DNA from: a bacterium
GTDB taxonomy: Bacteria; UBP6; UBA1177
Assembly: GCA_016290135.1 (NCBI GenBank)
Contig: JAEESW010000001.1
Coordinates: forward strand, 55,565 to 119,564
Length of the DNA: 64,000 nt
Reading direction: 5' to 3'
Each line of letters starts with the position of its first letter. Within the stretch, counting starts at the first letter, position 1. The position numbers were made by a program, and so were the translations under genes. Shown here one piece after another: positions 1 through 64,000 of this stretch. The notes beneath the pieces were generated by a model. The model was given only the letters and a program-made list of their open reading frames with translations. It was not told the DNA's origin and made no database searches.

Positions 1-75
1 GGAGCCTTGTGGCTGGAATGGTAAGCACATATCACCCGCAGGGAAGCGGGGAATACTGCGAGAGGGAAAAGTAAA

Positions 76-444
76 ATGATAACAGAGCTACATCATATTG
101 CGGCAATTGTGAGTTCCGAACGGAGTTTGGAGTTTTATAAGCTACTCGGTTTTAAGGAAACATATAGGAAAGAACGAGAACACGATATACTGGTTTTAAT
201 GAGCGGCTGCGGGATGCAGCTTGAGTTTTTTATTGATCCCTCTCATTCCCGGCCGTCTTCAGAACCTATTGGTCTTCGTCATATCGCTCTCAGAGTTTCA
301 GAAACTTTGGAAGAAGAGATTGAACGCTTGAAAAAGGAGAGCGCTTTAGAGATCGAAGTCGGGCCGATCAGGGAAGACTGGACCGGAGCCAGGTTGTGTT
401 TTGTGAAGGATTATGACGGGATCTCGGTGGAACTGCGTGAGTAA
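76..444 (+). CDS. VOC (glyoxalase/bleomycin-resistance/dioxygenase) family protein
   Basis: 122-aa ORF. 'LHHIAAIV..SLEFYK.LGF' at the N-terminus and 'FVKDYDGISVEL' at the C-terminus are typical of VOC-fold proteins. Confidence 0.7.
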   Translation: MITELHHIAAIVSSERSLEFYKLLGFKETYRKEREHDILVLMSGCGMQLEFFIDPSHSRPSSEPIGLRHIALRVSETLEEEIERLKKESALEIEVGPIREDWTGARLCFVKDYDGISVELRE

Positions 445-464
445 TTAGATAGTAAGAGGGAAAT

Positions 465-1307
465 ATGTTGATTTTTTTGATAGCGCTGATCTCCGTTTTT
501 GCTGTAGTTTTTGCAGTGATGGGCCTCGCTGCCATTATAAAAAAGCCGTCATCAGTGTTTAAGGATAAACCTGAAGAGCAGAATCCCATGCAGGGAAAAA
601 TGGTCGTATTTGTCGAGAATGAAACGGAACCTGAAAACGCAGACGGTGTCAGGGGACACTTGGAAGCTGTCTCGGATAGCAGCCATAAGGCAGGTATATA
701 CGAAGCGGTGTTTAAGAGAGTTCTTGATCTCATTTTAAGTTTTTGCGGACTTGTCGTTCTTTCTCCCGTGTTTGCATTTCTTAGTCTATGGATAATGATC
801 GATGATCCGGGGCCGGTGCTTTTTACGCAGAAGAGGATAGGACGTGACAAACAGTATTTCAAACTCCACAAATTCCGTTCCATGAAAATGAACACGCCCC
901 ATAATGTTCCGACTCACATGCTGGAAAATCCTGAGCAATATATCACAAAGAGCGGTAAATTCATTCGCGCTCACAGCTTGGACGAGCTTCCTCAGATCTG
1001 GGATATCTTCATCGGCAACATGAGTGTCATCGGGCCGCGCCCGGCTCTCTGGAATCAGGATCTGCTGACGTCAGAGAGAGACAAATGGAAAGCTAACGAT
1101 ATTAAACCTGGACTTACCGGATGGGCTCAGATCAACGGCCGTGACGAGTTGGAGATCCCCGTTAAAGCGAGACTTGACGGAGAGTATGTCGAGAAAGAGA
1201 GTTTCTTATTTGACTGCAGATGCTTTATCGGAACCGTGTTCAGTGTCGCCCGCGGTGAAGGTGTGGTCGAAGGCGGAACCGGCGAGATGAAGAAAAAAGA
1301 GAAATAG
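465..1307 (+). CDS. Polyprenyl-phosphate sugar-phosphate transferase (bacterial sugar transferase family, WbaP/PglC-like initiating enzyme)
   Basis: N-terminal TM helix. Motifs 'FKLHKFRSM', 'DELPQIWDIFIGNMSVIGPRP' and 'KPGLTGWAQINGR'. Confidence 0.9.
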   Translation: MLIFLIALISVFAVVFAVMGLAAIIKKPSSVFKDKPEEQNPMQGKMVVFVENETEPENADGVRGHLEAVSDSSHKAGIYEAVFKRVLDLILSFCGLVVLSPVFAFLSLWIMIDDPGPVLFTQKRIGRDKQYFKLHKFRSMKMNTPHNVPTHMLENPEQYITKSGKFIRAHSLDELPQIWDIFIGNMSVIGPRPALWNQDLLTSERDKWKANDIKPGLTGWAQINGRDELEIPVKARLDGEYVEKESFLFDCRCFIGTVFSVARGEGVVEGGTGEMKKKEK

Positions 1308-1313
1308 GTTTTG

Positions 1314-2144
1314 ATGATGAAAAACGTTCTTATAGCCGGAGCAAAAAGTTATATCGGTGAATCTTTTAAAGAATTCTTGTCTCAGTGGCCGGATGAATAC
1401 TCTGTTAACGTGATAGACACACTAGGATTGAAGCCTATCCCCGAAATGTTTAAAGGTGTTGATGCCATTTTCTGTGTCGCAGGGATCGCCCACATAAAAG
1501 AAACGGCAGAAAATCGTCATCTTTATTTCGATGTGAACCGTGATTTGGTTGTGGAGATAGCAAAAACGGCGAAGTTCGCAGGTGTCAAACAGTTCGTTCT
1601 GCTCTCATCAATGTCAGTATACGGACTTGAAGTAGGACGAATAACGAAAGAGACTGAGCCTGCTCCTGTCACAGCATACGGCAAGAGCAAACTGGAGGCA
1701 GACAAAGAGATAAAGAAACTGGAAGATGAAAATTTTGTGTTCACTTGTCTCAGACCTCCGATGGTCTATGGAAAGAACTGCACGGGAAACTATCGTGCGC
1801 TTCGGAAATTCGCTCTCAAGTCTCCGATTTTCCCGAATTATCAGAACCAGCGTTCTATGATTTATATCGGAAATCTTTGCGAATTCGTAAAGTGCTGCAT
1901 TGACGAGAGGCGTTGCGGCTTATTTTTCCCGCAGAATGCTGAATACACAAACACAAGTGAGATGGTGACTGCGATAGCAGAGGCTCACGGTAAAAAGATA
2001 AGGCTGACAAAAATTTTCAACCTGGCGATCAAAATCGCTCCGGTCAATGTGGTTAGAAAAGTGTTCGGCGACTTGGTTTACGAGCCTGTGGACACTGTTG
2101 ATAAATACGGACTTAAGGAAAGTATTAAACTGACAGAGGAATAA
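1314..2144 (+). CDS. NAD-dependent epimerase/dehydratase (extended SDR)
   Basis: 'VLIAGAKSYIG' Rossmann motif and 'YGKSK' YxxxK catalytic motif. ATG 1314 preferred over the track's TTG 1311. Confidence 0.8.
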   Translation: MMKNVLIAGAKSYIGESFKEFLSQWPDEYSVNVIDTLGLKPIPEMFKGVDAIFCVAGIAHIKETAENRHLYFDVNRDLVVEIAKTAKFAGVKQFVLLSSMSVYGLEVGRITKETEPAPVTAYGKSKLEADKEIKKLEDENFVFTCLRPPMVYGKNCTGNYRALRKFALKSPIFPNYQNQRSMIYIGNLCEFVKCCIDERRCGLFFPQNAEYTNTSEMVTAIAEAHGKKIRLTKIFNLAIKIAPVNVVRKVFGDLVYEPVDTVDKYGLKESIKLTEE

Positions 2145-2149
2145 GGCAA

Positions 2150-3310
2150 ATGGAAGGTCTTCGAGCAAGAGTCGATTATGTGCTCAAACACAACACTGCG
2201 ATAAATAAAAGTTTTAAATTTCTTGCAAGCACGGCTGTAAAAGCTATGGGGTTGTTTGTACCGATGGATAATAAGGCGATAATATTCAGTGCGCATTCCA
2301 GAAAGTATAACGACAGTCCCAGAGCAATTTATGAGTACATGATAACACTCCCTGAATTCAAGGATTACACGTTCTATTGGGCGCTTGATGATACAAATGT
2401 TGAGATTCCCGGAAATGCCGTCAAAATTGTTCCAGATACTCCAGAATATTTCAGGACAGCACTCAAATGCAAGTACTGGATCACATGCGTAAACATTGAA
2501 CGCAGCCTGAAGTTTAAAAGAAAAAACTGCGTTTATCTTAACACATGGCACGGGATCCCGATCAAAACGGTCGGAAATATGGCTGAAGGGAGAAAAGATT
2601 ACGATTTTTCCCATATAGATTATTTCTGTGTTTCAGGTGATTATGAGATCGATTTATATGAAAAATCTTTTAATGTCCAGCCTGCTCAGATCATTAAGAC
2701 AGGGCTTCCGAGAAATGATGTCTTATATAAAACGACCAAAGATGAAGTCGAAGAGATCAAGAAAAAATTGGGGCTTCCTCTGGACAAGAAGTTGATACTG
2801 TATGCTCCGACTTGGCGTGACAGCAAAGATGGCGGCAAGTCATACACCATTAAACCTCCTATGGATCTGGCAAAATGGGAAAAAATGCTTGGTGAGAAGT
2901 ATATCCTTCTTTTCAGGACACATCCCTACACTAATAAGTTGCTTGGCGTGGAGTTCAATAGTTTTGTCAGGGATTATGTGAATTACCCGAACATTAATGA
3001 CTTGATGAAGATCTCGGATATCCTTATTTCAGATTACAGCGCAACTATATTTGATTACGCAATTCTTGAACGTCCGATAATCTCATTCGCGTATGACTGT
3101 GACGAATATGGTGAAGAACGCGGTTTCGCTATGGATCCGAGAGCAGAGATGCCGGGTGGGATCGTGAAAACTGAGGATGAAGTGATAGATAGAATTCTCG
3201 GGATGAATTACGAGAAAGAAGTGGCTGCGGTAAAAGCCTTTAAAAATAAGTACCTGACCTATGGCGGACAAGCTACTGAGAAATGTGTGAAAAAAATGTT
3301 CGAAGTATAA
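2150..3310 (+). CDS. CDP-glycerol/polyol-phosphate transferase family protein (TagB/TagF-like)
   Basis: 'NTWHGIPIK', 'LYAPTWRD' and 'SDILISDYSATIFDY' resemble teichoic-acid-type glycerophosphotransferases. Confidence 0.8.
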   Translation: MEGLRARVDYVLKHNTAINKSFKFLASTAVKAMGLFVPMDNKAIIFSAHSRKYNDSPRAIYEYMITLPEFKDYTFYWALDDTNVEIPGNAVKIVPDTPEYFRTALKCKYWITCVNIERSLKFKRKNCVYLNTWHGIPIKTVGNMAEGRKDYDFSHIDYFCVSGDYEIDLYEKSFNVQPAQIIKTGLPRNDVLYKTTKDEVEEIKKKLGLPLDKKLILYAPTWRDSKDGGKSYTIKPPMDLAKWEKMLGEKYILLFRTHPYTNKLLGVEFNSFVRDYVNYPNINDLMKISDILISDYSATIFDYAILERPIISFAYDCDEYGEERGFAMDPRAEMPGGIVKTEDEVIDRILGMNYEKEVAAVKAFKNKYLTYGGQATEKCVKKMFEV

Positions 3311-3353
3311 GGCAGAATATTCTTGAAGTATAGGAAGTCGAGATAGGGGAGAA

Positions 3354-4529
3354 ATGAAAAAAGCTTTAATTATCGGCGGTAGCAATGGCTTGGGGCTTGC
3401 TATCGGTAAATGTCTTGTTGAAAAAGGATATTTTTTGGAGATTTGCGATGTCTGCGCTCCGGAAGAAGGTGTTTTGGATGAGCAGTCTTTTCATTACAGC
3501 AGCTGCGACTTGTTGGATCTTGATGAAGAATTGTTCCGCTCTTTCGCTAACGACAGAGATATTGAAGTTTTGATGCTTACTGCCGGTATCGGTCGTATTG
3601 CAGATTTTCAGTATCATCACACGGCTGAAATCGAAAAAATGTTTAGGATCAACACTCTTAGCACGATCAAGATATTCCGCATTTTTTATGACAGAATAAT
3701 GTCGAAAGATATTTTTTATGCAGGTGTTATAGGATCGATATCAGGTTGGATGTCAACTCCGTCGGCAGCTGTCTATGCCGCAACAAAAGCTGGTGTTATC
3801 CGTTTTGTCGAATCTGTGAATATCGAACTTGAGGCATGCGGCTTTAAAAACCGTATCATTGATGTTTCTCCGGCATCGTTCAAAGGTTCTAAATTCTATG
3901 GAGGGAAAAACGATCTTTCTCTTACTGAACCTTTGGCAAAAGAAGTTTTGGAGCATCTTTTTGATCGTGACACTCGTTTTATTCCGCAATATGAAGAAAC
4001 TTTCAAAGCGGTTCTCGAACGATATCATGCGGATCCTCACGAATATGGTTTGCATAGCTTTGAATACAAGCAGCAATCCGGTCGGAAAGACAACTGTAAA
4101 AGAGTCAAGATCGGCTATCTTTCTGGTACTTTTGATCTCTTTCATGTCGGACATCTGAATTTGCTCCGCAGAGCAAAAAAACAATGCGATTACTTGATCG
4201 TAGGTGTTCACGACAGCGGAAAATGGAAAGGAAAAGAGACTTTTATCCCGTTGGAAGAGCGGAAAGCGATAGTTGCTGCCTGCAAATATGTGGATAAAGT
4301 TGTTGATTCATGCAGGGAAGATTCTGACGCATGGGCTTTGTGGCATTACGACCGCTTGTTTGTAGGTTCTGATTACAAAGGAACTGAGCGTTTCAACCGC
4401 TATGAAGAATATTTCAAAGACAAAGGTGTTGAAATAATCTATTTCCCTTATACGCAAAGCACAAGTAGCACACAGATAAGAAAAGCGGTCATCATGAAGA
4501 CTAAAGACATAAATGCAGAAGAAAAATAA
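3354..4529 (+). CDS. Fusion protein: short-chain dehydrogenase/reductase plus TagD-like cytidylyltransferase
   Basis: N-terminal half has 'ALIIGGSNGLGLAIG' (TGxxxGxG-like) and 'YAATKAG' (YxxxK). C-terminal half has 'GTFDLFHVGHLNLLRRAK' (HxGH) and 'TQSTSSTQIR' (RTxGISTT-like). Its stop shares 1 nt with the next start (TAATG). Confidence 0.8.
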   Translation: MKKALIIGGSNGLGLAIGKCLVEKGYFLEICDVCAPEEGVLDEQSFHYSSCDLLDLDEELFRSFANDRDIEVLMLTAGIGRIADFQYHHTAEIEKMFRINTLSTIKIFRIFYDRIMSKDIFYAGVIGSISGWMSTPSAAVYAATKAGVIRFVESVNIELEACGFKNRIIDVSPASFKGSKFYGGKNDLSLTEPLAKEVLEHLFDRDTRFIPQYEETFKAVLERYHADPHEYGLHSFEYKQQSGRKDNCKRVKIGYLSGTFDLFHVGHLNLLRRAKKQCDYLIVGVHDSGKWKGKETFIPLEERKAIVAACKYVDKVVDSCREDSDAWALWHYDRLFVGSDYKGTERFNRYEEYFKDKGVEIIYFPYTQSTSSTQIRKAVIMKTKDINAEEK

Positions 4530-5701
4530 TGAAAATTCTCTTTTGGATGTTTATTGGTTTTGACAAGCAGGCTACTTCAGAACATCTGCTTTCCGCAGCT
4601 ATCGAGCAGCTTTGCATTGTCGGCCATTCTGTTCACATCATCCAGAAAAATACAGGCGGGCCTCAACCTTTGATCCCTGAAAAACTGAGCAAATATTCTG
4701 TTACAACTGATGCGATACCGTTTCAGGCTGCCGACAAAGGGAACTTGATTGCCCGCTATTTAACTGAACTCAAATATATCAAATCTTGCAAAAAGTATTT
4801 TTCATCAGATTACGATGCTGTCTTTATCCAGTCGACTACTGTCGCCGGTTTTGCGGTAAGAGCGGTTAGAAAAAAAATGCCGAAAACTAAAATAACTTTC
4901 AATGTTCAGGACATTTTTCCTTACAACGCTGTTTTTGGTGGCAAACTCAAGAAGGAGAGCCTTGTTTTCAAGGTACTTGCAGCAGTTCAGAGATACGGTT
5001 GCAACCATGCTGACCATATAATCACGATTTCAGAGGATATGAAAGACACTCTTGTCGCAGACGGAGTGGAGGCTTCAAAGGTCGAAGTAGTATATAACTG
5101 GTCATATCAGGATGAACTTTATGAAAATGTTGATCTGATGCCTGTGTCACACATGTTCAATCAAAACTTTTTCAATGTGGTCTATGCCGGAAACATCGGT
5201 GTGATGCAGAATGTCGATATTCTCATTGAGGCTGCAAAACTGATGAAAGACGACAAATCAGTGTGGTTCCACATTATCGGAAATGGTGTCTACAAAGAAA
5301 AGCTTGAAGCCAAAGCAAGGAAATACGGGATAACAAACATTTCTTTCTGGCCGATGCAGCCGCCGGAACTCGCTCCTGCGATATACAGTGCAGCAGATGT
5401 GAATGTGATCCCGCTTGTGAAAGATGTTTTTAGAACTGCGCTTCCGAGCAAGACCGCGACATGCTTCGCCTGTGGAAAGCCTGTCGTTTTCGCAATAGGC
5501 AAAGAGAGTAAATTCGGACAAAAGGTTATGAATGAAACCGGCTGCCCCGTTGTTGAAAGTGATGATGCAAAAGAACTTGCGGATGCGATCAAAGCTGTAA
5601 AACAGGGCAAGGTTGAATGCAAAACAGCCGAATTTTTTAAGAAAAACATGAGCATTTCGGCAAATAGCCGGAAGTATGCGGAAATAATTATAGGAGATTG
5701 A
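4529..5701 (+). CDS. Glycosyltransferase, GT-B fold (GT4, WcaI-like)
   Basis: 390 aa. 'VVYAGNIGVMQNVDILIEAAKLM' and a C-terminal Rossmann half typical of GT4 enzymes. Lies in the operon. Confidence 0.75.
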   Translation: MKILFWMFIGFDKQATSEHLLSAAIEQLCIVGHSVHIIQKNTGGPQPLIPEKLSKYSVTTDAIPFQAADKGNLIARYLTELKYIKSCKKYFSSDYDAVFIQSTTVAGFAVRAVRKKMPKTKITFNVQDIFPYNAVFGGKLKKESLVFKVLAAVQRYGCNHADHIITISEDMKDTLVADGVEASKVEVVYNWSYQDELYENVDLMPVSHMFNQNFFNVVYAGNIGVMQNVDILIEAAKLMKDDKSVWFHIIGNGVYKEKLEAKARKYGITNISFWPMQPPELAPAIYSAADVNVIPLVKDVFRTALPSKTATCFACGKPVVFAIGKESKFGQKVMNETGCPVVESDDAKELADAIKAVKQGKVECKTAEFFKKNMSISANSRKYAEIIIGD

Positions 5702-5703
5702 TT

Positions 5704-6717
5704 GTGAAGATTCTTGTTATTGATGTTGCAGCTGAGCGTGGAGGCGGTGCTCTGACAGTTCTGAATCAATTCATTGACGAGTTTAAGTCTGATAAAGCGA
5801 ATAGCTATATTGTGGTGGTAAGCAAACTGGATTATGAAGATTGTGACAATGTTCACTTTGTGAAATGCGCGTGGGTCAAGAAGTCGCGTATCCACAGGCT
5901 CTGTTTCGATTTTTTTCATGTTAAGAGACTGGTTAAAGAATATAAGCCGGATAAGATTTTATCCCTGCAAAACAATACCTTCCCAGTGAGAAATATTACT
6001 CAAGAGGTCTATTATCATAATATTCTGCCGCTTGCCGACAGGCGTTTCAGTCTGTTTGAGTCAAGAACAATGTGGCTCTACCAGAATGTGATAGGCAGGA
6101 TCTTTAAATCGAGCTTAAAAAGAGCTTCTCACATTTATGTTCAGGCAAACTGGATAAAAAGGGTGATGTCGGCTAAGTGGAAAATCAAAGAAGAAATTAT
6201 ATCTGTTAAGAGTGCAGAGGTTAATCTGACACTCTTTCAAAATGCAGAACGGCATGATCCGGAATCTCAAACGATCTTGTTTTATCCGGCAAATACGGCT
6301 CTATATAAAAACCATGTCACTTTACTGAAAGCCTGCAATGAGGTGTGGGATAAACTTGAAGATAAAAGCAGGTTGTCTCTCGTTCTGACATGCAGCAGGG
6401 AATCTCTTCCAGCCGAATGCAAAACATTGATAGACAAAGATAAAATAAATATAACTTTTACCGGGCGTTTGACGCCTGAAGAAATGGTGAAATGGTATTC
6501 AAAGTCTGTTTTGGTATTTCCTTCTTTTATTGAAACCGTAGGACTTCCGCTCAAAGAGGCGGCAGCAATGAATTCTACGATTATTGCGGCTGATTGCGAA
6601 TATGCCAGAGAAACTCTTGGCTCTTACAAAAATGTGGAGTATTTTGAACCGTTTGATTGTGTGAAACTGGCAGGGTTGATAAAGAATAAGTTAAGAGAGA
6701 AGAAAATTATTGAATAA
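5704..6717 (+). CDS. Glycosyltransferase, GT-B fold (GT4-like)
   Basis: 'VFPSFIETVGLPLKEAAAMNSTIIAAD' is an E-x7-E-like motif. GTG 5704 lies 7 nt after AGGAG (5692-5696); the track start is TTG 5698. Confidence 0.7.
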   Translation: MKILVIDVAAERGGGALTVLNQFIDEFKSDKANSYIVVVSKLDYEDCDNVHFVKCAWVKKSRIHRLCFDFFHVKRLVKEYKPDKILSLQNNTFPVRNITQEVYYHNILPLADRRFSLFESRTMWLYQNVIGRIFKSSLKRASHIYVQANWIKRVMSAKWKIKEEIISVKSAEVNLTLFQNAERHDPESQTILFYPANTALYKNHVTLLKACNEVWDKLEDKSRLSLVLTCSRESLPAECKTLIDKDKINITFTGRLTPEEMVKWYSKSVLVFPSFIETVGLPLKEAAAMNSTIIAADCEYARETLGSYKNVEYFEPFDCVKLAGLIKNKLREKKIIE

Positions 6718-7885
6718 ATTTGTTTGCTATTTTTTGAATATCCTAATTGTTTTATATGCGATAGCGGATTTTATGAGCAGTGCAAGTGCGGGAAATGCTA
6801 ACACGCAAAGGGGAACTGTATATGCTGCCCTGATTTCAATAATTCTTATTATGATGTTGAAAATACTTCCTTCACACTCTATAAAAATTAATAGCTTTTC
6901 AAAATATTTGTCGATTTTTGTGCTCTACTATTTTTTTAATAAATTTGTTTTGTCGTGGAATGTTGAATGGTTTCATGCGGTCTATTTAGGTCTTTGTATA
7001 TGGTGGATTTTAACAATCCGGTTCTTTAGAGATATGCAGGATAAAGAACCGTCAACTTACCGTTTGTATTCTAAATTTTGTCTTTTTATGTTTTTCTTTT
7101 ATGTGTTTGTGGTTTTATATGGAGCTGTAAATATAGTAGCTAGGTTTTCGAGTATACAATTCGCTAGAGTTGGATATGCTTATCATCTTCTTTCTATTTT
7201 GCCGATGATTCTTCTTAATCAAGACAGAAAATCTAAATTGTTATTTATTTCAATCGGCATGGTTGCAGTTGTAATATCATTGAAACGTGGTGCTATTATA
7301 GCTTTTCCAATAGTGTTATTTGTTTATTTCTATGTCGAGAACTTAACAGGACATGCACATAATAATATAAGAAAAATACTTTTAGCTATGCTTGTTTTTT
7401 TTGTCGTCTGTGTGATATTTGACAACTATTCTGAAGGCTTTCTTAGCAGCAGATTCGAAATGGAAGAAATAAGTGAAGGTTCTGGGAGGGCCGAGGGAAC
7501 AATGGATACCTTAAGAAATATAAGTAAAAGAGACTTGTTACAGTTAACTTTCGGTATCAAAGCTCGATCTGAAGAATCTCTGGGAGGTGGGGCGCATAAT
7601 GAATATTTGAACCGTTTGGAGTCAGTGGGTATAGTTGGTTTTTTACTATATTTGACTTTAATGTTCTCCTTAATTAGGACTTCGGTGGTGTTGATCCATA
7701 AAAAATCGATTTTGGCAGCATCCTTCTCTGCAATGACAATCTATTCTATTGGTATTGGTCTTGTTAGTGGATGGTTATTTATGCATTCTACCTTCTATAT
7801 TATGATGTATATAGGTTTTGTAACTTCTTTGGCGACCAAAGAGGAAAATGAAATTAAGAATATTTTAGTAAAAGAGGTCTGTTAG
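6710..7885 (+). CDS. wzy: Polysaccharide/O-antigen polymerase (Wzy, O-antigen-ligase-like polytopic membrane protein)
   Basis: About 10 hydrophobic helices. A large loop carries 'GGGAHNEYLNRLESVGIVGF', a Wzy_C-like motif. Very low GC. The start codon is uncertain (TTG 6710). Confidence 0.65.
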   Translation: MNKFVCYFLNILIVLYAIADFMSSASAGNANTQRGTVYAALISIILIMMLKILPSHSIKINSFSKYLSIFVLYYFFNKFVLSWNVEWFHAVYLGLCIWWILTIRFFRDMQDKEPSTYRLYSKFCLFMFFFYVFVVLYGAVNIVARFSSIQFARVGYAYHLLSILPMILLNQDRKSKLLFISIGMVAVVISLKRGAIIAFPIVLFVYFYVENLTGHAHNNIRKILLAMLVFFVVCVIFDNYSEGFLSSRFEMEEISEGSGRAEGTMDTLRNISKRDLLQLTFGIKARSEESLGGGAHNEYLNRLESVGIVGFLLYLTLMFSLIRTSVVLIHKKSILAASFSAMTIYSIGIGLVSGWLFMHSTFYIMMYIGFVTSLATKEENEIKNILVKEVC

Positions 7886-7886
7886 C

Positions 7887-8999
7887 GTGAAAATAGGAAT
7901 TTTGACTTTTCATTATGTTGATAATTATGGTGCTGTTCTTCAAACTTATGCATTGTATCGCTATCTGACTTCTCTAGGTTGTACTGTTGAGATCATTGAC
8001 TATAACAATAGTTCTCATCGGAAAAAATCTACAAAAAAGCTCAGTTTGATAAGGACCGCGATTTGGAGCAACATTCGTAAGCTGATATTTGGGACGAAAA
8101 AGCATGAAGGGTTTGAGTTGTTTCGTATAAATAAGCTTAATATATCGAGTCAGAAACAGATAAATACAAAATTAGAGATGATAGATTTTCTGAAAGATGG
8201 TAAGTTTGACTATATTTTTGTTGGCAGTGATCAGGTGTGGAATCCTAAAATTACAGGTGCTGATTCCTCTTATCTTTTGGATATAGACAATTTGCCTATT
8301 CAAAGAGTAGCTTATGCTGCAAGCATCGGCAAATCATCTGTTGATAATGAATGGCTTAAAAGATTAGTAGAACAAATCAAAGGATATAAAGCTGTGTCGG
8401 TGAGAGAAAAAACAGCTGTAAATGTGATAAAAATGGCTGGATACGACAGAAAAATTTCGGTCGTTGCAGATCCTGTTTTTTTGCTTGACAGTACTTTGTG
8501 GAGCGAGGTCGCTGCCCAAGACGATATCCCATCTAATTATATATTGTGCTATATAATGCCTGGTGACAATTTGATTGAGACAAATATAGAACAAACTGCA
8601 AAATTGATGAGTAAAGAACATGGGCTTAAATTGGTGTTCTTGGGAAGGAGGGAATATAAATATTTTAAAAAAGATGGCGAAGATTATATATATGCATCGC
8701 CTGAATTGTTTCTTGAGCTTTTTAAAAATGCAGGCATGATATTGACCAACTCGTTTCACGGCACAGCGTTTTCAATTATTTTTCAAAAAAATTTTTATTC
8801 ATTCGTAAATACAAATTTGTCGCCAGAACGTCAACTTGGTTCAAGAATAATTGATTTGTTGGAGATATGCGGGTTAAGTTCTAGGTGCTCTAATTCAATT
8901 GTTCACGAATTTTCTTCTATAGATTATGAGATTGTGAATAACTGTGTTCGTGGTTTTGTAGACAAAAGCGAAAAGTTTATATCGGAAAGTTTATTATAA
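7887..8999 (+). CDS. Polysaccharide pyruvyl transferase family protein
   Basis: 'MKIGILTFHYVDNYGAVLQTYAL', 'GSDQVWNP' and 'TNSFHGTAFSIIF' are motifs shared with WcaK/CsaB-type pyruvyl transferases. Confidence 0.8.
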   Translation: MKIGILTFHYVDNYGAVLQTYALYRYLTSLGCTVEIIDYNNSSHRKKSTKKLSLIRTAIWSNIRKLIFGTKKHEGFELFRINKLNISSQKQINTKLEMIDFLKDGKFDYIFVGSDQVWNPKITGADSSYLLDIDNLPIQRVAYAASIGKSSVDNEWLKRLVEQIKGYKAVSVREKTAVNVIKMAGYDRKISVVADPVFLLDSTLWSEVAAQDDIPSNYILCYIMPGDNLIETNIEQTAKLMSKEHGLKLVFLGRREYKYFKKDGEDYIYASPELFLELFKNAGMILTNSFHGTAFSIIFQKNFYSFVNTNLSPERQLGSRIIDLLEICGLSSRCSNSIVHEFSSIDYEIVNNCVRGFVDKSEKFISESLL

Positions 9000-9017
9000 T
9001 TTGTTGAGGAGGGTGAA

Positions 9018-10163
9018 ATGCATTTCCTGAGTTGTGCCGGAGAACTGAATCATCATGGAAGATTTATGTGTGACGCTATGCATGCACTGTTAGGAAACAA
9101 TTATAGGAGGATTACGACAAGTTTTGTAAATAAAACAAGAAAAAATCTGGGATTCCATGATGAACAGTTGAGTTATAGCATTGATGGAAGTCTTTTTAAT
9201 AAAGAACAAATCGTAAATTGGATAAAATGGGCAGATGTTGTTGATTTCGGTTCTGCTCCCGAAATTTTTTTACATGAAGCTGTAAGACAGAATAAAGTTG
9301 TTTTTATCAGAATGGAAAGAATATTGAAAGAGGGTGTCTGGAAGTTGTTTGTTCCATCTGTTTTTGCGCGTTATCATAGAAAATACATACAATATCGTAA
9401 TAATAAAAATGTTTATTTTTTGTGTGTGAGTGCATATGCAGCCGGTGATTTGAAAAAAATATTTGTCAGAGGAGACAGGGTTTTACAATGGGCTTATTGT
9501 CCTGAGTTTGTAAACTATGATAATGTAATGACTATTTTCAAGTCGGATAATAGCGAAAAAAAGCCTTTGCATATTTTTTGGTGTGGAAGATTAATTCCGT
9601 TGAAGCACCCAGAGGTACCTGTTTGTATAGCGGAAAAACTTAAGTTCAAAGGGATTGAATTCCATATGGAGTTGGCCGGTGCCGGAGAATTATTTGCTAG
9701 TCTTCAAAGAATGATTAAGGAAAAAAACTTGGAGCAGCAAGTTTCTTTGATAGGGGCTGTAATTGCCGATAAAATGCGATCTAAAATGATGGAGAATGAT
9801 ATATTTATAGCATCTTCCGATTATCATGAAGGATGGGGGGTAGTTATAAATGAAGCGATGAATAGTGGATGTGCTGTTGTGGCATCAAGAGAAATGGGAT
9901 CTGTTCCTGTTCTTATCGAAGATGGGGTAAATGGTTATTCTTTTTGTTGGAAAGATATTGATGCGGCTGTAGGAATTATAGAAAATCTTGCCAAAGATAG
10001 ACAGAAACTCGCAAAAATAAAGATGGCTGCTTATCAAACAATTAAAACACGGTTTAGTCCAGAGGTGTATGCAAATGTATTTGTGCAGATTGCGCAAGAT
10101 GCTATAGAACATCATGCCTTGAAAATAGAAAGTGGTTTGGGAGCACCTGCCATCATAAGATAG
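9018..10163 (+). CDS. Glycosyltransferase family 4 (GT-B)
   Basis: 'SSDYHEGWGVVINEAMNSGCAVVAS' (E-x7-E) and 'FWCGRLIPLKHPE'. Confidence 0.75.
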   Translation: MHFLSCAGELNHHGRFMCDAMHALLGNNYRRITTSFVNKTRKNLGFHDEQLSYSIDGSLFNKEQIVNWIKWADVVDFGSAPEIFLHEAVRQNKVVFIRMERILKEGVWKLFVPSVFARYHRKYIQYRNNKNVYFLCVSAYAAGDLKKIFVRGDRVLQWAYCPEFVNYDNVMTIFKSDNSEKKPLHIFWCGRLIPLKHPEVPVCIAEKLKFKGIEFHMELAGAGELFASLQRMIKEKNLEQQVSLIGAVIADKMRSKMMENDIFIASSDYHEGWGVVINEAMNSGCAVVASREMGSVPVLIEDGVNGYSFCWKDIDAAVGIIENLAKDRQKLAKIKMAAYQTIKTRFSPEVYANVFVQIAQDAIEHHALKIESGLGAPAIIR

Positions 10164-10271
10164 CTAACTTATAAAGGTGGCTTAGGTGTTTTGGTAGCGT
10201 TAAAAAATAGCAAGATAGTGAACTTGACATGAGAAGTGGAATGATAAAACGATTTAAAATGGAGATTTGTG

Positions 10272-12473
10272 ATGTTTGATTTTAATATTATTACATTCCA
10301 GAGAGCGATAAATTTCGGGGCTGCTCTTCAATCTTATGCTTTGCAAGAGTTTATAAAAAAACAAAATTATAATGCCGGGATATATGATTACATAAAGCCT
10401 GTAACAATTGGTATAAATGCGACCCTGAAAGGTAAGGTAAAGAAAATATTGACAAAATTTACCCGAGATAAAAAGGCAAAATCAAGAGAAGTTCAAAAAT
10501 ATGCCGAGTTCCGCGAAAAATATTTCAATCTTAATCTTGATACCAAAAGCCGTATCTTTGTTACTGGAAGCGATCAGGTATGGAATTTGAATAGCAGCAT
10601 GGATTCAATGTTCTTTCTACAGTTCCTGGATGACTCCGTTTATAAAATTTCGTATGCTGCAAGTATGGTAACAACTGATGTCCCGAATGACAGAAAAGAT
10701 CTTGTAAAAAAATATCTTAAAACATTTGATGCAATATCGGTTAGAGAGGAAGGGATCAAAGAGAGTTTAAGTCCGTTTTGCGATAAAGACATTTCGGTCA
10801 ATGTCGATCCGACGCTTTTACACGATAAAGCATTTTACCGCAATATCGCTAATCCGGTGAAAGGTATTCCTGAGAAGTATATCCTCGCTTATATTCTCCA
10901 TATTCCCAAAAACGGAAACAAGCTTATAAAGTGGCTGCGTAAGGAAACCGGATTGCCGGTCGTTCTTTTGGATAGTTCAGGCGCAGTCGGCATGGTTGTT
11001 AAAAATGATATGATCGTTAGAGATGCTGGACCGCAGGAGTTTGTCTATCTTTTTGATAATGCGGAATGTGTAGTTACGACGTCTTTTCACGGAACATGCT
11101 TTTCATTGATATTTGAAAAGGAGTTCTATTCCATTGTCAATCCTGATTCGCCAAGCAGAATATCAAATATTCTCAAAAAGGTCGGTGTTCAACCGATAAG
11201 TGAAACTGATACGCAGTTCACAAGAAGAAACAGTATCGATTGGGATCATGTGAGGGATGTTCTTGCTCTGGAAAGAGAACGTAGCAGACAATATATTCAA
11301 AATGCTTTTGAGATTGCTAAAAATAAAAAGGCTGTTAAACCAAGCGGCACTGTCGCTTTGATGAACGATACCTGCACAGGATGTGCCGCATGCGAGGATG
11401 TTTGCCCGACAAATGCTATAAGCATGGTGTTGAATTCCAAAGGTTTTTACGAACCATCTATTGATGAGACCAAATGCGTGAACTGCAGCAGGTGCATTCA
11501 GTCATGCCCTTTAAATACAAAGCAGGTCGTCTGGCCGAAGAAAGCATATTACGGCTGGAACTCATCTTCTGAGGTGTTGTTTAAGAGTTCTTCAGGAGGA
11601 GCTTTTTACTCGATAGCTCAAACAGTCCTGCAAAAAGGTGGAGTCGTTTTCGGGGCTACTTATTCTGAAGATTGGAAAGACATCGTTTTTGAATGCACGG
11701 ATGATGTCGCGTTAGAAAAATTGCAAAAGAGCAAATACACAGTCAGTGCCGCATCCGGATTGTATAAGAGGATAAGAAAATATTTGAATGACGGCCGACA
11801 GGTGCTGTTTACAGGGACACCGTGTCAATGCGCCGGAATAAAAAGCGTGTTCGGTGATGAATATGGAAATCTGATCACTTGCGATTTTATCTGCGGCGGA
11901 ATGCCTTCGCTTTCATTTTACCGCGAACATATAGAGGCTTTGCAGAAAAAATACGGCTCTCCTATTACATCTTTGGATTTTCGTTCAAAAGAGTGGGGTT
12001 GGGGAAGGATGCGCCTCTTTGCGCGTTTTGAAAACGGCAAAAAGTATATAAAAAGAGATTTTGCCGATGTGTATTTCAAATGCTTTAATGCTAAAGTATC
12101 TGTGCGCAAGGTTTGTGCGGGATGTCCATATTATCATTTTCACCGTTCGGATTTCACAATAGCTGATTATTGGGGATATCGTGCGGCAGGGATCAAAAAA
12201 CATAAAAGCGGAATGTCACTTGTAGTCTGCAACAATGAAAAAGCTGAAAAAATATTTGGTGGAATAAAGGATTTCGAAAAATTCGAGATCCCAATCGAAT
12301 ACACGCATTACGCTGTCAGAGACAAGATCCCTAGAGCGGACATTCTGAAAGGCAATGACCGCTTTTTCAAACTCGCAGCCGAAAAAGGTTTTGAGGCGGC
12401 AGCACTTAAAATGTATGACATAAATGAATTGCATTATTACATCAAAAAACTAAGAAAAATGTTGCATTTGTAA
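10272..12473 (+). CDS. Fusion protein: polysaccharide pyruvyl transferase, 2x[4Fe-4S] ferredoxin motifs and a coenzyme F420 hydrogenase/dehydrogenase beta-subunit-like (FrhB-like) domain
   Basis: N-terminal half repeats the pyruvyl-transferase motifs ('ITFQRAINFGAALQSYAL', 'GSDQVWN', 'TTSFHGTCFSLIF'). The middle has 'CTGCAACEDVCP' and 'CVNCSRCIQSCP'. The C-terminal roughly 300 aa is Cys-rich and FrhB-like. ATG 10272 lies 8 nt after GGAG. Confidence 0.75.
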   Translation: MFDFNIITFQRAINFGAALQSYALQEFIKKQNYNAGIYDYIKPVTIGINATLKGKVKKILTKFTRDKKAKSREVQKYAEFREKYFNLNLDTKSRIFVTGSDQVWNLNSSMDSMFFLQFLDDSVYKISYAASMVTTDVPNDRKDLVKKYLKTFDAISVREEGIKESLSPFCDKDISVNVDPTLLHDKAFYRNIANPVKGIPEKYILAYILHIPKNGNKLIKWLRKETGLPVVLLDSSGAVGMVVKNDMIVRDAGPQEFVYLFDNAECVVTTSFHGTCFSLIFEKEFYSIVNPDSPSRISNILKKVGVQPISETDTQFTRRNSIDWDHVRDVLALERERSRQYIQNAFEIAKNKKAVKPSGTVALMNDTCTGCAACEDVCPTNAISMVLNSKGFYEPSIDETKCVNCSRCIQSCPLNTKQVVWPKKAYYGWNSSSEVLFKSSSGGAFYSIAQTVLQKGGVVFGATYSEDWKDIVFECTDDVALEKLQKSKYTVSAASGLYKRIRKYLNDGRQVLFTGTPCQCAGIKSVFGDEYGNLITCDFICGGMPSLSFYREHIEALQKKYGSPITSLDFRSKEWGWGRMRLFARFENGKKYIKRDFADVYFKCFNAKVSVRKVCAGCPYYHFHRSDFTIADYWGYRAAGIKKHKSGMSLVVCNNEKAEKIFGGIKDFEKFEIPIEYTHYAVRDKIPRADILKGNDRFFKLAAEKGFEAAALKMYDINELHYYIKKLRKMLHL

Positions 12474-12504
12474 ATATGCGAAGAAAAGAGTTTAAGGGAT
12501 ATAG

Positions 12505-14034
12505 ATGAGTAGTTTGCAGAAACTCGCTACTTCAAAAAAACTGGCTGTAATCATCACATATATTTCGCTGATAGTTCATACTTTAAGCAATTTAGTCCTT
12601 ACGCCGCTCTATTTGAATTATCTCGGTCTGGATCAGTATGGTCTTTATCAGATGATTTATACGGTCGCAAGTTATATCCTTATTCTTGATTTCGGCATAA
12701 ACACTGCGATGGTGCGCTATATCTCCAAATATCATGCTACTAACGACTATGAATCTGAGAAGAATTTTTCGGCTCACTGTCTGATCACAGTCGCTACCAT
12801 TATTGTTTTGATGATGGCGGCCGGCCTTATAATGAATGAGTTTTTGTTGGACATATACCCCACAATAACAGCTGAAGAGGCTGGTGTTGCCCATCAGCTG
12901 ATGCTACTGATGCTTGTCGTTGTTTCCGGAACAATATTGGAAAGATTTGTGTCTGGATGTGTATCTGCGTATGAGCATTTTACGGTCAATAATGCGGTAG
13001 GTGTTGTGAAATTAATATTAAAAATCCTTCTGACGATACTATTCCTTTATATCGGTATGGGAGTGATTGCGGTTGTCTTGGTAGATGTGATAGTGATACT
13101 TTTATCAATCATGTTTCGTTCAATATACGCAATCAAACAGTTGCATTTCAAAATTAAGTTGAGCAAGTTCGATTTTACTCTGATCATAGACCTCATTTCC
13201 TTTATGTTTCCCGTTTTTCTTCAGGCCATTATCGGCTATATAAATAATTATGTTGACAAGACAGTGCTTGGTATCATGACATCTAAAGCAGATGTCGCGA
13301 TATATTCGATCGCTACGACTTTCATAGCCTTGTTTAACGCATTGCCTTCCGCTATTTCAGGAGTCTTTTTGCCTAAAGCGACCAAGATGATATTCGGTGG
13401 AAGTTACAACAGTGATGATCTCACGAATTTTGTTATCCGACCAGGCAGATACCAGTTTATGCTTTGCGGAGGATTTGTGTGCGGATTCGCTTTGTTCGGC
13501 AGAGAATTCATCAGTCTGTGGGCCGGACCGAATACTGTTCAGGCATGGACTGTCGCGATGATCATTATTATCCCGAATATGATCCCGTTGATTCAGAATA
13601 CGGCAGTAAGCATTCTGGATGCACTCAAAAAGAGACTTTTCAGATCAGTTGTGCTCTTTGTTGTCTCTGTAATCCATGTCATAATCTCTGTTTTTCTTGT
13701 TGAAAGATACGGGATGATGGGTGCTCCGATTGGCTCGGCGTTTGCATTTATTATCGGATATGGAGTGGTAATGAATATCTATTATCAAAAAGAAATAAAA
13801 ATTCAGGTCGGAAGACTCTTTAAAACCATTTTCTCAAAAACATGGCTGTGTTTGATACCTGCGGTCGCTGTCGGATTTGTCAGCAACAGATTTTTGCCGG
13901 ATTATTCCTGGATCACTTTGGTTGTAAAAGGCGCCGTTTTTAGTGCGGTTTACGGAGTCGCCTTGCTGTTTTACGGATTTAACAATCAAGAAAAAAAGGA
14001 TTTTTCAATCATACTGAAGAAATTCGGAAAGTGA
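12505..14034 (+). CDS. wzx: Oligosaccharide flippase (Wzx, MOP superfamily)
   Basis: 509 aa with about 12-14 TM helices. Typical position as the last gene of the polysaccharide operon. Confidence 0.85.
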   Translation: MSSLQKLATSKKLAVIITYISLIVHTLSNLVLTPLYLNYLGLDQYGLYQMIYTVASYILILDFGINTAMVRYISKYHATNDYESEKNFSAHCLITVATIIVLMMAAGLIMNEFLLDIYPTITAEEAGVAHQLMLLMLVVVSGTILERFVSGCVSAYEHFTVNNAVGVVKLILKILLTILFLYIGMGVIAVVLVDVIVILLSIMFRSIYAIKQLHFKIKLSKFDFTLIIDLISFMFPVFLQAIIGYINNYVDKTVLGIMTSKADVAIYSIATTFIALFNALPSAISGVFLPKATKMIFGGSYNSDDLTNFVIRPGRYQFMLCGGFVCGFALFGREFISLWAGPNTVQAWTVAMIIIIPNMIPLIQNTAVSILDALKKRLFRSVVLFVVSVIHVIISVFLVERYGMMGAPIGSAFAFIIGYGVVMNIYYQKEIKIQVGRLFKTIFSKTWLCLIPAVAVGFVSNRFLPDYSWITLVVKGAVFSAVYGVALLFYGFNNQEKKDFSIILKKFGK

Positions 14035-14066
14035 GTTTGAGGAAGGGAAATAATGTGCCAGATAAT
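14021..14066 (+). repeat. Direct repeat copy C (core CGGAAAGTGAGTTT at 14025-14038, spanning the wzx stop)
   Basis: Hand alignment gives about 30/42 identity to 15825-15866, and the 14-nt core is identical. Confidence 0.6.
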
Positions 14067-14094
14067 TTTGTAGTTAAATAAAAGGAGTATTTCT

Positions 14095-15792
14095 ATGAGT
14101 TATAGTGCAGAACAAAAAACAGTGAGACATTTGTTAACTTCGCAATTATATAGAATCCCGCGTAATCAACGTAAATATGTTTGGGATAAAGATAATTGGG
14201 AAGATTTATTTCTGGATTTAAATTTTGCAACAAAAAATAACTTGAGCCATTTTATTGGAAGTATGGTACTGTTAAAAGATGAAGAAACAGTCGAAGGACT
14301 TCCTCTATTGGTTGTAATAGATGGCCAACAGAGATTATTTACAATCACAATTTTTTTGGCAGCTTTATTGTTCGTCATGAAAAAATATAATTTACAAAAT
14401 GATTATTATGGAACAGAAAAGTATCTTTATGCCACGGATGATAAAAATATTTCACATCATGTTTTTGAATCATCCTATCATCTTGGTCTTGGCAAAATTT
14501 TGACTGCAATACCAAATTTGAAGTTTGGGAGGAATGTTTCCATTGATTCATTCCTTAAAACACATGTTGCGGACAAAATACGTGATAAAAATATAATGGA
14601 TGCCTTCTCTTTTTATGTGGGTAAAATTGAAGAATTTATATTACAACGAAAAGATGATCCCCAGAGTATAACTGTATTAAAGGATGCTATACTTAATACT
14701 GAATATGTTAGAATAGAGGCAACAACTGAAGAGGATTCTTATACTATTTTTGAAATATTGAATGCCCGTGGTCAAACTTTGGCAGATCATGAATTGTTAA
14801 AAAATTATGTTATGAGATATATAGAGCCGAAAGAAAAGGTCGATAATGTAAAAACAGAATGGGAAGATACGGAAAAACTATTGGGACGCGGTATAAATAA
14901 ATATCTTTTACATTACCTGATTCATAGATATAAGGTCGATGAGAATGATAAAAAAGATGCTTATAAAGCAATAAAAAAATATGTGAAAATAACAGATATA
15001 GAATCATTCTATTCTGATTTTATTCAGAAAGCTCAATATTATTCAAAGTTACAGAATCCAAGATTGGTAGACGGTGACGGTAACGAAATTTGTTCAGATT
15101 TGGAGTATTCAATATTTACTTTTTTTAGGAAAAAAAGACAGGAACAATTTCGGCCAGTTATCCTCAGTTTGATGCATCAAAAAGAATTGGGCGAGTTGCC
15201 TATTGAAGAGTATGAGCAAGCATTGGAATTTATTAAAAACTTTTTTGTATGTTATACTATAATCGGAAAAGCAAAATCAAATACGCTTACTTCTATAATA
15301 TCTAGCTATGCGTTTAAATTGGAAAACTCTTTTTCATCAGATTTGTTAAGGGAATTTTTTAAAAGTTTAAAAGATAGGATTCCGAATAAAGATTGGTTTG
15401 AAAAAGCTTTCTCTATGATTGGTTATTCACATCATTTTAAGTTTTATAATGATGATAAGGAAGAAAAAAAGGCAAGATTGGTCTTGGAAATCTATGAAGA
15501 ATCTTTAGGTAATAAAAATATGCCTAAAGAATACACTATTGAGCATATTTTGCTAGATTCTGATGGAGAACAAAATTCCAATATAGGGAATTTGTTACCT
15601 TTAGAGGAAGGTCTAAATAAAAAATGTGCCAATTTGCCTTTGAAAGATAAAATTAAAATTTACAAAAAATCTGATTTTAAAAGCGTAAGAAGATTTGTTG
15701 ATCGATATGAGAATAAAACGGATACCTTTAAAGTAGAAAAGAGAATGTCGCATTTGGCAACAGAATTTTATAAAATTATTAATAAGGCATAA
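14095..15792 (+). CDS. GmrSD-family type IV restriction-like nuclease (DUF262 N-terminal, DUF1524 His-Me finger C-terminal)
   Basis: 'YRIPRNQRKYVW' and 'VIDGQQRLFTITIF' (DGQQR) are DUF262 motifs. The C-terminal 'YTIEHILLDS...NIGNLLPLEEGLNKKCANL' is DUF1524-like. Confidence 0.85.
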   Translation: MSYSAEQKTVRHLLTSQLYRIPRNQRKYVWDKDNWEDLFLDLNFATKNNLSHFIGSMVLLKDEETVEGLPLLVVIDGQQRLFTITIFLAALLFVMKKYNLQNDYYGTEKYLYATDDKNISHHVFESSYHLGLGKILTAIPNLKFGRNVSIDSFLKTHVADKIRDKNIMDAFSFYVGKIEEFILQRKDDPQSITVLKDAILNTEYVRIEATTEEDSYTIFEILNARGQTLADHELLKNYVMRYIEPKEKVDNVKTEWEDTEKLLGRGINKYLLHYLIHRYKVDENDKKDAYKAIKKYVKITDIESFYSDFIQKAQYYSKLQNPRLVDGDGNEICSDLEYSIFTFFRKKRQEQFRPVILSLMHQKELGELPIEEYEQALEFIKNFFVCYTIIGKAKSNTLTSIISSYAFKLENSFSSDLLREFFKSLKDRIPNKDWFEKAFSMIGYSHHFKFYNDDKEEKKARLVLEIYEESLGNKNMPKEYTIEHILLDSDGEQNSNIGNLLPLEEGLNKKCANLPLKDKIKIYKKSDFKSVRRFVDRYENKTDTFKVEKRMSHLATEFYKIINKA

Positions 15793-15797
15793 TGTAG

Positions 15798-15866
15798 TAC
15801 CAAACAAAAACCAGATAGAGTTGGCGGAAAGTGAGTTTATGGTGGCGAAATAAGGCGAAAGCGGAA
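15798..15866 (+). repeat. Direct repeat copy A, starting 6 nt after the GmrSD stop
   Basis: 'TACCAAACAAAAACCAGATAGAGTTGGCGGAAAGTGAGTTT...'. Its 5' part matches copy B (16652-16702) and its 3' part matches copy C (14025-14066). Confidence 0.65.
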
Positions 15867-15915
15867 AAGGAACCAAATGATTGATGTCTGGAAAATGTGA
15901 ATGGAGGGAGATGAA

Positions 15916-16651
15916 ATGGGAAAGAAAAAGTCTTCGAGGGTAATATCAACTGCAGATGTTGAAATGGCGCAAAATTGCAAAATTGTGCTTCCTAGGAAGC
16001 ATAGGGAAGATATTGATCCGTATCAAACATTTTCTGCCAATATTGAAAGAGCAGAATATTTTATTGAATTATACAAACAAAAGATAAAAGTGAGGGCCTG
16101 TAAGGGACGCCCGCCAATATCTGATACTGATATGCTTAGGGCAGGGGTGGTTTTTTTTACACTCCACAGTGGAAGAATATTTGAGAACAATTATTAGACG
16201 GCGCAAAATTTCCTTGTTGAAAAGTAATGAATCTTGGAACGATGTATTGCGGGATGTTTCTCTTCCTGGCAGAAATTACGGAAAATCAACTGCAGCAAAA
16301 ATAGAGCTAAATGAATTGTTTGAATACAAGGATAAGACTGTTTTGGAGTTGGTTCAGGACGCTTTAAATGAAAAGGTGGATTATTTAACATTTAATGACT
16401 ACTCTCAGATTGTTAATTCTTTGAAATCAGTGGGAATAAGGTTGCCTAGCAAAGATAAAGAAATAGATTGCGAAAGTATAAATTCCTATATAAAAAGACG
16501 TCATAAAATTGTCCATGAAGCAGATAAAAACGAGATTGCAGGAAAAGGTAACTATCGCACTCAATCAATTAATTCTAATCAATTAAAAAAATGGGTTGAG
16601 GCGGCAAAAGTTCTTGTCGATAAAATTAATGAAATATATGCGCAATTATAG
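15916..16651 (+). pseudogene. HEPN-superfamily protein (Rx4H 'RHKIVH'), reading frame broken at a T8 run (16151-16158)
   Basis: Track ORFs 15901-16197 (frame 1) and 16169-16651 (frame 2) overlap. Frame 2 is open from 16094. Removing one T from the T8 run joins '...DMLRAGVVF' to 'LHSTVEEYLRTIIRRR...' as one ORF of about 245 aa. The second ORF has no good start (GTG, no RBS). Confidence 0.6.
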
Positions 16652-16702
16652 TGCCAAACAAAAACTGGATAAAGATTCGGCGGAAAAGGGAAAGTGAGTG
16701 TA
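16652..16702 (+). repeat. Direct repeat copy B, starting immediately after the HEPN stop
   Basis: 'TGCCAAACAAAAACTGGATAAAGATTCGGCGGAAAAGGGAAAGTGAGTGTA'. Hand alignment gives about 38/45 identity to copy A, with a 7-nt insertion. Confidence 0.65.
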
Positions 16703-16795
16703 GGTAAACCCCGCTTCTTTTCTCTGGGAACGACCTGATATTTTTCTGACCTTTCTTTGTTTAAAAAAATCTTAATTTTTTTTCAAAAGAGACCC

Positions 16796-16823
16796 TTGAA
16801 ACTGGGGAAAGTGTGTCTATAAG
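16796..16823 (+). promoter_or_regulatory. Putative sigma70-type promoter of the CBASS-like operon
   Basis: TTGAAA (16796-16801), 16-nt spacer, TATAAG (16818-16823). Lies about 50 nt upstream of ATG 16871. Confidence 0.4.
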
Positions 16824-16870
16824 AGACGGCATGATTTTCACAAAAGTGGAGTCAGAGGAGTTTTTGGGGG

Positions 16871-17707
16871 ATGAGGAAGTTGATGAACAAAATTGTAGAC
16901 TGGAAAAGAGAATACGTACAAACAGCATTGTTGACTTTAATTATTGTCGCCAATGTCTGTTTTAATTTACCTGAAATTGCGAAGAACGTATTAGCAGATG
17001 CCTCAGTTCAAATGTCTGAACTAGATCCTAAATGGCGTCTTGCTATTGGTTTTGGTCGATGGGTATTTGCTATAGTTGTTGTTGTAGGATTATGGTTTGT
17101 CATCAAATATTTCAATAAGGATTATGTCTTAAAGCAAAATATTTCCAATGATATAGTCTGGCATACATATTTTGATTACTGGTTTTGTCGGTATTTTTTG
17201 AGCATAAAAAAGTTGTCTTTGACCAGAATGCCGATACCTATGCAGTTTAAGCTCGTGTGGAAGGATCTCTTTTTAGAGTATGATTATATGGACGGCATCA
17301 CAGAAAAGGAAGAGGCTAAGGATAAGGTAAAAGTTGAACGATTTCAGGATAATCCTCTGACATCTACAGTTAACCTTGTTCTTGCAGATACCTACCCGCT
17401 GGATTGGAAAAGCAAGCTCCCTGCATCGGTCCTAAATCTTACGACTATTGTGATAGACCGCACAGGTGAGAAAGGCACTAGATACTATAGTCGGGATTTT
17501 GTAAAAAAGATTTCATCAACAGTACATGATCTTCCAAACAATGTGACGACGATCAACCTGTTTGCAACGATTAATGCTGCTCACTGTTACCATATAACAA
17601 AGGAGGTGTTTATGACGGGAGGCAGAGACTCGCTGAAGCATCTTGTCGTCTATGAACAATCAAAGGGTAGTTGGGTTTTTGAGGGGAAGAATATAAAAGT
17701 GTTTTAA
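16871..17707 (+). CDS. Two-TM membrane protein with an unassigned C-terminal domain of about 190 aa; candidate CBASS effector/sensor (SAVED/CARF-like?)
   Basis: Hydrophobic helices 'TALLTLIIVANVCFNL' and 'WVFAIVVVVGLWFVIKYF'. The C-terminal segments 'VNLVLADTY' and 'TINLFATINAAHCYHITKEVF' look like Rossmann-like beta-strand/loop elements. The gene ends 11 nt before the CD-NTase gene. Confidence 0.45.
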   Translation: MRKLMNKIVDWKREYVQTALLTLIIVANVCFNLPEIAKNVLADASVQMSELDPKWRLAIGFGRWVFAIVVVVGLWFVIKYFNKDYVLKQNISNDIVWHTYFDYWFCRYFLSIKKLSLTRMPIPMQFKLVWKDLFLEYDYMDGITEKEEAKDKVKVERFQDNPLTSTVNLVLADTYPLDWKSKLPASVLNLTTIVIDRTGEKGTRYYSRDFVKKISSTVHDLPNNVTTINLFATINAAHCYHITKEVFMTGGRDSLKHLVVYEQSKGSWVFEGKNIKVF

Positions 17708-17718
17708 GGAGATTAAAA

Positions 17719-18888
17719 ATGGCATACTCGAAAGAACAGTTAGAACGTATTTTTAGTGATTTGGCTGCCAGGATAAATATTAGCGATGCCCTATTCAAAG
17801 TAGCAGATGAAGAGTACACAGCCTTGGGCAAATGGATCAATAATGAAACAGAAAAGAATGGCACGAAGTATAAAGTTCTCATATATCCTCAGGGGTCGTT
17901 TGCTTTAGGAACAGTAATCAAGCCGATATCTGATGAGGATGATTATGATCTGGATCTGGTATGCCTGGTCGAGAACGGTATGAACTTTTCTGCTAAGCAG
18001 TTGAAGTTGGATGTCGTGAAACCTTGGCTTATAGGATATAAGAAAACCAAGAATGACATTGAAGAGAAAAGGCGTTGCTGGCATTTGGAGTATGAGGATG
18101 TTCCACACTTCCACATGGATGTTATTCCTGCAATACCGAGTCCTTTTCCCAACTCTGATAGTACAATTAGCATCACGGATAAAAATGTCGATAGATCTCC
18201 GGTTTATGAATACCAAGAGAGCAATCCCAAAGGGTATGTACAATGGTTTTTTCAACGCTGCCGCCAGAAGAAGATGGGAAGTTCTGGCCTGGAGGTTATG
18301 AGCGAGATGGCTCAACAGGAGGATTTGAAGCGAAATAAGAATAAGACACAACTTCAGAAAGCTGTACAAATTTTGAAGCGTCATAGAGATGTAATGTTTA
18401 AGGACGATCCAGACAACAAGCCTATCTCTATCATTATTACAACTCTCGCTGGTCAGATATATCATGGAGAAACTACTATTCTTGATACGCTTCTTGGATT
18501 TGTTGGAGAAGTAGAGCACTATCTGAAATCTCATTGCAAAGAAGATGGCAGCTATAGTATTCCAAATCCGAGTTATAATGGTGAAGATTTTGCAGACAAA
18601 TGGAAAGATCATCCGGAGAGGCAAACTGCATTTTTCTCTTGGATTAAACAGTTGCAGTCTGATTTCAATCTTGAAAATCTTATGAACCAAGATCGTGTAG
18701 CGATGGGCAATATCGTAAAAGAAGCATTCGGCTCTACCACAGGAAAAGCAATATTCAGCCAAATGGGATATGAAGAAGCTAATGAAGTTAAAGATGGAAT
18801 TCGGAAAGTTGACACAGTAACAGGTAATTTATCAAAAACCGGAATAGTGGCCATTTCTCCAAGTAGGCATTATGGCGAGATTCAATAA
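17719..18888 (+). CDS. cGAS/DncV-like nucleotidyltransferase (CD-NTase, SMODS-type)
   Basis: 'YPQGSFALGTVIKP' (GS motif), 'DDYDLDLVCLV' (DxD) and 'FHMDVIPAIP' (third acidic residue). 389 aa. Sits between a TM protein and an E2-like protein. Confidence 0.8.
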   Translation: MAYSKEQLERIFSDLAARINISDALFKVADEEYTALGKWINNETEKNGTKYKVLIYPQGSFALGTVIKPISDEDDYDLDLVCLVENGMNFSAKQLKLDVVKPWLIGYKKTKNDIEEKRRCWHLEYEDVPHFHMDVIPAIPSPFPNSDSTISITDKNVDRSPVYEYQESNPKGYVQWFFQRCRQKKMGSSGLEVMSEMAQQEDLKRNKNKTQLQKAVQILKRHRDVMFKDDPDNKPISIIITTLAGQIYHGETTILDTLLGFVGEVEHYLKSHCKEDGSYSIPNPSYNGEDFADKWKDHPERQTAFFSWIKQLQSDFNLENLMNQDRVAMGNIVKEAFGSTTGKAIFSQMGYEEANEVKDGIRKVDTVTGNLSKTGIVAISPSRHYGEIQ

Positions 18889-19327
18889 ACCTATTACCTT
18901 GGCACAGCAAGAGATTAAGCTGAGAAAGGTATATCCCAACCTCATTGATAAAATTAGTGTGTCACGCAATGAATTGAGCTGTGTAATGAGGCTTCAGCCG
19001 ACTGCAGAAAGCAGAGAATATAAGGTAAATATTAGGTTCAAAATTGGATCTTGGCCCAAAGTAAAACTGGTGGATCCCAAAGAAATAGTTTTGGTAGACG
19101 GGAAGAAGCCACATCATCTTTACGGCAGAAGTGTTGATGGTGGGGAAAGGCTTTGCGTGTTTTATCCTAAGGACTGTGGGTGGACGGATAACCACTTCTT
19201 GGCAGATACATTTGTTCCATGGGTAATCACTTGGTTGAGTGCTTATGAGATCTGGCAAATTACAGGTGTTTGGGTCTATCCAGAATATGTTGATGGTAAG
19301 CCAAAGCAAGATCAAACTAAGGACTAG
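18872..19327 (+). CDS. Minimal E2 (UBC)-like protein, Cap2-short-like
   Basis: 151 aa. 'KKPHHLYGRSVDGGERLCVFYP' mimics the E2 HPN-x(n)-Cys active-site region (H81/H82, C95). 'FVPWVITWLSAYEIWQITGVW' follows. The start overlaps the CD-NTase 3' end by 17 nt. Confidence 0.5.
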   Translation: MARFNKPITLAQQEIKLRKVYPNLIDKISVSRNELSCVMRLQPTAESREYKVNIRFKIGSWPKVKLVDPKEIVLVDGKKPHHLYGRSVDGGERLCVFYPKDCGWTDNHFLADTFVPWVITWLSAYEIWQITGVWVYPEYVDGKPKQDQTKD

Positions 19328-19396
19328 AGATTTCGTATATTCCGTCCTAATGACAAACAAAATTTTTAACATCCCCATCTTGAAATGAGGTTTGAT

Positions 19397-19419
19397 GCAG
19401 GAATTATTAATTCCCCTGC
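19397..19419. terminator. Possible bidirectional hairpin between the convergent E2-like and HEPN genes
   Basis: GCAGGAATTA-T-TAATTCCCCTGC is an imperfect stem with a 2-nt bulge. It overlaps the last codons of the minus-strand ORF. There is no clean T-run. Confidence 0.3.
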
Positions 19420-20291
19420 TGTTTTAGGAAATACAGCAAAACCGTGTTAAGGACATCCGTAAAAAGCCAAAGCATCCTGGAAACAAAAAGTGGAGTTAGC
19501 ATTTCTTTGTCGATGTTCTTCCAATGTGCTAATGAATTCCGGATGTTAAGCCCTATACCATTAGACTCAGATAAGAGAAATTGAAGACTTTTCAGATGAT
19601 CATAATTAAAAATTTGTTCTATTTTTTTGTCCCAAAGCAATGTCCCGAGAGTTTTTCCGCTTTTGTTTTTATTTTTATTTTTGTCTCCTTTCTTTGTTTT
19701 ATCATCTTTTTCTTCAGGTATATTTTTGCTTTCATTTACATATGCTATTCTCAACAATTTTTCGATTATAGCACATGTCAGGCTTTCTATGGTGTAGCAC
19801 ATGGAATGCAATACTATTTCGGGACACTTATTCTGATTTCTGAGGATATATTCTAAGTTTTCGTGCAAAAAATCGACATCTTTTAATAAATTCTCGTCGT
19901 TGCTGGTTTCTTTATTGATAAGAGAAACGATGTTCTAAATTGATGCTATGTATTTATTCAAAGCATCGGGGCGGCTCATAAATCCCTCTAGTAAACCAGA
20001 ATACATTACAGAATATGCTAACAGCTGTGTTTTGCGCTCAACTGTAAAATACGGGTCTTTGTCTGGTTTGTCATTGTTATATTCTGGTATCGAATTTAAA
20101 ACTGCTATCAATTCTTCATGAACATTATCCGCGAGATAACTGATATATTTAGTATCTCCGTCTTTAATTTCTTTGTGATGAGTGATTTCAAGTAGTTGTT
20201 CTTCGAGTGGTAAGTTTGGATCGAGATTTTCTATCCATCGTTCCAGAAGATAATTCAAATTGCGCTTAGGCTGATTTTCTTGATCTGTCAT
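19407..20291 (-). pseudogene. HEPN-superfamily protein ('NIRNSLAH', DUF4209-like RNxxxH) interrupted by a single in-frame TAG (19935-19937)
   Basis: Track ORFs 19935-20291 and 19407-19868 are in the same frame. The 22 codons between them (NIVSLINKETSNDENLLKDVDF) contain no stop. The downstream ORF begins only at TTG with no RBS. The upstream ORF has AAGGAG 7 nt before ATG 20291. The combined reading frame is 294 codons. Confidence 0.6.
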
Positions 20292-20478
20292 AACAAAACT
20301 CCTTTTTTCAATAACAATAATCTGTTCTCTTTGTTTTCATTCCAAATATACATTGTGTTTGAAAACGCCATTATAAATAAGCACTTTCCCTTGAAGTCAA
20401 GAGGCTGACATGGATTCTTACGTATAAATTTTGGTGAAGTAACAAATTGTGACTTCACCAGATTCGACAACACCTCAT

Positions 20479-20508
20479 GACTGAGAGGACGGAGCTGTCA
20501 CAAATCGA
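20479..20508 (+). repeat. Copy 1 of the short motif pair GACTGAGAGGA / GGAGCTGTCACAAATCGA
   Basis: The same two blocks recur in swapped order at 21560-21588 (GGAGCTGTCGCAAAGCGA/CTGAGAGGGA). Confidence 0.5.
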
Positions 20509-20555
20509 TAAATGAAAAATTTAAAATTCGGTTAAAATAAAAATCTAAAAATAAT

Positions 20556-20583
20556 TTGACTTTTAAAAATAAGTGACTATATT
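20556..20583 (+). promoter_or_regulatory. Putative sigma70-type promoter of the MNT/HEPN operon
   Basis: TTGACT (20556-20561), 16-nt spacer, TATATT (20578-20583). Confidence 0.55.
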
Positions 20584-20591
20584 ACTTCCAT

Positions 20592-20669
20592 CGGTGAGTC
20601 CTACCGTTAAGTGGAATCTTTAAAAGCAGTGAACCCTACTGTGAGTGGGAACTTTAAAAGCGGTGAGAA
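20592..20669 (+). repeat. Tandem direct repeats (35 nt, 34 nt and a 9-nt partial) in the 5' leader of the MNT/HEPN operon
   Basis: R1 is CGGTGAGTCCTACCGTTAAGTGGAATCTTTAAAAG (20592-20626). R2 is CAGTGAACCCTACTGTGAGTGGGAACTTTAAAAG (20627-20660). The partial CGGTGAGAA runs into ATG 20670. Hand alignment gives about 26/35 identity. Confidence 0.7.
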
Positions 20670-21011
20670 ATGAACAAGAAGATGATTGACAGCGCGATGA
20701 AGGACCTCGCGGCTGAAGCAAAAAACATATACGGTGAAAAACTGAAAGAAGTGATTCTTTTCGGTTCTTGCGCAAGAGGCGATTTCGAGGATGACAGTGA
20801 TGTTGATATAATGATCCTTCTCGATGTGCCGAGAAGCGAAGTCGAAGAAGCCAATCACAAAATGGGTTCCGTGATAAGCAGACTTGATAAAAAATATGAA
20901 TACGAACTTCTGTTTTCCCCCATTGTGCAGAGCTACAGCGAGTTCAATTACTGGATCGAAGCCCTTCCTTTTTATCAAAATGTCCGTAAAGAAGGCATAA
21001 GGTATGCGTGA
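20670..21011 (+). CDS. Minimal nucleotidyltransferase (MNT) antitoxin of an MNT/HEPN pair
   Basis: 'ILFGSCARGDFEDDSDVDIMILLD' (GSxxRG...DxD). 113 aa. Overlaps the HEPN gene by 8 nt. Confidence 0.85.
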   Translation: MNKKMIDSAMKDLAAEAKNIYGEKLKEVILFGSCARGDFEDDSDVDIMILLDVPRSEVEEANHKMGSVISRLDKKYEYELLFSPIVQSYSEFNYWIEALPFYQNVRKEGIRYA

Positions 21012-21417
21012 AATCAGCCAGCAGGCAAAAGATTTGTCGATATATCGACTGGAAAGAGCGAAAGAAGACTGTACCGCTGCCGAAAACAATTTAGGGCTTA
21101 AAGATCTCAGAACTGCAGTAAACCGCGCATATTATGCTATATTTCATGCTTTGAGAGCGGTTCTGGCACTTGACGAATACGACTCTAAGAAACACAGCGG
21201 AATCATAAGCGAATTTCGTCTGCGCTATGTCAAAACCGGCATTTTCGACGAAGAAATATCCGATATGATCGGCAAAGCATTCCAGGTAAGGAACAAGTCT
21301 GATTATGAAGATATGTACATCGTTAGCAGAAACGATACCGAAATTCAGATACGAAACGCAAAAACTATTATTGACGCGGTCGAAAAATATCTGAAAGACG
21401 AAAAAATAATCGGCTGA
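21004..21417 (+). CDS. HEPN-domain toxin of an MNT/HEPN pair
   Basis: 137 aa and all-helical. 'AYYAIFHALRAVL' and 'FQVRNKSDYED' are classical HEPN (PF05168-type) motifs. Confidence 0.85.
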   Translation: MREISQQAKDLSIYRLERAKEDCTAAENNLGLKDLRTAVNRAYYAIFHALRAVLALDEYDSKKHSGIISEFRLRYVKTGIFDEEISDMIGKAFQVRNKSDYEDMYIVSRNDTEIQIRNAKTIIDAVEKYLKDEKIIG

Positions 21418-21492
21418 ATCAGTGATTCTGATATCGAAATCCTCTCGCTTTTCCTAAAAAAATCAGTATAATGCAGCGGTTTGACCTCTTTG

Positions 21493-21588
21493 CCCTCTCC
21501 GTCAGCCTTTGGCTGCCACCTCTCCCTGAGTGAGAGGCAAGCTTGGCTCCCACTTTGGGGGAGCTGTCGCAAAGCGACTGAGAGGGAG
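21493..21588. repeat. Imperfect palindromic intergenic element of about 95 nt (copy 2 of the GGAGCTGTC.CAAA.CGA / CTGAGAGGGA motif)
   Basis: Outer arms CCCTCTCCGTC (21493-21503) and GACTGAGAGGG (21576-21586) match 10/11 as reverse complements. Inner hairpins are CCTCTC-N7-GAGAGG (21519-21537) and GTCGC-AAA-GCGAC (21566-21578). Confidence 0.55.
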
Positions 21589-21620
21589 ATAAAAAGGGTG
21601 AGGTCTTTACGGAGGTTTCA

Positions 21621-22862
21621 ATGCGCAGATTCGAAGATCTAAAAATAGCTGTTGCCGGAAGCGGTTATGTCGGTTTGTCACTGGCTGTTCTGCTCTCTCA
21701 GCATCACGATGTAACGGCGGTCGATATTGTTCCTGAAAAGGTGAAACTTCTTAATGAAAAGAAGTCGCCGATCCAGGATGACTACATCGAGAAGTATCTG
21801 GCTGAAAAGAAGCTCGGTCTGAAAGCGACGACTGACGGGAAAAGCGCTTATGCCGATGCTGATTTTGTCGTTATCGCGGCTCCGACGAATTACGATCCGC
21901 AGAAAAATTTCTTCGATACGAGCGCGGTTGAAGCGGTAATCGACCTTGTTATGAGCGTCAACAAAAACGCGATAATGGTCATAAAGTCGACGATCCCTGT
22001 TGGTTTTACGAGACATATCCGCGAGAAGAAGGGGAGTGAGAACATAATTTTCAGTCCTGAATTTCTGCGTGAGTCGAAGGCTCTTTACGACAATCTTTAT
22101 CCGAGCAGGATAATTGTCGGATGCGATGAAAAAACGCGCGGAGCCGCTGAAATTTTTGCAAAACTTCTTCAGGAAGGCGCCGAAAAGAAGGATGTCCCGA
22201 CACTTTTCATGGATTTTACGGAAGCGGAGGCGGTAAAGCTTTTCGCGAACACCTACCTGGCACTGCGTGTGAGCTACTTCAACGAGCTTGACACCTACGC
22301 CGAGATGAAAGGGCTCAACACGGCGAACATCATCAAAGGAGTATGCCTTGATCCGAGGATAGGAGACCAGTACAACAATCCTTCGTTCGGATACGGCGGA
22401 TACTGCCTTCCGAAGGACACGAAACAGCTTCTCGCGAACTATGCCGACGTGCCTGAAAACCTGATCCAGGCGATAGTCGAAAGCAACCGCACGAGAAAGG
22501 ATTTCATTTCTGACCGCATTCTTGAACGGGCCGGATACTACACAGGAAGCAGCACCTGGAATCTGAAACGGGAAAAGTCGGTCACTGTCGGAGTCTACCG
22601 CCTGACGATGAAAAGCAACAGCGACAACTTCAGATCTTCCGCGATCCAGGGGATCATGAAGCGCATCAAGGCGAAAGGCGCGACGGTCATCATCTACGAG
22701 CCGACTCTTGACGACGGCACGACATTCTTTGGTTCAATCGTCGTCAACGATCTCGAACGCTTCAAAAAGAGCTGCGACGCGATCATTGCGAACCGCTACG
22801 ACAAAGTTCTTGATGATGTGGCGGATAAAGTCTATACGAGAGACCTGTTCAGAAGGGATTAG
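21621..22862 (+). CDS. ugd: UDP-glucose 6-dehydrogenase
   Basis: '[17 protein letters not shown]' and '[14 protein letters not shown]' (catalytic Cys region). 413 aa. Confidence 0.85.
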
Positions 22863-22941
22863 GTGTTTCTGTATATTGATTTTTTGCGAGATTATTATAT
22901 CTTTCCGCCTGAATTCGTTTTTTACATTTCGGAGGTAAACA

Positions 22942-24258
22942 ATGTTTTCTAAATTGTATGACAAAATTGTGGCCGGAAAAGAAAAAATATCTCTGGTAGG
23001 ACTTGGTTATGTCGGAATGCCGATAGCGGTCGCTTTCGCGAGAAAGGTCAAAGTTGTCGGATTCGATTTGAACGATAAAAAAATAGCGCTTTACAAAAAA
23101 GGTATCGATCCTACGCATGAAGTCGGAGACGATGTTATCGCCAAAACAAAAGTTGAATTCACTTCCGACGAAAAGAAGCTCCGCACGGCGAAATTCCATA
23201 TCGTTGCGGTTCCTACGCCTGTAAACGACGACCACACTCCAGATTTGAATCCGGTCGAAAGTGCAAGTACCATTCTCGGACGCAACCTCGTAAAAGGTTC
23301 GGTCGTAGTGTTCGAATCGACTGTGCATCCAGGTGTCACTGAAGATGTCTGCGTTCCTATCCTTGAACGCGAGTCCGGCCTCAAATGCGGTCGTGATTTC
23401 AAAATCGGATATTCACCGGAGCGTATCAACCCCGGCGACAAAGTCCACCGTCTTGAGACGATCACAAAAATAGTTTCAGGCATGGACGAGGAAACTCTGG
23501 ACTGTGTAGCTAAAGTTTACGAACTTGTTGTTGAAGCAGGAGTTTACCGCGCAGAAAACATCAAAGTCGCAGAGGCTGCGAAAGTAATCGAAAACAGCCA
23601 GCGCGACATCAACATCGCCTTTATGAACGAGCTTTCCATAATTTTCAACAAAATGGGGATTGATACACAGGCAGTCCTGAAAGCGGCCGGAACAAAATGG
23701 AACTTCCTCAAATTCTATCCGGGTCTGGTAGGCGGTCACTGCATCGGCGTAGATCCTTACTACCTGACATATAAAGCGGAAAAAATCGGTTATCACAGCC
23801 AGATCATCCTCTCTGGCCGCAGGATCAACGACGACATGGGCAAATATGTAGCTGAATGCTGCGTCAAAAATCTGATTGCTTCGGATAAGGCTGTCAGAAA
23901 GGCAAAAGTCGCGATACTGGGTTTCACCTTCAAGGAAAACTGCCCCGACACGAGAAACACGAAAGTAATTGATATCGTTCACGAACTTCGTGAATACGGC
24001 ATAAATCCGATGATAGCCGACCCGGAAGCTGATGCTGCCGAAGCAAAAGCTCTTTACGGAATCGAGTTCGCCGATATCAGGGACGTAAAGGAGATGGATG
24101 CGGTCATCATTGCTGTCGCGCACAAAGAATTCAGCAATCTTAAAATGAAAAATATCGACAAATTTTTCGGCAAAGGCAAAAAAGTCCTTCTTGACCTCAA
24201 AGGCCTTCTCAACCGCAAAGAATACGAGGACGCAGGTTACAACTACTGGAGGCTCTGA
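22942..24258 (+). CDS. UDP-N-acetyl-hexosamine 6-dehydrogenase (TviB/WbpO/CapL-type nucleotide-sugar dehydrogenase)
   Basis: '[18 protein letters not shown]' and '[16 protein letters not shown]' (catalytic Cys). 438 aa. The exact substrate cannot be read from the sequence. Confidence 0.8.
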
Positions 24259-24318
24259 TCTTTCTGCTCCGGCCTCGAATCGCGGATGAGGCATTTCGTG
24301 AAACATCTCTGCAGGTTC

Positions 24319-24346
24319 TTGACTTCGTTCGGGAAATCATTAAAAT
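24319..24346 (+). promoter_or_regulatory. Putative sigma70-type promoter of guaB
   Basis: TTGACT (24319-24324), 16-nt spacer, TAAAAT (24341-24346). Confidence 0.5.
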
Positions 24347-24357
24347 GCCGCAACTGA

Positions 24358-25854
<1,497 letters not shown>

Positions 25855-25869
25855 TAATAAAGAGGTTGC

Positions 25870-27186
25870 ATGAACGATCGAAGCAAGGAAACTTTTCTCG
25901 GGCACCCGAAAGGGCTGTTCGTGCTTTTTTTCACCGAGCTCTGGGAGCGTTTTTCGTTCTACGGGATGAAGGCGATCCTCGTGCTTTACATGGTCGCGTC
26001 GGTGCAGGACGGCGGCCTCGGCTGGAGCGATGCGAAAGGGCTCGCGATTTTGGGCTACTACCAGCTTTTAGTCTACCTGATGTCAGTTCCCGGCGGTTTT
26101 GTGGCCGATAAAATACTCGGACAGCGCAAAAGCGTTTTCCTTGGCGGACTTCTTCTCTGCGCAGGGCACTTTCTGCTGGCTTATCCGCCGGTATGGGCGT
26201 TCTACGGCGCGCTCGGCCTTATAATTTTAGGTGTCGGACTTCTCAAACCCAACATTTCGACTATGGTCGGAGAGCTTTATCCTGACGGAGACCCGAGAAA
26301 GGACGCGGGTTTCACGATCTTCTACATGGGTATCAACGTCGGTGCTTTCGCAGCAGGGATCGCAGTCGGATGGCTTGCATACAAATACGGCTGGCACTGG
26401 GGATTCGGTCTTGCCGGAGTCGGAATGCTCGTCGGTCAGGCAGTATATGCCTACGGTCAGAGATATCTCGGAACTGCCGGACAGCTTAAGACCAAGGCGG
26501 AAAGCGGCGCAGTTGCCGAAAAACAGCCTCTTACCGCGCTTGAAAAGAGAAAGATCGGACTTGTTCTTTTTTCGTTTTTCATAGTCATCATCTTCTGGGC
26601 GGCTTACGAGCAGGCGGGCGGACTTCTCAACCTCTACACCGACCGCTACACTGAGCGCAACGTCCTCGGATTCGAAGTCCCGACGGCGTGGTTCCAGTCG
26701 CTCAACCCGCTTTACATCATGATCTTCGCCCCTGTCGTCGCTGCTTTCTGGGTATTTCTCGCAAAACACAAAAAGGAACCTTCGGCGATAATGAAGATGG
26801 GACTCGGAACAGTCATTTTAGGTATCGGATTCATCTTCATGGTCGGAGCTTCGCTTGAAAGAGGCGGCGACGAAGCGGCGAAAAGCAGCGCTCTCTGGCT
26901 CTGCATGGCCTATTTCTTCAACACGATAGGCGAACTCGCGCTTTCACCGGTCTCGCTTTCTTTCATCACGAACATGGCTCCGAAACGGATGACTTCGCAG
27001 ATTATGGGCTGGTACTTCGCAGTTACCGGCGTTGCAGCATGGCTCGCTTCGAAAATAGGAACTTTAGCCGATGTTTTAGGCGAACTTTCGGTCTTCACTC
27101 TCATCGCCGCATTCACGATAATTTTAGGCGCTCTTTTGATGATTGTTGCACCCAAAATCAACAAAATTGCCAATATTTCAGAATAA
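25870..27186 (+). CDS. Proton-dependent oligopeptide transporter (POT/PTR2 family)
   Basis: 'GHPKGLFVLFFTELWERFSFYGM' and 'GGFVADKILGQRK' signatures. About 12 TM helices. Confidence 0.9.
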   Translation: MNDRSKETFLGHPKGLFVLFFTELWERFSFYGMKAILVLYMVASVQDGGLGWSDAKGLAILGYYQLLVYLMSVPGGFVADKILGQRKSVFLGGLLLCAGHFLLAYPPVWAFYGALGLIILGVGLLKPNISTMVGELYPDGDPRKDAGFTIFYMGINVGAFAAGIAVGWLAYKYGWHWGFGLAGVGMLVGQAVYAYGQRYLGTAGQLKTKAESGAVAEKQPLTALEKRKIGLVLFSFFIVIIFWAAYEQAGGLLNLYTDRYTERNVLGFEVPTAWFQSLNPLYIMIFAPVVAAFWVFLAKHKKEPSAIMKMGLGTVILGIGFIFMVGASLERGGDEAAKSSALWLCMAYFFNTIGELALSPVSLSFITNMAPKRMTSQIMGWYFAVTGVAAWLASKIGTLADVLGELSVFTLIAAFTIILGALLMIVAPKINKIANISE

Positions 27187-27292
27187 TCGCCGATTTTTAT
27201 TGCAATAAGTCAAAAAAAATATTATGCCTCAGTTGTTCTTTGTTTTGTGAAATCAGGTGTCCCGTTTTTAATATTTTTTTTAGGAGTGAAAA

Positions 27293-28735
27293 ATGGCTAC
27301 AAAGAAAGCAATGCCGAAAGCTGCACCGAAAGCTGCACCGGCAAAGAAGGAAGTCCCCGCAAAGAAAACAGTGAAAACCGTAAAAGAAGTGAAACCGGCA
27401 GAACTTAAAGGCATGAAGGCTGCTCAGGTCCACCAGATTCTCGGCAAGTACATCCTCTGCGACGGCTACGACATCGTTGTCGACACCGAAAAAAGCCATG
27501 GCAGCTACATGTATGACGCAAAACACAACAAGGAGTATCTCGACTTCTTCTCGTTCTTCGCTTCGATGCCCATCGGATTCAACCATCCGAAACTTCACAA
27601 CGACGAATTCGTTAAAGAGATCGGCGAAGTAGCTCTTCACAAAATCTCGAACAGCGACTTCTACACCACGACCATGGCTGAATTCGTAGAAGCTATGGCA
27701 AACACAGCGAAACCCGACTACATGAAGAAGATGTTCTTCGTTGACGGCGGCGGACTTGCTGTTGAGAACGCACTTAAAACCGCTTTCGACTGGAAGATCA
27801 GAAAGAACCTTGAGAAAGGCATCCGCATTGACGAAGACGAGATGAAGATCATCCACTTCAAACAGGCTTTCCACGGCAGAACGGGTTACACCCTTTCGCT
27901 CACCAACACTTCCGATCCGTGGAAATACAAATATTTCCCGAAATTCAACTGGCCGAGGATCACCAACCCGAAGGCTATATTCCCGCTTACCGGCGAAAAT
28001 CTGAAGAAGACTGTCGAAGCTGAAAAAGTTGCATGCCAGGAGATCCTTGACGCATGTGAAAAATACGGCAGCCAGATCGCCGGCCTCATCATCGAACCGG
28101 TTCAGGGCGAAGGCGGTGACAACCACTTCAGAAAAGAGTTCATCCAGGAACTCAGAAAGTTCGCTGACAAATACGAATTCCTCCTCATCTTCGACGAAGT
28201 CCAGGCAGGCGGCGGTCTCAGCGGCAAATGGTGGACTCACGAGCACTACGGCGTAAAACCCGATGTTATCTGCTTCGGAAAGAAGTTCCAGGTATGCGGT
28301 ATCCTCGTAAACGACAGAGTCCTCAAAGTAAAGGACAACGTTTTCGTTAAATCGAGCAGACTCAACTCCACTTGGGGCGGCAACATCGTCGATATGAAGA
28401 GAACTGCACGTTACCTCAAGATCATAAAGGAAGAAAAGCTCGTTGAGAACGCAGCGAAAATGGGCAAGATCCTTCTTGACGGACTTGAAGCACTTTCCAA
28501 GAAGACGAAAGGCAAGATCTTCAACGTCAGAGGCAAAGGTCTTCTCTGCGCATTCGACATGAAAGACGGCAAGGCAAGAAATGATTTCATCAACGACTGC
28601 ATGAACAAAGAAAACATGATCGTTCTTGCATGCGGCGACAACTCCATCAGATTCAGACCGTTCCTCGACATCACCGAAGCTGACGTCAAAGAAGGTCTCA
28701 AGAGAATGGAAAGAGTTCTCATGGCGAAAAAGTAA
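27293..28735 (+). CDS. lat: L-lysine 6-transaminase-like class III aminotransferase with a Lys/Ala/Pro-rich N-terminal extension
   Basis: 'ILGKYILCDGYDIVVDTEKSHGSYMYD', 'FDEVQAGGGLSGKWW' and 'SSRLNSTWGGN'. AGGAG lies 6 nt before ATG 27293. Confidence 0.75.
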   Translation: MATKKAMPKAAPKAAPAKKEVPAKKTVKTVKEVKPAELKGMKAAQVHQILGKYILCDGYDIVVDTEKSHGSYMYDAKHNKEYLDFFSFFASMPIGFNHPKLHNDEFVKEIGEVALHKISNSDFYTTTMAEFVEAMANTAKPDYMKKMFFVDGGGLAVENALKTAFDWKIRKNLEKGIRIDEDEMKIIHFKQAFHGRTGYTLSLTNTSDPWKYKYFPKFNWPRITNPKAIFPLTGENLKKTVEAEKVACQEILDACEKYGSQIAGLIIEPVQGEGGDNHFRKEFIQELRKFADKYEFLLIFDEVQAGGGLSGKWWTHEHYGVKPDVICFGKKFQVCGILVNDRVLKVKDNVFVKSSRLNSTWGGNIVDMKRTARYLKIIKEEKLVENAAKMGKILLDGLEALSKKTKGKIFNVRGKGLLCAFDMKDGKARNDFINDCMNKENMIVLACGDNSIRFRPFLDITEADVKEGLKRMERVLMAKK

Positions 28736-28755
28736 TTTTTCTCCATCATAACCTT

Positions 28756-28787
28756 AAAGGGCCGGCTTAGTCCGGCTCTTTTTTTTG
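28756..28787 (+). terminator. Rho-independent terminator after lat
   Basis: Stem GCCGG (28761-28765) / CCGGC (28772-28776) with flanking A:T and G:C pairs, followed by a T8 run. Confidence 0.7.
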
Positions 28788-28847
28788 CTTTCAAAAATTT
28801 GTTTTCACGCTTTTTTCATATAAAATATTCCGGTTTTTTTCGGAGGA

Positions 28848-29393
28848 GTGATGAAAAAAAGTTTTTCCTGTCTTGTTAAAGCGTTTTTTGCCGCGGCATT
28901 GTGCGCCTTTCTTTTCTTCTCATGTTCGGAAAAGGGCGGGAACAATGCAAAAGAGCCCGATCTCACGATCACGCAGACAGACATCATGCTTCTTATAGAG
29001 CACAAAAAAACGATCGACGGCATAACGGCTGAGTATGACAAAAAAATCGCCGAGGCCCAGCCTTCCGCAGCCTACAAACTGATCGAGGAGGGAAAAGGAG
29101 AAATCAACAAATACCTCGAAAGCAAGGGGCTCGACCCGGAGATCTTCATGAAAAAATCGAAAAAAATACTCAGATGTTACCTTGCTTTCAACGAGATCAG
29201 CGAAGAGACGGAGCAGAAAAGGATCGAGATCCTCAAACAGAACGACACTTCCGAGCGTGATCTCGAGATCAAGCTGAACGCTTATAAAAAAGCGGGAGAG
29301 GCCTTTTTCAAAGAGATGACGGAAGGACTTTCCGAAAAAGAGATCGCTCTCGTCAGATCAAATCTCAAAAACATCGCAGCTGTCACGGAGTGA
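28848..29393 (+). CDS. Hypothetical lipoprotein
   Basis: Signal peptide ending in the lipobox 'LFFSC'. The mature part is helical and rich in Lys and Glu. Confidence 0.6.
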   Translation: MMKKSFSCLVKAFFAAALCAFLFFSCSEKGGNNAKEPDLTITQTDIMLLIEHKKTIDGITAEYDKKIAEAQPSAAYKLIEEGKGEINKYLESKGLDPEIFMKKSKKILRCYLAFNEISEETEQKRIEILKQNDTSERDLEIKLNAYKKAGEAFFKEMTEGLSEKEIALVRSNLKNIAAVTE

Positions 29394-29488
29394 TCCGCTA
29401 AAATCTTGCCATTTCGGCTGCTATCCGTATGATACCGCGCGTTTTGTCGGGAGTCGTTTGTATAAAAAAACGGTTCCTCGGAGGATGG

Positions 29489-30370
29489 ATGGAACACTTG
29501 GACCGCCTTGAGGCGACGTCGATACACATAATAAGAGAATCTTACGCAAACTTTAAGAATCTCGGTATGCTCTGGTCGATAGGCAAGGACAGCACAGTCC
29601 TGCTCTGGCTCGTGAAAAAGGCGTTCTTCGGCCATGTCCCGTTCCCTCTCATCCACATCGATACGCACTACAAGATCCCTGAAATGATCGAATACCGCGA
29701 CCGCCTCACGAAAGAGTGGCACTTGAACATGATCGTCGGAGTGAACGAAGAGGCTCTTGCGCAGAAGGCGACTTTCCCCGACGGGAATGTCGACAGGATC
29801 ACATGCTGCAGGAATCTCAAGACTCAGGCGCTCAAGGCGACGCTTGACGGGAGCGGCAGGAGATATGTCTTCAACCACGAAAAAGGGATCTATGAACCTG
29901 ATCCGTCGCACGAGGCCTTCACCGCGATAATCCTCGGCATCAGAAGCGACGAAGAGGGGAGCCGCTCGAAAGAACGCTATTTTTCGCCGCGTAATGCCTC
30001 AAACGAATGGAATATCGGCGATCAGCCGCCGGAATTCTGGAACCAGTTCAAGACCGATTTCGCGCCGGGAACGCATCTCCGCATCCACCCGCTCCTCGAC
30101 TGGACCGAGCTCAACATCTGGGAATACATCGAACGCGAAAAGATCCCGACAGTTTCGCTTTACTACGATCACGGCGAGGGCAGGAGATACCGTTCGCTCG
30201 GCTGCTATCCGTGCACGTTTCCTGTTGAAAGCACCGCTAAAAATGTTCCTGAAATAATCGAAGAACTGAGGAGCGGAAAGTTCGCAAAAATTGCCGAACG
30301 CTCAGGCAGAGCGCAGGACAAAGACGACGGCGGCGGTCTCGAAACGCTCAGAAAAGACGGATATATGTAA
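29489..30370 (+). CDS. cysD: Sulfate adenylyltransferase subunit 2 (PAPS reductase/ATP-PPase fold)
   Basis: '[14 protein letters not shown]', '[13 protein letters not shown]' (PP-loop) and a C-terminal '[21 protein letters not shown]'. Start taken at ATG 29489. Confidence 0.85.
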
Positions 30371-30372
30371 GC

Positions 30373-31566
30373 TTAAATAAGGATCCCCGCGATATTTGCG
30401 GTGAGAAGACATGCAAAAGTGCCGCCGATAAGAGCCTTTATGCCCAGAGAGGCGATCTCGCTCCTTCTTTCCGGGATCATCGCTCCGATACCGCCCAAAA
30501 GTATTGCGATCGAGCCGAAGTTGGAAAATCCGCAGAGCGCGTATATCGAAATGACAGTGCTTCTTTCGGAAAGCATCGTTGCGGCGTCAGCATTCATTTT
30601 GGCGAGAGAATCGTATGCGATGAACTCGTTGAGGACGGTCTTCTGCCCGAGAAGCGTGCCGACCTGGGATGTCTCTTCCCACGGAACGCCCATCAGAAAG
30701 GCGAGAGGTTTGAATATCCAGCCCAGGATCTCTTCCATGGAGGTCCCGAAAAGTGAGAAAACATAGTTGAACATCGCCACGAAGGCAATGAACGAAATGA
30801 GCATCGCCACGACATTTATCGCGAGGAAAATGCCTTCGCTCGCACCTCTGGCAGCGGCGTCGAGGACGTTTCTGTCAGTAACTTCGATCTTGATACCGTT
30901 TTGCGTCGCCGTCTGCGGTGTCCCGGTCTCAGGAACGAGGATCTTCGCCATGACTATGGCTGCCGGAGCACTCATCACGCTTGCCGCGATCAGATGTCCT
31001 GCATCGATGCCCATCTGGATGTAAGCCGCGAGGACTCCGCCGGCGACTGTGGCCAGCCCGCCCGTCATAAGGCACATGAGCTCGCTTCTCGTCATCGTTT
31101 TGATGTAGGGTTTGACGATGAGCGGGGCTTCTGTCTGTCCGATGAAGATGTTGGCAGCCGCCGAAAGGCTTTCTGCGCCGCTTGTCTTGAGGATCTTCAC
31201 AAACAGCCATGCGAAGATGCGGACAAAAAACTGCAAGATCCCGAAATAGTAGAGAACTGCAAAAAACGATGAAAAAAAGATGATCGTCGGCAGCACGGAG
31301 AGGGCAAACGAAAACTTGTCGAGCAGCCCGCCGAAGACGAATTCAGAACCTGCAGAGGTGAAACTCGTAATCTTCGTGAAGCATTTGTTCAAAAAATCGA
31401 AGATCATCTTTCCCGGGGATGTTTTGAGGACGAAAAAAGCGAAGAGGAACTGCACCAGCAGTCCGTATGCAACGAGTTTGAAATTCACTTTCCGCCTGTT
31501 TTCGCTCAGGCCCCAGGCGATGAGGATGAAAACTACGATCCCGAGCAGACTGATAAACCGATACAT
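30373..31566 (-). CDS. nupC: Concentrative nucleoside transporter (NupC/CNT family)
   Basis: 'NIFIGQTEAPLIVKPYI', 'MTGGLATVAGGVLAAY' and 'NEFIAY' motifs. 397 aa. Confidence 0.85.
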   Translation of the reverse strand: MYRFISLLGIVVFILIAWGLSENRRKVNFKLVAYGLLVQFLFAFFVLKTSPGKMIFDFLNKCFTKITSFTSAGSEFVFGGLLDKFSFALSVLPTIIFFSSFFAVLYYFGILQFFVRIFAWLFVKILKTSGAESLSAAANIFIGQTEAPLIVKPYIKTMTRSELMCLMTGGLATVAGGVLAAYIQMGIDAGHLIAASVMSAPAAIVMAKILVPETGTPQTATQNGIKIEVTDRNVLDAAARGASEGIFLAINVVAMLISFIAFVAMFNYVFSLFGTSMEEILGWIFKPLAFLMGVPWEETSQVGTLLGQKTVLNEFIAYDSLAKMNADAATMLSERSTVISIYALCGFSNFGSIAILLGGIGAMIPERRSEIASLGIKALIGGTFACLLTANIAGILI

Positions 31567-31577
31567 TTTTCCTCCTT

Positions 31578-32459
31578 TCAGTCAAAGAGCAGTTCAGCCG
31601 CGCCGAGTGCCCCGGAATCTGTGGCGAGGGCGGCAGGAACTATTTTAACATTTTTTGCCCCGATCGAGAATGCGAGAGAGGAGACTTTTTCCCTTATCGG
31701 CTGCAGAATGAGTTTTCCGAGTTGCGATACACCGCCTCCGACAACGATGATCTGCGGATCGAGAAGAGTCACGATGTTCGCGAGAAAAGTTCCTGTTCCG
31801 TCGGTAAGATGTTTGAGCGCCCGTTTTGCACCAGGGTCGTTTTTCTTAATCAATTCGGCAAGTTGCGTCGTCGAGACCCCGAACAGCCGCTCGATTGCCG
31901 GACCTGCGAACTTCTGCTCGAGCACAGATCCGTCCAGGAGTTTCATCTGCCCGAATTCGCCGGCCGCACCGTCCGCGCCGTGGTAGATCTTCCCGTCGAT
32001 TATTATTGCCGATCCTATTCCGGTGCTCACTGTGATGTAAAAAACATGTCTGAGCCCTTTCGCCGCTCCGATCCTTGTTTCGGCAAGACCTGCGACCCTC
32101 GCGTCGTTTTCGACCATGACGGGAACGTTCCAGCGTTCGTTCAGAAGCCGGCGCACTTCGATGTTCTTCCAGCCGCTCAGGTTCGGGCAGTCGTAGACTA
32201 GCCCTTTTTCGTAGTTCACCGGGCCGGGAACACCGATGCCGATCCCGGCAAGTCTGTCAGGCGATATCCCTGCCTCTTTGCATGACATCTCCAATGATCT
32301 TGCGATGTTATCCATAACGACACCGACTCCGCGCGAGGCTTCGGTCGGGATCTTTGTCTTTGCCAGAACATTTCTTTCACCGTCCTCGATGACTGTCAGG
32401 ATCTTTGTTCCTCCGAGGTCGATGCCGGCGTAAAGAGCTTTTCCGTTTACTTGATCCAT
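31578..32459 (-). CDS. ROK-family sugar kinase (glucokinase-like)
   Basis: 'YAGIDLGGTKI', 'ENDARVAGLAE' and 'GAAGEFGQM'. The canonical ROK Zn-Cys motif is not evident. Confidence 0.8.
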   Translation of the reverse strand: MDQVNGKALYAGIDLGGTKILTVIEDGERNVLAKTKIPTEASRGVGVVMDNIARSLEMSCKEAGISPDRLAGIGIGVPGPVNYEKGLVYDCPNLSGWKNIEVRRLLNERWNVPVMVENDARVAGLAETRIGAAKGLRHVFYITVSTGIGSAIIIDGKIYHGADGAAGEFGQMKLLDGSVLEQKFAGPAIERLFGVSTTQLAELIKKNDPGAKRALKHLTDGTGTFLANIVTLLDPQIIVVGGGVSQLGKLILQPIREKVSSLAFSIGAKNVKIVPAALATDSGALGAAELLFD

Positions 32460-32623
32460 AGCTGCTCCCCAAAATCAAAAAACCGTTTATTATACCCGTT
32501 TTTTCAGGAAAAGCGAGAGCCTTTTCCAATTGATTTTTCACAGCATTTCTTGCTAAAAAAAATTTTTGTGCTACACTCTGCCGCTTGTTTTTTTGTGGAC
32601 CTTTAAAAATGGAGGCGGTCTTA

Positions 32624-32971
32624 ATGACTAATACATTGAATTTATTGGGTAATTTACTTATAACGCAGGAAGCGGCCGGACAGGGCGGAGCTATGGGGAT
32701 TTTGAATATGCTCCTTCCGTTCATCCTCATTTTCGGTATTTTTTACTTTCTTGTCATTCTCCCGCAGAAAAAACAGATGAAAAAACACAACGAAATGCTC
32801 AATCAGCTTAAAAAAGGGGATACCGTCATGATGAGCAACGGGATCCAGGGCAGGATCGTCGAGGTGAAAGATACTGAAATCAAAGTTGAGATCTGTTCAA
32901 ACCCGAAAGTCGTCATTACCGTTCAGAAAGCTGTTGTATCCAGCGTTGTAGCGAAAGGAACTGAAGAGTAA
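32624..32971 (+). CDS. yajC: Preprotein translocase subunit YajC
   Basis: 'LLPFILIFGIFYFLVILPQKKQMKKH...LKKGDTVMMSNGIQGRIVEV'. GGAGG lies 8 nt before ATG 32624. Confidence 0.9.
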   Translation: MTNTLNLLGNLLITQEAAGQGGAMGILNMLLPFILIFGIFYFLVILPQKKQMKKHNEMLNQLKKGDTVMMSNGIQGRIVEVKDTEIKVEICSNPKVVITVQKAVVSSVVAKGTEE

Positions 32972-32997
32972 AAACATATAAAAGGAGATTGGTTGTT

Positions 32998-34725
32998 ATG
33001 GAAAGAAACTGGTTGGCAAGAGCAATTTTTGTTCTTGTGATTATTGTCGCGGCATGTGTTGCGCTTATCCCGACTTTTATCGACACGGAGACGAATCCGT
33101 GGGCTGCGAAGATAAACGACGGGCTCAGCCTTGGTCTTGATCTTAAAGGCGGTATCCACTTCGTTCTCAGTGTAGACACCGAAAAGGCGGCTACCGACAG
33201 GCTCGACCGCAGAACGGACGAGATCAGGATCAGACTCGACGAAGAGAAGATCCCTTATGAAACGGTCAAAGTCCTCCCGGAAAGTTATGCTGTCGAAGTC
33301 AGACTTGCTGAAGGCGCAGACAAAGACCTTTTCAGAGACAAGGTCATCGACTACTTCGGCGACCTTAAAAAGACCGGAAGTTCCGGAAATTCCTACACTC
33401 TCACGATGCGTGACGAATATGTCCAGCAGCTTAAGATCAATGCTGTGGACCAGACGCTTGAAACGCTCCGTTCGAGGATCGACGAACTCGGCCTCAAGGA
33501 GCCTATCGTTACGAAACAGGGCGAAAACTCGATCCTTGTACAGCTTCCCGGCTACAAAGATGTCGAGAGAGCAAGAAGCATCATCGGCCAGACGGCTCAG
33601 CTTGAGTTCAAGATCGTTGCTGAAGACAAAGACCCGCTCGGCGAATACACCGGCGAAGTTCCTGAAGGCATCACGCTTGTAACAGGCAGAGGATCAAATG
33701 CTGAAGGCGCAGTCTTTACTTACAAATACGCAACTTCGAATGACCGCGCGAAACTCCGTGAGTTCCTGAAAGACAAAGCTCCGGAAGGGACTGAATTCCT
33801 CCTCGAGGAAAATGTTTCGGCTGACGGAACGAAAGAATATATGTCGTGGCTGCTTTACCGCCAGGCTTACATCACTGGTGACATGCTCACCGACGCGAGA
33901 GTTTCGATCGACCAGCAGAAGAATATGCCGTATGTCAGCATGAACTTCGATAAAGTCGGTGCCGAGATTTTTGCCGATGTAACGGGCAAAAACATAAAGC
34001 GCAAAATGGCGATCGTCCTTGATGAAAAAGTCAACAGCGCTCCTGTGATCCAGTCGAGGATCGAAGGCGGCAGCGCAATGATCACGCTCGGCGGAAACGG
34101 CGACTACAACTCGATCTTCGAGGAGGCGAAAGACCTCGCGCTCGTTCTCAGAGCCGGTTCGCTTCCCGCTCCCGTAACGTTCGAAGAAAACAGAACGGTC
34201 GGTCCGAGCCTCGGTCAGGATTCCATCGAAAAAGGAAAAATGGCGGTTTCGATCGGTTTCGCCCTTGTCGTTGTTTTCATGTTCTTCTACTACGGTTTTG
34301 CAGGACTCATCGCAGACCTGGCGCTTTTCCTCAACCTGCTTTTCATCATGGCTGCAATGGCTGCGTTCGGCGCAACGCTTACTTTCCCCGGTATCGCAGG
34401 TATCCTTCTTACGGTCGGTATGGCGGTCGACGCGAACGTTATTATTTTTGAAAGGATAAAAGAGGAGCTTCGTGCCGGAAAGGCTCTTGAAGCTGCGATA
34501 GAAAGCGGTTTCAACAAGGCCTGGTCGGCGATCTTCGATGCCAACCTGACGACTGCGATAACATCTTTCGTGCTCTGGGAATTCGGTACCGGCGCGATCA
34601 AAGGTTTCGCAATAACCCTTTTGATCGGTATCTGCTCAAGTATGTTCACCGCGATATTCGTGGCAAGAGTTGTTTTCAACTACTTCCTGAAAGCGCGTAT
34701 CAAGATGTTTTCCCATGTTAAATAA
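32998..34725 (+). CDS. secD: Protein translocase subunit SecD
   Basis: 'LGLDLKGGIHFVL' and a C-terminal 6-TM RND-like block. ATG 32998 lies 10 nt after AAGGAG. Confidence 0.9.
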   Translation: MERNWLARAIFVLVIIVAACVALIPTFIDTETNPWAAKINDGLSLGLDLKGGIHFVLSVDTEKAATDRLDRRTDEIRIRLDEEKIPYETVKVLPESYAVEVRLAEGADKDLFRDKVIDYFGDLKKTGSSGNSYTLTMRDEYVQQLKINAVDQTLETLRSRIDELGLKEPIVTKQGENSILVQLPGYKDVERARSIIGQTAQLEFKIVAEDKDPLGEYTGEVPEGITLVTGRGSNAEGAVFTYKYATSNDRAKLREFLKDKAPEGTEFLLEENVSADGTKEYMSWLLYRQAYITGDMLTDARVSIDQQKNMPYVSMNFDKVGAEIFADVTGKNIKRKMAIVLDEKVNSAPVIQSRIEGGSAMITLGGNGDYNSIFEEAKDLALVLRAGSLPAPVTFEENRTVGPSLGQDSIEKGKMAVSIGFALVVVFMFFYYGFAGLIADLALFLNLLFIMAAMAAFGATLTFPGIAGILLTVGMAVDANVIIFERIKEELRAGKALEAAIESGFNKAWSAIFDANLTTAITSFVLWEFGTGAIKGFAITLLIGICSSMFTAIFVARVVFNYFLKARIKMFSHVK

Positions 34726-34736
34726 GGAGTTTGAAG

Positions 34737-35873
34737 ATGAAGATAAATGAATTGAAAATCGACTTTATCGGCAAGTCAAAAATACTTTTCCCGATCTCGT
34801 GCGTTTTAGTCGCTGTCTCGATACTTCTTGTCATTTTCAAGAGTTTCAACTACGGTATCGACTTTGCGGGCGGAACAGAGATCCAGATCAAGGCCGACGG
34901 CGTAACTCAGGAACAGGCGAGAGATGTTCTCACAAAGTTCGGAGCAAACGACATCCAGCAGTTCGAAGGCAAGCAGAACGAATACCTGGTGCGCTTCAAA
35001 AATATTTCGATGGTCGACGATGCGACGATCAACGCTTTCCTTGATGCGGCAAAAGCTAAATTCAGCGATGCGAAGATGCTCAAGACCCACTTCGATTCAC
35101 AGGTAGGCGACAGAGTCGAGATCTGGTTCGACAAAGAGATCCCGGAAGCTGACCTCAGCGCGCTTGTTGCAGAGACGAAACTTCCTGTTGTCGAGAAAGA
35201 TGCAGTCAGATACAACAAAGTCGGCGACAGACACATCTACAAACTTATGCTCAAAGGTATGACGAACGAGATCGTAAACGCGATCGACAATATAAATCCT
35301 GAAGCAAAGGCAGACCTCGTCAGAGTCGAACTCGTAGGTCCGAAAGTCGGCCAGCAGTTGAAACTTTCCGCGATCCAGGCTGTTTTCTACGCTTTGATAG
35401 CGATCCTGGTCTACATCGCTTTCAGATTCAACTTCATGTTTGCTCCCGGCGCAGTCATCGCTCTTTTCCACGACGTCATGATCGCTCTCGGTATCTGGTC
35501 GCTTTTCGGATTCTCGTTTGACCTTACCGTCGTTGCGGCGCTCCTCACGATCGTCGGTTACTCGATCAACGATACGATCGTCATTTTCGACAGGATCAGG
35601 GAAAACATGAAAGATCCGAACAAAGGAAATACATTGGCTGAAAAGATGAACACGAGCCTCAACGAGACCCTGCAGAGAACGTTCCTCACTTCGATAACGA
35701 CTCTCTTCTCAGTCCTCGCTCTTCTCATTTTCGGCGGCGAGATCATTTCTGGTTTTGCAGGCGTTATGTGCATCGGTGTCGTAGTAGGAACCTATTCCTC
35801 GCTCTTCATCGCTTCCCCCATTACGCTTTACATTGAAAGGTATATGAACAAAAGAAAAGGAAACGCAGCATAA
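34737..35873 (+). CDS. secF: Protein translocase subunit SecF
   Basis: 'NYGIDFAGGTEI' and 'GYSINDTIVIFDRIREN'. ATG 34737 lies 7 nt after AAGGAG. Confidence 0.9.
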   Translation: MKINELKIDFIGKSKILFPISCVLVAVSILLVIFKSFNYGIDFAGGTEIQIKADGVTQEQARDVLTKFGANDIQQFEGKQNEYLVRFKNISMVDDATINAFLDAAKAKFSDAKMLKTHFDSQVGDRVEIWFDKEIPEADLSALVAETKLPVVEKDAVRYNKVGDRHIYKLMLKGMTNEIVNAIDNINPEAKADLVRVELVGPKVGQQLKLSAIQAVFYALIAILVYIAFRFNFMFAPGAVIALFHDVMIALGIWSLFGFSFDLTVVAALLTIVGYSINDTIVIFDRIRENMKDPNKGNTLAEKMNTSLNETLQRTFLTSITTLFSVLALLIFGGEIISGFAGVMCIGVVVGTYSSLFIASPITLYIERYMNKRKGNAA

Positions 35874-37607
35874 ATGAAGCCGAAATGGCAAATACTGAAT
35901 CCCGATCCGGGCAGGATCGACACTCTGAGTAAGACGCTCGGGATCTCCAAAACTGTGGCTACGATCCTTGTGAACCGCGGGATCGACGAGGTCGAAACTG
36001 CGAGCATGTTCCTTCAGGCCAAAATAAGATCTCTTCCCGACCCGTTCCTTCTGAAAGACGCCGAAAAAGCTGCCGGGATCATTATCGACTACATCAAAAA
36101 TAAGAAAAAAATCGTGATTTACGGCGATTACGATGTTGACGGCATCACTTCGACTTTGATTATGTATCAGTTCCTTTCGCATCTCGGCGCAAGCGTTGAT
36201 CACTACATTCCGCACAGACTTGAAGACGGTTACGGACTCAATACATACACTCTGGAAGAGATCGCGACAAACGGCGGTGAGCTTGTTATCACTGTCGACT
36301 GCGGTATAACGAGTGTCGATGAAGTAAAATACGCAAAAGATCTTGGTCTGGCGACGATAATCATCGACCATCACCATGTCGGCGAAACAGTCCCGCCGGC
36401 TGTGGCTATTGTCAATCCGCACCAGCCTGACTGTCAGTATCCCTTCAAAGAGATGGCAGCTGTAGGTGTAGCATTCTCGTTCCTCATGGTTTTCAAAAAA
36501 ATAGTCGAGAAAGACGGATTTTTCACGGGAACACTTCCGAATTTGGTCGAATATCTCGATATCGTAGCTCTCGGAACGGTCGCGGATATGGTCCCACTCC
36601 TTGAATCGAACAGGATCTTCGTGAAATACGGACTTACCCAGATGCAGAAGAACCAGCGTCCGGGTCTTCTGGCTCTGGCTAACATCTGCGGGCTCAAGTC
36701 GCTCAAAGAGATAACTCCGTCGGTAATAAGCTACAAAATGGCTCCGCGCCTCAATGCGGCAGGCAGGATCGGAAACGCGATAAAAGGTCTTGAACTTATC
36801 GAAAGCACCGATTACGAAGCGGCGCTGAAGATGGCGGAAGAGCTTAATTTGACTAATGAATACCGTCAGCAGCTCGAAGCCGAGATTTTCGATCAGGCTC
36901 TGGCGAAAGTCGAGAACAGCGATATTATCCAAAAGAGAAATTCGATAGTTTTATATTCCGAAAAATGGCATCCCGGCGTTATCGGAATCGTCGCGTCGCG
37001 CCTTGTTGAAAAGTTCTACAAGCCGACGATCATGATTTCAGTCGAAGACGGGATCGGCCGCGGCAGCGTAAGAAGCATTCCGCAGCTCCATATCTACAAA
37101 GTTCTGGAGAGACTGAGCAACTATTTAGTTCAGTACGGCGGTCACAAATACGCGGCAGGACTCACGATTCAGGAATCAAAAATAGCCGAATTTATTGATA
37201 AATTTGATGAGATCGTGGCGGAAGAGCTTGAAGAGGAAGTCGGCGGTCAGATGACTGAAATCGATGCGGAACTTCAGCTTAAAGAGCTTGTTCCCGACCT
37301 CGTTGTCGCCCTTTCGAAGCTCGAACCTTTCGGAATCAACAACCCCGAACCCAATTTCATCGCGAGAAACGTCAAGATCCTGAAGCAGAGCATTATAAAC
37401 AGAAGTCATCTCCACTGGAAACTCGGCGCGAAAAATACGAACATGACTTTCAATGCGATAGGTTTCGGCCTTCTGAACCACGGGAATGCACCTGTTGTAG
37501 GAGACATGATCGACATAATCTATTTCCCGCGGATAAACGTTTACGGCGACAACATCATGATGCAGCTCTACATCAAGGATTTTGTCCATTCGGGTTCGAA
37601 CCGTTAG
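35874..37607 (+). CDS. recJ: Single-stranded-DNA-specific exonuclease RecJ
   Basis: 'YGDYDVDGITS', 'IIIDHHH' (DHH) and 'GGHKYAAG' (DHHA1). Confidence 0.9.
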   Translation: MKPKWQILNPDPGRIDTLSKTLGISKTVATILVNRGIDEVETASMFLQAKIRSLPDPFLLKDAEKAAGIIIDYIKNKKKIVIYGDYDVDGITSTLIMYQFLSHLGASVDHYIPHRLEDGYGLNTYTLEEIATNGGELVITVDCGITSVDEVKYAKDLGLATIIIDHHHVGETVPPAVAIVNPHQPDCQYPFKEMAAVGVAFSFLMVFKKIVEKDGFFTGTLPNLVEYLDIVALGTVADMVPLLESNRIFVKYGLTQMQKNQRPGLLALANICGLKSLKEITPSVISYKMAPRLNAAGRIGNAIKGLELIESTDYEAALKMAEELNLTNEYRQQLEAEIFDQALAKVENSDIIQKRNSIVLYSEKWHPGVIGIVASRLVEKFYKPTIMISVEDGIGRGSVRSIPQLHIYKVLERLSNYLVQYGGHKYAAGLTIQESKIAEFIDKFDEIVAEELEEEVGGQMTEIDAELQLKELVPDLVVALSKLEPFGINNPEPNFIARNVKILKQSIINRSHLHWKLGAKNTNMTFNAIGFGLLNHGNAPVVGDMIDIIYFPRINVYGDNIMMQLYIKDFVHSGSNR

Positions 37608-37665
37608 TTTCTTGCCATTTTCAGGGATTTTGCTATAAAACCGCGTTTTTTTGTTGGAGAGACTC

Positions 37666-39636
37666 ATGAATAAATTTACAACTGTTTTTTCTCTTGTTTT
37701 TGCGGCTTTTCTGGTTTCGTGCGTCGACACGGGCAAGGTGGAAGGGCCGATAGAAATCACGAACAATGTCACAGACTGGCGCGACGAGGTGATCTATCAG
37801 CTTATCACTGACCGCTTTGCCGACGGCGACGTCAACAACAACTACAATGTCAACAAAAAGTCGCTCACATCCTGGAACGGCGGCGATTTTCAGGGTATAA
37901 TCGACAACATCGACTACCTCAAAAAGCTCGGCGTTACGGCGCTCTGGATAAGCCCTGTCGTCAAAAATGTCGATTCGGACGCGGGAATCGCAGGCTATCA
38001 CGGTTACTGGACGCAGAATTTCAAGGCGGTGAACCCTCACTTCGGAGATCTGGCGAAACTGCGCGAAATGATTCAGATCCTCCACGAAAACGACATAAAA
38101 GTCATTCTCGATATCGTTGCGAACCACGTCGGACAGCTTTTCTACTACGATATGAACAAGAACGACCAGCCCGACGAAATGGTCATGGGCAGCGACATGA
38201 CATGCGACGCTTACTGCGGCCACATCACCGGCGTTGAAGACGAAGCTGTCAAAAATCAGATCTGCTCTCAGGAATATTCACGCGAAAGCATTTCGTGGCT
38301 TCCAGAGGATGGTGACTGCTACTCGAACTGCGTCTGGAGATGCAAAAACGAGGAATATCCGCAGAAAATGGGGATCGTCCGCTACAGCGAATGGGACCCC
38401 GACTTCGATCCGCGCAAGATCCGCTCCTTCTCCGATGCGGGAGAGTCTGGTATCGCGCCGATAAAGTGGGTATATATGCCTGAGATCAACCGTGTTCCGC
38501 CGGAGCCGGCAGAATTTCACAACGACGACTGGTACAACAGAATGGGCAGGACTGTCACCTGGGACAGCCGCTATCAGGTCGTAAAAGGCGATTTCCCCGG
38601 CGGTCTCAAAGACCTTGACACGACGAGGACCGATGTAAGGAACGCGCTCATTTCGGTCTTCCAGTACTGGATCGGCGCGCTTGATATCGACGGTTTCAGA
38701 GTCGATACGATAAAACATGTCGAGCACGAGTTCTGGCAGGTCTTCACTCCGGCAATGAGAAACTACGCGAAAAGCATAGGCAAGGAAAACTTCTTCATTT
38801 TCGGAGAGGCTTTCGACGGTGACGATGTCCTTCTCGGCAGCTTCACGCAGAATGACGAGATGGATTCTGTTTTTTATTTTTCCCAGAAATTTCAGGTATT
38901 TGATTCTATTTTTAAGTGGGGCAACGCAACAAAGAATTTCGAAGGGCTTTTCAACGAAAGGTGGAACAAACACCGCGACGGATCTGCTCTCGGAGAGGGC
39001 GAATCGCCGCGTTACGGCACGGTCTCGGGCGTAAAAGACGCCGACGGGAACATACTCTCTCCGCAGAGGATCATGGTCAATTTCATGGATAACCACGATC
39101 TGCCGCGCTTCCTCTACGAGCAGCCCGACAAAAACGCTCTCAAAAATGCTCTTTCGCTGATGTTCACGATGGACGGAATCCCGTGCATCTACTACGGAAC
39201 AGAGCAGAATTTCAGCGGCGGCAACGATCCGGCGAACCGCGAAGCCCTCTGGACAAGCGGATATGACACCGAAAACGAGACTTTCCGCCACATTTCGAGC
39301 GTTGCGGCTCTTCGTGCGAAGTATGCTCCGCTGCGCCGCGGCGATCTGAATATCGTCTGGACGACAGACCACACCGGCGAAGAGAGCGATGCCGGGATAC
39401 TTGCTTTTGAAAGAGTCTACAAAAACGAAAGGATGCTCGTCGTCATCAACACGAACAAGGAACACGCGTCCAGGACTTCGTTTGAAGGAACGGCAATGAA
39501 AACGAATTTCGCGGCAGGGACCGGTTTGGTGAATGTTTTCCCAGGCTCTGACGGAAAAAGTGTTTCTGTTTCATCCGACGGAACGCTTGATATAGAACTT
39601 CCCGCACAGACAGCAGCAGTTTTCGCTGTAAAATAG
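37666..39636 (+). CDS. GH13 alpha-amylase-family glycoside hydrolase, lipoprotein
   Basis: Lipobox 'FLVSC'. GH13 regions are 'DIVANH', 'DGFRVDTIKH', 'FGEAFD' and 'FMDNHD'. Confidence 0.85.
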   Translation: MNKFTTVFSLVFAAFLVSCVDTGKVEGPIEITNNVTDWRDEVIYQLITDRFADGDVNNNYNVNKKSLTSWNGGDFQGIIDNIDYLKKLGVTALWISPVVKNVDSDAGIAGYHGYWTQNFKAVNPHFGDLAKLREMIQILHENDIKVILDIVANHVGQLFYYDMNKNDQPDEMVMGSDMTCDAYCGHITGVEDEAVKNQICSQEYSRESISWLPEDGDCYSNCVWRCKNEEYPQKMGIVRYSEWDPDFDPRKIRSFSDAGESGIAPIKWVYMPEINRVPPEPAEFHNDDWYNRMGRTVTWDSRYQVVKGDFPGGLKDLDTTRTDVRNALISVFQYWIGALDIDGFRVDTIKHVEHEFWQVFTPAMRNYAKSIGKENFFIFGEAFDGDDVLLGSFTQNDEMDSVFYFSQKFQVFDSIFKWGNATKNFEGLFNERWNKHRDGSALGEGESPRYGTVSGVKDADGNILSPQRIMVNFMDNHDLPRFLYEQPDKNALKNALSLMFTMDGIPCIYYGTEQNFSGGNDPANREALWTSGYDTENETFRHISSVAALRAKYAPLRRGDLNIVWTTDHTGEESDAGILAFERVYKNERMLVVINTNKEHASRTSFEGTAMKTNFAAGTGLVNVFPGSDGKSVSVSSDGTLDIELPAQTAAVFAVK

Positions 39637-39640
39637 TCGT

Positions 39641-40615
39641 ATGGCTCTCAAAAAAAATCTCAAAATCGCAATAAGTTTCATTATTGTCGCAGTTCTTTTT
39701 TTCCTTCTTTTCAGAAAACTTGATTTCGAGCTTTTTGAAAAATATCTGGCTGAAGGCAATAAACTTCTGATTTTATTGGGAGTTTTTGTTTATCTTTCTT
39801 CGTTTGCAGTCCGCGCTTTACGCTGGAAGGTGCTGCTCAAGCATATCGGGAATTTCAAAGTCCGTGAACTTGCGCCGGTAATTGTGGCAGGTTACGCTGT
39901 AAACAACGTCCTTCCTGTCAGAATCGGAGAGATAGTCCGGGCTGCGATCGCGGGAAAACTGTTCAAAATCAGTATTCCGGCGACTTTTGCTTCGGTTTTT
40001 GTCGAGCGCATTTTTGACGGTCTCACCATCGCGCTCATTCTTTCAGTCACCATTTTTTTCTATCCTTTTCAGGAAAATATGAAAATGCTTGCATGGGGCG
40101 CGTCGCTTTTTTTCGCCCTTTTGTTCCTGTTTGCCCTTGTTTCGGCATTTTCGCCGAAACCCCTCGCGTTCGTGCAGTTCATCCGCTCCAAAGCACCGAA
40201 ATTTTCGATGCCTCTTTTCGATTTTGCCGAAAAATTCCTCAAAGGCGCGGCATCGCTCGACTCTTGGCAGAAGATTTTTGCGACATTTTTTTTGAGCCTG
40301 GGTGTCTGGGCTTTTGAACTTGCGGTCTATCTTCTGATCTCGGCCGCTTTCGGAGTCAGGATCCCGTTCGTCGGCTGCCTTGTCATGCTCTGCGCCGCGA
40401 ATCTCGGGATGCTTGCGGCCCCGACACCTGCAGGACTCGGCGTTTTTCAAGGGGCGATCGTTTTTGCACTTGAATCGTTCAATGTTCCTTACGAACAGCG
40501 GATGGCGGTCGCCCTGATACTGCACGCCGCACAGATAGTTCCGACAACGGTCATCGGCTTCATCTGGATCTGGGTGAAAAATCTTAGTGTCGGCGCGCCG
40601 GGAACAGTGTCGTAA
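39641..40615 (+). CDS. Flippase-like membrane protein (UPF0104, lysyl-phosphatidylglycerol-synthase TM-region family)
   Basis: 324 aa with about 8 TM helices. 'RALRWKVLL' and 'NNVLPVRIGEIVRA' are typical of this family. Confidence 0.65.
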   Translation: MALKKNLKIAISFIIVAVLFFLLFRKLDFELFEKYLAEGNKLLILLGVFVYLSSFAVRALRWKVLLKHIGNFKVRELAPVIVAGYAVNNVLPVRIGEIVRAAIAGKLFKISIPATFASVFVERIFDGLTIALILSVTIFFYPFQENMKMLAWGASLFFALLFLFALVSAFSPKPLAFVQFIRSKAPKFSMPLFDFAEKFLKGAASLDSWQKIFATFFLSLGVWAFELAVYLLISAAFGVRIPFVGCLVMLCAANLGMLAAPTPAGLGVFQGAIVFALESFNVPYEQRMAVALILHAAQIVPTTVIGFIWIWVKNLSVGAPGTVS

Positions 40616-40669
40616 TATCGATATTTCGAAATTTCGATATACCGACGGCGCGAATCGATAATAACGTTA

Positions 40670-41323
40670 TCACGATTTTCCAGGACAGATTTTTTTCAGC
40701 GGGCATCTTTCGCATTCGTGCTTTGTCGGCCTGCAGACAGTCTGACCGAGCGTGACGAGTTCCTGATTTATTTCTTTCCAGTATTTTTTCGGGAGAGTCT
40801 TTTTGAGTTCGACACGCGTTTCTTCGGGCGTTTTGGTTTCGACGAGCCCCCACATGTTCGAAATGCGGTGAACGTGGGTATCGACGCAGATCTCGTATCT
40901 GTCGAAAGCCTTGATGAGAACAAGAGATGCCGTTTTCACGCCGACTCCGGGAAGAGTCGTGAGCTCCTCAAGAGTCTGCGGGACTTCTCCGCCGAATCTG
41001 TCAACTATGTCAGCCGCCAGTTTTTTGAGGTTTTCCGCTTTCGTCCTGTAAAAACCGACGGGATAGATGAGTTCCGCGAGCTCTTCGACTGAAAGTTCCG
41101 CCGTTTTTTCAGGTGTATCGGCTTTGGCAAAAAGCGATCTCGACGCTTTTGTAGTAACTGCGTCCTTGGTCCGCGCCGAAAGCATGGTCGAAGCGAGAAG
41201 TTTCCACGGAGAGTCGTGTCCTGCCGCCATCAGGTCTATGACAGGCGCGTAGTCAAGTCCTTTCACCCAGATCCTAAGTGCGGCAAAGGCCTGATCTATC
41301 GGGATTTGCGGGATCTTTTTCAT
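40670..41323 (-). CDS. Endonuclease III-like HhH-GPD DNA glycosylase with a [4Fe-4S] cluster
   Basis: 'LPGVGVKTASLVL' (HhH), 'VDTHVHR' and the C-terminal 'CRPTKHECERCPLKKIC' (C-x6-C-x2-C-x5-C). Confidence 0.8.
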   Translation of the reverse strand: MKKIPQIPIDQAFAALRIWVKGLDYAPVIDLMAAGHDSPWKLLASTMLSARTKDAVTTKASRSLFAKADTPEKTAELSVEELAELIYPVGFYRTKAENLKKLAADIVDRFGGEVPQTLEELTTLPGVGVKTASLVLIKAFDRYEICVDTHVHRISNMWGLVETKTPEETRVELKKTLPKKYWKEINQELVTLGQTVCRPTKHECERCPLKKICPGKS

Positions 41324-41958
41324 CTTTTCGCCGATCTTTCCTTGTCGGAAAGCCAGTGAGAGATCTTTGAAACGATGATGTCGATCGCGACTGAATTTTG
41401 TCCGCCTTCAGGAATGACGAGGTCGGCAAAGCGCATCGTCGGCTTGACGAAATCGCGGTAAGCCGGGCGGACCATCGTGAAATAGCGCTCTCTGATCTCT
41501 TCGAACGAGCGGCCGCGCTGCTCCATGTCGCGCCTGATCCTCCGCATGAGACGGATGTCGGCGTCTGTGTCGACGAAAATCTTGATATCGAGCATATCGC
41601 GGACCTTTTCATCGTGGAAAGTCATGATCCCTTCAAGAACGATGATGTCGGCCGGTTCGATGAGCTCGGTCTCCTGTTTTCTTGAATGCGTCACGAAATC
41701 GTAGATAGGCTTGTGCACCGCTTTGTTCGCCTTCAGATCCTGAAGCTGCTGCCTGAGAAGCGGAAAATCGATCGCGGCGGGAACGTCGTAGTTGTTTTTC
41801 TCGCGCTCGGCAAGAGTTTTGCCCGACAAATCGTTGTAGTAGCTGTCCATTTCGATGATGACTACTCTTTCATCATTCGAAAAAGCCTGTTTGATGTTCT
41901 TCGCAACGGTCGTTTTTCCCGAACCGGATCCGCCTGCGATCCCGATAAAAAGCGGCAT
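41320..41958 (-). CDS. udk: Uridine kinase
   Basis: 'IGIAGGSGSGKTT' P-loop and 'VLEGI' with downstream Udk-like motifs. Start taken at the ATG (41958) preceded by GGAGGAG; the ORF is open to 41997. Confidence 0.85.
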   Translation of the reverse strand: MPLFIGIAGGSGSGKTTVAKNIKQAFSNDERVVIIEMDSYYNDLSGKTLAEREKNNYDVPAAIDFPLLRQQLQDLKANKAVHKPIYDFVTHSRKQETELIEPADIIVLEGIMTFHDEKVRDMLDIKIFVDTDADIRLMRRIRRDMEQRGRSFEEIRERYFTMVRPAYRDFVKPTMRFADLVIPEGGQNSVAIDIIVSKISHWLSDKERSAKR

Positions 41959-42026
41959 AATCTCCTCCATCAAAAATCCAAGGTTAATATACGGCACAAA
42001 GTTCGTTTTTCAATAAAAGTTTAATT

Positions 42027-42054
42027 TTGCCATTTTAAACCTGTTTATTATACT
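42027..42054 (+). promoter_or_regulatory. Putative sigma70-type promoter of the giant lipoprotein gene
   Basis: TTGCCA (42027-42032), 16-nt spacer, TATACT (42049-42054). Confidence 0.45.
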
Positions 42055-42102
42055 AGTCCGTGCTTTTTTAAAGATGATTGTTTTTTAATATAGGAGCTTG
42101 AG

Positions 42103-45100
42103 ATGAGAAAGATTTTTTGTGTACTTGTACTGTTATGTTCAATGTTTTTCATGCTGAGCTGCGGCGGCGGCAGCACGGAAAACACGCCGGCACAAGACGG
42201 TGACGCAGTAAGCGACGAAGATGCCGTCACGGACGAAGATCAGACCGACACTGAAAACACCGATACAGACGATACCGGCGATACGGTTGACGACACTTCC
42301 GACACGGAAGAACCTGATGGCGACACAGACAGCGGTGACAACAACAAGAAGCAGGGCGAGCTTTACGGCAGGTGCTATCCGAACAAAACCTGCAACGAAG
42401 GGCTTGAGTGCGATGAAGAAAACGATACATGCATAAAAAAGCAGAAAGACGATTCCGACACTTCCGATACAACTGACGACACCGACACTTCCGATACAAC
42501 TGACGATTCCGACTCAGACACTTCGGATACCGGAACAACGGATAACGATATACCGGGCGGTGACAATGATAACGAAACTCCTGACAACGACACTCCTGAA
42601 AATCTTGAAGCAACCGAAAACCACAAAATCAGCGGTTCATACCAGATCGGCAGCAATGTTTCGGGAATCGAGACAGCCCTTTATGAATGCGGCGGAACCG
42701 AAAAAATTGCTTACGGAAACACTGACACAAAAGGAAAATACAGTTTCAATGCTGCGATTTCGGCAACGAAGACTTACTGCGTAAAAGCGGGAGATTTTGC
42801 AAGCTGTTTCATTGGTATGAGCGACCACACGGCGAACATTTCGGAAATCACGAACGCGGTTGCACTCGTCAATTCTGACTGCTCTGATTTAAGAGCAGGT
42901 GAAACAAAAATCAGAAAATACGCAAAACTGGGAACCGGCGAATGGCTGGGCGAGCTCGATTACTCGAAACTTTCCGGCATCAAAGAAGGGCTCAAACTTC
43001 TTTCAAACTATCTCAACACGACAAACAGTAAAACGCTTTCTTCAAAAATAGCTGAAGATGCAAAGAAAGAAACTCCTGAATTCGCGAAATTCTTCAACGG
43101 TTTCAGGGTTTTTGCCGATAAGGCAGAAATAATCATAGGTGAAACCTCTGACAGCAGTGCAAATTTTGCTGTTGAAGGCGGCAGCACCAAAGTTGCACAG
43201 GGCTTCAAAATCCAGTGGACTTTGAAAAACAAATCGGCTGAAGCCGCTGTCTACAAATTCACAACTTCCGCTCCCGGCGAATATGTTGCAAGAGCAAAAC
43301 TCGTTTACAGCGGCACCACCCTTTCAGATGATTCAACAAGCGTTCTTTTCCTTCAGAGAAAGAGCGGCGGCACAGTTTATCTGAATAATAAATCGAAAAA
43401 TATTTCGTTCAGAATCGATGACGGTATTTACGGCGTCATTCCTAAGAATACTGTTGTTAAAAAGAACGGAAGTCCTGTAAATTCAATTAGTTACGATGTT
43501 CTCTCGGCAGGCGGGAATCAGGTTTCGCGTCTTAAATTTTATCCTGAAGGCGCAGTTTTCGAGGGCGACACGATGTACTTTGTCCACGAGCTCGGCACTG
43601 TTTTCGGCGGCGACCCGATTATGCTTTCGGCAAAGAGAACAAACGCAAACGGCACAGTCGATGTGCTCAATTCCGCGGCGGGCGACCCGATTATGATGGC
43701 TGCGGCAGGAGATCCCATCATGACAACAGCTGCCGGTGACCCGATCATGCAGGCTGCTGCGGGCGATCCGATTATGACTTCGGCTGCCGGTGATCCGATC
43801 ATGACGGCTGCGGCAGGAGACCCGATTATGACTTCGGCAGCGGGCGACCCCATAATGACCTCAGCTGCCGGCGATCCTATAATGTCGGCTGCGGCAGGCG
43901 ACCCGATCATGACAAGTGCGGCAGGTGACCCGATTATGACGAGCGCAGCAGGTGATCCGATCATGATGGGAACAAGCTCAAGTGCCATGATTTCCCAGAC
44001 AGGCCACTACTCAACATTCACGGTTGAAGCGGCATCCCTTCCTGTTTCAGTTGAAGCTATGGTTGCAAGATGGTGCGACGGCTCATTCTACCGCGGATAT
44101 TCACCTCTTGAGTTCATAAAAAAAGGTGTAACGGACAACAATCCTGAAAGCACTCTTCTTCCGTATCTCACCTGCGAAAAGTTCGGTGATCTCGGAAACG
44201 ACCTTTACGAGCTTATGAACAAACAGATCGGCTTCCAGAGAAACCTCAATCTTTTCGAGAACCTTTTCTTTGTAAACGAGTTCTACAACCGCATGAATGC
44301 AAAGCGTGAAAGCGGTGCAGTTGCTGCGGTTAAGAACGGTCTTGAATTGCGTAGCGCAATAGCTGCTCTCTACACGGCAACGACTTCCTACAACAGAAGC
44401 ACGACTCTTGCCTACATGTTTGATTCGTCAATGATTCCCCTGACTTACAGCGGCGTAATTCCTGAAGATTATACGTCAAAGGCAAAGAGTGCAGTCACCG
44501 GAAATTCAGATTCGGGTGATAAATACACCGCAACGAAGAAAGAAATGATGATTTTTGCGAACTACATCACAACTTCTTCAAAAGGACCGGACTTCAACAA
44601 CGTTTCCTCTGTTCTTAATCCTGACCAGCTTGTCTGCGCATGGTTCAATCCCGACACACCTGCCCAGAACTGCAACAAGGTTTACACAATCAACGATGCA
44701 GGTCATGTAACTTTGGGCGGAACAGAAGTAAGCGTAGCAGAAGCCAATGCAATCTTTACAAAATACTTCATGCCGATGAACAGCAGACTCAGTGATTCAG
44801 AAAAACTCGACCTTTTCAGAACGCTCTACCTCGCACTCAAATACGCTGGAACAATATTCTATAACGGCAGCGACATCGAAGAGCTCAACGGAAAACTTCT
44901 CAAAACTGCATACCTTGTTTTTGACGGAATTGACGGCAACGCAAAAGCAGTCAGCATAGTTGATTCTTTCGACGCTTCTGCTCACACGGTGCAGGTTCTT
45001 GACGGCAATGAAATGGCGACAAGACCTTACATCCAGAAGCTGAGCACACTCACTGATCAGATTTCACTCAAAGTTGCTGCATCGAGTGCAGATGTTGAAA

Positions 45101-48100
45101 AAGTTCTAATCAGCATCGAAGGAAAAGAATTTGAAAAAGTTCAGGAAAATACGAGGACTTACTACAAACAAACCGGTGATCTCAAGGAAAAATCTATAAT
45201 TCTCACTCCCGGCACACTTTCGCAGGGCGAAAAGGCTCTCAAAGACCTTCTTGGCAGCGAAAATGTCGATTCACTCGGCAACATCACCGGAAAAATGACG
45301 ATAGTCGCTAACTCCAAGATCTCGAACAAAACCTATTCGACTCAGAAAACCTACGAGTTCTTCGTCAACAATGACGGTGACGGCGTCAATTCAAAGGAAG
45401 TTCCGGCAGATCTCGAGATTTTTGTCAATGATTCAACAGGTCATCCGGTTCCCGACAATGCAAATCCGATGATAATCCTGAATCCCGGCAACAAGGTTTA
45501 CTATCCTGTTGACGGCAGAGTCAGCATAGAAAACCTTACTCCTGCGGCATACACAGTTGATGCATTTGCTGACGGATATTATGCAAAGAGCACAAGCGTA
45601 AATGTTCCTGCCGGCGCAGCATTCAGCGTTGAGATCAGGCTTGACGAAGAGCTTACAAGCACAGCTGATGCTAGCCTTGAGCTTTCTGTAACAATTGATA
45701 CGGCAAAACATCCGTCGAAAGTTTACATCCAGATTTACAACGACGACATGGAACTTGTTGCAAACGAAGCGGCTAAATTCAGCGATGAAACCGGCACTTA
45801 CAAAAATGTAAATATTGAAATCAATTCAGGCAGATACACACTTCTCGCAGTAGGTGAAGAGCTTTACAATTACCTTGAAGCAATCACGCTTTACGAAGGT
45901 GCAAACACTAAGGAAATCAAGGTTGTAGCAAAGAACGCATGCGGAAACGGCATAGTCGATTCAGCAGAAGAGTGCGAACCGGCACTTGCAGCTCCTGTTT
46001 CCTGCGGAACGATCTATCCGGCTTCGACCCATCCTGAAAAAACTGCGACATGTGATCCGAATACATGCACGTTTGACAAGCAGGAATGCGGAAAAGCGGC
46101 ATACTGCGGCGACGGCATCCTTGATGCAGGCGAAGGCTGTGACGGCGGAGCAAAAGACTGCTCAGAAATAGCAGGCTTCGGCAATTCAAGAGGCACGGCA
46201 CCGTGCAAAAATGACGACTGCTCGGGTTACATCACTGCAAACAACTGTACAAGAACGACAGCTTCATGCGGAACACTTCCTGCAAACGCACAGTGGAATG
46301 ACGGCGAAGGGACATTTGCACAGACTTATGACGGCACAGACTGGGCTCCTACTGCAAAAGCGGCTAACTACGGTCTCACAACGGAAGAATGCACATCCTC
46401 GTGCACAAAAGGCTACAAGTGGAGCGGCAGCCAGTGCCTTGAAAGCCCGCTTTCACTTGCACTTGTCTGCACAGGTGAAACCGATTGCTTCGACAGCAGC
46501 TCAGCAACCGAATGTCCTGCTTACGGAGAGGCATTCTTCGGTCAGGACGCACAGTATGCAGAAAACGGCTACTGCACGAAGCACGACTTCACGACAAGCG
46601 GCAGCGGTGACAACCAGATTGTAAAAGACAAGTTTACGCACTACGAGTGGCAGGCGGTTTCATCAGGCAATGTTACCTGGTCAGAAGCCGAAACATACTG
46701 CTCGCGTCTTGAAAACGGCAGTTCGACGGCAGTCTGGAGAGTTCCGACGCCGGCAGAGTTGCTCACAATTGTTGACAGCAGCAATGCAAGCCCGGCACTT
46801 GACAACAACTACTTCACTGTTTCGGGTCACACATTCTGGGCAAGTGAAGATAAGAAAAATACGGAAAACGCTTGGAGAATTGATGAAAACGGTGCACTGA
46901 CAAGTGTTGCAAAAACGGAAAGCCATCATGTTCTCTGCGTAAGAGTAAATGACTACGATGCAACTGAAAACCGCTTCACTGCAACTGATGAGACTGTAAA
47001 AGATAATGAGAGCGGCTTAATGTGGCAGAAACAGGCGGTTGCTTCAAGAACATGGGCAGAAGCTCTCAACTACTGCGAAGAAGTTTCCATGGCAGACAAG
47101 TTTGACTGGAGACTCCCGAACAGAAACGAACTTGCGTCCCTTGTTGACTACACGAAAGCAAACGGCACAATGAGTGATTTCCCGTCAATAGCTGCAAAAG
47201 GTTTCTGGGCTTCGACAACAGATATCAATGCAGCGTCAAAGGCATGGACAGTCGATTTTGCAGACGGAAGCATCAAATCCGCAGATAAGACTGACACGAA
47301 GTACATAATATGCGTAAGAAACGACGAGCCGTGCTTCGGCGATGAATGCGCTGATCCGTGCGGCTTTGCTCCATGCAAAAACATGGCAAATTCGACAGGT
47401 CTCTGCACGGCAGGCGACTACGATTTCACATGCGGCTGCAAATCGGGCTTCAACTGGAACCACGCAAAGTGTCTCCTTGACACGACAAGATATGTTGCAT
47501 GTGACGGTCTGCCTGAAAACGCGATCTGGAACACCGTTTTCGGTATCAGCCAGACTTATGACGGCGACAAATGGTATCCGAGCAATATCGGTACATTCAA
47601 CAAGATTTCAAGCAACGTTGAATGCCGCTTTGTCTGCGCAACCAACTACAAATGGGATGCAGATGAAGAAAAATGTCTTCCGGTTTCAAGAGTTGCGAAC
47701 TGCTCTGAAAAGAAACCCTACTCCGACTGGAACGTAGTTTACAAGATCTCTCAGACATGGGACGGCGAAAAGTGGGAACCTTCGGCAGAATCTGAATACA
47801 ACCCTGAATCAAGCGAAGAAGAATGCCGCTTTGTATGTAAGGAACACTACAACTGGGACAGCGAAAACAATCTCTGCGATCCTGAGAGACAGCCGGCGGC
47901 ATGTACAGGACTTCCTGCAAACGCAGTCTGGAACAGCGCTACGATAGAGCAGACATGGAACGGCACGTCTTGGGCACCGACAGCAACAGGAACCCACACA
48001 ACCGGCAATGCAACCGACAAATGCTATTTCAAGTGCATTGACGAAGGTGACAAGTACGAATGGAAAAACGGCGCATGTTCCGCGAAACCGAAAACGGCTC

Positions 48101-51100
48101 AGTGCGCAGGCCTTCCTGACAACGCAGAATGGACAGGCGGATATTCAAGCATAACGCAGACATGGAACGGAAGCGAATGGTTCCCGGGCAATGCAGGAAC
48201 TTACAACACAGAAATAAATTCCGCATACTGCCGCTTCAAATGCCTTGCAAACTACAACTGGAACGGTTCGACCTGTGAACCGAGAACACAGATAGTAACC
48301 TGCGGAACACTTCCTGCCAATGCGGTTTGGAACACAGTTTCACAGATCAGGCAGACTTGGAACGGTTCGGAATATACACCTGCGGTAAATCTGATATACA
48401 GTGAAACTTCAAGCGAAAGTGAATGCCGCTACACCTGCAAAGAAAACTACGAATTTAAAAACGACGCATGTGTCGCAAAGAAACAGACTGTTGCCTGCAC
48501 CGGACTTCCGGCAAACGCAGTATGGAACAGTACAACAGTCGTCCAGGAATGGAACGGCACGACATGGGCTCCCGAGACAACCGGAACCCACACAACCGGC
48601 AATGCAACAGACAGATGTTACTTCAAGTGTATTGATGAAAATGTCAAATTCGACTGGGATACGACAACCAGCACATGCAAAGGTCATACCAATTCAAATG
48701 TTGCCTGCAACAACAACTCAATTCCGGCAAACGCTTCATGGTGGAACGCAAATATCAACCAGACATGGAGCGGAACGGAGTGGCTTCCGACGACGACAGG
48801 CAGCTTCAGCAACAGTGCTGTTGATAACCAGTGCCGCTTCAAATGCAACAGCCACTACAGCTGGAACGGCGCGACATGCGAAGCAGAGACAAAGATTTCA
48901 TCCTGCGGAACACTTCCGGCAAATGCTGAATGGAACACCGCTTCAAGTATAGAGCAGCACTGGGACGAAAGTGCTTCCGGATTTACTCCGACTCTCACTC
49001 CGGAATACGGCACTGAGGCTACGACAGCTTACTGTCGCTTCAAATGCAAGGAAAATTACGAGTGGAAGAACGGTTCATGTCAGGCTAAGACAAAAACCGT
49101 TGCATGCACAGGACTTCCGGCAAATGCGGTATGGAGAACGAGCTCTTCTGGAACAGGCAGCTCATTCAGTATAACGCAGAGATGGAGCGGCACAGAATGG
49201 ACTCCGTCAACAACAGGAACACACGGCTCCTTCATTTCAGGTCAGTGCCGTTTCACGTGTGCTGATGAAGGCTATAAGTTCAAATGGGAGAACAACGCAT
49301 GCCTGCCGAACACAATCACAGATCAAGAGTGCGAAGGACTGCCCGACAACGCAGAATGGACAGGCGGTTTCTCAACTATATCTCAGACATGGAACCCGGC
49401 TACCAACAGTTTTGAACATGGTCTTTGGGCAACATTCGCTACCGAGGCGGATTCCGCTTACTGCCACTTCAAATGTAAGGAAAACTACACTTGGACCGGT
49501 CTTGAAGACGATACAGCCGATGACGGAGAATGCGTTGCAGACACAAGAAAGATAGATTGCAAAAATCTACCTGAAAACGCGGTATGGAACTACGTTCCGA
49601 CTATTACCCAAACTTGGGACGGCAGGGAGTGGCTTCCCAAACTTGAACCGAAATACAATGTTGTCGGAAGCGAAGATGAATGCCGCTATATCTGTGATGC
49701 AGGTTATTATCCGCTTGACGGCCAGTGTGTTGGCAATCCATGCAGTTACAGCCCGTGCAGCGGTATTGACTATGCAAGCGGAACATGTTTGGAAAATGGC
49801 AATCTGCTTCTTTCATACGCCTGTGAATGCAGCGGTGAAAACTACTGGTGGGGCAAGACCGGCTGCCGTTCACAGAATGCGGCTCTCGGAAATTTGTGTA
49901 CCGGTACTATTAAATGTTTCAATAACGGTGCTGAAATAGGCTGCCCGGAATCTTCGTCAGGAACCGGTGAAAACTATAATTTCTACGGTCAGGACGCATA
50001 CTATGCGGAAGCAGGTTTCTGCGCTCCCAAAAACTTCTCACTCATAGGAAGCGAGCCTTATACTATAACTGTTGACAATGCTACAGGTCTTATGTGGACG
50101 AAGAATCCTTCCGACTACCAAGGTGTGAGTGCTGCCAGAACTTACTGTTCAGAACTCAGTTACGGCGGTGAGACCGGCTGGAGACTTCCCTCCATCAAAG
50201 AGCTGATGACAATATTTGACAATAGTATGAGAAATCCTGCAGTAGACACGAAATATTTCAATATCGAAGACGATGTCTGGTCAACAACTCCTTTTGTAAG
50301 TGATTCGGAGGTTCCGAGTATTTGGATCTTCGACTCTGACAACGGCTATGTCGGCGCTATGCCAACTCTTATTTATACAGCGCCTGCCATTTGCGTAAAG
50401 GGAACTATGACAGAGAATCCGGTGTTTGGAACTATAGCAGGAACTAATGCCGTGGTCAAAGACAGCACAACAGAACTTTACTGGCAGAAAGGCTATGCAA
50501 CAGACAAAACATGGCAGGGAGCCATTGAATACTGCGAAAATCTGACGTTGGGCGAATATTCGGATTGGAGGCTTCCGAATTACAATGAACTTGCTTCTAT
50601 TATTGATTTCACCAGAAAAGATCCTGCCGTTAACACAACATATCTTAGTATGCCGACTAGCGAAACAGAGTATTTCTGGACTTCAACAACAAGACAAGAC
50701 TCTTCAGACAAAGCTCTTGCATTTGATTTTAAATCTGGTGCTCCAAAATCCAGTATCGTAAAATCAGAACTGAACTATGTCCGCTGTGTCCGCTCCGATA
50801 TCTGCGGTGAAGGAAAATTCCTGTCAGGTAAAAACTGTATCGATACCCCGTGTACTTCAAGTTCATGCTCTTCAGTCTCTTATTCAGACGGAATATGCAC
50901 ACCGCTTACTGAAAGCAAATACTCATGCGGATGCGTTGACGGATACACTTGGGAAAGCTCGACTTCAAGCTGCATACCTGATCCTTGCATTACCGACAAC
51001 GAGTGCGTTTCTATGGAAGGTTCAGACGGAATATGCACACCTGATGACGGAAAAATCAAATGCGGATGCGTTGACGGTTATTTCTGGAACGGTTCGAGGT

Positions 51101-52020
51101 GTATGAAGAAAGTCTTCGGAAACATCTGCACCGGACTGCAACAATGTTACAATGCAACCAAAATAATAGCTTGTCCGGAAACAGAAAATGAAACTTTCTT
51201 CGGTCAGGATGCATATTATGCCTCAAAAGGTGTCTGCACTCCGCAAAGCTTTATTCTCAAAACTCCCTACAGCACTAAACCTGATGAAAAGGTCGTTTTG
51301 GATGAAAATACGAAGTTGGAGTGGCAGCGGACGATTTCGGGGGATACATACACATTCTATCAGGCAATAACTCACTGCGCTAATCTTGAATACGCCGGAT
51401 ACGATGACTGGAGGCTTCCGACTACGAAAGAGCTTGCAAGTATTATGCTTCAAAGCTCCAGCGGTCGTGTAAACACCGATTATTTCGTTGCAGGGACTGG
51501 AAGCAGACAATTCTGGACTTCAAAGAGATACGTGAGTGATACGAATAAAGCGTGGACTATAAATTTCGGCTCATCAACCACAAATGTAACAGAAAGAGAA
51601 ACAGGAGAGGCTCTTTATGCTATCTGCGTCCGCGGCGAAATTCTGCCGGAAAGTTCGTTTACAACCTTTACAAAGAACGGAGACAGCATAATTAAGGATA
51701 ATGTTACCGGACTTATGTGGCAGTATCTTGTAGATGAGGGAGACTGGTCTTATGCACTGAATTACTGCGAAAGTTCGACTTACGGCGGATATACAGACTG
51801 GAGATTGCCGAACTTTAATGAACTTCTCTCTATTGTTAATTACGACAGATACACTCCGACGACTGATATACCGTCAATTACTGAAAAAGGAACCGTGTGG
51901 TCTTCAACTAATAGTGTTTCCAGTAGCGGAGCCAGATATTCTACGACAATATCTTTCAAAGATGGTGGTCAATCCATGACTCGCAAAACTTACTCAAGTT
52001 ATGTTCTCTGCGTCCGTTAA
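42103..52020 (+). CDS. Giant (3305 aa) repeat-rich surface lipoprotein
   Basis: One uninterrupted 9.9-kb ORF. Lipobox 'FMLSC' (Cys20). An Asp/Thr/Ser-rich tract follows. Also present are 11x AAGDPIMTS repeats, 'CGNGIVDSAEECE' and 'CGDGILDAGEGCDGG' myxo-type Cys repeats, and 12 'LPxNAxWN...QTWxGxxW.P...ECRFxC' modules. Six 'DWRLPxxxEL' motifs end in 'YxxCVR' (DUF1566-like). Domains: acidic linker, 9-aa tandem repeats, beta-sandwich domains, Cys-rich modules and 6 DUF1566/Lcl-C-terminal-like domains. Confidence 0.9.
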   Translation: MRKIFCVLVLLCSMFFMLSCGGGSTENTPAQDGDAVSDEDAVTDEDQTDTENTDTDDTGDTVDDTSDTEEPDGDTDSGDNNKKQGELYGRCYPNKTCNEGLECDEENDTCIKKQKDDSDTSDTTDDTDTSDTTDDSDSDTSDTGTTDNDIPGGDNDNETPDNDTPENLEATENHKISGSYQIGSNVSGIETALYECGGTEKIAYGNTDTKGKYSFNAAISATKTYCVKAGDFASCFIGMSDHTANISEITNAVALVNSDCSDLRAGETKIRKYAKLGTGEWLGELDYSKLSGIKEGLKLLSNYLNTTNSKTLSSKIAEDAKKETPEFAKFFNGFRVFADKAEIIIGETSDSSANFAVEGGSTKVAQGFKIQWTLKNKSAEAAVYKFTTSAPGEYVARAKLVYSGTTLSDDSTSVLFLQRKSGGTVYLNNKSKNISFRIDDGIYGVIPKNTVVKKNGSPVNSISYDVLSAGGNQVSRLKFYPEGAVFEGDTMYFVHELGTVFGGDPIMLSAKRTNANGTVDVLNSAAGDPIMMAAAGDPIMTTAAGDPIMQAAAGDPIMTSAAGDPIMTAAAGDPIMTSAAGDPIMTSAAGDPIMSAAAGDPIMTSAAGDPIMTSAAGDPIMMGTSSSAMISQTGHYSTFTVEAASLPVSVEAMVARWCDGSFYRGYSPLEFIKKGVTDNNPESTLLPYLTCEKFGDLGNDLYELMNKQIGFQRNLNLFENLFFVNEFYNRMNAKRESGAVAAVKNGLELRSAIAALYTATTSYNRSTTLAYMFDSSMIPLTYSGVIPEDYTSKAKSAVTGNSDSGDKYTATKKEMMIFANYITTSSKGPDFNNVSSVLNPDQLVCAWFNPDTPAQNCNKVYTINDAGHVTLGGTEVSVAEANAIFTKYFMPMNSRLSDSEKLDLFRTLYLALKYAGTIFYNGSDIEELNGKLLKTAYLVFDGIDGNAKAVSIVDSFDASAHTVQVLDGNEMATRPYIQKLSTLTDQISLKVAASSADVEKVLISIEGKEFEKVQENTRTYYKQTGDLKEKSIILTPGTLSQGEKALKDLLGSENVDSLGNITGKMTIVANSKISNKTYSTQKTYEFFVNNDGDGVNSKEVPADLEIFVNDSTGHPVPDNANPMIILNPGNKVYYPVDGRVSIENLTPAAYTVDAFADGYYAKSTSVNVPAGAAFSVEIRLDEELTSTADASLELSVTIDTAKHPSKVYIQIYNDDMELVANEAAKFSDETGTYKNVNIEINSGRYTLLAVGEELYNYLEAITLYEGANTKEIKVVAKNACGNGIVDSAEECEPALAAPVSCGTIYPASTHPEKTATCDPNTCTFDKQECGKAAYCGDGILDAGEGCDGGAKDCSEIAGFGNSRGTAPCKNDDCSGYITANNCTRTTASCGTLPANAQWNDGEGTFAQTYDGTDWAPTAKAANYGLTTEECTSSCTKGYKWSGSQCLESPLSLALVCTGETDCFDSSSATECPAYGEAFFGQDAQYAENGYCTKHDFTTSGSGDNQIVKDKFTHYEWQAVSSGNVTWSEAETYCSRLENGSSTAVWRVPTPAELLTIVDSSNASPALDNNYFTVSGHTFWASEDKKNTENAWRIDENGALTSVAKTESHHVLCVRVNDYDATENRFTATDETVKDNESGLMWQKQAVASRTWAEALNYCEEVSMADKFDWRLPNRNELASLVDYTKANGTMSDFPSIAAKGFWASTTDINAASKAWTVDFADGSIKSADKTDTKYIICVRNDEPCFGDECADPCGFAPCKNMANSTGLCTAGDYDFTCGCKSGFNWNHAKCLLDTTRYVACDGLPENAIWNTVFGISQTYDGDKWYPSNIGTFNKISSNVECRFVCATNYKWDADEEKCLPVSRVANCSEKKPYSDWNVVYKISQTWDGEKWEPSAESEYNPESSEEECRFVCKEHYNWDSENNLCDPERQPAACTGLPANAVWNSATIEQTWNGTSWAPTATGTHTTGNATDKCYFKCIDEGDKYEWKNGACSAKPKTAQCAGLPDNAEWTGGYSSITQTWNGSEWFPGNAGTYNTEINSAYCRFKCLANYNWNGSTCEPRTQIVTCGTLPANAVWNTVSQIRQTWNGSEYTPAVNLIYSETSSESECRYTCKENYEFKNDACVAKKQTVACTGLPANAVWNSTTVVQEWNGTTWAPETTGTHTTGNATDRCYFKCIDENVKFDWDTTTSTCKGHTNSNVACNNNSIPANASWWNANINQTWSGTEWLPTTTGSFSNSAVDNQCRFKCNSHYSWNGATCEAETKISSCGTLPANAEWNTASSIEQHWDESASGFTPTLTPEYGTEATTAYCRFKCKENYEWKNGSCQAKTKTVACTGLPANAVWRTSSSGTGSSFSITQRWSGTEWTPSTTGTHGSFISGQCRFTCADEGYKFKWENNACLPNTITDQECEGLPDNAEWTGGFSTISQTWNPATNSFEHGLWATFATEADSAYCHFKCKENYTWTGLEDDTADDGECVADTRKIDCKNLPENAVWNYVPTITQTWDGREWLPKLEPKYNVVGSEDECRYICDAGYYPLDGQCVGNPCSYSPCSGIDYASGTCLENGNLLLSYACECSGENYWWGKTGCRSQNAALGNLCTGTIKCFNNGAEIGCPESSSGTGENYNFYGQDAYYAEAGFCAPKNFSLIGSEPYTITVDNATGLMWTKNPSDYQGVSAARTYCSELSYGGETGWRLPSIKELMTIFDNSMRNPAVDTKYFNIEDDVWSTTPFVSDSEVPSIWIFDSDNGYVGAMPTLIYTAPAICVKGTMTENPVFGTIAGTNAVVKDSTTELYWQKGYATDKTWQGAIEYCENLTLGEYSDWRLPNYNELASIIDFTRKDPAVNTTYLSMPTSETEYFWTSTTRQDSSDKALAFDFKSGAPKSSIVKSELNYVRCVRSDICGEGKFLSGKNCIDTPCTSSSCSSVSYSDGICTPLTESKYSCGCVDGYTWESSTSSCIPDPCITDNECVSMEGSDGICTPDDGKIKCGCVDGYFWNGSRCMKKVFGNICTGLQQCYNATKIIACPETENETFFGQDAYYASKGVCTPQSFILKTPYSTKPDEKVVLDENTKLEWQRTISGDTYTFYQAITHCANLEYAGYDDWRLPTTKELASIMLQSSSGRVNTDYFVAGTGSRQFWTSKRYVSDTNKAWTINFGSSTTNVTERETGEALYAICVRGEILPESSFTTFTKNGDSIIKDNVTGLMWQYLVDEGDWSYALNYCESSTYGGYTDWRLPNFNELLSIVNYDRYTPTTDIPSITEKGTVWSSTNSVSSSGARYSTTISFKDGGQSMTRKTYSSYVLCVR
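42193..42603 (+). other. Acidic Asp/Thr/Ser-rich low-complexity region of the giant protein, interrupted by one small 4-Cys knot
   Basis: The translation reads 'DGDAVSDEDAVTDEDQTDTENTDTDDTGDTVDDTSDTEEPDGDTDSGD...DDSDTSDTTDDTDTSDTTDDSDSDTSDTGTTDND'. Confidence 0.9.
43675..43971 (+). repeat. 11 tandem 27-nt (9-aa) in-frame repeats, consensus AAGDPIMTS
   Basis: An exact 27-nt period from 43675 to 43971. The peptide GDPIM is invariant while codons vary (GGC/GGA/GGT, GAC/GAT, CCG/CCC/CCT, ATT/ATC/ATA). An isolated GGDPIM lies at 43606-43623. Confidence 0.95.
46441..47330 (+). other. DUF1566/Lcl-C-terminal-like domain pair 1 of the giant protein
   Basis: 'WRVPTPAELLTIVD...HVLCVR' and 'DWRLPNRNELASLVDY...YIICVR'. 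Preceded by 'CFDSSSATECPAYGEAFFGQDAQY'. Confidence 0.7.
47484..49735 (+). repeat. Array of 11 contiguous Cys-rich modules of about 65 aa (a 12th copy lies at 46264-46440)
   Basis: Consensus C-x-G-L-P-x-N-A-x-W-N...I-x-Q-T-W-x-G-x-x-W-x-P...E-C-R-F-x-C...Y-x-W...C. 'ACTGLPANAVW' recurs at about 47899, 48494 and 49103, which indicates a 3-module super-repeat of about 200 aa. Confidence 0.85.
49875..50799 (+). other. DUF1566/Lcl-C-terminal-like domain pair 2
   Basis: 'GWRLPSIKELMTIFD...ICVKG' and 'DWRLPNYNELASIIDF...YVRCVR'. Confidence 0.7.
51110..52017 (+). other. DUF1566/Lcl-C-terminal-like domain pair 3
   Basis: 'DWRLPTTKELASIM...YAICVR' and 'DWRLPNFNELLSIVNY...YVLCVR' at the C-terminus. 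Confidence 0.7.
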
Positions 52021-52090
52021 GGCGGTGTAAATCGTTCAACAAGCTCTGGCCGCGCGCCTTTTTATGAAAGACATTAAATAACAGAATAAG

Positions 52091-52119
52091 TTTGCAAAAA
52101 CGCACCGCTTGACTATATT
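52091..52119 (+). promoter_or_regulatory. Putative promoter of purM
   Basis: TTTGCA (52091-52096), 17-nt spacer, TATATT (52114-52119), followed directly by TTCGCGGATTTTTT. Confidence 0.4.
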
Positions 52120-52149
52120 TTCGCGGATTTTTTATTTGTGGAGAAAAAA

Positions 52150-53181
52150 ATGTCCGAAATCAATTACAAAAACGCCGGAGTCGATATTGTCGAAGGCGCG
52201 GCGATGGTCGACAAGATCAAACCTCTCGTCAAAAACACGATGCGTCCTGAAGTTCTCGCAGGTATAGGCGGTTTTTCATCGCTCGTCTCGATCCCTGCAG
52301 GGATCAAGGAACCCGTTTTAGTCAGCGGAACGGACGGTGTCGGTACGAAACTCAAATTCGCATTCCTTGCAGACAAGCACGACACGATCGGCATCGACCT
52401 TGTCGCGATGTGCGTGAACGACGTCATCGTCGGCGGCGCGGAACCGCTTTTCTTCCTTGACTACTTCGCTACGGGCAAACTTGACAGCGATACGGGCGCA
52501 AAGGTCGTTTCGGGCATAGCTGAAGGCTGCCGCCAGGCGGGATGCGCCCTTGTCGGCGGAGAAACTGCCGAAATGCCGGGATTTTATGCTCCTGGCGAAT
52601 ACGACCTCGCAGGTTTCAACGTCGGTGTAGTCGATAAAAGCAAAATAATCGACGGTTCAAAAATAAAGGAAGGCGACGTCATCGTCGGAATTCCTTCGAC
52701 CGGCGTCCACTCAAACGGATACTCGCTCGTAAGAAAGATAGTCCTCGAAAAAATGGGGCTCAAAGTCAGCGACAGGATCGAAGAACTCGGCTGCACGGTA
52801 GCGGAAGAGTTCCTGAAACCGACGAGAATTTACGTCAAGGAAGTTCTTGACCTCATCAAAAAGTTCGACATCCGCGGCATGGTCCACATCACGGGCGGCG
52901 GATTTTACGAAAATATCCCGAGGGTCATTCCGGAAGGTCTCGGAGCTTTGATCGACGGCGATTTCAAAGTGCTTCCTGTCTTCAAATGGCTCAAAAAATG
53001 CGCGGGACTGAGCGAGCGCGAGATGTTCACGACTTTCAACTGTGGGACCGGCTTCATGCTGATCGTGCCGCCTGAACAGGTCGCAGCGCTGCTTGAAAAC
53101 TCAGACAGATATGTCGTCGGCAGGATCGTGAAGACCGACAAAGCGGAAAGGGTCGAAATTTCCAGGAGCTATTTCGCGTAA
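52150..53181 (+). CDS. purM: Phosphoribosylformylglycinamidine cyclo-ligase (AIR synthetase)
   Basis: 'YKNAGVDI', '[10 protein letters not shown]' and 'GGETAEMPG'. ATG 52150 lies 8 nt after GGAG. Confidence 0.95.
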
Positions 53182-53194
53182 ATTACCCGAAAAA

Positions 53195-53222
53195 TTGATT
53201 TTCCGAAAAATATCACTATACT
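53195..53222 (+). promoter_or_regulatory. Putative promoter of rpoZ
   Basis: TTGATT (53195-53200), 16-nt spacer, TATACT (53217-53222), followed directly by TTCGCGGTTTTTTT. Confidence 0.45.
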
Positions 53223-53253
53223 TTCGCGGTTTTTTTGTTTAATGGAGATTTCT

Positions 53254-53520
53254 ATGGCAAGAGTAACAGTTGAAGATTGTCTCGAAAAGGTTCCGAACAG
53301 AATGGAACTCATAATCCTTGCGGCAAAAAGAACGCGCCAGCTTCTTGACGGAGCGGAGCCTCTTATCGCCAACACGAAAGGCAACAAACCGCCGATCATC
53401 GCGCTGCGTGAAGTCGGTGCCGGCAAAATAGAACTCGGTTATGCGGCCAACAAGCAGAAGAAACACTTCCACCGCCGCCGCAAAATTTCAAGATACATCC
53501 GCAGCCAGGATGAAGACTGA
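53254..53520 (+). CDS. rpoZ: DNA-directed RNA polymerase subunit omega
   Basis: '[29 protein letters not shown]'. ATG 53254 lies after GGAG. Confidence 0.9.
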
Positions 53521-53706
53521 CGCAGTGGCCTTCGGGCCAGGGTTCTTTCGACAGAATAAAGATGGACGACAACTTAAGAAAGGATGCTTTGAAAAGCGAA
53601 TTTTTTAATTGCAAAAAAAGTTTGACTGACGGTGCAAAATTTGATAGATACCGCCGCTGATTGTTTTAGGTGCTTAATTTGGACAATTTTTTATAGGGTT
53701 AGCGAC

Positions 53707-54057
53707 ATGAAGTTTTTTTCAAAATTGCTTGTTATGGTTTTGATCGTATGTTTCGTTGTTCCGGCTTATTCCCAGGAGGCTCAGGAAGCTCAGGAAGCCG
53801 TTCAGGAACAGGAACAGCAGTCAGGTGTCAACCTTAAAGTCGGTGACAACTTCTACTTCGAGGGTAATGTCAACGACAACGCCAATGATGACAAAGAGGA
53901 ATCAATGGCTGAAACCCAGTCTACTCCTTTTTACAAACAGACCTGGTTCATCGCTACGGTAGCGGTCGTCATTATCGCCGGAGCCGCTGTAGGCATCTAC
54001 TACGGAACGAGGACCAGCGAACCTGAAGGCAAAGTTATTGAATGGGACAACAAATAA
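53707..54057 (+). CDS. Small exported protein with a QEAQ-repeat and a C-terminal TM anchor (hypothetical)
   Basis: Signal peptide 'MKFFSKLLVMVLIVCFVVPAYSQ', then 'EAQEAQEAVQEQEQQ', then the C-terminal helix 'WFIATVAVVIIAGAAVGIYYG'. The RBS is weak. Confidence 0.5.
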   Translation: MKFFSKLLVMVLIVCFVVPAYSQEAQEAQEAVQEQEQQSGVNLKVGDNFYFEGNVNDNANDDKEESMAETQSTPFYKQTWFIATVAVVIIAGAAVGIYYGTRTSEPEGKVIEWDNK

Positions 54058-54079
54058 TAAGGATAGATTGGAGGATTTT

Positions 54080-55822
54080 ATGAAGAGATTGCTTTTTCTC
54101 TCTCTGGCATTCGCATTGGCGTTTTTGTTCGTAGCATGCGATTCCGGCAATACCGGTGATTTCAAGATCACGCTGAAACTGCCTGTCGATGACGGCGCCT
54201 GCCAGGACTATGATGAAGACGAAGACGGCGAGGACGGCACTGACTATACCTACTGCATAAATAAAAATGACCAGGTCCTTCTTTCGATTTATTCCAAATC
54301 GGAGATCAAAGACGACTATGTCTATGCAGACCGTAAACTCATCAGAGTCAACAGCAACAGCGGCGGAAAGGAAGAGTTCATCAGATCGCTTAAGAAGGGG
54401 ACTTACTACCGCTTCTTCGTTGAAGTCACCAACAAAAACGAAAAACTCAAACTTACCGGCGGTATCGACGGTGTTTACTACGATGATAAGAACAACTACG
54501 ATGTAGATATTTTCCTTGCGGCAGTCGGCGATTTCGTCAGAGTCGTTTCAGACAGACAGAGAGCGGACGAGAATTCGCTTGAATCTTACTTCGACACTGA
54601 CGGTTCCAAAGGTTCTGCGGCGGTCGCGCTTAAAGACGGCAGCATCTATATGGCAGGCGGTTACGGCTTTGATGACGACAATGTTATGAACAAAGCCGCT
54701 CTTTTCAACATGAAAGAGCTCAAAAGAAAGGATGTCTCGAAATTGAAAGCTCCGCTTTATGACCACATTGCCGCTTTACTTGATGACGGGACCGAAAAAG
54801 GAAAAGTCGTTGTCGGTCTTGGAATGACTGAAGACGATGTCCTCAACGAGTCCGTATGGGTCTACGATCCTGATTCCGACAAATACGAGACCCTTGATTT
54901 CGGCGCTCAGCCTATGACGAAAGCAAGAGCCATCACGATCGACGGCAGTGTTTACATTGTCGGCGGCTGCACTGATTCCGGCGCTTCCAAAGTCGTTTAC
55001 AAAGTCTCCGCAGGAGAAAACGGTGTTTATGTCGAGACATTCGCGAATTTGAATGAAGGCCGCTGCAACCATGCCCTTGCAGATGTTTCCGATGTTACAG
55101 TCGATGAAAACGGCGTTAAGACCGTTACCCCGAAACTTTTGGTTATCGGCGGTTCAACGAATTATAAACCGGAAGGAAAAGAAACCCCGGTAACAGGCGC
55201 AAATTTTGCAGAACTTGTTACGAAAGGTTCTTCGAAACCGCTTGATGTCGCTGACAGAAACGGTGTCGATGACTCAAATCTCAAAGTTACGGGTCTTATT
55301 TCTCCGGCAGCAGTCAGTGTCGTTATGGATGATAAAGAAGAAAATGAGACAGTTGTTGCTCTTGTCGGCGGATACCTTCGCAACGGCGACAGCGACGATG
55401 CTTCGTGGGTAACCAATCCGAGCCTTTTTGTTTTCAGCGCAAACGGCGAAGATGCTCTTACCTATGATTCGAACTCATCTCCGAACGAATGCTCGAGACC
55501 TTCAGCTGCCCTTCTCGGCTCGGAAGACAAGAGCGTTCTTAAATATGTCGCTGTAAACTGCGGTTCCAAAGAAATCGACAGAACGGCAAGATACGCTTCC
55601 GACCAGATCGTTTTTGTTCTTCAGGTCAAGAGAGTAAAAGATTCCGATCTTGGTCTCGAAGTTTTCTCTTCTTCCGTTAAAGATACTTTGATGGATGAAA
55701 ACCGCGATAGAGACAGTGATGCCGTTATATCCGACGGTCCTGTCGCAGTTGACGGTCTCGGTCAGGTATTCATGCTCGGCGGAAAATATGTTTATCAGGT
55801 AGGCAGCTACGCAGTTCCGTAG
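54080..55822 (+). CDS. Kelch-repeat (beta-propeller) lipoprotein
   Basis: Lipobox 'LFVAC'. Recurrent blade motifs are 'SIYMAGGYG', 'SVYIVGGCTD', 'LLVIGGSTN', 'ALVGGYLRNGD' and 'VFMLGGKYVY'. GGAGGA lies 4 nt before ATG 54080. Confidence 0.65.
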   Translation: MKRLLFLSLAFALAFLFVACDSGNTGDFKITLKLPVDDGACQDYDEDEDGEDGTDYTYCINKNDQVLLSIYSKSEIKDDYVYADRKLIRVNSNSGGKEEFIRSLKKGTYYRFFVEVTNKNEKLKLTGGIDGVYYDDKNNYDVDIFLAAVGDFVRVVSDRQRADENSLESYFDTDGSKGSAAVALKDGSIYMAGGYGFDDDNVMNKAALFNMKELKRKDVSKLKAPLYDHIAALLDDGTEKGKVVVGLGMTEDDVLNESVWVYDPDSDKYETLDFGAQPMTKARAITIDGSVYIVGGCTDSGASKVVYKVSAGENGVYVETFANLNEGRCNHALADVSDVTVDENGVKTVTPKLLVIGGSTNYKPEGKETPVTGANFAELVTKGSSKPLDVADRNGVDDSNLKVTGLISPAAVSVVMDDKEENETVVALVGGYLRNGDSDDASWVTNPSLFVFSANGEDALTYDSNSSPNECSRPSAALLGSEDKSVLKYVAVNCGSKEIDRTARYASDQIVFVLQVKRVKDSDLGLEVFSSSVKDTLMDENRDRDSDAVISDGPVAVDGLGQVFMLGGKYVYQVGSYAVP

Positions 55823-55842
55823 TTGTTGGCCGGCTTTGATTT

Positions 55843-55871
55843 AAAACGGGGGTTTTCCCCCGTTTTTTTTT
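55843..55871 (+). terminator. Rho-independent terminator
   Basis: ACGGGGG-TTTT-CCCCCGT hairpin followed by a T-run. Confidence 0.8.
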
Positions 55872-55887
55872 GCTTTTCGGAGGAGTC

Positions 55888-57195
55888 GTGAGAAAATTTT
55901 TTATTCATACTTTCGGCTGTCAGATGAATGTCTACGACAGTGAACGCGTTGCCGTCATGCTTGCTGAAAGCGGCTGGGAATATACCGAAGACGCGGAAGA
56001 GGCCGAACTTATCATTATAAACAGCTGCAGTGTCCGTGAAAAACCGCTTCTTAAGCTTTACAGCTGCGCGGGGCGTTATCTGCCGCTTAAAAAATCGAAA
56101 GGAACGAGGATCTTTATCATGGGCTGCGTCGCTCAGCAGCTGGGCGGAGAAATAATCGAGAAGATCCCGTACATCGACGGAGTTTTCGGTCCCGGTGCCG
56201 AGGATATGATCCCGGATGTCGCGAACAAAGGTGTTTTTCCGTTCGTCTCGAACAAAGCTGATTCACTTGAGCGCGAGGAGATCTTTCCGGCAAGGTCGAA
56301 AGGGAGTTTTTTCAGTCCCTATTCTTCGTATGTCACAGTCATGCACGGCTGCAACAACTTCTGCAGCTACTGCATCGTCCCCTTTGTCAGAGGCCGCGAG
56401 ATCAGCAGAAAAAGCTCCGTGATCCTTGACGAGATCCAAAAACTTGTCGATTCAGGGATACAGGAGGTCACTCTTCTGGGGCAAAATGTGAACAGTTACA
56501 AAGATCCGGAAACAGGTGAAACTTTTGCCGCTCTTCTGCACGAAATTTCCGAAAAAACTGCTTTGAAAAGACTCCGGTTCATAACGAGTCATCCGAAAGA
56601 TTTCGGCGAGGAACTGGCGAAAGCGTTCGGAGAAATTCCAAATCTTATGCCGTATCTGCATCTTCCGGCTCAGTCGGGCAACAACCGCATTTTAAAGCTG
56701 ATGAACAGAAGATATACTGTCGAAAGCTATATCGAAAAGATGGAACTTGCCCGTAAATACTGTCCCGATATCGCTTTAAGCAGCGATTTCATCGTCGGTT
56801 TCCCCGGTGAGACGAGGGAAGAATTTGAAGATACAATGAAACTTGTCGATCTTGTCGGCTACGATTCGATATTTGCTTTCAACTATTCGCCGAGGCCTTT
56901 TACCAAAGCTGAAAAAATGGCGGATGACGTTCCTGAAGAGGAAAAATTCGCCCGTCTCAACGAACTTTTGGATCTCGAAAAGAAGAGATTAAAAGATGTC
57001 CGCGGCAGGTATCTTGGCAGAACTGTCAATGTTTTAGTCGAATCGGCAAGCCCGAAAGGCGACACTTTCATGGGGCGCAGCGAGCACAATCTGATCGTTC
57101 ACATAGCCGGATCGACCGCGGCGGATAAAGGGAAGATCATCCCTGTCAAAGTTGTCGAGATCCTTGAAAACACGATGCGCGGCGAGAAAATTTGA
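55888..57195 (+). CDS. miaB: tRNA-i6A37 methylthiotransferase MiaB (radical SAM)
   Basis: 'FGCQMNVYDSE', radical-SAM 'CNNFCSYCIVP' and a TRAM-like C-terminus. Start taken at GTG 55888 after GGAGGA, but it is uncertain. Confidence 0.85.
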   Translation: MRKFFIHTFGCQMNVYDSERVAVMLAESGWEYTEDAEEAELIIINSCSVREKPLLKLYSCAGRYLPLKKSKGTRIFIMGCVAQQLGGEIIEKIPYIDGVFGPGAEDMIPDVANKGVFPFVSNKADSLEREEIFPARSKGSFFSPYSSYVTVMHGCNNFCSYCIVPFVRGREISRKSSVILDEIQKLVDSGIQEVTLLGQNVNSYKDPETGETFAALLHEISEKTALKRLRFITSHPKDFGEELAKAFGEIPNLMPYLHLPAQSGNNRILKLMNRRYTVESYIEKMELARKYCPDIALSSDFIVGFPGETREEFEDTMKLVDLVGYDSIFAFNYSPRPFTKAEKMADDVPEEEKFARLNELLDLEKKRLKDVRGRYLGRTVNVLVESASPKGDTFMGRSEHNLIVHIAGSTAADKGKIIPVKVVEILENTMRGEKI

Positions 57196-58187
57196 TGAAA
57201 AACTCAGGAATTGCAGTAGTCTGTTCGATCGAAAACGACGGTTCTTTCAAAAATGTCACTTTCGAGCTTTTGGGTGCGGCACGCAGTCTTGCCGAAAAGA
57301 CCGGTGAAAAAGTAATTGCGCTGCTCTGCGCCGATGCAGACTGTGATGTTCAGGCTTTGAATGATTTCGGAGCCGATAAAGTTTTCGTTCTTTCCCACAG
57401 AAAAGCCGGAGTCTTTGAACTCGAATCGGACGTGTTTGCGATTTCTTCAATAATTTCAGAAATTTTACCTTCAACAGTCCTCTTTCCGGCAACAGATTAC
57501 GGCAGGGTCCTCGCTCCGGAAGTGGCAGCGCGTCTTCACTGCGGGATAACCGCCGACTGCACCGATTTCAATATCGATGAAAACGGCCGCCTCGTCCAGA
57601 TCAGACCTGCTTTGGGCGGCAACATAACGGCGCATATAATATCGCCTTCGACTTTGCCTCAGATGGCGACTGCACGCCCTTCCGTATTCAAAAAAAGAGA
57701 ATTTAAAGTTGAAGACTTTGAGAAAAATATTGTCAGAAATGATTTTTCCTCTCTCGCTGAAAGAGTCCTGAAACTCAAGGAAAATTCAATAATTACATCC
57801 GGCAACGCAAAAATAGAGGATGCTGCCCTGATTGTTTCTGTAGGCAGCGGCGTCTCTTCGCCCGGGCTTGTCAGGCGTTTCGGCGATTTCGCAGCATCTA
57901 TCGGCGGAATGCTTGCATGTTCCAGAAAGATCGTCGAGAAAGGCTGGCTTGAACAGCCGCGTCAGGTCGGTCAGTCAGGAAAGACCATAACTCCGGAGAT
58001 TTATTTCGCGATCGGCATTTCAGGTGCCGTTCAGCATCTCGCCGGCATGAAATCGAGCGGTTTCATTGTGGCTGTCAATACGGATAAGTCTGCAGAAATA
58101 TTCAACTATTCAGATGTCGGCTTTGTGATGGACGCTGAAGAGTGGCTGAATACGGCTGAGAAATTCTTCAAGATCCGACCGGAATGA
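57195..58187 (+). CDS. Electron-transfer flavoprotein alpha-subunit-like protein (EtfA/FixB family)
   Basis: 'PEIYFAIGISGAVQHLAGM' and 'IVAVNTDKSAEIF' form the FAD-binding C-terminal domain. ATG 57195 shares 1 nt with the miaB TGA (TGATG). No etfB is seen in the window. Confidence 0.75.
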   Translation: MKNSGIAVVCSIENDGSFKNVTFELLGAARSLAEKTGEKVIALLCADADCDVQALNDFGADKVFVLSHRKAGVFELESDVFAISSIISEILPSTVLFPATDYGRVLAPEVAARLHCGITADCTDFNIDENGRLVQIRPALGGNITAHIISPSTLPQMATARPSVFKKREFKVEDFEKNIVRNDFSSLAERVLKLKENSIITSGNAKIEDAALIVSVGSGVSSPGLVRRFGDFAASIGGMLACSRKIVEKGWLEQPRQVGQSGKTITPEIYFAIGISGAVQHLAGMKSSGFIVAVNTDKSAEIFNYSDVGFVMDAEEWLNTAEKFFKIRPE

Positions 58188-58686
58188 TCTTCGGTTCCGG
58201 AAGCGTTACTCCCAGGATCTTTTCAAGGCTGTAGCTGTTCTGCCGCAGAATGAATTCGTATTCCTTGTTTTTTTCATCAGAAATCTGTGCAAGCGGCAGG
58301 TATTGTTTAAGATCTTCTTCTTTGAGCTTCATCAGCGCGGGGCAGTGTTTCATTAAATATTTCCGCCATTCATCATCGGTGAAAAATTCGCTCACGAATG
58401 GAGTGTTTCTGCACTGGAACGGCTTGAAATCGTGAATAGAACACTTTTTAGATTTCAGGAAAATGCAGGCGTCGTTCTCTTTTTTTATAACGATATAAGG
58501 TAGATATGAGTAAGATGAGCCTTCTTCGCAGTATTCCAGAATGATGAAATCGGTGTATTTGTCGATAAATTCCTGAAGCGTCATTTTGAAATTTTCCGCC
58601 AGACTTCTGACATCTTCCGGATAGAGAAAGACCGATCCGTCGCCCGAGCAGCAGCCTCCGCATGCAGTGCATTTAAAAAAGTTCAT
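58168..58686 (-). CDS. YkgJ-family Cys-cluster protein (CxxCxxCC, UPF0153)
   Basis: 'FKCTACGGCCSGDG' at the N-terminus and a second Cys group 'CSIHDFKPFQC'. Confidence 0.75.
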   Translation of the reverse strand: MNFFKCTACGGCCSGDGSVFLYPEDVRSLAENFKMTLQEFIDKYTDFIILEYCEEGSSYSYLPYIVIKKENDACIFLKSKKCSIHDFKPFQCRNTPFVSEFFTDDEWRKYLMKHCPALMKLKEEDLKQYLPLAQISDEKNKEYEFILRQNSYSLEKILGVTLPEPKIIPVGS

Positions 58687-58696
58687 TCTTTTTCTC

Positions 58697-60574
58697 CTAT
58701 TCTACGCGGGTAAAGTAAGACGCCGCGCGCAGTGTGTTCGAAAGTTTGACCGATTTCGAGCGGTTGGAAGCACGGACGCCGCCCTGGATCTTAGCTTTCG
58801 CCTTTGTGCTTCCCCAGTTCGGAAAATCGTCGCTTCTAATAATGAGTTTTCTGATAAAATCGCCTGAAAGCAATTCCGTTTCTTCGATGCTGATCAGTTC
58901 ATTTATAAGCGCTTTTGTCAAGCCGTCCGCAAGGAGCAGTGAAAGTGAAGTGTCTGGGAGATTTTTGCTTTTGTCGGTCGTAAAAGTTCCTTTTTCATAC
59001 CAGAAATCACGCGAGTCAAATCTCATCTCTTTTAAAAAACCGGTCTGCGAGGCAAAAAAATCTTCCATCGCTTTGTATGAAGCGCTCTCTTTTTCAGGAT
59101 CAAAATCGGCAAGATAGCCGATAAAACGCATCTTGTTTTCGGTATTTGCACCTTCAAAAAGGGAGATCGCCTTCTTCAGCAGGCTGACGATCTTTTCATC
59201 CTTGTTTTTATCTTTTGAAAGTAGCGAAAACGCCTCGATGAAAATGCCGGAATATATGAAGTTTGCAGTTATCGCCTTTTCGGTGTGGTCGAAATCGAAG
59301 AACTGAAACTGGTAGCCCATATCTTTTTTCTGCCTGACCATCAAAGCTTCTAATTTTGCCCTTGCAGCATCGTCTTTTTCCTCTTTGTCAAGGACGTATT
59401 TCAAAGTTTTTTCAGCCGCTTCGGTGAGAGCCAGATCTTCAAGCCTTTCAGCCATTCTGAAAAGGACTTCAGCAGCGTAAGCCTGCATGAGAAGTGACTC
59501 TTTCGCATTTTTTTCCTTTGCGTCCGTTGTTTCGAGCTCGGTCGGGAATGAGCCGTCTTCGCGCTGGATGTTTTTAAGATGTTTTGCGATGAGGCGAAGG
59601 TCGAAATTCGGCGAATAGTCTGCTTTTGCCAGTGCCGAGCCGTCAAGCCACGGAACAGTGTTGCCGTATTTAGAAAACATACCCCCGTTGTTTTCTGAAA
59701 ACTGCGTCGTTCTGTAAAAATAGACCGAAGCGACATCTTTTTTGTATTCATCCTTGTCAAGCCCGTACTGCGAGCCTTTTCTGTCGAGGACTGACAGCGG
59801 ATTTGTCGAATATTCCCAGGGAAGGAGCCTTATCTTTGCGCCGCGCGACTTCAGATAAAGCCCGTCAACGCCGCTTTTGGGCAGCGTGATCAGATACTTT
59901 TCGCTTTTGTCTTCAAGATATGCGTAATTAGAATGAAAGTAGAGAATAAGGCGGAGTTTTGACAGGTCGAGTTTTTTGATCTTCGCTATCTCGTTAAAAA
60001 GTTTTTTCAGATTTTTTGCAGTAGATAAGACAAGTTCGTCTTCGTAAGTCACCGACATCATCAGATTTCCATTAATATCCCAGGCTGTTGCCGTAACAGT
60101 GCGCTTTTTGTCGGGGACACTGTCCGGGCACTTTTCGTTGCGGAGACATTTGATGATGAAATCGGCTTCTTCTTCCATAAAATCAGCGTCCTTTTTCGGC
60201 AGAAATTTTTTAAAGATGCTTGAATAGGCTTCTTTTTCAGTTCTTTTCAGTAAAATTCCGCTGTTGCCTGCAAAAAGATAGTCAAAATCCTCAAGTTTTT
60301 TGAATTTGAAAAGGGAATCAGCGAACTCGGTTTTTCCGCGCAGAGAACTTGGAACGAAAACGCACTCGCTCCCTGAATGTTTCATATTGTGACTATATTC
60401 AGCTGCAGGCGCTTCCTCAAGCTCTGCAACAGAGGCGCAGTGTTCTTGTTTGATGCGCTCGAGAACATCTTTCGGCTTTGCAAGCTCTTTAACTACGACG
60501 ACAACTGTGAAAATGATCGTCGCGGCAAGCACTGAAGCCGAAACGAAACGCAGAACTTTTTCGATAGTTGGCAT
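58697..60574 (-). CDS. Hypothetical membrane-anchored protein (625 aa)
   Basis: One N-terminal TM helix 'VSASVLAATIIFTVVVVV'. The C-terminal half is helical with 'IQREDGSFP', reminiscent of alpha/alpha-toroid repeats. No family assigned. Confidence 0.5.
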   Translation of the reverse strand: MPTIEKVLRFVSASVLAATIIFTVVVVVKELAKPKDVLERIKQEHCASVAELEEAPAAEYSHNMKHSGSECVFVPSSLRGKTEFADSLFKFKKLEDFDYLFAGNSGILLKRTEKEAYSSIFKKFLPKKDADFMEEEADFIIKCLRNEKCPDSVPDKKRTVTATAWDINGNLMMSVTYEDELVLSTAKNLKKLFNEIAKIKKLDLSKLRLILYFHSNYAYLEDKSEKYLITLPKSGVDGLYLKSRGAKIRLLPWEYSTNPLSVLDRKGSQYGLDKDEYKKDVASVYFYRTTQFSENNGGMFSKYGNTVPWLDGSALAKADYSPNFDLRLIAKHLKNIQREDGSFPTELETTDAKEKNAKESLLMQAYAAEVLFRMAERLEDLALTEAAEKTLKYVLDKEEKDDAARAKLEALMVRQKKDMGYQFQFFDFDHTEKAITANFIYSGIFIEAFSLLSKDKNKDEKIVSLLKKAISLFEGANTENKMRFIGYLADFDPEKESASYKAMEDFFASQTGFLKEMRFDSRDFWYEKGTFTTDKSKNLPDTSLSLLLADGLTKALINELISIEETELLSGDFIRKLIIRSDDFPNWGSTKAKAKIQGGVRASNRSKSVKLSNTLRAASYFTRVE

Positions 60575-61603
60575 TTAGTAGTATATCCTTCCTTTTTTGC
60601 CGTAGATGACCCTTGTTCCGTCGGCGCCGGGAAGGTATACGGCGTTTGTCAGTTCATGGTCTGCAGTGAGGACCGCGCCGTTGCCTGCTATGAGGTTGGG
60701 ACCGAGAACGATCTCGCTGCTCTTTTCGATCTCGCAGTTGTTGCTTATCACGATCGGCGGTTCCTGCTTGATCGGCGGGAAGTTCAGCTTTTTGCCGAGT
60801 GCGACGAAAAAATCTTCATTCTTTCCTTTCAAGTGCTCGTACTTCGTGTGATAGTAGTCGCCGAAGATGTCGGTGTCGTCGAAAAATTTAAGAGGCAGAG
60901 TGCGGAGAAGCTCAAACGAACAGTCGAGGTATCCGTCAGGTGTCCCCATATCCCACCAGTTTCCTTTGATGTAAAATGCGTTGAGGTTCCTGCCTGATCT
61001 GATCGCACGCTTGTAGACATAGCTCGTGATCGAAACGAAACATCCTTTCGGGATGAATTCGAGGAGCTGCGGATTTATTACGTGGATCCCGGTGAAAAGG
61101 GCGTTCCCTTCCGGTATCGTGTCGTAGATCGATTCATTGAGCATCCTGACGATCTTGTTCCCGTCGACTCTGATAACAGCGCGGGGATCTTTCTGGGAAG
61201 CCGGAAGTATGCCCAAAGTCGCAAGAGAATCCGAGTGGTTGTGGCTTTCGATCATTTTGTCAAGGTCGAAGTTGAAGATAGTGTCGGAATTCACGACCAC
61301 GAACGGTTCCTTTTTGACAAAAGGCTCCATCGAAGCGATCGCGCCGCCTGTGCCAAGGATCTCCTGCTCGGGAAGATATTCGATGCTTACGCCGTATTTG
61401 CTTCCGTTGCCGAGTGCTTTCGCTATTTTTTCGCCGTGAGAATGAAGGTTGATGTAGATCTCTTTTATCCCGTAGTGCTTCAGAAAATAGATGTTGTATT
61501 CGATGGTCGGGCGGTTCAGCACAGGGATCAGCGGCTTCGGGATGTTGTCTGTGATCGGAGCCATCCTGGTCCCGAAACCTGCGGCTAAAATAAGCGCTTT
61601 CAC
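60575..61603 (-). CDS. Sugar-1-phosphate nucleotidyltransferase with a C-terminal left-handed beta-helix (MurU/GlmU-like)
   Basis: 'ALILAAGFGTRMAPITDNIPKPLIPV' (GxGTRxxP...K). The C-terminal hexapeptide-like region is 'VISNNCEIEKSSEIVLGPNLIAGNGAVL'. Overlaps the upstream kinase gene by 4 nt. Confidence 0.75.
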   Translation of the reverse strand: MKALILAAGFGTRMAPITDNIPKPLIPVLNRPTIEYNIYFLKHYGIKEIYINLHSHGEKIAKALGNGSKYGVSIEYLPEQEILGTGGAIASMEPFVKKEPFVVVNSDTIFNFDLDKMIESHNHSDSLATLGILPASQKDPRAVIRVDGNKIVRMLNESIYDTIPEGNALFTGIHVINPQLLEFIPKGCFVSITSYVYKRAIRSGRNLNAFYIKGNWWDMGTPDGYLDCSFELLRTLPLKFFDDTDIFGDYYHTKYEHLKGKNEDFFVALGKKLNFPPIKQEPPIVISNNCEIEKSSEIVLGPNLIAGNGAVLTADHELTNAVYLPGADGTRVIYGKKGRIYY

Positions 61604-62646
61604 TTTGATCTCCCACTGTCCAATTCAGGAATGTAAGGCGCGAGAAGTTCCGTGATACTGTCAAGCCCGAGTTTCTGAAGGGTATCTCTGACATAGCCGA
61701 GAGTCGGAAGAATGTAGGGTACGAACCACTCTTTGCCTTTGACCTGGTTGAGGTATACGAATCTTCCGGCATCCTTCATTTTGCGCTGAAGTGCCTGAAG
61801 GTAGAAAGCGTGTTCGAATGTTTCAGAGTCGTTGAAAAATTCGTGCATCACGCTGTTCGTGTTCCAAAAGTATGAAAGAAGCGATGAAAGCTCGTCTTCC
61901 GAAAGTGTGACGTAGGAGTCGCGGAGCAGAGAGACCAGATCGTAGATGACAGGCGCCATCAGCGCGTCCTGGAAATCGATGAGGTAGTGCGCGCCGTCCC
62001 TGACCATGATGTTCTTCGACTGAAAATCCCTGTGTGAGAAGAAGTAGGGCAGGTTCGCCAGTTCACGCGATATCTTCTGGAAGTGCTTTTCGAGTTTGGG
62101 CCAAAGATTTTTGTATGGCAGCGCGTAGATCCTCTTTGCGATCATGTATTCGTAAAAATGGTAGAACTCGTCCATGAAAAGTTTTGTCGAGAACTTTCTT
62201 TTGTCTGCCGGAGTGTCGAATCTTGTGCGGTCGTATATTTTTTTCTGCGTGTCGGTGAGCAGATCAAGCGCGTCTTTGATGTATTTGAACTTGTTCTTTC
62301 TGTCGTTTTCGATGAGTTTGAAAAGCGTCGTGTCGCCAAGATCTTCAAGAAGCATAGCCTTCTGTTCCGGGATAACGGCGAGGATCCCTGGGACTTTCAC
62401 GCCGATGCCGTTCAGAAAATCGTGGATCGCCATGAAGTCGGTGAATGAGTCTCCGCGTCCGAATTCTCCGGGTTTGATGTCGGCGACTTTCATCAGCAGG
62501 ACAGTCGTGTTTTCAAAACTGATCCTGACATAGGACCTGCCGGAAGCGTCTCCGAAAAGCGGTTCTGTGAAGAAATCAAGGACTTTTCTTCCTTTGTAGA
62601 TGTTTAAAAGCTGGTAAGCCAGAAAATCGGTCTCGTAATTCATCAT
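61600..62646 (-). CDS. Aminoglycoside-phosphotransferase-fold sugar kinase (AmgK-like)
   Basis: 'FSHRDFQSKNIMV' and 'LIDFQDA' (Brenner and DFG-like motifs of APH/choline-kinase-fold kinases). Confidence 0.7.
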   Translation of the reverse strand: MMNYETDFLAYQLLNIYKGRKVLDFFTEPLFGDASGRSYVRISFENTTVLLMKVADIKPGEFGRGDSFTDFMAIHDFLNGIGVKVPGILAVIPEQKAMLLEDLGDTTLFKLIENDRKNKFKYIKDALDLLTDTQKKIYDRTRFDTPADKRKFSTKLFMDEFYHFYEYMIAKRIYALPYKNLWPKLEKHFQKISRELANLPYFFSHRDFQSKNIMVRDGAHYLIDFQDALMAPVIYDLVSLLRDSYVTLSEDELSSLLSYFWNTNSVMHEFFNDSETFEHAFYLQALQRKMKDAGRFVYLNQVKGKEWFVPYILPTLGYVRDTLQKLGLDSITELLAPYIPELDSGRSK

Positions 62647-63254
62647 TTTGTCTCCAATTGGTCATAAAATTCATAAATTACCGAGAAAAAATAAGGGGTC
62701 AGCAGCGCGCCGGCAATAAAACCGAGCGGAAGCAGGAGCTGCGCCAGAAGAAGGGCAAGCGCCGCCGCAGCGTAGAAAATGAATGAAAACAGAAAAAGCG
62801 GGAATCTGTAGCCGTTGCCTTCGCGCAGACTGTCCATCATTGCATCAATGGCGAATTTCTGTTTGCGTGCCGTTATGAAAAAAGTGAACATGAAAAGGCT
62901 GAAAAGGGCTATCGACGGGATCACTCCGGCGACCGCGCCGATGAGAAGGAGCGGGAAGAGGAGGATCGAGATCAGAAATCCGTTCTTTATGTAGTTCAGC
63001 ACTATGCCGGGAGAGGCAATAGAGTCGTTTTTCAACCCTTTCGAAGCGCATACTACGGAATTCGCGAGCATGATCATGAGAAGCCCCTCAAAAACAAGAG
63101 TCAGAATGACACCGGCGGTGATGCTGTAATGGAAAAAAGCCGGAGGAACGGAGATCGCCGCGCCCCAGCCGATGAGTTTCGTGAAATTTGACTTGTACTG
63201 GATCCATCCCTGTTCAAAAGCTCCGACAAAATCGAGTCTTTCCGTTTTGTGCAT
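62643..63254 (-). CDS. Hypothetical polytopic membrane protein
   Basis: About 5 TM helices. Start taken at ATG 63254 after GGAGGA. Overlaps the kinase gene by 4 nt. Confidence 0.5.
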   Translation of the reverse strand: MHKTERLDFVGAFEQGWIQYKSNFTKLIGWGAAISVPPAFFHYSITAGVILTLVFEGLLMIMLANSVVCASKGLKNDSIASPGIVLNYIKNGFLISILLFPLLLIGAVAGVIPSIALFSLFMFTFFITARKQKFAIDAMMDSLREGNGYRFPLFLFSFIFYAAAALALLLAQLLLPLGFIAGALLTPYFFSVIYEFYDQLETK

Positions 63255-63361
63255 CTTTTCCTCCGTAAAAATGCCGCGCAGAAGCAACAACCAAAGCGGG
63301 ATAGTCTAATGTTTTTTTTCAATAAATAAAGTTTAGCCTGAAAGAGGATTGAGAGTTTTTT

Positions 63362-63994
63362 TCAGATCCGTTTCAAAAACGGGTTCAGTCTTTTTTCCTC
63401 GAAGATCGTTGTGTCGTCATCGTGTCCAGGATAAACGACAGTGCGTTCAGGAAGGGTCATCAGCTTGTTTTTTATACTTTCTATGATCTTTATGCCGCTT
63501 CCGCCGGGAAAATCAGTGCGCCCGATACTGCTCCTGAAAAGCGTGTCGCCCGAAAAAAGCACAGGATCACTGTAATTTTCCATGTAAAAGCAGGTGCTAC
63601 CCGGTGTGTGTCCGGGAGTGTGGAGAACGTCGATCTTTGTTCCGGCAAAGGCGAGAGCTGTGCCGTCTTCGAGTTTGAGACAGTTCTTTCCGCTGAAAAC
63701 AAAAGGGTCGCCGAACTCTTCCGAAAAATTGAGCTCCGGCGAATAAAGCCACTCCTCTTCGAAAGTGCTGACTGCTGTCACGGCATCCGGGAACGCCTCT
63801 GCGATGTCGTTCAATCCGCCGATGTGGTCAAAATGAGTGTGCGTGAGAAGAATGTAGCGCACATTGAGATTTTTTGCCGCTTCTATGATCCTTCCGGCAT
63901 CTCCTCCCGGGTCGATGATGAAAGCTTCGGTCCCTTCCGAAACGATGTAGCAGTTAGCTCCGATGGGAGAAACAGGCATTTTTGTGATCCGCAT
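63362..63994 (-). CDS. MBL-fold metallo-hydrolase (glyoxalase II-like)
   Basis: 'LLTHTHFDHIGG', 'HTPGHTPGS' and 'SGDTLF'. The N-terminus lies at the window edge, so the start is uncertain. Confidence 0.8.
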   Translation of the reverse strand: MRITKMPVSPIGANCYIVSEGTEAFIIDPGGDAGRIIEAAKNLNVRYILLTHTHFDHIGGLNDIAEAFPDAVTAVSTFEEEWLYSPELNFSEEFGDPFVFSGKNCLKLEDGTALAFAGTKIDVLHTPGHTPGSTCFYMENYSDPVLFSGDTLFRSSIGRTDFPGGSGIKIIESIKNKLMTLPERTVVYPGHDDDTTIFEEKRLNPFLKRI

Positions 63995-64000
63995 TTCCAC

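Follow-up and report, generated by a model that had tools for sequence, protein, structure and literature searches.

An integrase-free defence-gene hotspot, probably driven by recombination, at the seam of a bacterial polysaccharide locus

A cluster of anti-phage genes in an uncultured gut bacterium (positions 14035-21620 of the window, the whole 64-kb stretch of DNA analysed) is probably an integrase-free, recombination-driven hotspot of known defence systems, located at the seam of a polysaccharide locus; a probability of about 0.7 is assigned to this reading. The seam lies between an assembly half (…Wzy, pyruvyl transferases, Wzx) and a nucleotide-sugar half, composed of a promoter/leader and the right-hand precursor genes ugd and dh2. 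The original prediction had listed five defence-type modules at this place, namely GmrSD, a HEPN gene, a CBASS-like operon, a second HEPN gene and an MNT/HEPN pair, between the genes for polysaccharide assembly and those for nucleotide sugars. All five were found, and the Pfam and PADLOC profile searches which had been suggested as a check place every one of them in a defence family (Table 1). Both predicted limits are also correct, the wzx stop codon (TGA) being at 14032-14034 and the ugd start codon (ATG) at 21621. Three modules are intact anti-phage systems and two are broken HEPN genes. As predicted, neither an integrase nor a transposase is present in 14035-21620, of which 6528 of the 7586 nt are coding and where the largest non-coding gap (378 nt) leaves no room for one. 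No tRNA gene was found within the 64-kb window.

Table 1. Features of the defence island and its borders (window coordinates)
Feature	Position	Strand	Evidence and remarks
Wzx/Wzy-type polysaccharide locus	465..14034	+	Pfam matches; left context of island; initiating sugar transferase, epimerase, glycerophosphotransferase, SDR-cytidylyltransferase, three glycosyltransferases, Wzy-like protein, two pyruvyl transferases, Wzx (12505-14034)
Boundary motif, copy A	14025..14053	+	core GGAAAGTGAGT overlapping wzx stop codon, then 'a' half (…TTTGAGGAAGGGAAATAA)
GmrSD-family type IV restriction enzyme (DUF262 + DUF1524)	14095..15792	+	intact, 565 aa; Pfam GmrSD_N 1.2e-28, GmrSD_C 4.7e-07; PADLOC HEC-06 6.7e-60
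Composite boundary motif, copy B	15795..15853	+	'b' half (TAGTACCAAACAAAAACCAGATAGAGTTGGCGGAAA) directly after GmrSD stop codon, then core + 'a' half
RiboL-PSP-type HEPN pseudogene	15916..16651	+	Pfam PF18735 1e-09; +1 frameshift; split ORFs 15901-16197 and 16169-16651
Boundary motif, copy C	16649..16702	+	'b' half + core; first three bases are the RiboL-PSP HEPN stop codon
CBASS effector, SUa-2TM membrane protein	16871..17707	+	Pfam SUa-2TM 2.9e-35; PADLOC 2TM effector 7.8e-55
CBASS CD-NTase (SMODS/DncV-like cyclase)	17719..18888	+	389 aa; Pfam; PADLOC cyclase 3.5e-110
CBASS E2-like protein	18872..19327	+	151 aa; PADLOC E2 1.3e-33; Pfam E2-CBASS
Short DUF4209 (C6orf70-type) HEPN pseudogene	19407..20291	-	294 codons; Pfam PF13910 2.3e-07; parts 19935-20291 and 19407-19868
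Promoter-like site TTGACT-16-TATATT and two tandem 23-nt repeats (candidate operator)	20556..20666	+	just upstream of MNT gene; repeats 20610-20632 and 20644-20666
MNT/HEPN pair	20670..21417	+	intact; MNT 20670-21011, HEPN 21004-21417; Pfam NTP_transf_2 9.8e-12 and HEPN 2.4e-20; PADLOC PDC-S09 7.9e-27
Conserved promoter core (…CCTAAAAAAATCAGTATAATGC…, TATAAT 21466-21471) and structured GC-rich leader	21441..21616	+	heads ugd
ugd	21621-22862	+	Pfam; mosaic identity
dh2, second nucleotide-sugar dehydrogenase	22942-24258	+	Pfam; absent in L194

Homology and genomic context point to a defence function for the island modules. The first enzyme, predicted to cleave modified phage DNA, contains a DGQQR motif and a C-terminal EH…N…N motif and matches PDB 9jfl, a DUF262 protein. 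It is full-length and, like the type IV, modification-dependent GmrSD/BrxU/SspE family, combines an N-terminal DUF262 domain bearing DGQQR with a C-terminal DUF1524 domain of the His-Me type, although its best PADLOC match is a candidate group (HEC-06) and its nearest relatives, found inside R-M and Abi clusters, are 69-71% identical. Among the commonest intact relatives of the RiboL-PSP HEPN gene, an Abi_C partner gene, missing here, is always present; another relative is carried at the margin of an element encoding serine recombinases and a relaxase. Since their relatives are located in other defence contexts, GmrSD and the RiboL-PSP HEPN gene appear to be itinerant modules.

From its protein sequences, the operon at 16871-19327 is assigned to E2-type (short type II) CBASS. 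The effector has two N-terminal hydrophobic segments (hydropathy maxima near residues 15-37 and 55-83), the CD-NTase retains the GS…DYDLD…D catalytic residues and ends in …RHYG-EIQ, and the E2 gene, which overlaps the cyclase gene by 17 nt, encodes a conserved loop cysteine (GERLCVFYP). Both the CD-NTase (6.3e-26) and the E2 (1.1e-13, to chain 8hsb_B) match by sequence the solved SmCdnG-SmE2 complex of Serratia marcescens (PDB 8hsb; PMC12948482), in which a CD-NTase with a C-terminal extension bearing a Gly near its end is likewise accompanied by a stand-alone E2 with a loop cysteine, without E1 or JAB gene. In contrast to this system, the effector here is a SUa-2TM membrane protein encoded first in the operon, and the best PDB match of the cyclase is another cGAS-like entry (9woo, 1.4e-51). 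Covalent linkage to the E2 is expected both to restrain the CD-NTase and to prime it; upon infection, the enzyme would synthesize a cyclic nucleotide activating the 2TM membrane effector, leading to the death of the infected cell.

The MNT and HEPN genes of the pair, predicted to be intact and found so, overlap by 8 nt and match PDB 2hsb and 9xbd. The HEPN protein is a member of the UPF0332/AF0298 family, whose motif RNKSDY it retains. The pair is a toxin-antitoxin-like module and not a validated HepT/MntA-type toxin-antitoxin system.

Composition had been proposed as a sign that the island was inserted into the polysaccharide locus. The four hand counts behind this proposal (G+C of 20/60 at 14101-14160, 24/60 at 20701-20760, and 33/60 at both 21661-21720 in ugd and 25201-25260 in guaB) proved exact on recount. 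The sharp break that they were taken to reveal exists at the right border (best change point at ~21470, from 0.379 to 0.478) and not at the left, where a small step (0.387 to 0.321 at ~13970) is mainly due to GmrSD, the lowest-GC gene (29.5%). This step is small because the polysaccharide genes are as AT-rich as the island (37.2% for 6001-14034 versus 36.2%; 0.33-0.47 per gene across 465-14034). The low-GC trough is thus the polysaccharide locus and the island together, from ~5900 to ~21470, and GC, which does not separate them, provides no evidence for insertion into that locus.

The right border of the hotspot is the promoter/leader. Comparison with related loci, another proposed check, showed the junction to be variable. 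In L002, KwaA/KwaB (Kiwa) is flanked by epimerase and acyltransferase genes, and AbiEi/AbiEii directly precedes the same leader (98.3% identical) and ugd. L003 carries an acyltransferase, AbiEi/AbiEii and an ORF6N (PDC-S05) gene ahead of the same promoter core (the first ~40-46 nt of the promoter/leader are shared), followed by degT-rmlA-rmlB-ugd. In L178, the intact RiboL-PSP HEPN gene is the sole cargo, ~400 nt ahead of a ugd truncated at its 5' end, and L194 contains the same MNT/HEPN pair, the leader (97-100%) and ugd, then directly guaB. Conserved synteny with relatives starts only at ~24301-24318, upstream of guaB, and genomes with a 97-98% identical GuaB differ entirely in what precedes guaB, an MmeI-type enzyme being present in some. 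The recurrence of the hotspot is drawn from a small sample, the four comparator loci carrying the seam, which come from MAGs or metagenome contigs whose relatedness is uncertain (L002 and L003 carry the label Spirochaetales; L178, L194 and other comparator contigs are short).

Across these loci, the modules show 94-100% identity, against 79-89% for the adjacent ugd, which indicates exchange by homologous recombination. The HEPN unit shared with L178 is 93.6% identical versus 81.7% for ugd, the AbiE module 95.6% versus 81.2%, and the MNT/HEPN pair with its leader 99-100% in the divergent relative L194 versus 79-89% for the 5' part of ugd and 88.5% for guaB. Similarly, identity between the window and L002 is 90-100% up to ~22080 and falls to 67-79% after 22480. 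Single genes or operons would arrive by horizontal transfer, and modules would be swapped in and out through homologous recombination anchored in conserved sequence on the flanks, chiefly the promoter/leader and ugd, which is also how capsule and O-antigen loci are exchanged. Variation in receptors and immunity inside the cell would then move together as one variable block. Among the related loci, none combined these polysaccharide genes with an empty seam, so that the insertion events themselves were not observed. GmrSD, the RiboL-PSP HEPN gene and CBASS share the strand of the polysaccharide operon, and no convincing terminator follows wzx; these genes could therefore possibly be transcribed by read-through from that operon.

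Homologous recombination within conserved flanking sequence exchanges capsule and O-antigen loci, and polysaccharide operons are preceded by the JUMPStart/ops leader. The island resembles the former in being a low-GC variable block within conserved sequence, with a mosaic flanking gene (ugd); in contrast, its variable cargo consists of defence genes and not only of glycosyltransferases. It resembles the latter in having a conserved non-coding leader just upstream of polysaccharide genes. Unlike JUMPStart/ops, this leader (MFE -62 kcal/mol, z = -1.96) resembles none of the Rfam families, and any part it plays in antitermination or recombination is putative. Variable defence sets at one chromosomal position flanked by conserved sequence have also been described in the E. 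coli pan-genome (PMC10121019) and as core hotspots of Pseudomonas aeruginosa (PMC10250203), where, as here, the cargo of integrase-free 'core' hotspots varies between genomes with no mobility gene inside. Here, however, the position is inside a surface-polysaccharide locus, a type of locus not mentioned in the E. coli study (PMC10121019), the right border is a conserved promoter/leader and not a core gene, and the evidence comprises five loci versus hundreds of genomes.

One feature of the left part of the island, a flanking motif common to GmrSD and the RiboL-PSP HEPN gene at three successive junctions, is not explained by plain homologous recombination. Copies A and B share a 29-nt match (score 33 versus 18.5 +/- 2.5 in shuffles) and copies B and C a 38-nt match (42 versus 15.8 +/- 2.4), neither score being reached in 500 shuffles; a 26-nt pattern of copy B has just two occurrences in the window, where 0 are expected. 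Cassette arrays of integrons and attC clusters that lack an integrase are known, including the chromosomal integrons of Treponema. By analogy, the two genes could be site-specific cassettes inserted in turn at the wzx stop codon, each carrying a ~65-nt recombination site ('b' half, a core divided between GGAAA and GTGAGT, 'a' half) recognized by a recombinase encoded elsewhere. As in integron arrays, they would be promoterless single genes in one orientation, each with a related short 3' element. Indeed, two unrelated genes share the 38-nt sequence from their stop codons and the upstream 29-nt element, the 14-nt core occurs at these junctions and nowhere else in the 64 kb, homology with L178 stops inside copy C exactly between GGGAAA and GTGAGT, and copy B is a hybrid of the end of the first unit and the start of the second, as tandem insertion predicts. 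Such an array is nevertheless unlikely. Copy B folds no better than shuffles and on neither strand do the elements form hairpins (z = +0.7 to +1.3), so that they are not attC sites. The window contains no integrase, intI and R'/R'' core sites are missing, the units number only two, and the left end of the unit shared with L178 is the start codon and not the 'a' half. Furthermore, the motif is absent from 2.65 Mb of retrieved loci and from the viral collection, and the 'a' half resembles an ordinary operon junction (stop, Shine-Dalgarno, ATG).

Both standalone HEPN genes are disrupted, as had been predicted. The RiboL-PSP HEPN gene has a +1 frameshift in a T8 run (16150-16157), which is T7 in the intact L178 allele (93.6% DNA identity); removing one T restores an ORF colinear with intact homologues of 208-228 aa, and the RRHKIVH (R-x4-H) motif is kept. 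The DUF4209 gene, with an AAGGAG ribosome-binding site ahead of its ATG at 20291 and a preserved RNSLAH (R-x4-H) motif, is interrupted by one in-frame TAG (19935-19937), where the closest of its colinear intact homologues (286-303 aa) has Gln. Each lesion is also seen in independent assemblies of this strain, and neither is therefore a sequencing error. That they reflect counter-selection of RNase toxins without antitoxin was the original interpretation, in line with the intact state of the paired HEPN and the missing Abi_C partner. It did not hold up: the sample is two genes, a 90%-identical intact allele is solitary and without Abi_C in L178, intact short DUF4209 homologues exist, the pair is not a validated toxin-antitoxin system, and a dN/dS of 0.33 against the intact relative indicates that the RiboL-PSP HEPN gene was under purifying selection until recently. 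A homopolymer differing by one T from the intact allele could alternatively be a reversible on/off switch (phase variation), but T8 is found in all independent assemblies of the strain with no length variation, and eight T are short for a contingency tract. Both explanations are improbable, and recent ordinary decay fits better, each pseudogene having a single lesion, consistent with the fast turnover of defence genes.

Finally, low GC, dense packing of defence genes, ongoing decay in two pseudogenes and the HEPN relative at the edge of a mobile element would suit the decayed remnant of one larger element (integrative element or prophage) inserted once, its integrase and ends since lost, but this is very improbable, given that no integrase fragment, att repeat, tRNA, structural or conjugation gene was found (the gaps total 1058 nt), and the unequal GC of the modules (0.295 to 0.424) and their differing histories in relatives, with the HEPN unit alone in L178 and MNT/HEPN alone at 99-100% in L194, argue for piecemeal assembly.

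Between wzx, at the end of the polysaccharide assembly genes, and the nucleotide-sugar dehydrogenase gene ugd, eight reading frames make up five modules. The borders are exactly those proposed: wzx (12505–14034) ends with TGA at 14032–14034, while the ATG of ugd is at 21621. Within 7.6 kb, the five modules match Pfam and PADLOC defence families, several unrelated systems lying side by side (see table); 6528 of the 7586 nt are coding, with no gap exceeding 378 nt. All component systems are of known kinds, their defence function being predicted. The absence of integrase and transposase genes also proved correct, the remaining large ORFs of the window encoding housekeeping proteins, and no tRNA gene was found in the window. 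The original observation is largely confirmed. Its reading as a defence island of variable content within a polysaccharide locus is supported, and the island can further be regarded as a recurrent hotspot with a conserved promoter/leader as its border.

Defence modules between wzx and ugd (window coordinates)
Module	Coordinates	Strand	Size	Assignment
GmrSD, predicted type IV restriction enzyme	14095–15792		565 aa	Pfam and PADLOC matches
HEPN gene 1, RiboL-PSP	ORFs 15901–16197 and 16169–16651			Pfam PF18735, 39 bits vs cut-off 28.4
CBASS operon	16871–19327			SUa-2TM effector, SMODS/DncV-like cyclase, E2-like protein; Pfam, PADLOC
HEPN gene 2, short DUF4209/C6orf70	20291–19407	minus		PF13910, 31.2 bits vs cut-off 22.3
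MNT/HEPN pair	MNT 20670–21011; HEPN 21004–21417		8-nt overlap	Minimal nucleotidyltransferase and HEPN

A sharp compositional break had been deduced from four hand counts of G+C. These counts are correct, but the deduction holds for one side only: a likelihood change-point search located a sharp right border at ~21470 (0.379 to 0.478) and a modest left step at ~13970 (0.387 to 0.321), for which GmrSD is mostly responsible. Per-gene GC is 0.295–0.424 in the island, 0.33–0.47 in the polysaccharide genes, 0.49 in ugd, 0.46 in the second nucleotide-sugar dehydrogenase gene (dh2) and 0.48–0.54 in the core genes to the right. Composition is therefore no argument for the island, as the polysaccharide genes are about as AT-rich (37.2% GC in segment 6001–14034 vs 36.2% for the whole island); the low-GC trough is formed by the polysaccharide locus and the island jointly. 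A search of 13000–25000 against Rfam at E ≤ 1 returned zero matches, and promoter and terminator scans gave counts not above those of shuffled sequences.

The hotspot became apparent from the seam in relatives. The leader, which comprises a conserved promoter core and a GC-rich non-coding stretch upstream of ugd (21441–21616), is 98.3% identical to the stretch directly upstream of ugd in the comparator locus L002, and its first ~40–46 nt, the promoter core CCTAAAAAAATCAGTATAATGC with its TATAAT (window 21466), recur in a second one, L003. For the comparison, promoter/leader and ugd served as common reference points in four loci, a small sample (L002, L003, L178 and L194). L002 carries genes for an IspD-like cytidylyltransferase, a pyruvyl transferase, an epimerase, KwaA/KwaB, an acyltransferase and AbiEi/AbiEii, followed by the leader and ugd. 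In L003, an acyltransferase gene, AbiEi/AbiEii and ORF6N (PDC-S05) precede the promoter core and degT-rmlA-rmlB-ugd. L194 has MNT/HEPN, leader, ugd and then guaB directly, without dh2, while L178 has an intact HEPN gene, ~400 nt and a 5'-truncated ugd. Defence genes hence lie immediately 5' of a common promoter/leader heading the nucleotide-sugar genes in the window as well as in L002, L003 and L194. L178 lacks this leader, and its intact HEPN gene precedes the truncated ugd. The cargo at the seam differs among these genomes.

Both genes flanking the HEPN unit of L178 look 5'-truncated, one encoding an HHH_6-domain protein (as in DnaE; 3–509) and the other being ugd without its first ~75 codons (1748–2779); a 62-aa ORF lies on the opposite strand at 1388–1576. 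dh2 itself is an insertion/deletion, window 22861–24315 corresponding to L194 2040–2050, where the guaB promoter region directly follows ugd.

Other anchors were tried for this comparison. Contigs with identical island proteins proved to be the same strain with the same arrangement, and exact-protein look-ups of ugd, dh2 and GmrSD retrieved the same strain only (at least 99.95% DNA identity). Genomes whose GuaB is 95–98% identical share only guaB-POT (24301–27187, 87–92% DNA identity) and the block 30383–32456, and everything left of ~24300 is therefore lineage-specific; with guaB-POT alone syntenic, they are unsuitable as a test for an empty wzx–ugd junction. On the upstream side of guaB, these genomes encode either an ABC ATPase with an M23 peptidase or surface proteins with an MmeI-type enzyme. 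In two loci with 97% identical GuaB (L170 2110–5181; L174 2455–5448), MmeI-type R-M enzymes a few kb upstream of guaB occupy the place of the polysaccharide and defence block of the window. The stretch after guaB-POT is also swapped between relatives (window 27187–30383; L168 12888–15440; L174 13105–15012), genes for an aminotransferase, an unknown protein and a PAPS reductase in the window corresponding to DUF1016/YhcG or AAA_14/DUF4143 genes elsewhere, and it may be a second variable spot. Anchoring on ugd in species-representative genomes yielded 80 loci from many phyla which are not syntenic because ugd travels with polysaccharide loci; L002 and L003 alone were useful, and only after the leader match had been found. 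With dh2 as metagenome anchor, the best matches were 85% identical, none having guaB beside dh2 or a relative of an island gene.

Sequence identity along these loci is mosaic. Window and L178 share 93.6% identity in the HEPN gene 1 unit but 81.7% in ugd; for L002 and L003, the values are 95.6% in the AbiE module and 81.2% in ugd. Comparing the window with L194, MNT/HEPN and the leader are 99–100% identical and guaB 88.5%, and along ugd the identity of these two loci rises from 79–89% in the first two-thirds to 94–99% in the last third. Between the window and L002, it is 90–100% up to ~22080 and 67–79% past 22480. As blocks with different histories meet at gene boundaries without a recombinase, homologous recombination is the best explanation. 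Capsule and O-antigen loci are exchanged by homologous recombination in conserved flanks. Likewise, the cargo would arrive by horizontal transfer and then be swapped through homologous recombination in the conserved flanks. The GC-rich leader is 97–100% identical in three lineages (window 21441–21616; L002 9821–9996; L194 ~620–800) whose ugd differs by 12–20%. It matches no Rfam family, and its predicted fold is a long structure (-62 kcal/mol, z = -1.96); the leader could act as a cis-regulatory RNA or serve the hotspot as its recombination anchor.

A different origin might be read from the boundaries within the island. GmrSD and HEPN gene 1, although unrelated, are both trailed from the stop codon by one 38-nt sequence (TAGTRCCAAACAAAAACYRGATARAG…GGCGGAAA; alignment score 42 vs 15.8 ± 2.4 in shuffles) and both preceded by a 29-nt element (CGGAAAGTGAGTTT…GAAATAA; 33 vs 18.5 ± 2.5). 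A ~65-nt element, running from TAGTRCCAAACAAAAAC…GGCGGAAA into GTGAGTTT…GAAATAA, follows each of them, and in the 64 kb its core GGAAAGTGAGT is confined to exactly three sites, namely the stop of wzx, the junction of GmrSD with HEPN gene 1 and that of HEPN gene 1 with CBASS. This element could be the recombination site of an undescribed, hairpin-free cassette system filing single defence genes serially at the wzx stop, and indeed homology of the HEPN unit in L178 halts after GGGAAA inside the core, the expected residue of tandem insertion at one site. We nevertheless consider such a system improbable, as is its combination with expression of the filed genes by read-through and their inheritance with the receptor-determining locus: the boundary elements fold no better than shuffled sequence (as DNA, both strands), no integrase gene lies in the window, the motif has no counterpart at the left end of the L178 unit, and it is absent from viral contigs and from 2.65 Mb of fetched loci (same-strain contigs and the known L178 copy apart). 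An attC/integron cassette array is rejected, no element being more stable than shuffles and no IntI integrase being present in the window. Homologous recombination remains the preferred explanation for the exchange of cargo.

Regarding the modules themselves, GmrSD contains an N-terminal DUF262 domain (GmrSD_N, PF03235; 1.2e-28, 101 bits vs cut-off 33.2) with the DGQQR motif (VIDGQQRL) and a C-terminal His-Me nuclease domain (GmrSD_C, DUF1524, PF07510; 4.7e-07, 30.2 bits vs cut-off 23) with a His-Me-type motif (…EHILLD…NIGNLLPL…N). In PADLOC, it matches HEC-06 at 6.7e-60, plus type IV restriction models. Among its 69–71% identical relatives, one (71%) lies with two Fic-domain genes between hsdS and hsdR of a type I R-M operon (L179 3610–15114), and the other adjoins an Eco57I-like enzyme, AbiJ and toxin-antitoxin genes.

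In the CBASS operon, the effector, which has two N-terminal hydrophobic segments, is encoded 11 nt upstream of the cyclase gene. The cyclase, a CD-NTase with SMODS and DncV-like NTase matches (PADLOC cyclase, 3.5e-110), retains the active-site residues (GS…DYDLD…HMD). The E2 protein has a PADLOC match and keeps the cysteine of RLC(L/V)F in alignment to SmE2 (8hsb_B), cyclase and E2 matching the Serratia SmCdnG-SmE2 complex (8hsb) at 6.3e-26 and 1.1e-13, respectively. No E1 or JAB gene and no further ORF were found in the operon, which therefore belongs to the class lacking E1 and JAB, termed E2-CBASS or short type II (PMC12948482). In this class, cleavage and ligation at a conserved C-terminal glycine of the cyclase, with linkage to E2, have been described (PMC12948482). 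The cyclase ends with …RHYG-EIQ, its glycine being three residues from the end; this would fit, but does not prove, such a glycine and its linkage to E2.

As noted originally, both standalone HEPN genes are disrupted. HEPN gene 1 retains its R-x4-H motif (RRHKIVH, invariant in the homologue alignment), but a +1 frameshift occurs in a T8 run at 16150–16157. Removing one T restores an open frame (…LRAGVVFLHSTVEEYLRTII…) colinear with intact 208–228-aa homologues, one of them 90% identical; the contig of the latter, L178, has seven T at this site and is 93.6% identical to window 15916–16693. In HEPN gene 2, whose DUF4209 family has been assigned to the HEPN superfamily (PMC3710099), the R-x4-H motif is also kept (RNSLAH; R, N and H invariant in the homologue alignment) and a good ribosome-binding site is present, but the 294 codons are interrupted by a single in-frame TAG at codon 119 (19935–19937). 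Its closest homologues are intact (286–303 aa) and can be aligned over the full length; in the closest one, Gln stands in place of the stop, suggesting a CAG to TAG change. Sequencing error is ruled out: both lesions are found again in independent assemblies of this strain, obtained from different samples, and are therefore real. Since each gene bears one lesion, and dN/dS is 0.33 for HEPN gene 1 against the intact allele, these inactivations are recent. Their proposed cause, counter-selection against unguarded toxins, is not supported.

The commonest intact relative of HEPN gene 1 (50% identical; 469 index blocks) always directly follows an Abi_C gene, a partner missing in the window and in L178, and lies on the border of an element encoding serine recombinases and a relaxase. 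In L183–L190 (3073–4627), Abi_C and RiboL-PSP HEPN constitute a fixed two-gene module bordering such an element, which has two serine recombinases plus a relaxase and is inserted at many different chromosomal places.

The HEPN protein of the MNT/HEPN pair belongs to the UPF0332/AF0298 family (PF05168) and contains RNKSDY (family motif RNxSDY). Because MNT scores 30.7 bits against NCBIfam MntA, below the cut-off of 60, and its partner is of the UPF0332 and not the DUF86/HepT type, a type VII HepT/MntA toxin-antitoxin system is ruled out and only the broad MNT-HEPN gene-pair class can be assigned. Two tandem 23-nt direct repeats (20610–20666), directly upstream of the MNT start and downstream of a promoter-like site (20556–20583), could constitute an autoregulatory operator. 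The 378-nt gap between the DUF4209 and MNT genes contains a near-perfect palindrome of 29 nt, GGTGAAGT…ACTTCACC (20432–20460).

Integrase-free hotspots are already known (PMC10121019, PMC10250203) and, the component systems also being of known kinds, these data extend an existing picture and do not define a new principle; limited literature searches gave no account of defence genes placed within polysaccharide loci. Phages use surface polysaccharides as receptors, and a second line of protection is provided by defence systems. If both are physically nested and recombine as a unit, one transfer event could alter both the set of phages that adsorb and the set arrested intracellularly, and this would be relevant to the spread of phage resistance in gut communities. 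The locus also supplies natural material for experiments, namely an E2-type CBASS whose effector is of the 2TM type, a GmrSD distant from the characterized members and two HEPN genes each one point change from intact. Elsewhere in the window, the polysaccharide locus encodes a 734-aa fusion of polysaccharide pyruvyl transferase, 4Fe-4S and FrhB/FdhB C-terminal domains (10269–12473), and a single plus-strand ORF of 3305 aa extends over 42103–52020.

Follow-up and report, generated by a model that had tools for sequence, protein, structure and literature searches.

The window analysed here, a 64,000-nucleotide stretch of DNA, carries three co-directional open reading frames (ORFs) on the forward strand, which the ORF list places at 16871–17707 (278 aa, the SUa-2TM effector gene), 17719–18888 (389 aa, the CD-NTase cyclase gene) and 18872–19327 (151 aa, the E2-like regulator gene). 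The effector and cyclase genes are separated by a gap of 11 nt that contains an AAGGAG ribosome-binding site, and the cyclase and E2-like genes overlap by 17 nt. An earlier note on this DNA had described three tightly packed genes with just this gap and overlap, and the ORF list reproduces its coordinates exactly. When compared with relatives that are 82–86% identical, the three genes show dN/dS values of 0.20–0.43, the highest being that of the cyclase gene (~0.42), and purifying selection thus acts on the effector, cyclase and E2 genes alike. Two ORFs on the opposite strand, at 17905–18762 and 18962–19378, were also considered as genes and were rejected, as they gave no family matches. Because the three forward ORFs combine strong family matches with low dN/dS, while the opposite-strand ORFs have no family matches, the former are real genes rather than chance ORFs.

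Upstream of the operon, a promoter-like element was read from the sequence at 16796–16823 on the forward strand, which consists of TTGAAA (16796–16801), a 16-nt spacer and TATAAG (16818–16823), with an A/T-rich tract located just before it. The TTGAAA/TATAAG pair is also aligned upstream of the homologous operon in one relative (L013) and, more loosely, in another (L012). Since a generic promoter and terminator scan did not rise above chance, and its promoter signal was not enriched over shuffles, we only infer a putative promoter at this position, on the strength of its conservation with the relatives. Additionally, Rfam and tRNA scans across the window returned zero matches.

The middle protein is above the Pfam cut-offs for both SMODS (3e-13; 50.8 bits, cut-off 26.5) and DncV-like_NTFase (1.3e-10; 42.5 bits, cut-off 24.9), and PADLOC cyclase models match it at 3.5e-110. 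Specifically, it carries the motifs QGSF (residues 58–61), DYDLDL (75–80) and HMDVIPA (132–138), so that the CD-NTase catalytic layout proposed for it earlier is borne out by motifs and profiles together. Its G59-S60, D77, D79 and D134 are intact and are aligned with QGSV and D84/D86 of SmCdnG, the cyclase of the Serratia marcescens E2-CBASS. Among PDB sequences, the best match is 9woo_A (1.4e-51), and SmCdnG 8hsb_A (6.3e-26, residues 5–378) and BdCdnG 7ljn (6e-16) are matched as well. The two named relatives, SmCdnG and BdCdnG, both belong to clade G, and the lid segment SNPKGY (168–173) retains S168 and Y173, which are aligned with the SmCdnG lid residues S167 and Y172 (PMC12948482). Judged from these nearest solved relatives and from the two lid residues, the cyclase appears to be CdnG-like. 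In E2-CBASS, the cyclases are mostly of clade G and longer than other cyclases (PMC12948482), and its length of 389 aa is therefore typical of such systems. As to the product, the PDB label of 9woo, the closest solved cyclase, reads “cyclic GMP-AMP synthase” and gives no isomer, and the NCBIfam “CBASS cGAMP synthase” equivalog, against which the cyclase scores only 69.9 bits with a cut-off of 150, cannot name the product because the match is below threshold. The cyclase ends in HYG386-EIQ, and in nearly all of its ~115 homologues an H-[YHF]-G motif is followed by 0–5 residues. By analogy, the C-terminal region is a putative E2-binding region, and G386 is a candidate attachment point because the glycine of this motif corresponds to the conserved G406 of the Serratia cyclase, the residue of the covalent link (bioRxiv 10.1101/2022.05.25.493364).

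The last protein matches PADLOC E2 models at 1.3e-33 and, in the PDB, SmE2 8hsb_B at 1.1e-13, with C95 aligned with the catalytic C101 and H82 with H87. The profile searches that the earlier note had suggested therefore place the cyclase within SMODS and DncV-like and this protein within the PADLOC E2 models. H81, H82 and C95, the last within RLCVF (93–97), are invariant in its 22 homologues. In line with the sequence matches, its AlphaFold2 model (pLDDT 85) retrieves SmE2 8yjy_B and 8hsb_B as the top Foldseek matches (TM 0.73, probability 1.0), followed by weak matches to UbcH5c and UFC1. What had been taken for a bare UBC/E2 core thus agrees with the solved Serratia E2 in both sequence and fold. 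The local Pfam search gave no match for this protein, and its relatives carry the precomputed PF26395 E2-CBASS annotation. Its C-terminal tail is disordered and Lys-rich (K143, K145 and K150).

The effector gene more probably starts at its second ATG, at 16883 (M5), since the database copy is 274 aa long and the N-termini of the family align there. Residues 3–268 of the 278 match Pfam PF18179 SUa-2TM (2.9e-35) over profile positions 4–268 of 279, with 122.4 bits (cut-off 25) and hence above the gathering threshold, and the protein is also matched by the PADLOC models “Effector 2TM” (7.8e-55) and “SAVED7--SAVED_TM” (4e-50). SUa-2TM is an already published CBASS effector family, for which an exhaustive search yields 304 clusters. 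Hydropathy reveals two hydrophobic N-terminal segments, with centres at residues 24–28 and 64–74, and none beyond residue 95, which accords with the two TM helices noticed earlier in this protein. Its AlphaFold2 model (pLDDT 87, pTM 0.83) gives more than 50 Foldseek matches in the PDB at E ≤ 0.001 (best E 5e-7, probability 1.0). All 50 of the matches listed are SAVED proteins (Cap5, Cap4, Cap14, 3TM-SAVED and CalpL), with 185–200 aligned columns, and they include the BtCap14 SAVED domain and the 3TM-SAVED filament, both bound to 2',3'-cGAMP. These model-based matches support a predicted cytoplasmic SAVED-like (fused CARF-like) fold for the soluble domain, which makes this domain a candidate nucleotide sensor.

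At the sequence level, the Pfam families SAVED and Saf-2TM have no match in the effector, and neither phmmer nor a 24-sequence profile matched it to PDB sequences, the BtCap14 and 3TM-SAVED chains included. A literature search on “3TM-SAVED” returned no match, and the viral fold library gave no relevant match. The soluble part of the effector comprises ~195 aa, compared with ~255–262 aa for the PDB chains that consist of the SAVED domain of Cap5 or Cap14 alone, and, because the SAVED-like domain is shorter, its ligand binding and oligomer form may differ from those of Cap5 and Cap14. The soluble domain had earlier seemed impossible to assign to any known effector class, a view that does not hold in the light of the full-length PF18179 match, the PADLOC effector models and the SAVED fold matches.

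The same three-gene unit occurs in nine relatives, the loci returned by a scan of the genome collection, with 44–86% identity and in differing genomic contexts, and the order effector, cyclase, E2 is kept in every one of these nine loci. In Vibrio cholerae, too, the effector gene opens the classic operon capV-dncV-cap2-cap3. The paper on CapV (PMC12480259) makes no explicit statement on gene order. The effector-first arrangement, which the earlier note had considered unusual, is thus fixed among the close relatives, and a Lactococcus system is listed likewise (PMC11381338). Both features that had appeared odd in this operon, the effector domain and the effector-first order, are therefore already described.

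The Lactococcus system in question is the plasmid type II CBASS pUCCL620_247/246/245 of Lactococcus lactis, the anti-phage activity of which was confirmed in Lactococcus (PMC11381338). It comprises the same three components, likened here by family and size (SUa-2TM, 286 versus 278 aa here; SMODS, 383 versus 389 aa; E2, 155 versus 151 aa), and they are listed in the same order as in the present operon (PMC11381338). However, the Lactococcus system is plasmid-borne in a Firmicute, whereas the operon described here is chromosomal and comes from an uncultured bacterium.

The Serratia marcescens E2-CBASS, SmCdnG-SmE2-Exo-2TM-SAVED (PDB 8hsb/8yjy; bioRxiv 10.1101/2022.05.25.493364; PMC12948482), shares with the present operon a CdnG-like cyclase (6.3e-26, near full length) and an E2 (1.1e-13; TM 0.73), and common to both are the catalytic Cys and His of the E2 as well as the C-terminal glycine and the E2-binding region of the cyclase. 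In both systems, the effector combines two TM helices with a SAVED-type sensor. On the other hand, the Serratia system contains an exonuclease gene, which has no counterpart in the operon here, and its effector is named last of four in the Serratia papers, whereas the effector gene stands first here. Additionally, the identity between the two E2 proteins is low (~28–29%), three residues come after the C-terminal glycine of the cyclase here but only one does in Serratia, and the E2 tail here, although it contains lysines, lacks a histidine equivalent to Serratia H152.

Cap14 (Saf-2TM and SAVED; PMC10402079; PDB 9om7) likewise joins a TM N-terminus to a cytoplasmic sensor of the SAVED fold (Foldseek probability 1.0), and the effector here probably shares with it the logic of a nucleotide-gated membrane effector. 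The likeness lies in fold and architecture only: Cap14 belongs to another Pfam family with no sequence-level similarity to the effector here, it is found alongside CdnB in type I systems of two genes, and three TM helices are predicted for it, against two in the effector here, whose SAVED-like domain is also smaller. In full type II CBASS, which consists of a CD-NTase, Cap2 (E2-E1), Cap3 (JAB) and an effector, distant SUa-2TM members (30–35% identical) serve as effectors, for example at L004, and the cyclase is regulated via its C-terminus by a ubiquitin-like enzyme, as proposed here. Unlike these systems, however, the operon here lacks both an E1 domain and a JAB peptidase, and its SUa-2TM gene is first, whereas that of full type II operons is last.

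Taken together, these findings make it very likely that the three genes, which belong to a small defence island inside a locus for polysaccharide synthesis, form an abortive-infection operon of type II short (E2-only) CBASS. This is the reading at which the earlier note had arrived, a CBASS operon of “short” type II with a 2TM protein, a CD-NTase and an E2-only protein, and it is upheld by the family and structure matches and by the flanking genes, in which neither an E1 (ThiF) domain nor a JAB peptidase was found. A genuine MNT-HEPN pair lies elsewhere in the island, at 20670–21417. Among the genes that neighbour the operon, a HEPN gene is frameshifted.

By extension from the Serratia marcescens E2-CBASS, we propose that C95 of the E2 would attack the cyclase tail at G386, thereby removing the last three residues, EIQ, and that the E2 would hold the cyclase first through a thioester and later through an isopeptide bond to a lysine in its own tail. 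This linkage would restrain the cyclase and, upon infection, would permit cyclase–cyclase conjugation and thus higher activity. The CdnG-like cyclase would then make a cyclic dinucleotide, again judged from Serratia most likely a cGAMP isomer and possibly 3',2'-cGAMP; the characterised Serratia E2-CBASS cyclase and the Asticcacaulis CdnG enzymes make the latter (bioRxiv 10.1101/2022.05.25.493364; PMC8568899). As the topology and the SAVED fold suggest, the 2TM protein would have an N-in/C-in arrangement and may bind the signal through its cytoplasmic SAVED-like domain, upon which the effector would oligomerise and open or disrupt the inner membrane, so that the infected cell would be stopped before phage release.

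It is possible, though less probable, that the same architecture works with another chemistry, in which the signal is something other than 3',2'-cGAMP, such as 2',3'-cGAMP, a further dinucleotide or a trinucleotide, and the effector is a selective ligand-gated ion channel like BtCap14 rather than a general membrane disruptor. The best solved relative of the cyclase is indeed 9woo and not SmCdnG, the two 2',3'-cGAMP-bound structures are among the fold matches of the effector, and 2',3'-cGAMP gates Cap14, a channel selective for chloride (PMC10402079). However, the conserved Ser and Tyr of the CdnG-type lid, the 3',2'-cGAMP made by the characterised enzymes and the lack of sequence similarity between the effector and Cap14 argue for the chemistry proposed above. 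Rather improbable is the further idea that, with their compact SAVED-like domain and a TM module unlike that of Cap14 in sequence, the SUa-2TM effectors of the E2-only sublineage might use a mode of signal recognition or of membrane damage that is new to CBASS, and that the effector-first order might reflect a need for the effector to be made earlier than the cyclase–E2 pair or in larger amounts.

We consider it unlikely that the E2 works as a genuine ubiquitin-like tagging system that attaches the cyclase, or a different substrate, to proteins of the phage or the host, instead of acting mainly on itself and the cyclase. Although cyclases do become linked to further targets in CBASS of the E1-E2/JAB type (cited in PMC12948482 and PMC11153139), and the E2 fold with its catalytic Cys and His is intact here, no E1 is encoded nearby, and the Serratia homologue needs no ATP or cofactors and acts on the cyclase tail and its own lysines. 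Slightly less plausible still is an inactive operon within a decaying island, to which the frameshift in the neighbouring HEPN gene and the comparatively high dN/dS of the cyclase gene might point; none of the three ORFs, however, is truncated, the catalytic residues are intact, each gene has a dN/dS below 0.5, and the promoter-like element is conserved upstream. Finally, an unrelated Pol-beta nucleotidyltransferase of the AbiEii or MNT toxin–antitoxin type, which the earlier note had named as the outcome that would speak against CBASS, can be dismissed for the middle gene, since it would share only the Pol-beta fold superfamily, whereas the protein has no AbiEii or NTP_transf_2 match, exceeds the SMODS and DncV-like thresholds, matches PADLOC cyclase models and aligns end to end with SmCdnG.

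The short type II CBASS operon described here leaves the current understanding of CBASS unchallenged, and its practical value is modest: proof of function for the SUa-2TM class is at the level of the operon, in Lactococcus, and any well-behaved SUa-2TM member could serve for work on ligand, structure and mechanism. It adds one more chromosomal E2-CBASS with a SUa-2TM effector, as part of a small defence island that has established itself in a locus for polysaccharide synthesis.

Three genes on the forward strand, encoding an effector (16871-17707, 278 aa), a cyclase (17719-18888, 389 aa) and an E2-like regulator (18872-19327, 151 aa), make up the candidate E2-only CBASS operon. The ORF list agrees exactly with the coordinates that an earlier note had called from sequence alone, and all motifs quoted there were found (QGSF 58-61, DYDLDL 75-80 and HMDVIPA 132-138 in the cyclase; RLC95VF in the E2). 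The effector and cyclase genes are separated by 11 nt, with an AAGGAG ribosome-binding site directly after the effector stop codon, and the E2 gene begins inside the cyclase gene, sharing 17 nt with it. Because the database copy is 274 aa long and the family N-termini align at that methionine, the effector gene probably starts at the second ATG (16883). A promoter-like element, TTGAAA-16 nt-TATAAG (16796-16823, forward strand), is shared with one close-relative locus, L013, and is looser in another, L012. Opposite-strand ORFs at the operon have zero family matches. Comparison with relatives of 82-86% identity gave dN/dS values of 0.21-0.30 (effector), 0.41-0.43 (cyclase) and 0.20-0.22 (E2).

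The cyclase scores above the Pfam thresholds for SMODS and DncV-like_NTFase, matches PADLOC cyclase models at 3.5e-110 and falls well below the threshold of the NCBIfam cGAMP-synthase equivalog. Its PDB matches include 9woo, a "cyclic GMP-AMP synthase" (1.4e-51), the Serratia marcescens cyclase SmCdnG (8hsb_A, 6.3e-26, residues 5-378 aligned) and BdCdnG (7ljn, 6e-16). The predicted catalytic residues are G59-S60, D77, D79 and D134, as they align with the QGSV motif and D84/D86 of SmCdnG, and SNPKGY (168-173) retains the Ser and Tyr termed CdnG-specific (PMC12948482). The protein ends in HYG386-EIQ; an H-[YHF]-G motif followed by 0-5 residues is almost always present among approximately 115 cyclase homologues. 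The family is large: more than 6,300 of the candidates scored reach E ≤ 1e-10.

The E2-like protein (18872-19327) matches PADLOC E2 models at 1.3e-33 and the Serratia E2, SmE2 (8hsb_B), at 1.1e-13. The local Pfam copy returned no family for it, and its relatives carry the precomputed PF26395 "E2-CBASS"; for small CBASS accessory proteins, an empty result from this copy does not amount to absence of a family. In the alignment with SmE2, C95 falls opposite the catalytic C101 and H82 opposite H87. All 22 homologues compared keep H81, H82 and C95, and C102 is not conserved. The predicted model (pLDDT 85) superposes on SmE2 with a TM-score of 0.73, followed by weak structural matches to UbcH5c and UFC1, and the final ten residues form a lysine-rich, disordered tail. 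Taken together, the matches to SMODS and DncV-like_NTFase, to the PADLOC cyclase and E2 models and to SmCdnG and SmE2 confirm the earlier note's core reading of an E2-only CBASS.

The soluble domain of the effector had been regarded as unassignable, but residues 3-268 match Pfam PF18179, "SMODS- and Ubiquitin system-associated 2TM effector domain" (SUa-2TM), with 122 bits against a cut-off of 25, and the predicted fold is that of SAVED. PADLOC assigns "Effector 2TM" (7.8e-55) and "SAVED7--SAVED_TM" (4e-50). Sequence searches against solved structures, profile included, matched nothing. The AlphaFold2 model (24 homologues; pLDDT 87, pTM 0.83) was compared with the PDB by Foldseek, and all 50 of the top matches listed are SAVED-domain proteins, including Cap5, Cap4, BtCap14 with bound 2',3'-cGAMP, a 3TM-SAVED filament and CalpL (best E 5e-7, probability 1.0, 185-200 columns aligned). 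In line with the two TM helices proposed previously, hydropathy reveals two hydrophobic stretches, centred at 24-28 and 64-74, and none beyond residue 95. From its charge distribution (a Lys/Arg-rich N-terminus, an acidic loop and basic residues following TM2), the protein is predicted to adopt an N-in/C-in topology that places the SAVED-like domain in the cytoplasm. The effector belongs to a genuine family of modest size: a search through 1.84 billion representatives gave 304 clusters (50% identity, E ≤ 1e-3), almost all with lengths of 265-295 aa.

The effector-first order, also singled out as unusual, is shared with similar spacing by all nine close-relative loci (proteins 44-86% identical), and these cassettes sit in unrelated neighbourhoods, with neighbours including AAA_21/RloB, EcoRII/Vsr and a polysaccharide locus. 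Distant SUa-2TM members (30-35% identity) stand last in full type II operons, for example in locus L004 (cyclase / Cap2 with Prok-E2_B and ThiF / Cap3 with JAB / SUa-2TM), and in locus L010 the effector comes after a cyclase and an unknown gene. On a Lactococcus plasmid, a "Type II CBASS" with anti-phage activity reported as confirmed combines an SUa-2TM effector of 286 aa with an SMODS CD-NTase of 383 aa and an E2 of 155 aa (PMC11381338). In other plasmid E2-only systems the order is cyclase, E2, effector; Bacillus and Clostridium have a phospholipase in the last position, Nostoc a large SAVED protein. Separately, distant SUa-2TM genes at two loci, L001 (Ruminococcus albus plasmid pRUMAL01) and L006, lie behind ThiF and JAB genes, and neither annotation nor search revealed a cyclase gene beside them; the neighbouring gene is brxL, on the other strand, in L001 and a serine recombinase in L006, which also has a short ThiF protein. 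Such loci represent either type II CBASS in decay or ubiquitin-like systems that lack a cyclase and share the effector.

The operon lies within a low-GC stretch (about 14000-21500; 30-40% versus 45-54% in the flanks) bounded by a Polysacc_synt flippase gene on one side and by UDP-sugar dehydrogenase genes on the other. Immediately upstream in this island is a 565-aa GmrSD-family protein (GmrSD_N and GmrSD_C; 14095-15792, forward strand; PADLOC HEC-06, 6.7e-60), probably a type IV restriction enzyme against modified DNA. A HEPN RiboL-PSP gene (15901-16651) is interrupted at a T8 run (16151-16158), where a frameshift leaves ORFs of 98 and 160 aa; two other assemblies carry the same T8 run. Removing one T yields a 249-aa protein covering Pfam profile positions 4-189 of 191 with an improved score (3.6e-14 versus 1e-9). 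A convergent gene pair on the reverse strand (19407-19868 and 19935-20291) encodes a 153-aa DUF4209 (EMARD_N) protein, which weakly matches PADLOC PDC-S39 and Csm6, and a 118-aa protein without family; it is possibly another small defence module. The overlapping nucleotidyltransferase (NTP_transf_2/Polbeta, 113 aa, 20670-21011) and HEPN (137 aa, 21004-21417) genes on the forward strand are typical of an MNT-HEPN toxin-antitoxin module. Elsewhere, a 3305-aa ORF (42103-52020, forward strand) with six Lcl_C domains (8.8e-136) is probably a giant surface protein; Lcl_C proteins also adjoin the CBASS cassette in L013-L016.

The 64-kb window contains exactly three copies of GGAAAGTGAGTKTR, all on the forward strand (14026-14039, 15826-15839 and 16689-16702; 0.12 expected), one at the flippase stop codon and the others approximately 35 nt past the GmrSD and HEPN genes; relatives L012-L019 lack the motif. 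A second, 26-nt repeat (15795-15820 and 16649-16674) also follows these two genes. The arrangement resembles the outcome of single-gene cassettes entering one after another at a single site, each bringing a copy of that site. Relative L012 (88% identical) has the same flippase and CBASS cassette, but other genes stand between and after them, and the combination there includes LicD upstream and AAA_15 plus DUF3226 downstream; this points to a defence hotspot of variable content within a polysaccharide locus. Contigs from two further public assemblies or metagenomes, assigned to an unclassified bacterium, match the window at 99.99-100% identity.

The Serratia E2-CBASS comprises cGAS/CdnG, E2, exonuclease and 2TM-SAVED, and produces 3',2'-cGAMP; its cyclase C-terminus is processed by the E2 at a conserved glycine and joined to E2 C101 and then to a tail lysine, the E2 mediates cyclase poly-conjugation, and protection is lost when the catalytic aspartates, the glycine, C101 or H87 are mutated (10.1101/2022.05.25.493364; PMC12948482). 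E2-only systems number 616, of which 74% have clade G cyclases, longer than other cyclases (PMC12948482). Cap14, a TM-SAVED effector, is a chloride-selective channel gated by 2',3'-cGAMP (PMC10402079). In the present operon, the parts and the intact key residues are present. By homology, the E2 would trim the cyclase and direct its attachment at G386, infection would trigger cyclase activation, and a cGAMP-type signal would bind the SAVED-like domain, whereupon the 2TM effector would damage the membrane; the identity of the signal and the kind of membrane lesion are the weakest points of this scheme. CBASS operons differ in where the effector gene stands, and effector-first is the fixed habit of the present sublineage rather than something special to this window; known families and known variation explain both apparent oddities.

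Follow-up and report, generated by a model that had tools for sequence, protein, structure and literature searches.

The window, a stretch of 64,000 nucleotides, carries a gene for a small membrane protein directly in front of a gene for a CD-NTase, which raises the question what kind of effector this protein is and how it might couple a nucleotide signal to the membrane. From the sequence it had been described as an unassigned protein with two TM helices, whose soluble domain resembles a single CARF/SAVED-like unit and reaches roughly half the length of SAVED. The open reading frame (+ strand) runs from ATG to stop over 278 aa, which is also the length in the NCBI annotation. It is a real gene, as a word-indexed search found 46 homologues at E<=1e-3 and an exhaustive search yielded 303 clusters (50% identity). 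The closest homologue in a reference genome, from a Succiniclasticum MAG (L001), shares 44% identity and the closest metagenomic homologue 85%, and the phage genomes searched contained no homologues. Translation probably starts at M5 (ATG 16883), giving a protein of 274 aa, since one gene caller picks this codon, P0001 supports it and the homologues start at the equivalent 'MxxxIxDW'. Scanning the window for Rfam families and tRNAs returned nothing. Between positions 15700 and 20700, predicted promoter and terminator sites were no more frequent than in shuffled sequence, and no promoter was assigned.

The only Pfam family that matched the effector was PF18179 (SUa-2TM), with 122.4 bits (cut-off 25) and an E-value of 2.9e-35. 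The match covers residues 3-268 of the protein and positions 4-268 of the 279 in the profile, i.e., it runs end to end, and the family is present in all 46 homologues. The name SUa-2TM stands for 'SMODS- and Ubiquitin system-associated 2TM effector'. Both features that mark such a protein are found here, namely two N-terminal TM helices, seen in hydropathy, AF2 models and the family-wide pattern, and adjoining SMODS/CD-NTase and ubiquitin-system genes. In addition, the protein matches the PADLOC model for CBASS 2TM effectors (PDLC00672, E 7.8e-55) and PDLC02015 'SAVED7--SAVED_TM' (E 4e-50). SLATT Pfam families gave no match to the effector at E<=0.1, and the Saf-2TM Pfam family did not match its TM module. 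The protein thus belongs to a family that had been catalogued before, and nothing of substance sets it apart from the other members. The label 'unassigned' was therefore wrong, the more so as experiments on a system of this architecture have been published (PMC11381338).

That the N-terminal 85 aa hold two strongly hydrophobic helices was confirmed by hydropathy and by AF2. Kyte-Doolittle windows of 19 residues reach values >=1.4 at residues 15-41 and 54-84, and AF2 places the TM helices at 12-31 and 63-82. Over the family, TM helix 1 has a mean Kyte-Doolittle value of 1.99 and almost no charged residues. The loop between the helices contains two short amphipathic helices in the AF2 model (33-43 and 53-60), and the conserved basic end of TM helix 2 includes the invariant N82. 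The charges follow a positive-inside pattern throughout the family, with a net charge of +2.0 for the N-terminus and -0.14 for the loop, and a basic end of TM helix 2. The two helices are thus predicted to anchor the effector in the inner membrane so that its N- and C-terminus both face the cytoplasm.

Table 1. Coordinates of the effector, its predicted parts and the neighbouring CBASS genes in the window.
Feature	Position	Strand	Evidence
Effector, SUa-2TM	16871..17707 (or 16883 start)	+	ORF, PF18179, PADLOC
TM helix 1, residues ~12-34, invariant Q17	16904..16972	+	hydropathy, AF2, family
Inter-TM loop, residues ~35-58, predicted outside the cell	16973..17044	+	AF2, family charge
TM helix 2, residues ~59-82, ends 'IRKxNK'	17045..17116	+	hydropathy, AF2, conservation
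Reduced first lobe of the predicted SAVED-like domain, residues 84-160	17120..17350	+	AF2, Foldseek, non-significant hhalign
Complete second lobe of the predicted SAVED-like domain, residues 161-278	17351..17704	+	AF2, hhalign, conservation
CD-NTase, CdnG-like cyclase, 389 aa	17719..18888	+	Pfam, PADLOC, PDB matches
E2-only regulator, 151 aa	18872..19327	+	PADLOC, PDB, PF26395, motif

The proximity to a CD-NTase, also part of the original prediction, was borne out: the cyclase gene starts 11 nt past the stop codon of the effector gene and its end is overlapped by the E2 gene by 17 nt. The cyclase matches Pfam SMODS (PF18144, 3e-13), the DncV-like NTase family (PF21654, 1.3e-10) and PADLOC PDLC00780 (3.5e-110). 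Its nearest solved structures are 9woo (1.4e-51), which is labelled just 'cyclic GMP-AMP synthase', and SmCdnG (8hsb_A, 6e-26), and the two together leave the product unfixed. The E2 protein matches PADLOC PDLC00864 (1.3e-33) and SmE2 (8hsb_B, 1.1e-13), carries PF26395 (E2-CBASS) in precomputed matches and has the conserved cysteine of the 'LCVFYP' motif (C95). No match to ThiF/E1 or JAB was obtained when the neighbouring ORFs were searched with Pfam and PADLOC. The operon is a three-gene E2-type (type II short) CBASS with the effector gene first, followed by cyclase and E2, and three features of this type are found: a CD-NTase, a stand-alone E2 and an extended form of the CD-NTase in which a glycine near the C-terminus is conserved. 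E2-CBASS have been described with long CD-NTases, mostly of clade G, that keep a C-terminal glycine (PMC12948482), and the cyclase of 389 aa ending '...HYGEIQ' fits this description. Its tail '...SRHYG-EIQ' is kept in L001, L017 and L018, and the cyclases of loci with E1E2 and JAB have 344-369 aa. The three genes sit within a chromosomal defence island.

The SUa-2TM gene lies in a CBASS operon in 7 of 7 reference-genome loci, and the same holds for 5 additional homologues traced in assemblies, which makes about 12 contexts, counting only loci with enough flanking DNA. Two architectures occur among them, effector-cyclase-E2 and cyclase-E1E2-JAB-effector. Homologues that are never found next to CD-NTases would have spoken against the original prediction, and the opposite was seen, as all lie next to one wherever the contig allows it. 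In a related operon (L008), whose cyclase shares about 40% identity with the one here and is fused to an AGS-C domain, the slot upstream of the cyclase is filled by the HNH-SAVED effector Cap5.

AF2 models of the effector (pLDDT 90.5/90.3, pTM 0.87/0.89) show beta and alpha elements that alternate across residues 100-276, as had been expected from the sequence. The three peptides quoted for this pattern are present at residues 167-179, 190-202 and 227-247, but all belong to the second lobe; the first, reduced lobe had been overlooked. Described from secondary-structure strings and a weak alignment, the first lobe (84-160) comprises two helices, five short strands and an invariant 'SLTR-xPIPxQF' strand-loop-helix, and the second lobe (161-278) six strands and three helices with the invariant residues N168, D173, T174, Y175, R197, R204, N229, T233, N235 and Q263. 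With the predicted model as query, the top 50 Foldseek matches in the PDB are all SAVED receptors (Cap5, Cap4, BtCap14 and 3TM-SAVED), with probability 1.00 and E-values down to 1.5e-6. Taken alone, the soluble domain aligns over about 190-200 columns to the SAVED domains of LlCap5 (7rws, 7rwm) and BtCap14 (9om7) with TMq 0.54-0.57, barely over the same-fold threshold, and against SAVED-only chains of 255-262 aa TMt is 0.43-0.44 at an rmsd of about 5-5.5 A. The alignment thus spans about 190-200 of 255-262 positions, with 5+6 strands and 2+3 helices in two predicted lobes of which the first is reduced. When residues 84-160 were compared with 161-278 an internal repeat was undetectable by sequence (E 0.2); the duplication in Cap5 itself reaches only E 0.0017. 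The domain has about 195 aa, about 75% of a crystallised SAVED domain (255-262 aa) and the same length as the Pfam SAVED model (190 positions), and is not of half size.

The models therefore returned a nucleotide-sensor fold, and the outcome that would have counted against the original prediction, a structure lacking such a fold, did not occur. What stood of it is a SAVED/CARF-class fold in a membrane-anchored CBASS effector, whereas the single CARF unit that is half a SAVED and must dimerise did not. The prediction for the soluble domain is a compact SAVED-like sensor whose first lobe is shortened, and no half-site obliged to dimerise. This reading is based on the alignment of the whole domain to SAVED receptors, with neither a Cap15 barrel nor a lone CARF protein among the top 50 matches.

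By sequence, Pfam SAVED (PF18145) did not match the soluble domain even at E<=1, and neither phmmer nor the family HMM found a SAVED chain among the PDB sequences at E<=10, 9om7 and 9wq2 included. Aligning the family profile to a profile of 29 Cap5 sequences with hhalign gave E 0.05-0.13 at a probability of <2%, whether whole or cropped to lobes, and the match to the second lobe of Cap5 (E 0.046-0.13) was co-linear. The alignments are suggestive in this respect and were not counted as evidence of homology; going by the predicted models, the kinship to SAVED is visible at the fold level only. In the same non-significant, co-linear alignment the first lobe falls on the 'SvFALAPQPLL' ligand loop of Cap5, leaving about 50 residues at the N-terminus of the Cap5 SAVED unmatched, the 'SLTR-xPIP' segment pairs with the I208 loop of LlCap5 and T174 with S274, and T233 and N235 flank the position of T344. 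Polar residues that are invariant in the family may therefore fall at positions where LlCap5 contacts 3',2'-cGAMP (PMC8568899) and would mark a putative ligand site. By a hand count, 10 of 22 invariant residues lie at strand C-termini versus about 5.6 expected; this enrichment was too weak and was dropped as evidence. One natural family member of 198 aa (P0183) consists of the TM hairpin and the second lobe alone, which hints that the second lobe by itself may be a functional unit. Another (P0151) carries the soluble domain but lacks the TM helices, and its N-terminal region gave only a sub-threshold Big_2 match; it may be an assembly or gene-calling artefact and was set aside as evidence for modularity.

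The small size of the domain could also mean that it is one CARF-like Rossmann unit, with two protomers pairing per site and dimerisation as the switch, like in dimeric CARF proteins. The 195 aa compared with 255-262 aa in crystallised SAVED domains, a first lobe cut to about 77 aa, the Cap5 N-terminal residues without counterpart in the weak alignment and P0183, which retains only one lobe, are all in line with this. We nevertheless regard it as quite improbable, because the whole domain aligns to two-lobed SAVED and a TMt of 0.43-0.44 on 255-262 aa equals about 112 perfectly matched residues, which at an rmsd of 5.5 A is out of reach for one lobe of about 125 aa. Stand-alone CARF proteins are moreover absent from the top 50 Foldseek matches, residues 84-160 own the invariant 'SLTRxPIPxQF' element, and the domain is as long as the Pfam SAVED model. 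The second possibility raised in the original prediction, a Cap15-like effector in which two TM helices precede a C-terminal beta-barrel that binds cyclic dinucleotides, shares with this protein only the general plan, in which a pair of TM helices at the N-terminus is followed by a small soluble domain in a CBASS context. AF2 predicts an alpha/beta fold that contains five helices and no barrel, the top 50 entries of both Foldseek searches are all SAVED and include no Cap15, and the protein belongs to a different Pfam family, so that at the level of prediction the barrel is refuted and its probability practically nil.

An E2 or an E1E2 and JAB gene occurs in every context found, no type I operon with cyclase and effector only is among the about 12 contexts, and the ubiquitin association is recorded in the family name. 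Together with the missing sequence-level match to ligand-binding SAVED proteins, this would suit a docking or modification module for E2 or E1E2/JAB, by which conjugation or contact with cyclase-E2 switches the effector on. Such a role appears very improbable, as the fold specifically matches SAVED receptors, which sense nucleotides, the E2 in E2-CBASS reportedly targets the C-terminus of the CD-NTase and not effectors (PMC12948482), and the related AGS-C-fused cyclase pairs with a bona fide SAVED effector in the same slot; the link to ubiquitin-like genes is explicable by co-inheritance with particular cyclase clades. Closer to the preferred reading, the same sensor might have another output, with the TM hairpins forming a ligand-gated, ion-selective channel rather than a non-specific oligomer or filament that ruptures the membrane. 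A preprint measured a chloride conductance gated by 2',3'-cGAMP for BtCap14 (PMC10402079), and the polar invariants Q17 and N82 are located where the TM helices end on the cytoplasmic side, with a conserved G-[RK]-W in TM helix 2. However, later work summarised in a 2026 review (PMC13434031) describes this class of effectors as forming filaments and membrane fissures and causing non-specific permeability, and the missing Saf-2TM match makes a transfer of channel properties from Cap14 weak; a channel is therefore judged unlikely.

We consider it likely that the effector is a compact SAVED-like sensor, anchored by two TM helices, through which the E2-type CBASS operon breaches the membrane upon a nucleotide trigger. 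Family membership, operon context, topology and fold come from this analysis; for ligand binding, the identity of the ligand, oligomerisation and the mode of membrane damage we infer from Cap5, Cap4 and Cap14. Upon phage infection the CdnG-like CD-NTase, restrained by the covalently acting E2, would make a cyclic nucleotide, probably an isomer of cGAMP containing a 2'-5' linkage. This would bind in a single chain to a pocket built from the strand-to-helix loops of both lobes and drive back-to-front, sensor-to-sensor oligomerisation, by which the TM hairpins would cluster, the membrane would be breached and the cell would die before the phage matures. By analogy with other SAVED effectors, the activation step is likely this ligand-driven stacking of complete sensors and not the completion of a half-site. 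The papers searched contained no data on ligand binding, structure or oligomerisation of SUa-2TM proteins. It is also conceivable, though we doubt it, that a minimised SAVED with a first lobe of about 75 residues joined directly to TM helix 2 relays binding straight to the TM hairpin, or that the pocket is completed by a neighbouring protomer. Either route would give an activation geometry unlike that of the Cap14 filament model.

For annotation, the gene can be named a CBASS effector of SUa-2TM (TM-SAVED-like) type, and the operon of three genes E2-type CBASS within a defence island. The finding is largely ordinary, since a member of a catalogued family of membrane-anchored anti-phage "suicide" proteins stands beside its signalling enzyme and the predicted SAVED is trimmed but complete. 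Architecture, context and fold assignment were already known from public databases and one experimental paper, so that the value to the field is modest and no new question is opened. Yet, going by the confident model, this would be the smallest SAVED-like sensor yet attached to a membrane module, and it could serve as a convenient minimal system for the coupling of nucleotide binding to membrane disruption.

Among known systems, the type II CBASS pUCCL620_247/246/245 has the same architecture and published anti-phage activity (PMC11381338). It is likened by architecture alone; it is plasmid-borne in Lactococcus, whereas the copy here is chromosomal. Phage protection dependent on cyclase activity, a further feature of type II short CBASS, is reported for the lactococcal system only and is predicted for the operon described here. 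The best-studied mechanistic model, leading from nucleotide binding via an oligomer or filament to membrane failure, is TM-SAVED Cap14, which binds 2',3'-cGAMP, oligomerises and disrupts membranes (PMC10402079, PMC13434031). In Cap14 (BtCap14; 9om7, 9wq2, 9wq3), as in the effector here, a TM module at the N-terminus precedes a cytoplasmic sensor of SAVED fold, and Cap14 is among the top fold matches (TMq 0.50-0.56). The likeness is one of architecture and fold only, as sequence similarity is undetectable and neither the Saf-2TM nor the SAVED Pfam family matches the effector here. Cap14 further differs by a sensor of about 262 aa, compared with 195 aa and a reduced first lobe, by three predicted TM helices instead of two, and by the setting in which it was studied, a type I operon of two genes with CdnB instead of an E2-type operon. 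Cap15 has a C-terminal beta-barrel in place of the alpha/beta SAVED-like fold. The best fold match of the soluble domain (TMq 0.54-0.57) is Cap5 (HNH-SAVED; 7rwm, 7rws, 7rwk, 8fm1), which partners CdnG-type cyclases with E2 in type II short CBASS (PMC8568899) and holds the same slot upstream of the related cyclase in L008. Its SAVED domain, unlike the one here, is a clear member of PF18145 (E 1e-48), and its output module is an HNH nuclease instead of TM helices.

The effector gene is clearly real. It reads from ATG to stop over 278 aa, the length also given in the NCBI annotation of the assembly. A second in-frame ATG at 16883 (M5) would give 274 aa; this start was used by one gene caller (P0001, the database copy of the effector, 100% identical) and coincides with the N-termini of the homologues ('MxxxIxDW'). 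A word-indexed search returned 46 homologues, all 46 with the same Pfam domain, and an exhaustive profile search returned 303 clusters at 50% identity, nearly all of which are 260-300 aa long and align over their whole length. The effector's Pfam family is PF18179, 'SUa-2TM: SMODS- and Ubiquitin system-associated 2TM effector domain', where the match scores 122.4 bits against a cut-off of 25 (E 2.9e-35; residues 3-268, profile positions 4-268 of 279). PADLOC gives two matches, one to the CBASS 'Effector 2TM' model PDLC00672 over its full length (E 7.8e-55) and one to PDLC02015, named 'SAVED7--SAVED_TM' (E 4e-50); NCBIfam has no model for the protein. Every testable defining feature was found, and by these profile matches we assign the effector to SUa-2TM.

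The original prediction had called the protein unassigned, which is incorrect since these Pfam and PADLOC models already cover it. It was right about the anatomy: hydropathy confirmed a pair of hydrophobic helices ahead of ~190 aa of soluble sequence, with Kyte-Doolittle windows of 19 residues rising above 1.4 at residues 15-41 and 54-84 and nowhere else. AlphaFold2 models these helices at residues 12-31 and 63-82 and adds two short ones, 33-43 and 53-60, to the outer loop. Among the 43 aligned sequences the net charge is +2.0 for the N-terminal segment and close to zero (-0.14) for the inter-helix loop, and the stretch from the end of TM2 into the following segment is basic. By the positive-inside rule this family charge pattern places both termini, and hence the soluble domain, in the cytoplasm, where the product of a CD-NTase would occur.

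AlphaFold2 modelled the full-length protein from the same alignment with pLDDT 90.5 and pTM 0.87, no segment being below 50, and the soluble domain alone (84-278) with pLDDT 90.3 and pTM 0.89. In Foldseek searches of the PDB the best 50 matches were all SAVED-domain receptors, with probability 1.00 for both models. They include 3TM-SAVED with 2'3'-cGAMP (9wq2, 9wq3), BtCap14 SAVED (9om7), the SAVED-Lon protease CalpL (9eyi), LlCap5 and its SAVED domain (7rwm, 7rws), AsCap5 (7rwk), PsCap5 (8fm*) and Cap4 (6vm6, 6wam, 7yib). For the 195-aa query without TM helices the alignments comprise 192-200 columns; TM-scores normalised on the query are 0.54-0.57 to Cap5 and 0.56 to BtCap14 SAVED, and those normalised on the target are 0.43-0.44 for SAVED-only chains of 255-262 aa. 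The nucleotide-binding fold on which the original prediction depended is thus present in a confident model that matches SAVED receptors.

Two readings of the soluble domain had been proposed: about half of a SAVED domain that would have to dimerise to form a binding site, or a Cap15-like TM plus beta-barrel effector. Neither a Cap15 beta-barrel nor a stand-alone CARF protein occurs among the best 50 Foldseek matches of either model, and the Cap15 alternative was rejected on this ground. The three peptides quoted in the original prediction are present in the translation (residues 167-179, 190-202 and 227-247). All lie in the second of two units, so the first had simply been overlooked. In the AlphaFold2 secondary structure residues 161-278 form six strands and three helices in Rossmann-like beta-alpha-beta order, and residues 84-160 form a shorter unit of five short strands and two helices. 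The Pfam SAVED model has 190 positions, spanning residues 182-372 of a Cap5, the same length as the soluble domain of the effector; crystallised SAVED domains have 255-262 aa, so that the soluble domain amounts to ~75% of a structural SAVED domain, not 50%. A target-normalised TM-score of 0.44 on a 255-residue target corresponds to ~112 perfectly superposed residues, and because the rmsd is 5.5 A over ~198 columns the alignment must reach well beyond one lobe of ~125 residues. Size, span of the TM-score and the two-unit secondary structure all speak against the half-site dimer; the idea of a nucleotide-sensing membrane effector stands.

A compact but whole SAVED-like domain is also consistent with a relaxed profile-profile alignment, in which residues 96-273 run co-linear with 167-370 of the Cap5 relative P0193 through both lobes, at a non-significant E of 0.05-0.13. 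It pairs the strand-loop-helix motifs 'LSLTR-MPIPMQF' with 'SvFALAPQPLL' and 'INLFATINAAH' with 'hvFPAMPaSLAV' and offers no counterpart for ~50 residues at the start of the Cap5 SAVED domain. In LlCap5, 3',2'-cGAMP is contacted by I208, R234, S274, R281, F304 and T344 (PMC8568899). When these contacts were placed on P0193 and then, via the same weak alignment, on the effector, S274 fell on invariant T174, T344 on I234, flanked by invariant T233 and N235, I208 on invariant R119 in 'SLTR', and R281 on W179. The family has 23 invariant positions, among them many polar ones at strand ends (H98, R119, Q125, N168, D173, T174, Y175, R197, R204, N229, T233, N235 and Q263). This conservation fits a putative single-chain pocket fed by both lobes.

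Two homologues depart from the common layout. P0183 (198 aa) retains the TM pair but lacks the first lobe, so that the second (profile positions 161-278) is all that is left of its soluble domain; it could be a functional minimal form, which would bear on single-lobe function, or a deletion. In P0151 (369 aa) the soluble domain (177-354) follows ~180 residues without TM helices, where a sub-threshold Big_2 match is the only one; this could be a domain swap or an artefact of gene calling or assembly.

The cyclase matches Pfam SMODS (3e-13), the DncV-like NTase domain (1.3e-10) and PADLOC PDLC00780 (3.5e-110). Among proteins of solved structure its closest relatives are 9woo ('cyclic GMP-AMP synthase', 1.4e-51), SmCdnG (8hsb_A, 6e-26) and 7ljn, and it is nearer to 9woo than to SmCdnG. 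The E2 matches PADLOC E2 (1.3e-33), the E2 partner of SmCdnG (8hsb_B, 1.1e-13) and, as a precomputed match, PF26395 'E2-CBASS'. Pfam and PADLOC profiles detected no E1/ThiF or JAB protein among the neighbouring ORFs, and a stand-alone E2 without these partners therefore marks a type II short ('E2-CBASS') operon, an assignment made from gene content in which all testable defining features were found. According to a 2026 paper, the CD-NTases of E2-CBASS exceed those of E1E2/JAB systems in length, mostly belong to clade G and have a conserved terminal glycine, through which they are covalently joined to E2 (PMC12948482). The window operon fits these traits in cyclase length (389 aa versus 344-369 aa in E1E2/JAB loci) and in the C-terminal tail '...SRHYG-EIQ', which is kept in three other E2-only operons. 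The cysteine of 'LCVFYP' is conserved in E2.

Features of the window around the CBASS operon
Feature	Position	Strand	Remarks
Polysaccharide flippase	12505..14034		island flank
Low-GC island	14095..21417		GC 0.31-0.41 vs 0.47-0.51 in flanks
GmrSD-family protein	14095..15792	+	565 aa; GmrSD_N 1.2e-28, GmrSD_C 4.7e-7, PADLOC HEC-06 6.7e-60
RiboL-PSP HEPN gene	15901..16651	+	98-aa and ~145-aa ORFs in different frames
SUa-2TM effector	16871..17707	+	278 aa
CD-NTase	17719..18888		389 aa; start 11 nt past effector stop codon
E2	18872..19327		151 aa; 17-nt overlap with cyclase
Short ORF	19407..19868	-	153 aa
Short ORF	19935..20291	-	118 aa
Nucleotidyltransferase (PF01909/Polbeta)	20670..21011	+	overlaps HEPN gene
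HEPN protein (PF05168)	21004..21417	+	overlaps nucleotidyltransferase gene
UDP-glucose dehydrogenase genes	21621.., 22942..		island flank
Giant ORF	42103..52020	+	3,305 aa; six copies of Lcl C-terminal domain (PF07603, E 8.8e-136)

Homologues do occur beside CD-NTases: in all seven reference-genome loci the SUa-2TM gene lies inside a CBASS operon. The Succiniclasticum MAG locus L001 has the window's order effector-cyclase-E2 (cyclase 60% and E2 57% identical), L002, L003 and L007 have cyclase, E1-E2 (Cap2), JAB (Cap3) and effector, and the truncated loci L004, L005 and L006 still have an E1 and/or JAB gene upstream of the effector. Five more homologues looked up in assemblies show only the same two architectures, namely effector-SMODS-E2 (P0038, P0026 and P0033; 44-52% identity) and SMODS-E1E2-JAB-effector (P0044 and P0043; 35% identity). 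None of these twelve lacks a ubiquitin-like gene, in agreement with the family name. Homologues were also found in 24 plasmid records, at least two of which were also hits of the cyclase search, the distance between the two genes being 1-2 kb; 14 Lactiplantibacillus records were returned by both the effector and the cyclase search. The phage genomes searched contained no homologue. In several effector-cyclase-E2 operons a DUF2971 gene directly follows E2 (L001 7543..8604, L011 7043..8104, L018 6446..7342). The window operon has no such gene, whose role could be accessory unless it is a separate defence gene located nearby. In L004 (1684..4527, Clostridiales) the operon is apparently truncated: all that is left upstream of the effector is JAB and part of ThiF (E1), and the ORF ahead of these is a candidate serine recombinase, judging by its N-terminus.

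The operon shares its island, inserted between the flippase and UDP-glucose dehydrogenase genes, with a GmrSD type IV restriction enzyme, a RiboL-PSP HEPN gene, DUF4209 fragments and an MNT/HEPN pair. The operon of L017, a 52%-identical homologue, likewise lies among genes for glycosyltransferases and epimerases; operons of this type have therefore entered surface-polysaccharide clusters at least twice. By its domains the GmrSD-family protein is likely a type IV, modification-dependent restriction enzyme. The HEPN gene directly upstream of the CBASS operon is split, with a T8 homopolymer (16151-16158) in the overlap of its two ORFs; the fused translation recovers PF18735 positions 4-189 of 191 (48.5 bits), compared with 43-189 (39 bits) for the second ORF by itself. 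The split may mark a pseudogene with a frameshift or a phase-variable gene, or may stem from misassembly of the homopolymer, and it also occurs in a JGI contig that probably comes from the same sample. The minus-strand ORFs look like remnants of a longer defence gene; the 153-aa one matches part of DUF4209/EMARD_N (2.3e-7) and weakly resembles Csm6-like HEPN models. The overlapping pair at the island edge has the predicted make-up of a typical MNT-HEPN toxin-antitoxin module. Outside the island, the giant ORF presumably encodes a very large surface or secreted protein.

Beyond family membership, operon, topology and predicted fold, the mechanism is drawn from characterised relatives. In the most likely working model, infection would lift the E2 control of the cyclase, a cGAMP-type dinucleotide (the ligand being a guess) would bind the compact SAVED-like domain, and the sensors would stack, bringing the TM hairpins together; failure of the membrane would then abort the infection. 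Pore formation by the same stacking has been predicted for 2TM-SAVED effectors (PMC8568899). BtCap14, a TM-SAVED protein, has an affinity of about 11 nM for 2',3'-cGAMP and, once activated, conducts ions (PMC10402079), and 2026 work, as cited in a review, describes ligand-induced dimers and then filaments that lead to membrane fissures (PMC13434031).

The literature searched contains no biochemical data on the SUa-2TM family and no Cap number for it; the PADLOC label is SAVED_TM, and the numbered TM effectors are Cap13 (TM-STING), Cap14 (TM-SAVED), Cap15 (TM-barrel) and Cap16 (TM-NUDIX). The effector belongs neither to Cap15 nor to SLATT. With Pfam SAVED it shares fold and architecture but not sequence membership, and with Cap14 (Saf-2TM plus SAVED) fold and architecture but not the combination of sequence families. 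Among SAVED-like sensors linked to a membrane module, this one may be the most compact.

What the first reader, a model, noticed from the sequence alone, without database searches (positions are those of the whole stretch)
18800..19327. E2-only partner with a candidate catalytic Cys95, and a cyclase C-terminus ending ...RHYGEIQ
The 151-aa protein has 'PHHLY-x10-LCVFYP', which mirrors the E2 'HPN...C' active-site spacing.

The cyclase ends '...SPSRHYGEIQ', with a Gly four residues from the end.

In type II CBASS the cyclase C-terminus is the conjugated moiety. Published work on E2-only systems describes covalent linkage of the cyclase C-terminal region to the E2 Cys. I cannot verify the residue-level rule from here.

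The 17-nt overlap suggests translational coupling and roughly 1:1 stoichiometry.
Basis: partly seen in the sequence, partly recalled or inferred. Interest (0 to 1): 0.55.

Follow-up and report, generated by a model that had tools for sequence, protein, structure and literature searches.

The report
E2-only CBASS anti-phage operon

Summary
The window carries three genes: a SUa-2TM membrane effector (16871-17707), a clade-G-like CD-NTase cyclase (17719-18888) and a 151-aa E2 (18872-19327). Together they form an E2-only (type II short) CBASS operon. No E1 or JAB partner is present.

The E2 matches PADLOC CBASS E2 models (1e-33). It also matches the solved Serratia marcescens SmE2 by sequence (1e-13) and by fold (Z 16.5).
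- Cys95 aligns with SmE2 C101 and is present in 147/147 family representatives.
- His82 aligns with the catalytic H87 and is present in 146/147.
- His81 is specific to this clade.

The cyclase tail ...RHYG|EIQ fits the family motif [RKH]-H-[YHF]-G followed by 0-9 disposable residues. Published work shows that SmE2 is a Cys/His peptidase. It cuts after this Gly, forms a thioester, and then forms an isopeptide bond to a lysine.

Two additions come from this analysis.
- In 15/15 loci, the E2 start codon is built from the codons of the residue before the Gly and the Gly itself. The overlap (11-41 nt) is therefore a conserved feature.
- This clade lacks the lid motif GGGxH (SmE2 H152, needed for immunity there) and carries His81 instead.

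Verdict: a new member of a known kind, of modest interest. The scan had already noted this operon on the same DNA.

The parts
16871..17707 (+). SUa-2TM membrane effector (278 aa): two TM helices plus a compact nucleotide-sensing domain
   Evidence: Pfam PF18179 SUa-2TM 2.9e-35, covering 4-268 of 279 profile positions. PADLOC 2TM effector 7.8e-55 and SAVED7--SAVED_TM 4e-50.
17719..18888 (+). CD-NTase cyclase (389 aa), clade-G-like, with intact G59-S60 / D77 / D79 / D134 active site
   Evidence: Pfam SMODS 3e-13 and DncV-like NTase 1.3e-10. PADLOC cyclase 3.5e-110. PDB VcCdnG 9woo 1.4e-51, SmCdnG 6.3e-26, BdCdnG 6.4e-16. AF2 model pLDDT 88, with SmCdnG and BdCdnG as top Foldseek hits. Active-site residues are invariant in 65 homologues.
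18262..18348 (+). Predicted disordered surface loop of the cyclase (about residues 182-210; pLDDT<50 at 186-200), at the position of the clade-G 'activation loop'
   Evidence: AF2 model. The segment is sequence-variable in 65 homologues. SmCdnG residues 191-210 had no density. The protease-tripwire loop of clade G is described in PMC12991175. A tripwire role here is inference only.
18733..18885 (+). Cyclase C-terminal E2-binding region (helix 339-358, short strands, flexible tail) ending in the R383-H384-Y385-G386 motif plus disposable E-I-Q
   Evidence: AF2 secondary structure. Published SmCdnG C-terminal helix plus three-stranded sheet that recruits E2. H384 is invariant and G386 is conserved at 90% or more in 65 homologues. 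Tail survey.
18874..18876 (+). Codon of Gly386, the predicted scissile and conjugated residue (= Sm G406)
   Evidence: Motif [RKH]-H-[YHF]-G followed by 0-9 residues in 113 of 115 full-length homologues. Sm G406 genetics.
18872..18888 (+). 17-nt cyclase/E2 overlap. The E2 ATG is made of tAT (Tyr385) plus Ggc (Gly386)
   Evidence: Sequence. The same register is found in 15/15 loci, with overlaps of 11, 14, 17, 20 or 41 nt.
18872..19327 (+). E2-CBASS E2 (151 aa), UBC fold, predicted Cys/His peptidase-transferase
   Evidence: PADLOC E2 1.3e-33. SmE2 8hsb_B 1.1e-13. AF2 pLDDT 89. Foldseek 8yjy_B TM 0.82. VIA-align Z 16.5, rmsd 2.2, 141 aligned residues; UBC/UEV folds Z 7.3-8.4.
19115..19117 (+). 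His82 codon, predicted general base of the dyad (= Sm H87). The neighbouring His81 (19112-19114) is clade-specific
   Evidence: H82 is present in 146/147 representatives. Position 81 is Pro in 115/147 and His in 11/147. Residue mapping to Sm H87 was counted and checked against P48, S49, C69 and C101 named in the papers.
19154..19156 (+). Cys95 codon, catalytic cysteine (= Sm C101)
   Evidence: Present in 147/147 representatives. Aligned to C101.
19274..19324 (+). E2 C-terminal lid (residues 135-151: VYPEYVDGKPKQDQTKD) with candidate acceptor lysines K143, K145 and K150. It lacks the family's GGGxH motif
   Evidence: Column statistics. Clade analysis. The KPK motif is conserved in close homologues. 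Roles of Sm K159 and H152.

Best explanation
This is a self-contained E2-only (type II short) CBASS abortive-infection operon. The clade-G-like cyclase and the E2 are made together from overlapping genes and form a 1:1 complex through the cyclase's C-terminal helix/sheet region.

Proposed chemistry: the flexible tail threads into the E2 active site. The Cys95/His82 dyad attacks the Gly386-Glu387 peptide bond and releases the tripeptide E-I-Q. This leaves the cyclase as a Gly386~Cys95 thioester, which is then passed to a lysine. The acceptor is probably K143, K145 or K150 in the E2's own lid (a parked, inhibited state), or a lysine of another cyclase molecule (an activated, chain-forming state).

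On infection the cyclase makes a cyclic nucleotide that opens the SUa-2TM membrane effector and kills the cell.

Shown here: homology, fold, conserved catalytic residues, the conserved tail motif and the conserved overlap. Inferred from the Serratia system: the chemistry, the acceptor lysines and the direction of regulation.
For: Family and fold assignment.

Residue conservation: Cys95 147/147 and His82 146/147 among diverse representatives. Both are invariant in 22 close homologues.

Cyclase tail: [RKH]-H-[YHF]-G plus 0-9 trailing residues in 113/115 homologues. The window has 3 trailing residues.

Natural cyclase-E2 fusions keep an aromatic-Gly-Gly or aromatic-Ala-Gly site just before the linker to the E2 domain.

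Published Serratia results: C101 and H87 are required for cleavage and linkage; residues after G406, even an MBP or GFP fusion, are removed; a thioester interconverts with the K159 isopeptide; the complex is 1:1.

No partner enzymes: no Prok-JAB in the 98%-complete genome, only two small ThiF-type genes on other contigs, and only one SMODS cyclase.

Overlap register is conserved in 15/15 loci.
Against: No biochemistry exists for this protein or its clade. The window's E2 is only about 28% identical to SmE2.

The lid differs. The GGGxH motif, whose His (Sm H152) was required for immunity in Serratia, is absent. The thioester/isopeptide switch may therefore work differently or not at all.

The lid region of the model has low confidence (pLDDT about 60). 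No complex model could be made.

The three-stranded sheet of the cyclase C-terminus is only weakly formed in the monomer model.
Confidence: 0.85

Rival explanations
1. The E2 of this clade is a non-covalent regulatory subunit or chaperone of the cyclase. It has lost the cleave-and-ligate cycle because its lid lacks the GGGxH element.
For: The lid motif present in 121/147 family members is missing here. Sm H152A and lid deletion abolished immunity in Serratia.
Against: Cys95, His82 and the tail Gly are strictly conserved within the clade, which would not be expected if the chemistry were lost. Sm H152A still formed the covalent complex.
Confidence: 0.07
2. This is canonical E1-dependent conjugation. 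The E2 receives the cyclase from an E1 (Cap2-like or ThiF-like) encoded elsewhere, and a separate peptidase trims the tail.
For: Two ThiF-family genes exist in the genome. Full type II CBASS works this way.
Against: The ThiF hits are small (open frames of 260 and 211 aa), lie on other contigs, and one carries a stop. No Prok-JAB was found in the 98%-complete genome. SmE2 linked to its cyclase in plain buffer without cofactors or an E1. The flanking genes are unrelated defence genes.
Confidence: 0.04
3. The conserved tail motif reflects only nucleotide-level constraints (the E2 start codon and ribosome-binding context lie within it), not recognition by the E2.
For: The E2 ATG or TTG is built from the [Y/H/F]-Gly codons in 15/15 loci. 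Sm Y405A had no effect on linkage. Two homologues with Gly replaced by Glu still keep the ATG.
Against: Asn and Asp codons (AAT, GAT) would also give ATG but are never seen at that position in about 115 tails. His384 and the Gly are conserved beyond what a start codon requires. Sm G406V, G406L and G406R abolish linkage. Fusion proteins, which need no internal start, keep the aromatic-Gly site.
Confidence: 0.04

Closest known systems
Serratia marcescens E2-CBASS: SmCdnG (cGAS) with SmE2, PDB 8HSB/8YJY/9KKB (Yan et al. 2024 Nat Microbiol, preprint 10.1101/2022.05.25.493364; Xiao et al. 2026, PMC12948482)
   Same: Clade-G cyclase plus a stand-alone E2 of about 150 aa, without E1 or JAB. Catalytic Cys (C101 = C95) and His (H87 = H82). 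Tail ...Y-G-E with a conserved Gly. A C-terminal helix/sheet region on the cyclase. A lysine-bearing C-terminal lid on the E2. A 2TM/SAVED-type membrane effector. The E2 models superpose at Z 16.5 and TM 0.82.
   Different: About 28% E2 identity. Three trailing residues instead of one. The lid lacks GGGxH (no H152 equivalent) and an extra His81 is present. The loop between His and Cys is 3-5 residues longer than in most of the family. Gene order is effector first. No exonuclease gene is present.
Full type II CBASS (Cap2 E1-E2 fusion plus Cap3 JAB; e.g. Enterobacter cloacae CdnD-Cap2, PDB 7TO3; Vibrio cholerae DncV)
   Same: The cyclase C-terminus is the conjugated moiety, attached through a UBC-fold cysteine.
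   Different: No E1 adenylation domain and no JAB peptidase here. The published E2-only mechanism is ATP-independent peptide-bond attack rather than adenylation.
Eukaryotic UBC/UEV-fold E2 enzymes (e.g. UbcH5B, UFC1, TSG101 UEV)
   Same: The same core fold (Z 7.3-8.4). The catalytic Cys sits on the loop after the last beta strand, with an upstream His in an HPN-like position.
   Different: No HPN Asn. No C-terminal helices; a lid loop takes their place. In the bacterial enzyme the His acts as a protease-type general base. The HPN spacing quoted for UbcH5B is from my own knowledge and was not tested.
Sister operons in gut and rumen bacteria (L010-L019: Allofournierella, Faecalibacterium, Ruminococcus, Christensenella, Lachnospiraceae NK3A20, Bacteroidaceae MAG)
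   Same: The same PHH / W-x-Y-x-E subfamily of E2 (37-48% identity). The same overlap register and the same effector-cyclase-E2 order.
   Different: Most carry a Cap5 (HNH-SAVED) nuclease effector instead of SUa-2TM. Only Lachnospiraceae NK3A20 (L013) shares the 2TM effector.

Membership tests
E2-only (type II short) CBASS | CD-NTase cyclase with an intact GS...DxD...D active site | tested here: met
   SMODS and DncV-like NTase domains. PADLOC cyclase 3.5e-110. G59, S60, D77, D79 and D134 are invariant in 65 homologues and align with Sm D84/D86.
E2-only (type II short) CBASS | Adjacent stand-alone UBC-fold E2 of the CBASS E2 family | tested here: met
   PADLOC E2 models 1.3e-33 to 6.6e-17. SmE2 1.1e-13. 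Fold Z 16.5.
E2-only (type II short) CBASS | No E1 domain and no JAB peptidase in the operon | tested here: met
   Flanking ORFs are GmrSD-like, HEPN and DUF4209 proteins. No Prok-JAB in the genome. The only ThiF hits are small and lie on other contigs.
E2-only (type II short) CBASS | Catalytic Cys and upstream catalytic His of the E2 (Sm C101 / H87) | tested here: met
   C95 in 147/147 and H82 in 146/147 representatives. Residue-by-residue match.
E2-only (type II short) CBASS | Conserved Gly at or near the cyclase C-terminus (Sm G406) | tested here: met
   G386 in the motif R-H-Y-G. 113/115 homologues have this Gly followed by 0-9 residues.
E2-only (type II short) CBASS | Cyclase C-terminal helix plus three-stranded sheet that recruits the E2 | tested here: inconclusive
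   The monomer model gives helix 339-358 and three very short strands, followed by a floppy tail. The Foldseek alignment to SmCdnG spans about 400 columns. No complex model could be made.
E2-only (type II short) CBASS | Covalent cyclase-E2 adduct with removal of residues after the Gly | not testable with these tools
   Needs protein chemistry. Shown only for the Serratia pair.
E2-only (type II short) CBASS | Cyclic-nucleotide-responsive effector gene in the operon | tested here: met
   SUa-2TM 2.9e-35. PADLOC 2TM / SAVED_TM.
SmE2-type pH-switched lid (GGGxH, Sm H152) | His in the C-terminal lid, about 6 residues after the conserved Trp | tested here: not met
   The window reads W134-V-Y-P-E-Y-V-D-G-K-P-K, and the aligned column holds Asp141. 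121/147 representatives have His there. All 11 PHH-type members lack it.
Clade G CD-NTase (CdnG) | Closest similarity to characterised CdnG enzymes | tested here: met
   Best PDB sequence hits are VcCdnG 1.4e-51, SmCdnG 6.3e-26 and BdCdnG 6.4e-16. Best fold hits are SmCdnG and BdCdnG. No formal clade phylogeny was run, and the nucleotide product is unknown.
Full type II CBASS (Cap2/Cap3) | E1 adenylation domain fused to the E2, plus a JAB peptidase | tested here: not met
   The E2 is 151 aa with a UBC fold only. No JAB was found.

The most novel reading that the evidence does not exclude
The window's E2 belongs to a distinct subfamily, about 8% of family representatives and found mostly in gut and rumen anaerobes. 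In this subfamily the immunity-critical lid histidine and GGG hinge of SmE2 have been lost, and a second histidine (His81) sits next to the catalytic His82. The switch between the parked isopeptide state and the reactive thioester state would then be triggered differently from the published pH-sensor model. Within the clade, the two full-length members without His81 still keep a lid His.

In addition, the scissile Tyr-Gly codons double as the E2 start codon across the family. Tail sequence, tail length and E2 translation are therefore locked together.
Probability: 0.3. Interest if true: 0.45.

Novelty: new member of a known kind. Interest (0 to 1): 0.3.

Why it matters
The result mainly gives a secure annotation: a complete, apparently functional E2-only CBASS in a low-GC defence island inside a polysaccharide locus. 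It provides residue-level predictions that match the one characterised system.

Two points go modestly beyond the literature I could read.
- The overlap rule (start codon inside the cleavage-site codons) offers an explanation for the aromatic or His residue before the Gly being conserved although it was dispensable for linkage in Serratia. It also offers an explanation for the variable tail length.
- The PHH / no-GGGxH subfamily is a natural test of the proposed pH-sensor mechanism.

Tried and rejected
- The first genome-contig scan with the close alignment found nothing. The subfamily alignment A4 then gave 10 loci.
- The local Pfam and NCBIfam libraries have no hit for the E2, although homologues carry a precomputed PF26395 tag. 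PADLOC and PDB gave the assignment instead.
- The E2 was not found in 60 related genomes, nor in 38 genomes searched with a profile. This is uninformative beyond showing patchy, island-type distribution.
- The promoter/terminator scan of 16500-19600 gave fewer promoter-like sites than shuffles and no terminator. Nothing was concluded from it.
- The Shine-Dalgarno-like AGTAGG before the E2 start is not conserved across loci, so I do not claim an independent ribosome-binding site.
- No cyclase-E2 complex could be folded.
- The final Nature Microbiology paper is not held; the preprint was used.

Full report
**What is there**

ORF listing and sequence confirm three co-directional genes:
- a 278-aa protein at 16871-17707;
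- a 389-aa protein at 17719-18888, ending ...SPSRHYGEIQ;
- a 151-aa protein at 18872-19327, overlapping the previous gene by 17 nt in the +1 frame.

The spacer between PHHLY and LCVFYP is 9 residues, not 10.

**Identity of the three genes**

- The 278-aa protein is a full-length SUa-2TM effector (Pfam 2.9e-35; PADLOC 2TM 7.8e-55).
- The 389-aa protein is a SMODS/DncV-like cyclase (PADLOC 3.5e-110). Its best solved relatives are all clade G: VcCdnG (9WOO, 1.4e-51), SmCdnG (6.3e-26) and BdCdnG (6.4e-16).
- The cyclase AlphaFold model (pLDDT 88) superposes best on SmCdnG and BdCdnG. The GS / DxD / D catalytic residues are invariant in 65 homologues.
- The 151-aa protein matches eight PADLOC CBASS E2 models (best 1.3e-33). 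It also matches the E2 chain of the Serratia marcescens CdnG-E2 cryo-EM structure (1.1e-13).
- The E2 model (pLDDT 89) superposes on that chain with TM 0.82 and Z 16.5 (rmsd 2.2 over 141 residues). Eukaryotic UBC/UEV folds follow at Z 7.3-8.4.
- No E1 or JAB gene is in the operon. The 98%-complete genome has no Prok-JAB match, only two small ThiF-type genes on other contigs, and a single SMODS cyclase.

This is therefore an E2-only (type II short) CBASS.

**Residue-level check against the characterised system**

Counting the HMMER alignment, and checking it against residues named in the papers (P48, S49, C69), gives these equivalences:
- window Cys95 = Sm C101;
- window His82 = Sm H87;
- window His81 = Sm P86.

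Among 147 diverse representatives of the family (clustered at 50% identity; 967 hits at E<=0.001):
- Cys95 is present in 147/147;
- His82 is present in 146/147;
- position 81 is Pro in 115 and His in only 11.

The Serratia work shows the following (preprint 10.1101/2022.05.25.493364; PMC12948482):
- C101 and H87 form a protease-type dyad.
- The E2 alone, in plain buffer, removes whatever follows G406 of the cyclase (one Glu, or a fused MBP or GFP).
- It forms a G406~C101 thioester and converts it to an isopeptide with K159 in the E2's C-terminal lid.
- The complex is 1:1.
- Cyclase-cyclase chains are the active form.

The Gly does not need to be terminal, because the E2 trims the tail.

**The cyclase tail**

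In 115 full-length homologues (45-86% identical), 113 end in [RKH]-H-[YHF]-G. The number of residues after the Gly is:
- 0 in 3 sequences;
- 1 in 49;
- 2 in 44;
- 3 in 10;
- 4 in 2;
- 5 in 4;
- 9 in 1.

The window, with three trailing residues (E-I-Q), is on the long side but ordinary. His384 is invariant and Gly386 nearly so. Four natural cyclase-E2 fusion proteins keep an aromatic-Gly-Gly or aromatic-Ala-Gly site just upstream of the linker to the E2 domain. This fits processing at that site.

**The overlap**

I compared the junction in 15 loci:
- the window;
- four metagenomic loci (L002, L003, L005, L006);
- ten loci from named genomes with E2s 37-48% identical: Allofournierella, Faecalibacterium, Ruminococcus, Christensenella, Lachnospiraceae, a Bacteroidaceae MAG, a gammaproteobacterial MAG and others.

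In all 15, the E2 start codon is made of the last two bases of the codon before the Gly plus the first G of the Gly codon. That is xAT-Ggn, giving ATG. In L018, where the residue is Phe, ttT-Ggn gives TTG.

The overlap length (11, 14, 17, 20 or 41 nt) depends only on where the cyclase frame meets a stop inside the E2's first codons.

It also suggests that the Tyr/His/Phe before the Gly is partly held by dual coding. Y405A had no effect on linkage in Serratia. A protein-level constraint remains, however, because Asn and Asp codons would also give ATG and are never seen. A Shine-Dalgarno-like AGTAGG upstream is not conserved. Re-initiation by ribosomes finishing the cyclase is plausible but not shown.

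**What differs from the Serratia model**

After the conserved Trp134, most of the family reads x-G-G-G-x-H. The His is present in 121/147 representatives. It corresponds to Sm H152, the proposed pH sensor, whose mutation abolished immunity.

The window reads V-Y-P-E-Y-V-D-G-K-P-K, with no lid His. The 11 representatives with His81 all share a W-x-Y-x-E lid and lack GGGxH. In a FastTree phylogeny they fall in one clade of 14 tips (support 0.88).

The two full-length members of that clade without His81 (P0160, P0163) do carry a His 6-7 residues after the Trp. This fits His81 having taken over the role of the lid His. It is essentially one evolutionary event on a very small sample, so it remains a hypothesis.

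Candidate acceptor lysines K143, K145 and K150 are present. K-P-K is conserved in close homologues.

**Other features of the cyclase**

The model has one disordered segment (pLDDT<50 at 186-200, within a loop of about 182-210) between conserved helices. The segment is variable in homologues. It corresponds to the part of SmCdnG that lacked density (191-210).

A 2026 preprint reports that such loops in nearly all clade-G enzymes are activation loops cut by phage prohead proteases (PMC12991175). Whether that applies here is inference.

**Context**

The operon lies in a 30-40% GC stretch, between flanking DNA of about 40% GC upstream and 45-54% GC downstream. Neighbouring genes are:
- a GmrSD/HEC-06-like gene;
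- a split RiboL-PSP HEPN gene;
- a DUF4209 gene;
- a candidate nucleotidyltransferase/HEPN pair at 20670-21417, which I did not scan against any library.

The E2 was found in none of 60 other genomes sampled around this one. Relatives keep the cyclase-E2 module but swap the effector. Most have Cap5 HNH-SAVED, while Lachnospiraceae NK3A20 has SUa-2TM, like the window. All of this is typical of mobile defence islands. Earlier notes of this scan on the same DNA reached the same general reading of the operon, effector and island.

**Verdict**

The system is a new member of a published kind. The mechanism is assigned by homology with high confidence (about 0.85), but the chemistry is untested in this clade. 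The conserved start-codon-in-cleavage-site arrangement and the His81 / no-GGGxH lid subfamily are the only points that go beyond the literature I could read. They justify a modest interest score.

Noticed in passing
window 15901-16651 (+): The RiboL-PSP HEPN gene appears split into two overlapping ORFs (98 aa and 160 aa). The Pfam match in the second ORF starts only at profile position 43, so the N-terminal part probably lies in the upstream frame. This could be a frameshift or a sequencing error.
   Followed up: no
window 14095-15792 (+): A 565-aa GmrSD-type (DUF262/DUF1524) protein. It matches PADLOC HEC-06 (6.7e-60) and type IV restriction models, and lies directly after the wzx flippase gene.
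   Followed up: partly
window 14000-21500: Low-GC stretch (0.30-0.40), with flanking DNA at about 0.40 upstream and 0.45-0.54 downstream. It holds several defence-type genes between polysaccharide-synthesis genes, which is consistent with an acquired defence island.
   Followed up: partly
window 19407-20291 (-): Two minus-strand ORFs (152 and 117 aa). The 152-aa ORF has a DUF4209 match (2.3e-7) and weak Csm6 / PDC-S39 matches. They may be one interrupted HEPN-like gene.
   Followed up: no
L003:1998-2842 and L005:529-2494: In two metagenomic sister loci the SUa-2TM effector is split into two ORFs. In L005 the cyclase also changes frame before its tail. These are either decaying copies or assembly errors.
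   Followed up: partly
proteins P0102 and P0115 (cyclase homologues): Their tails end ...HHYEE: the conserved Gly is replaced by Glu, while Tyr-Glu codons (TAT GAx) would still provide the overlapping ATG. They may be uncleavable natural variants.
   Followed up: no
proteins P0222, P0276, P0285, P0291: Natural single-chain cyclase-E2 fusions (489-564 aa). They retain an aromatic-Gly-Gly or aromatic-Ala-Gly site before a linker of about 15-30 residues to the E2 domain, which suggests self-processing in cis.
   Followed up: partly
E2 homologues P0001-P0035: They carry a precomputed Pfam tag PF26395, which the local Pfam-A copy did not report for the window's E2. The family seems to have been added to Pfam recently.
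   Followed up: no
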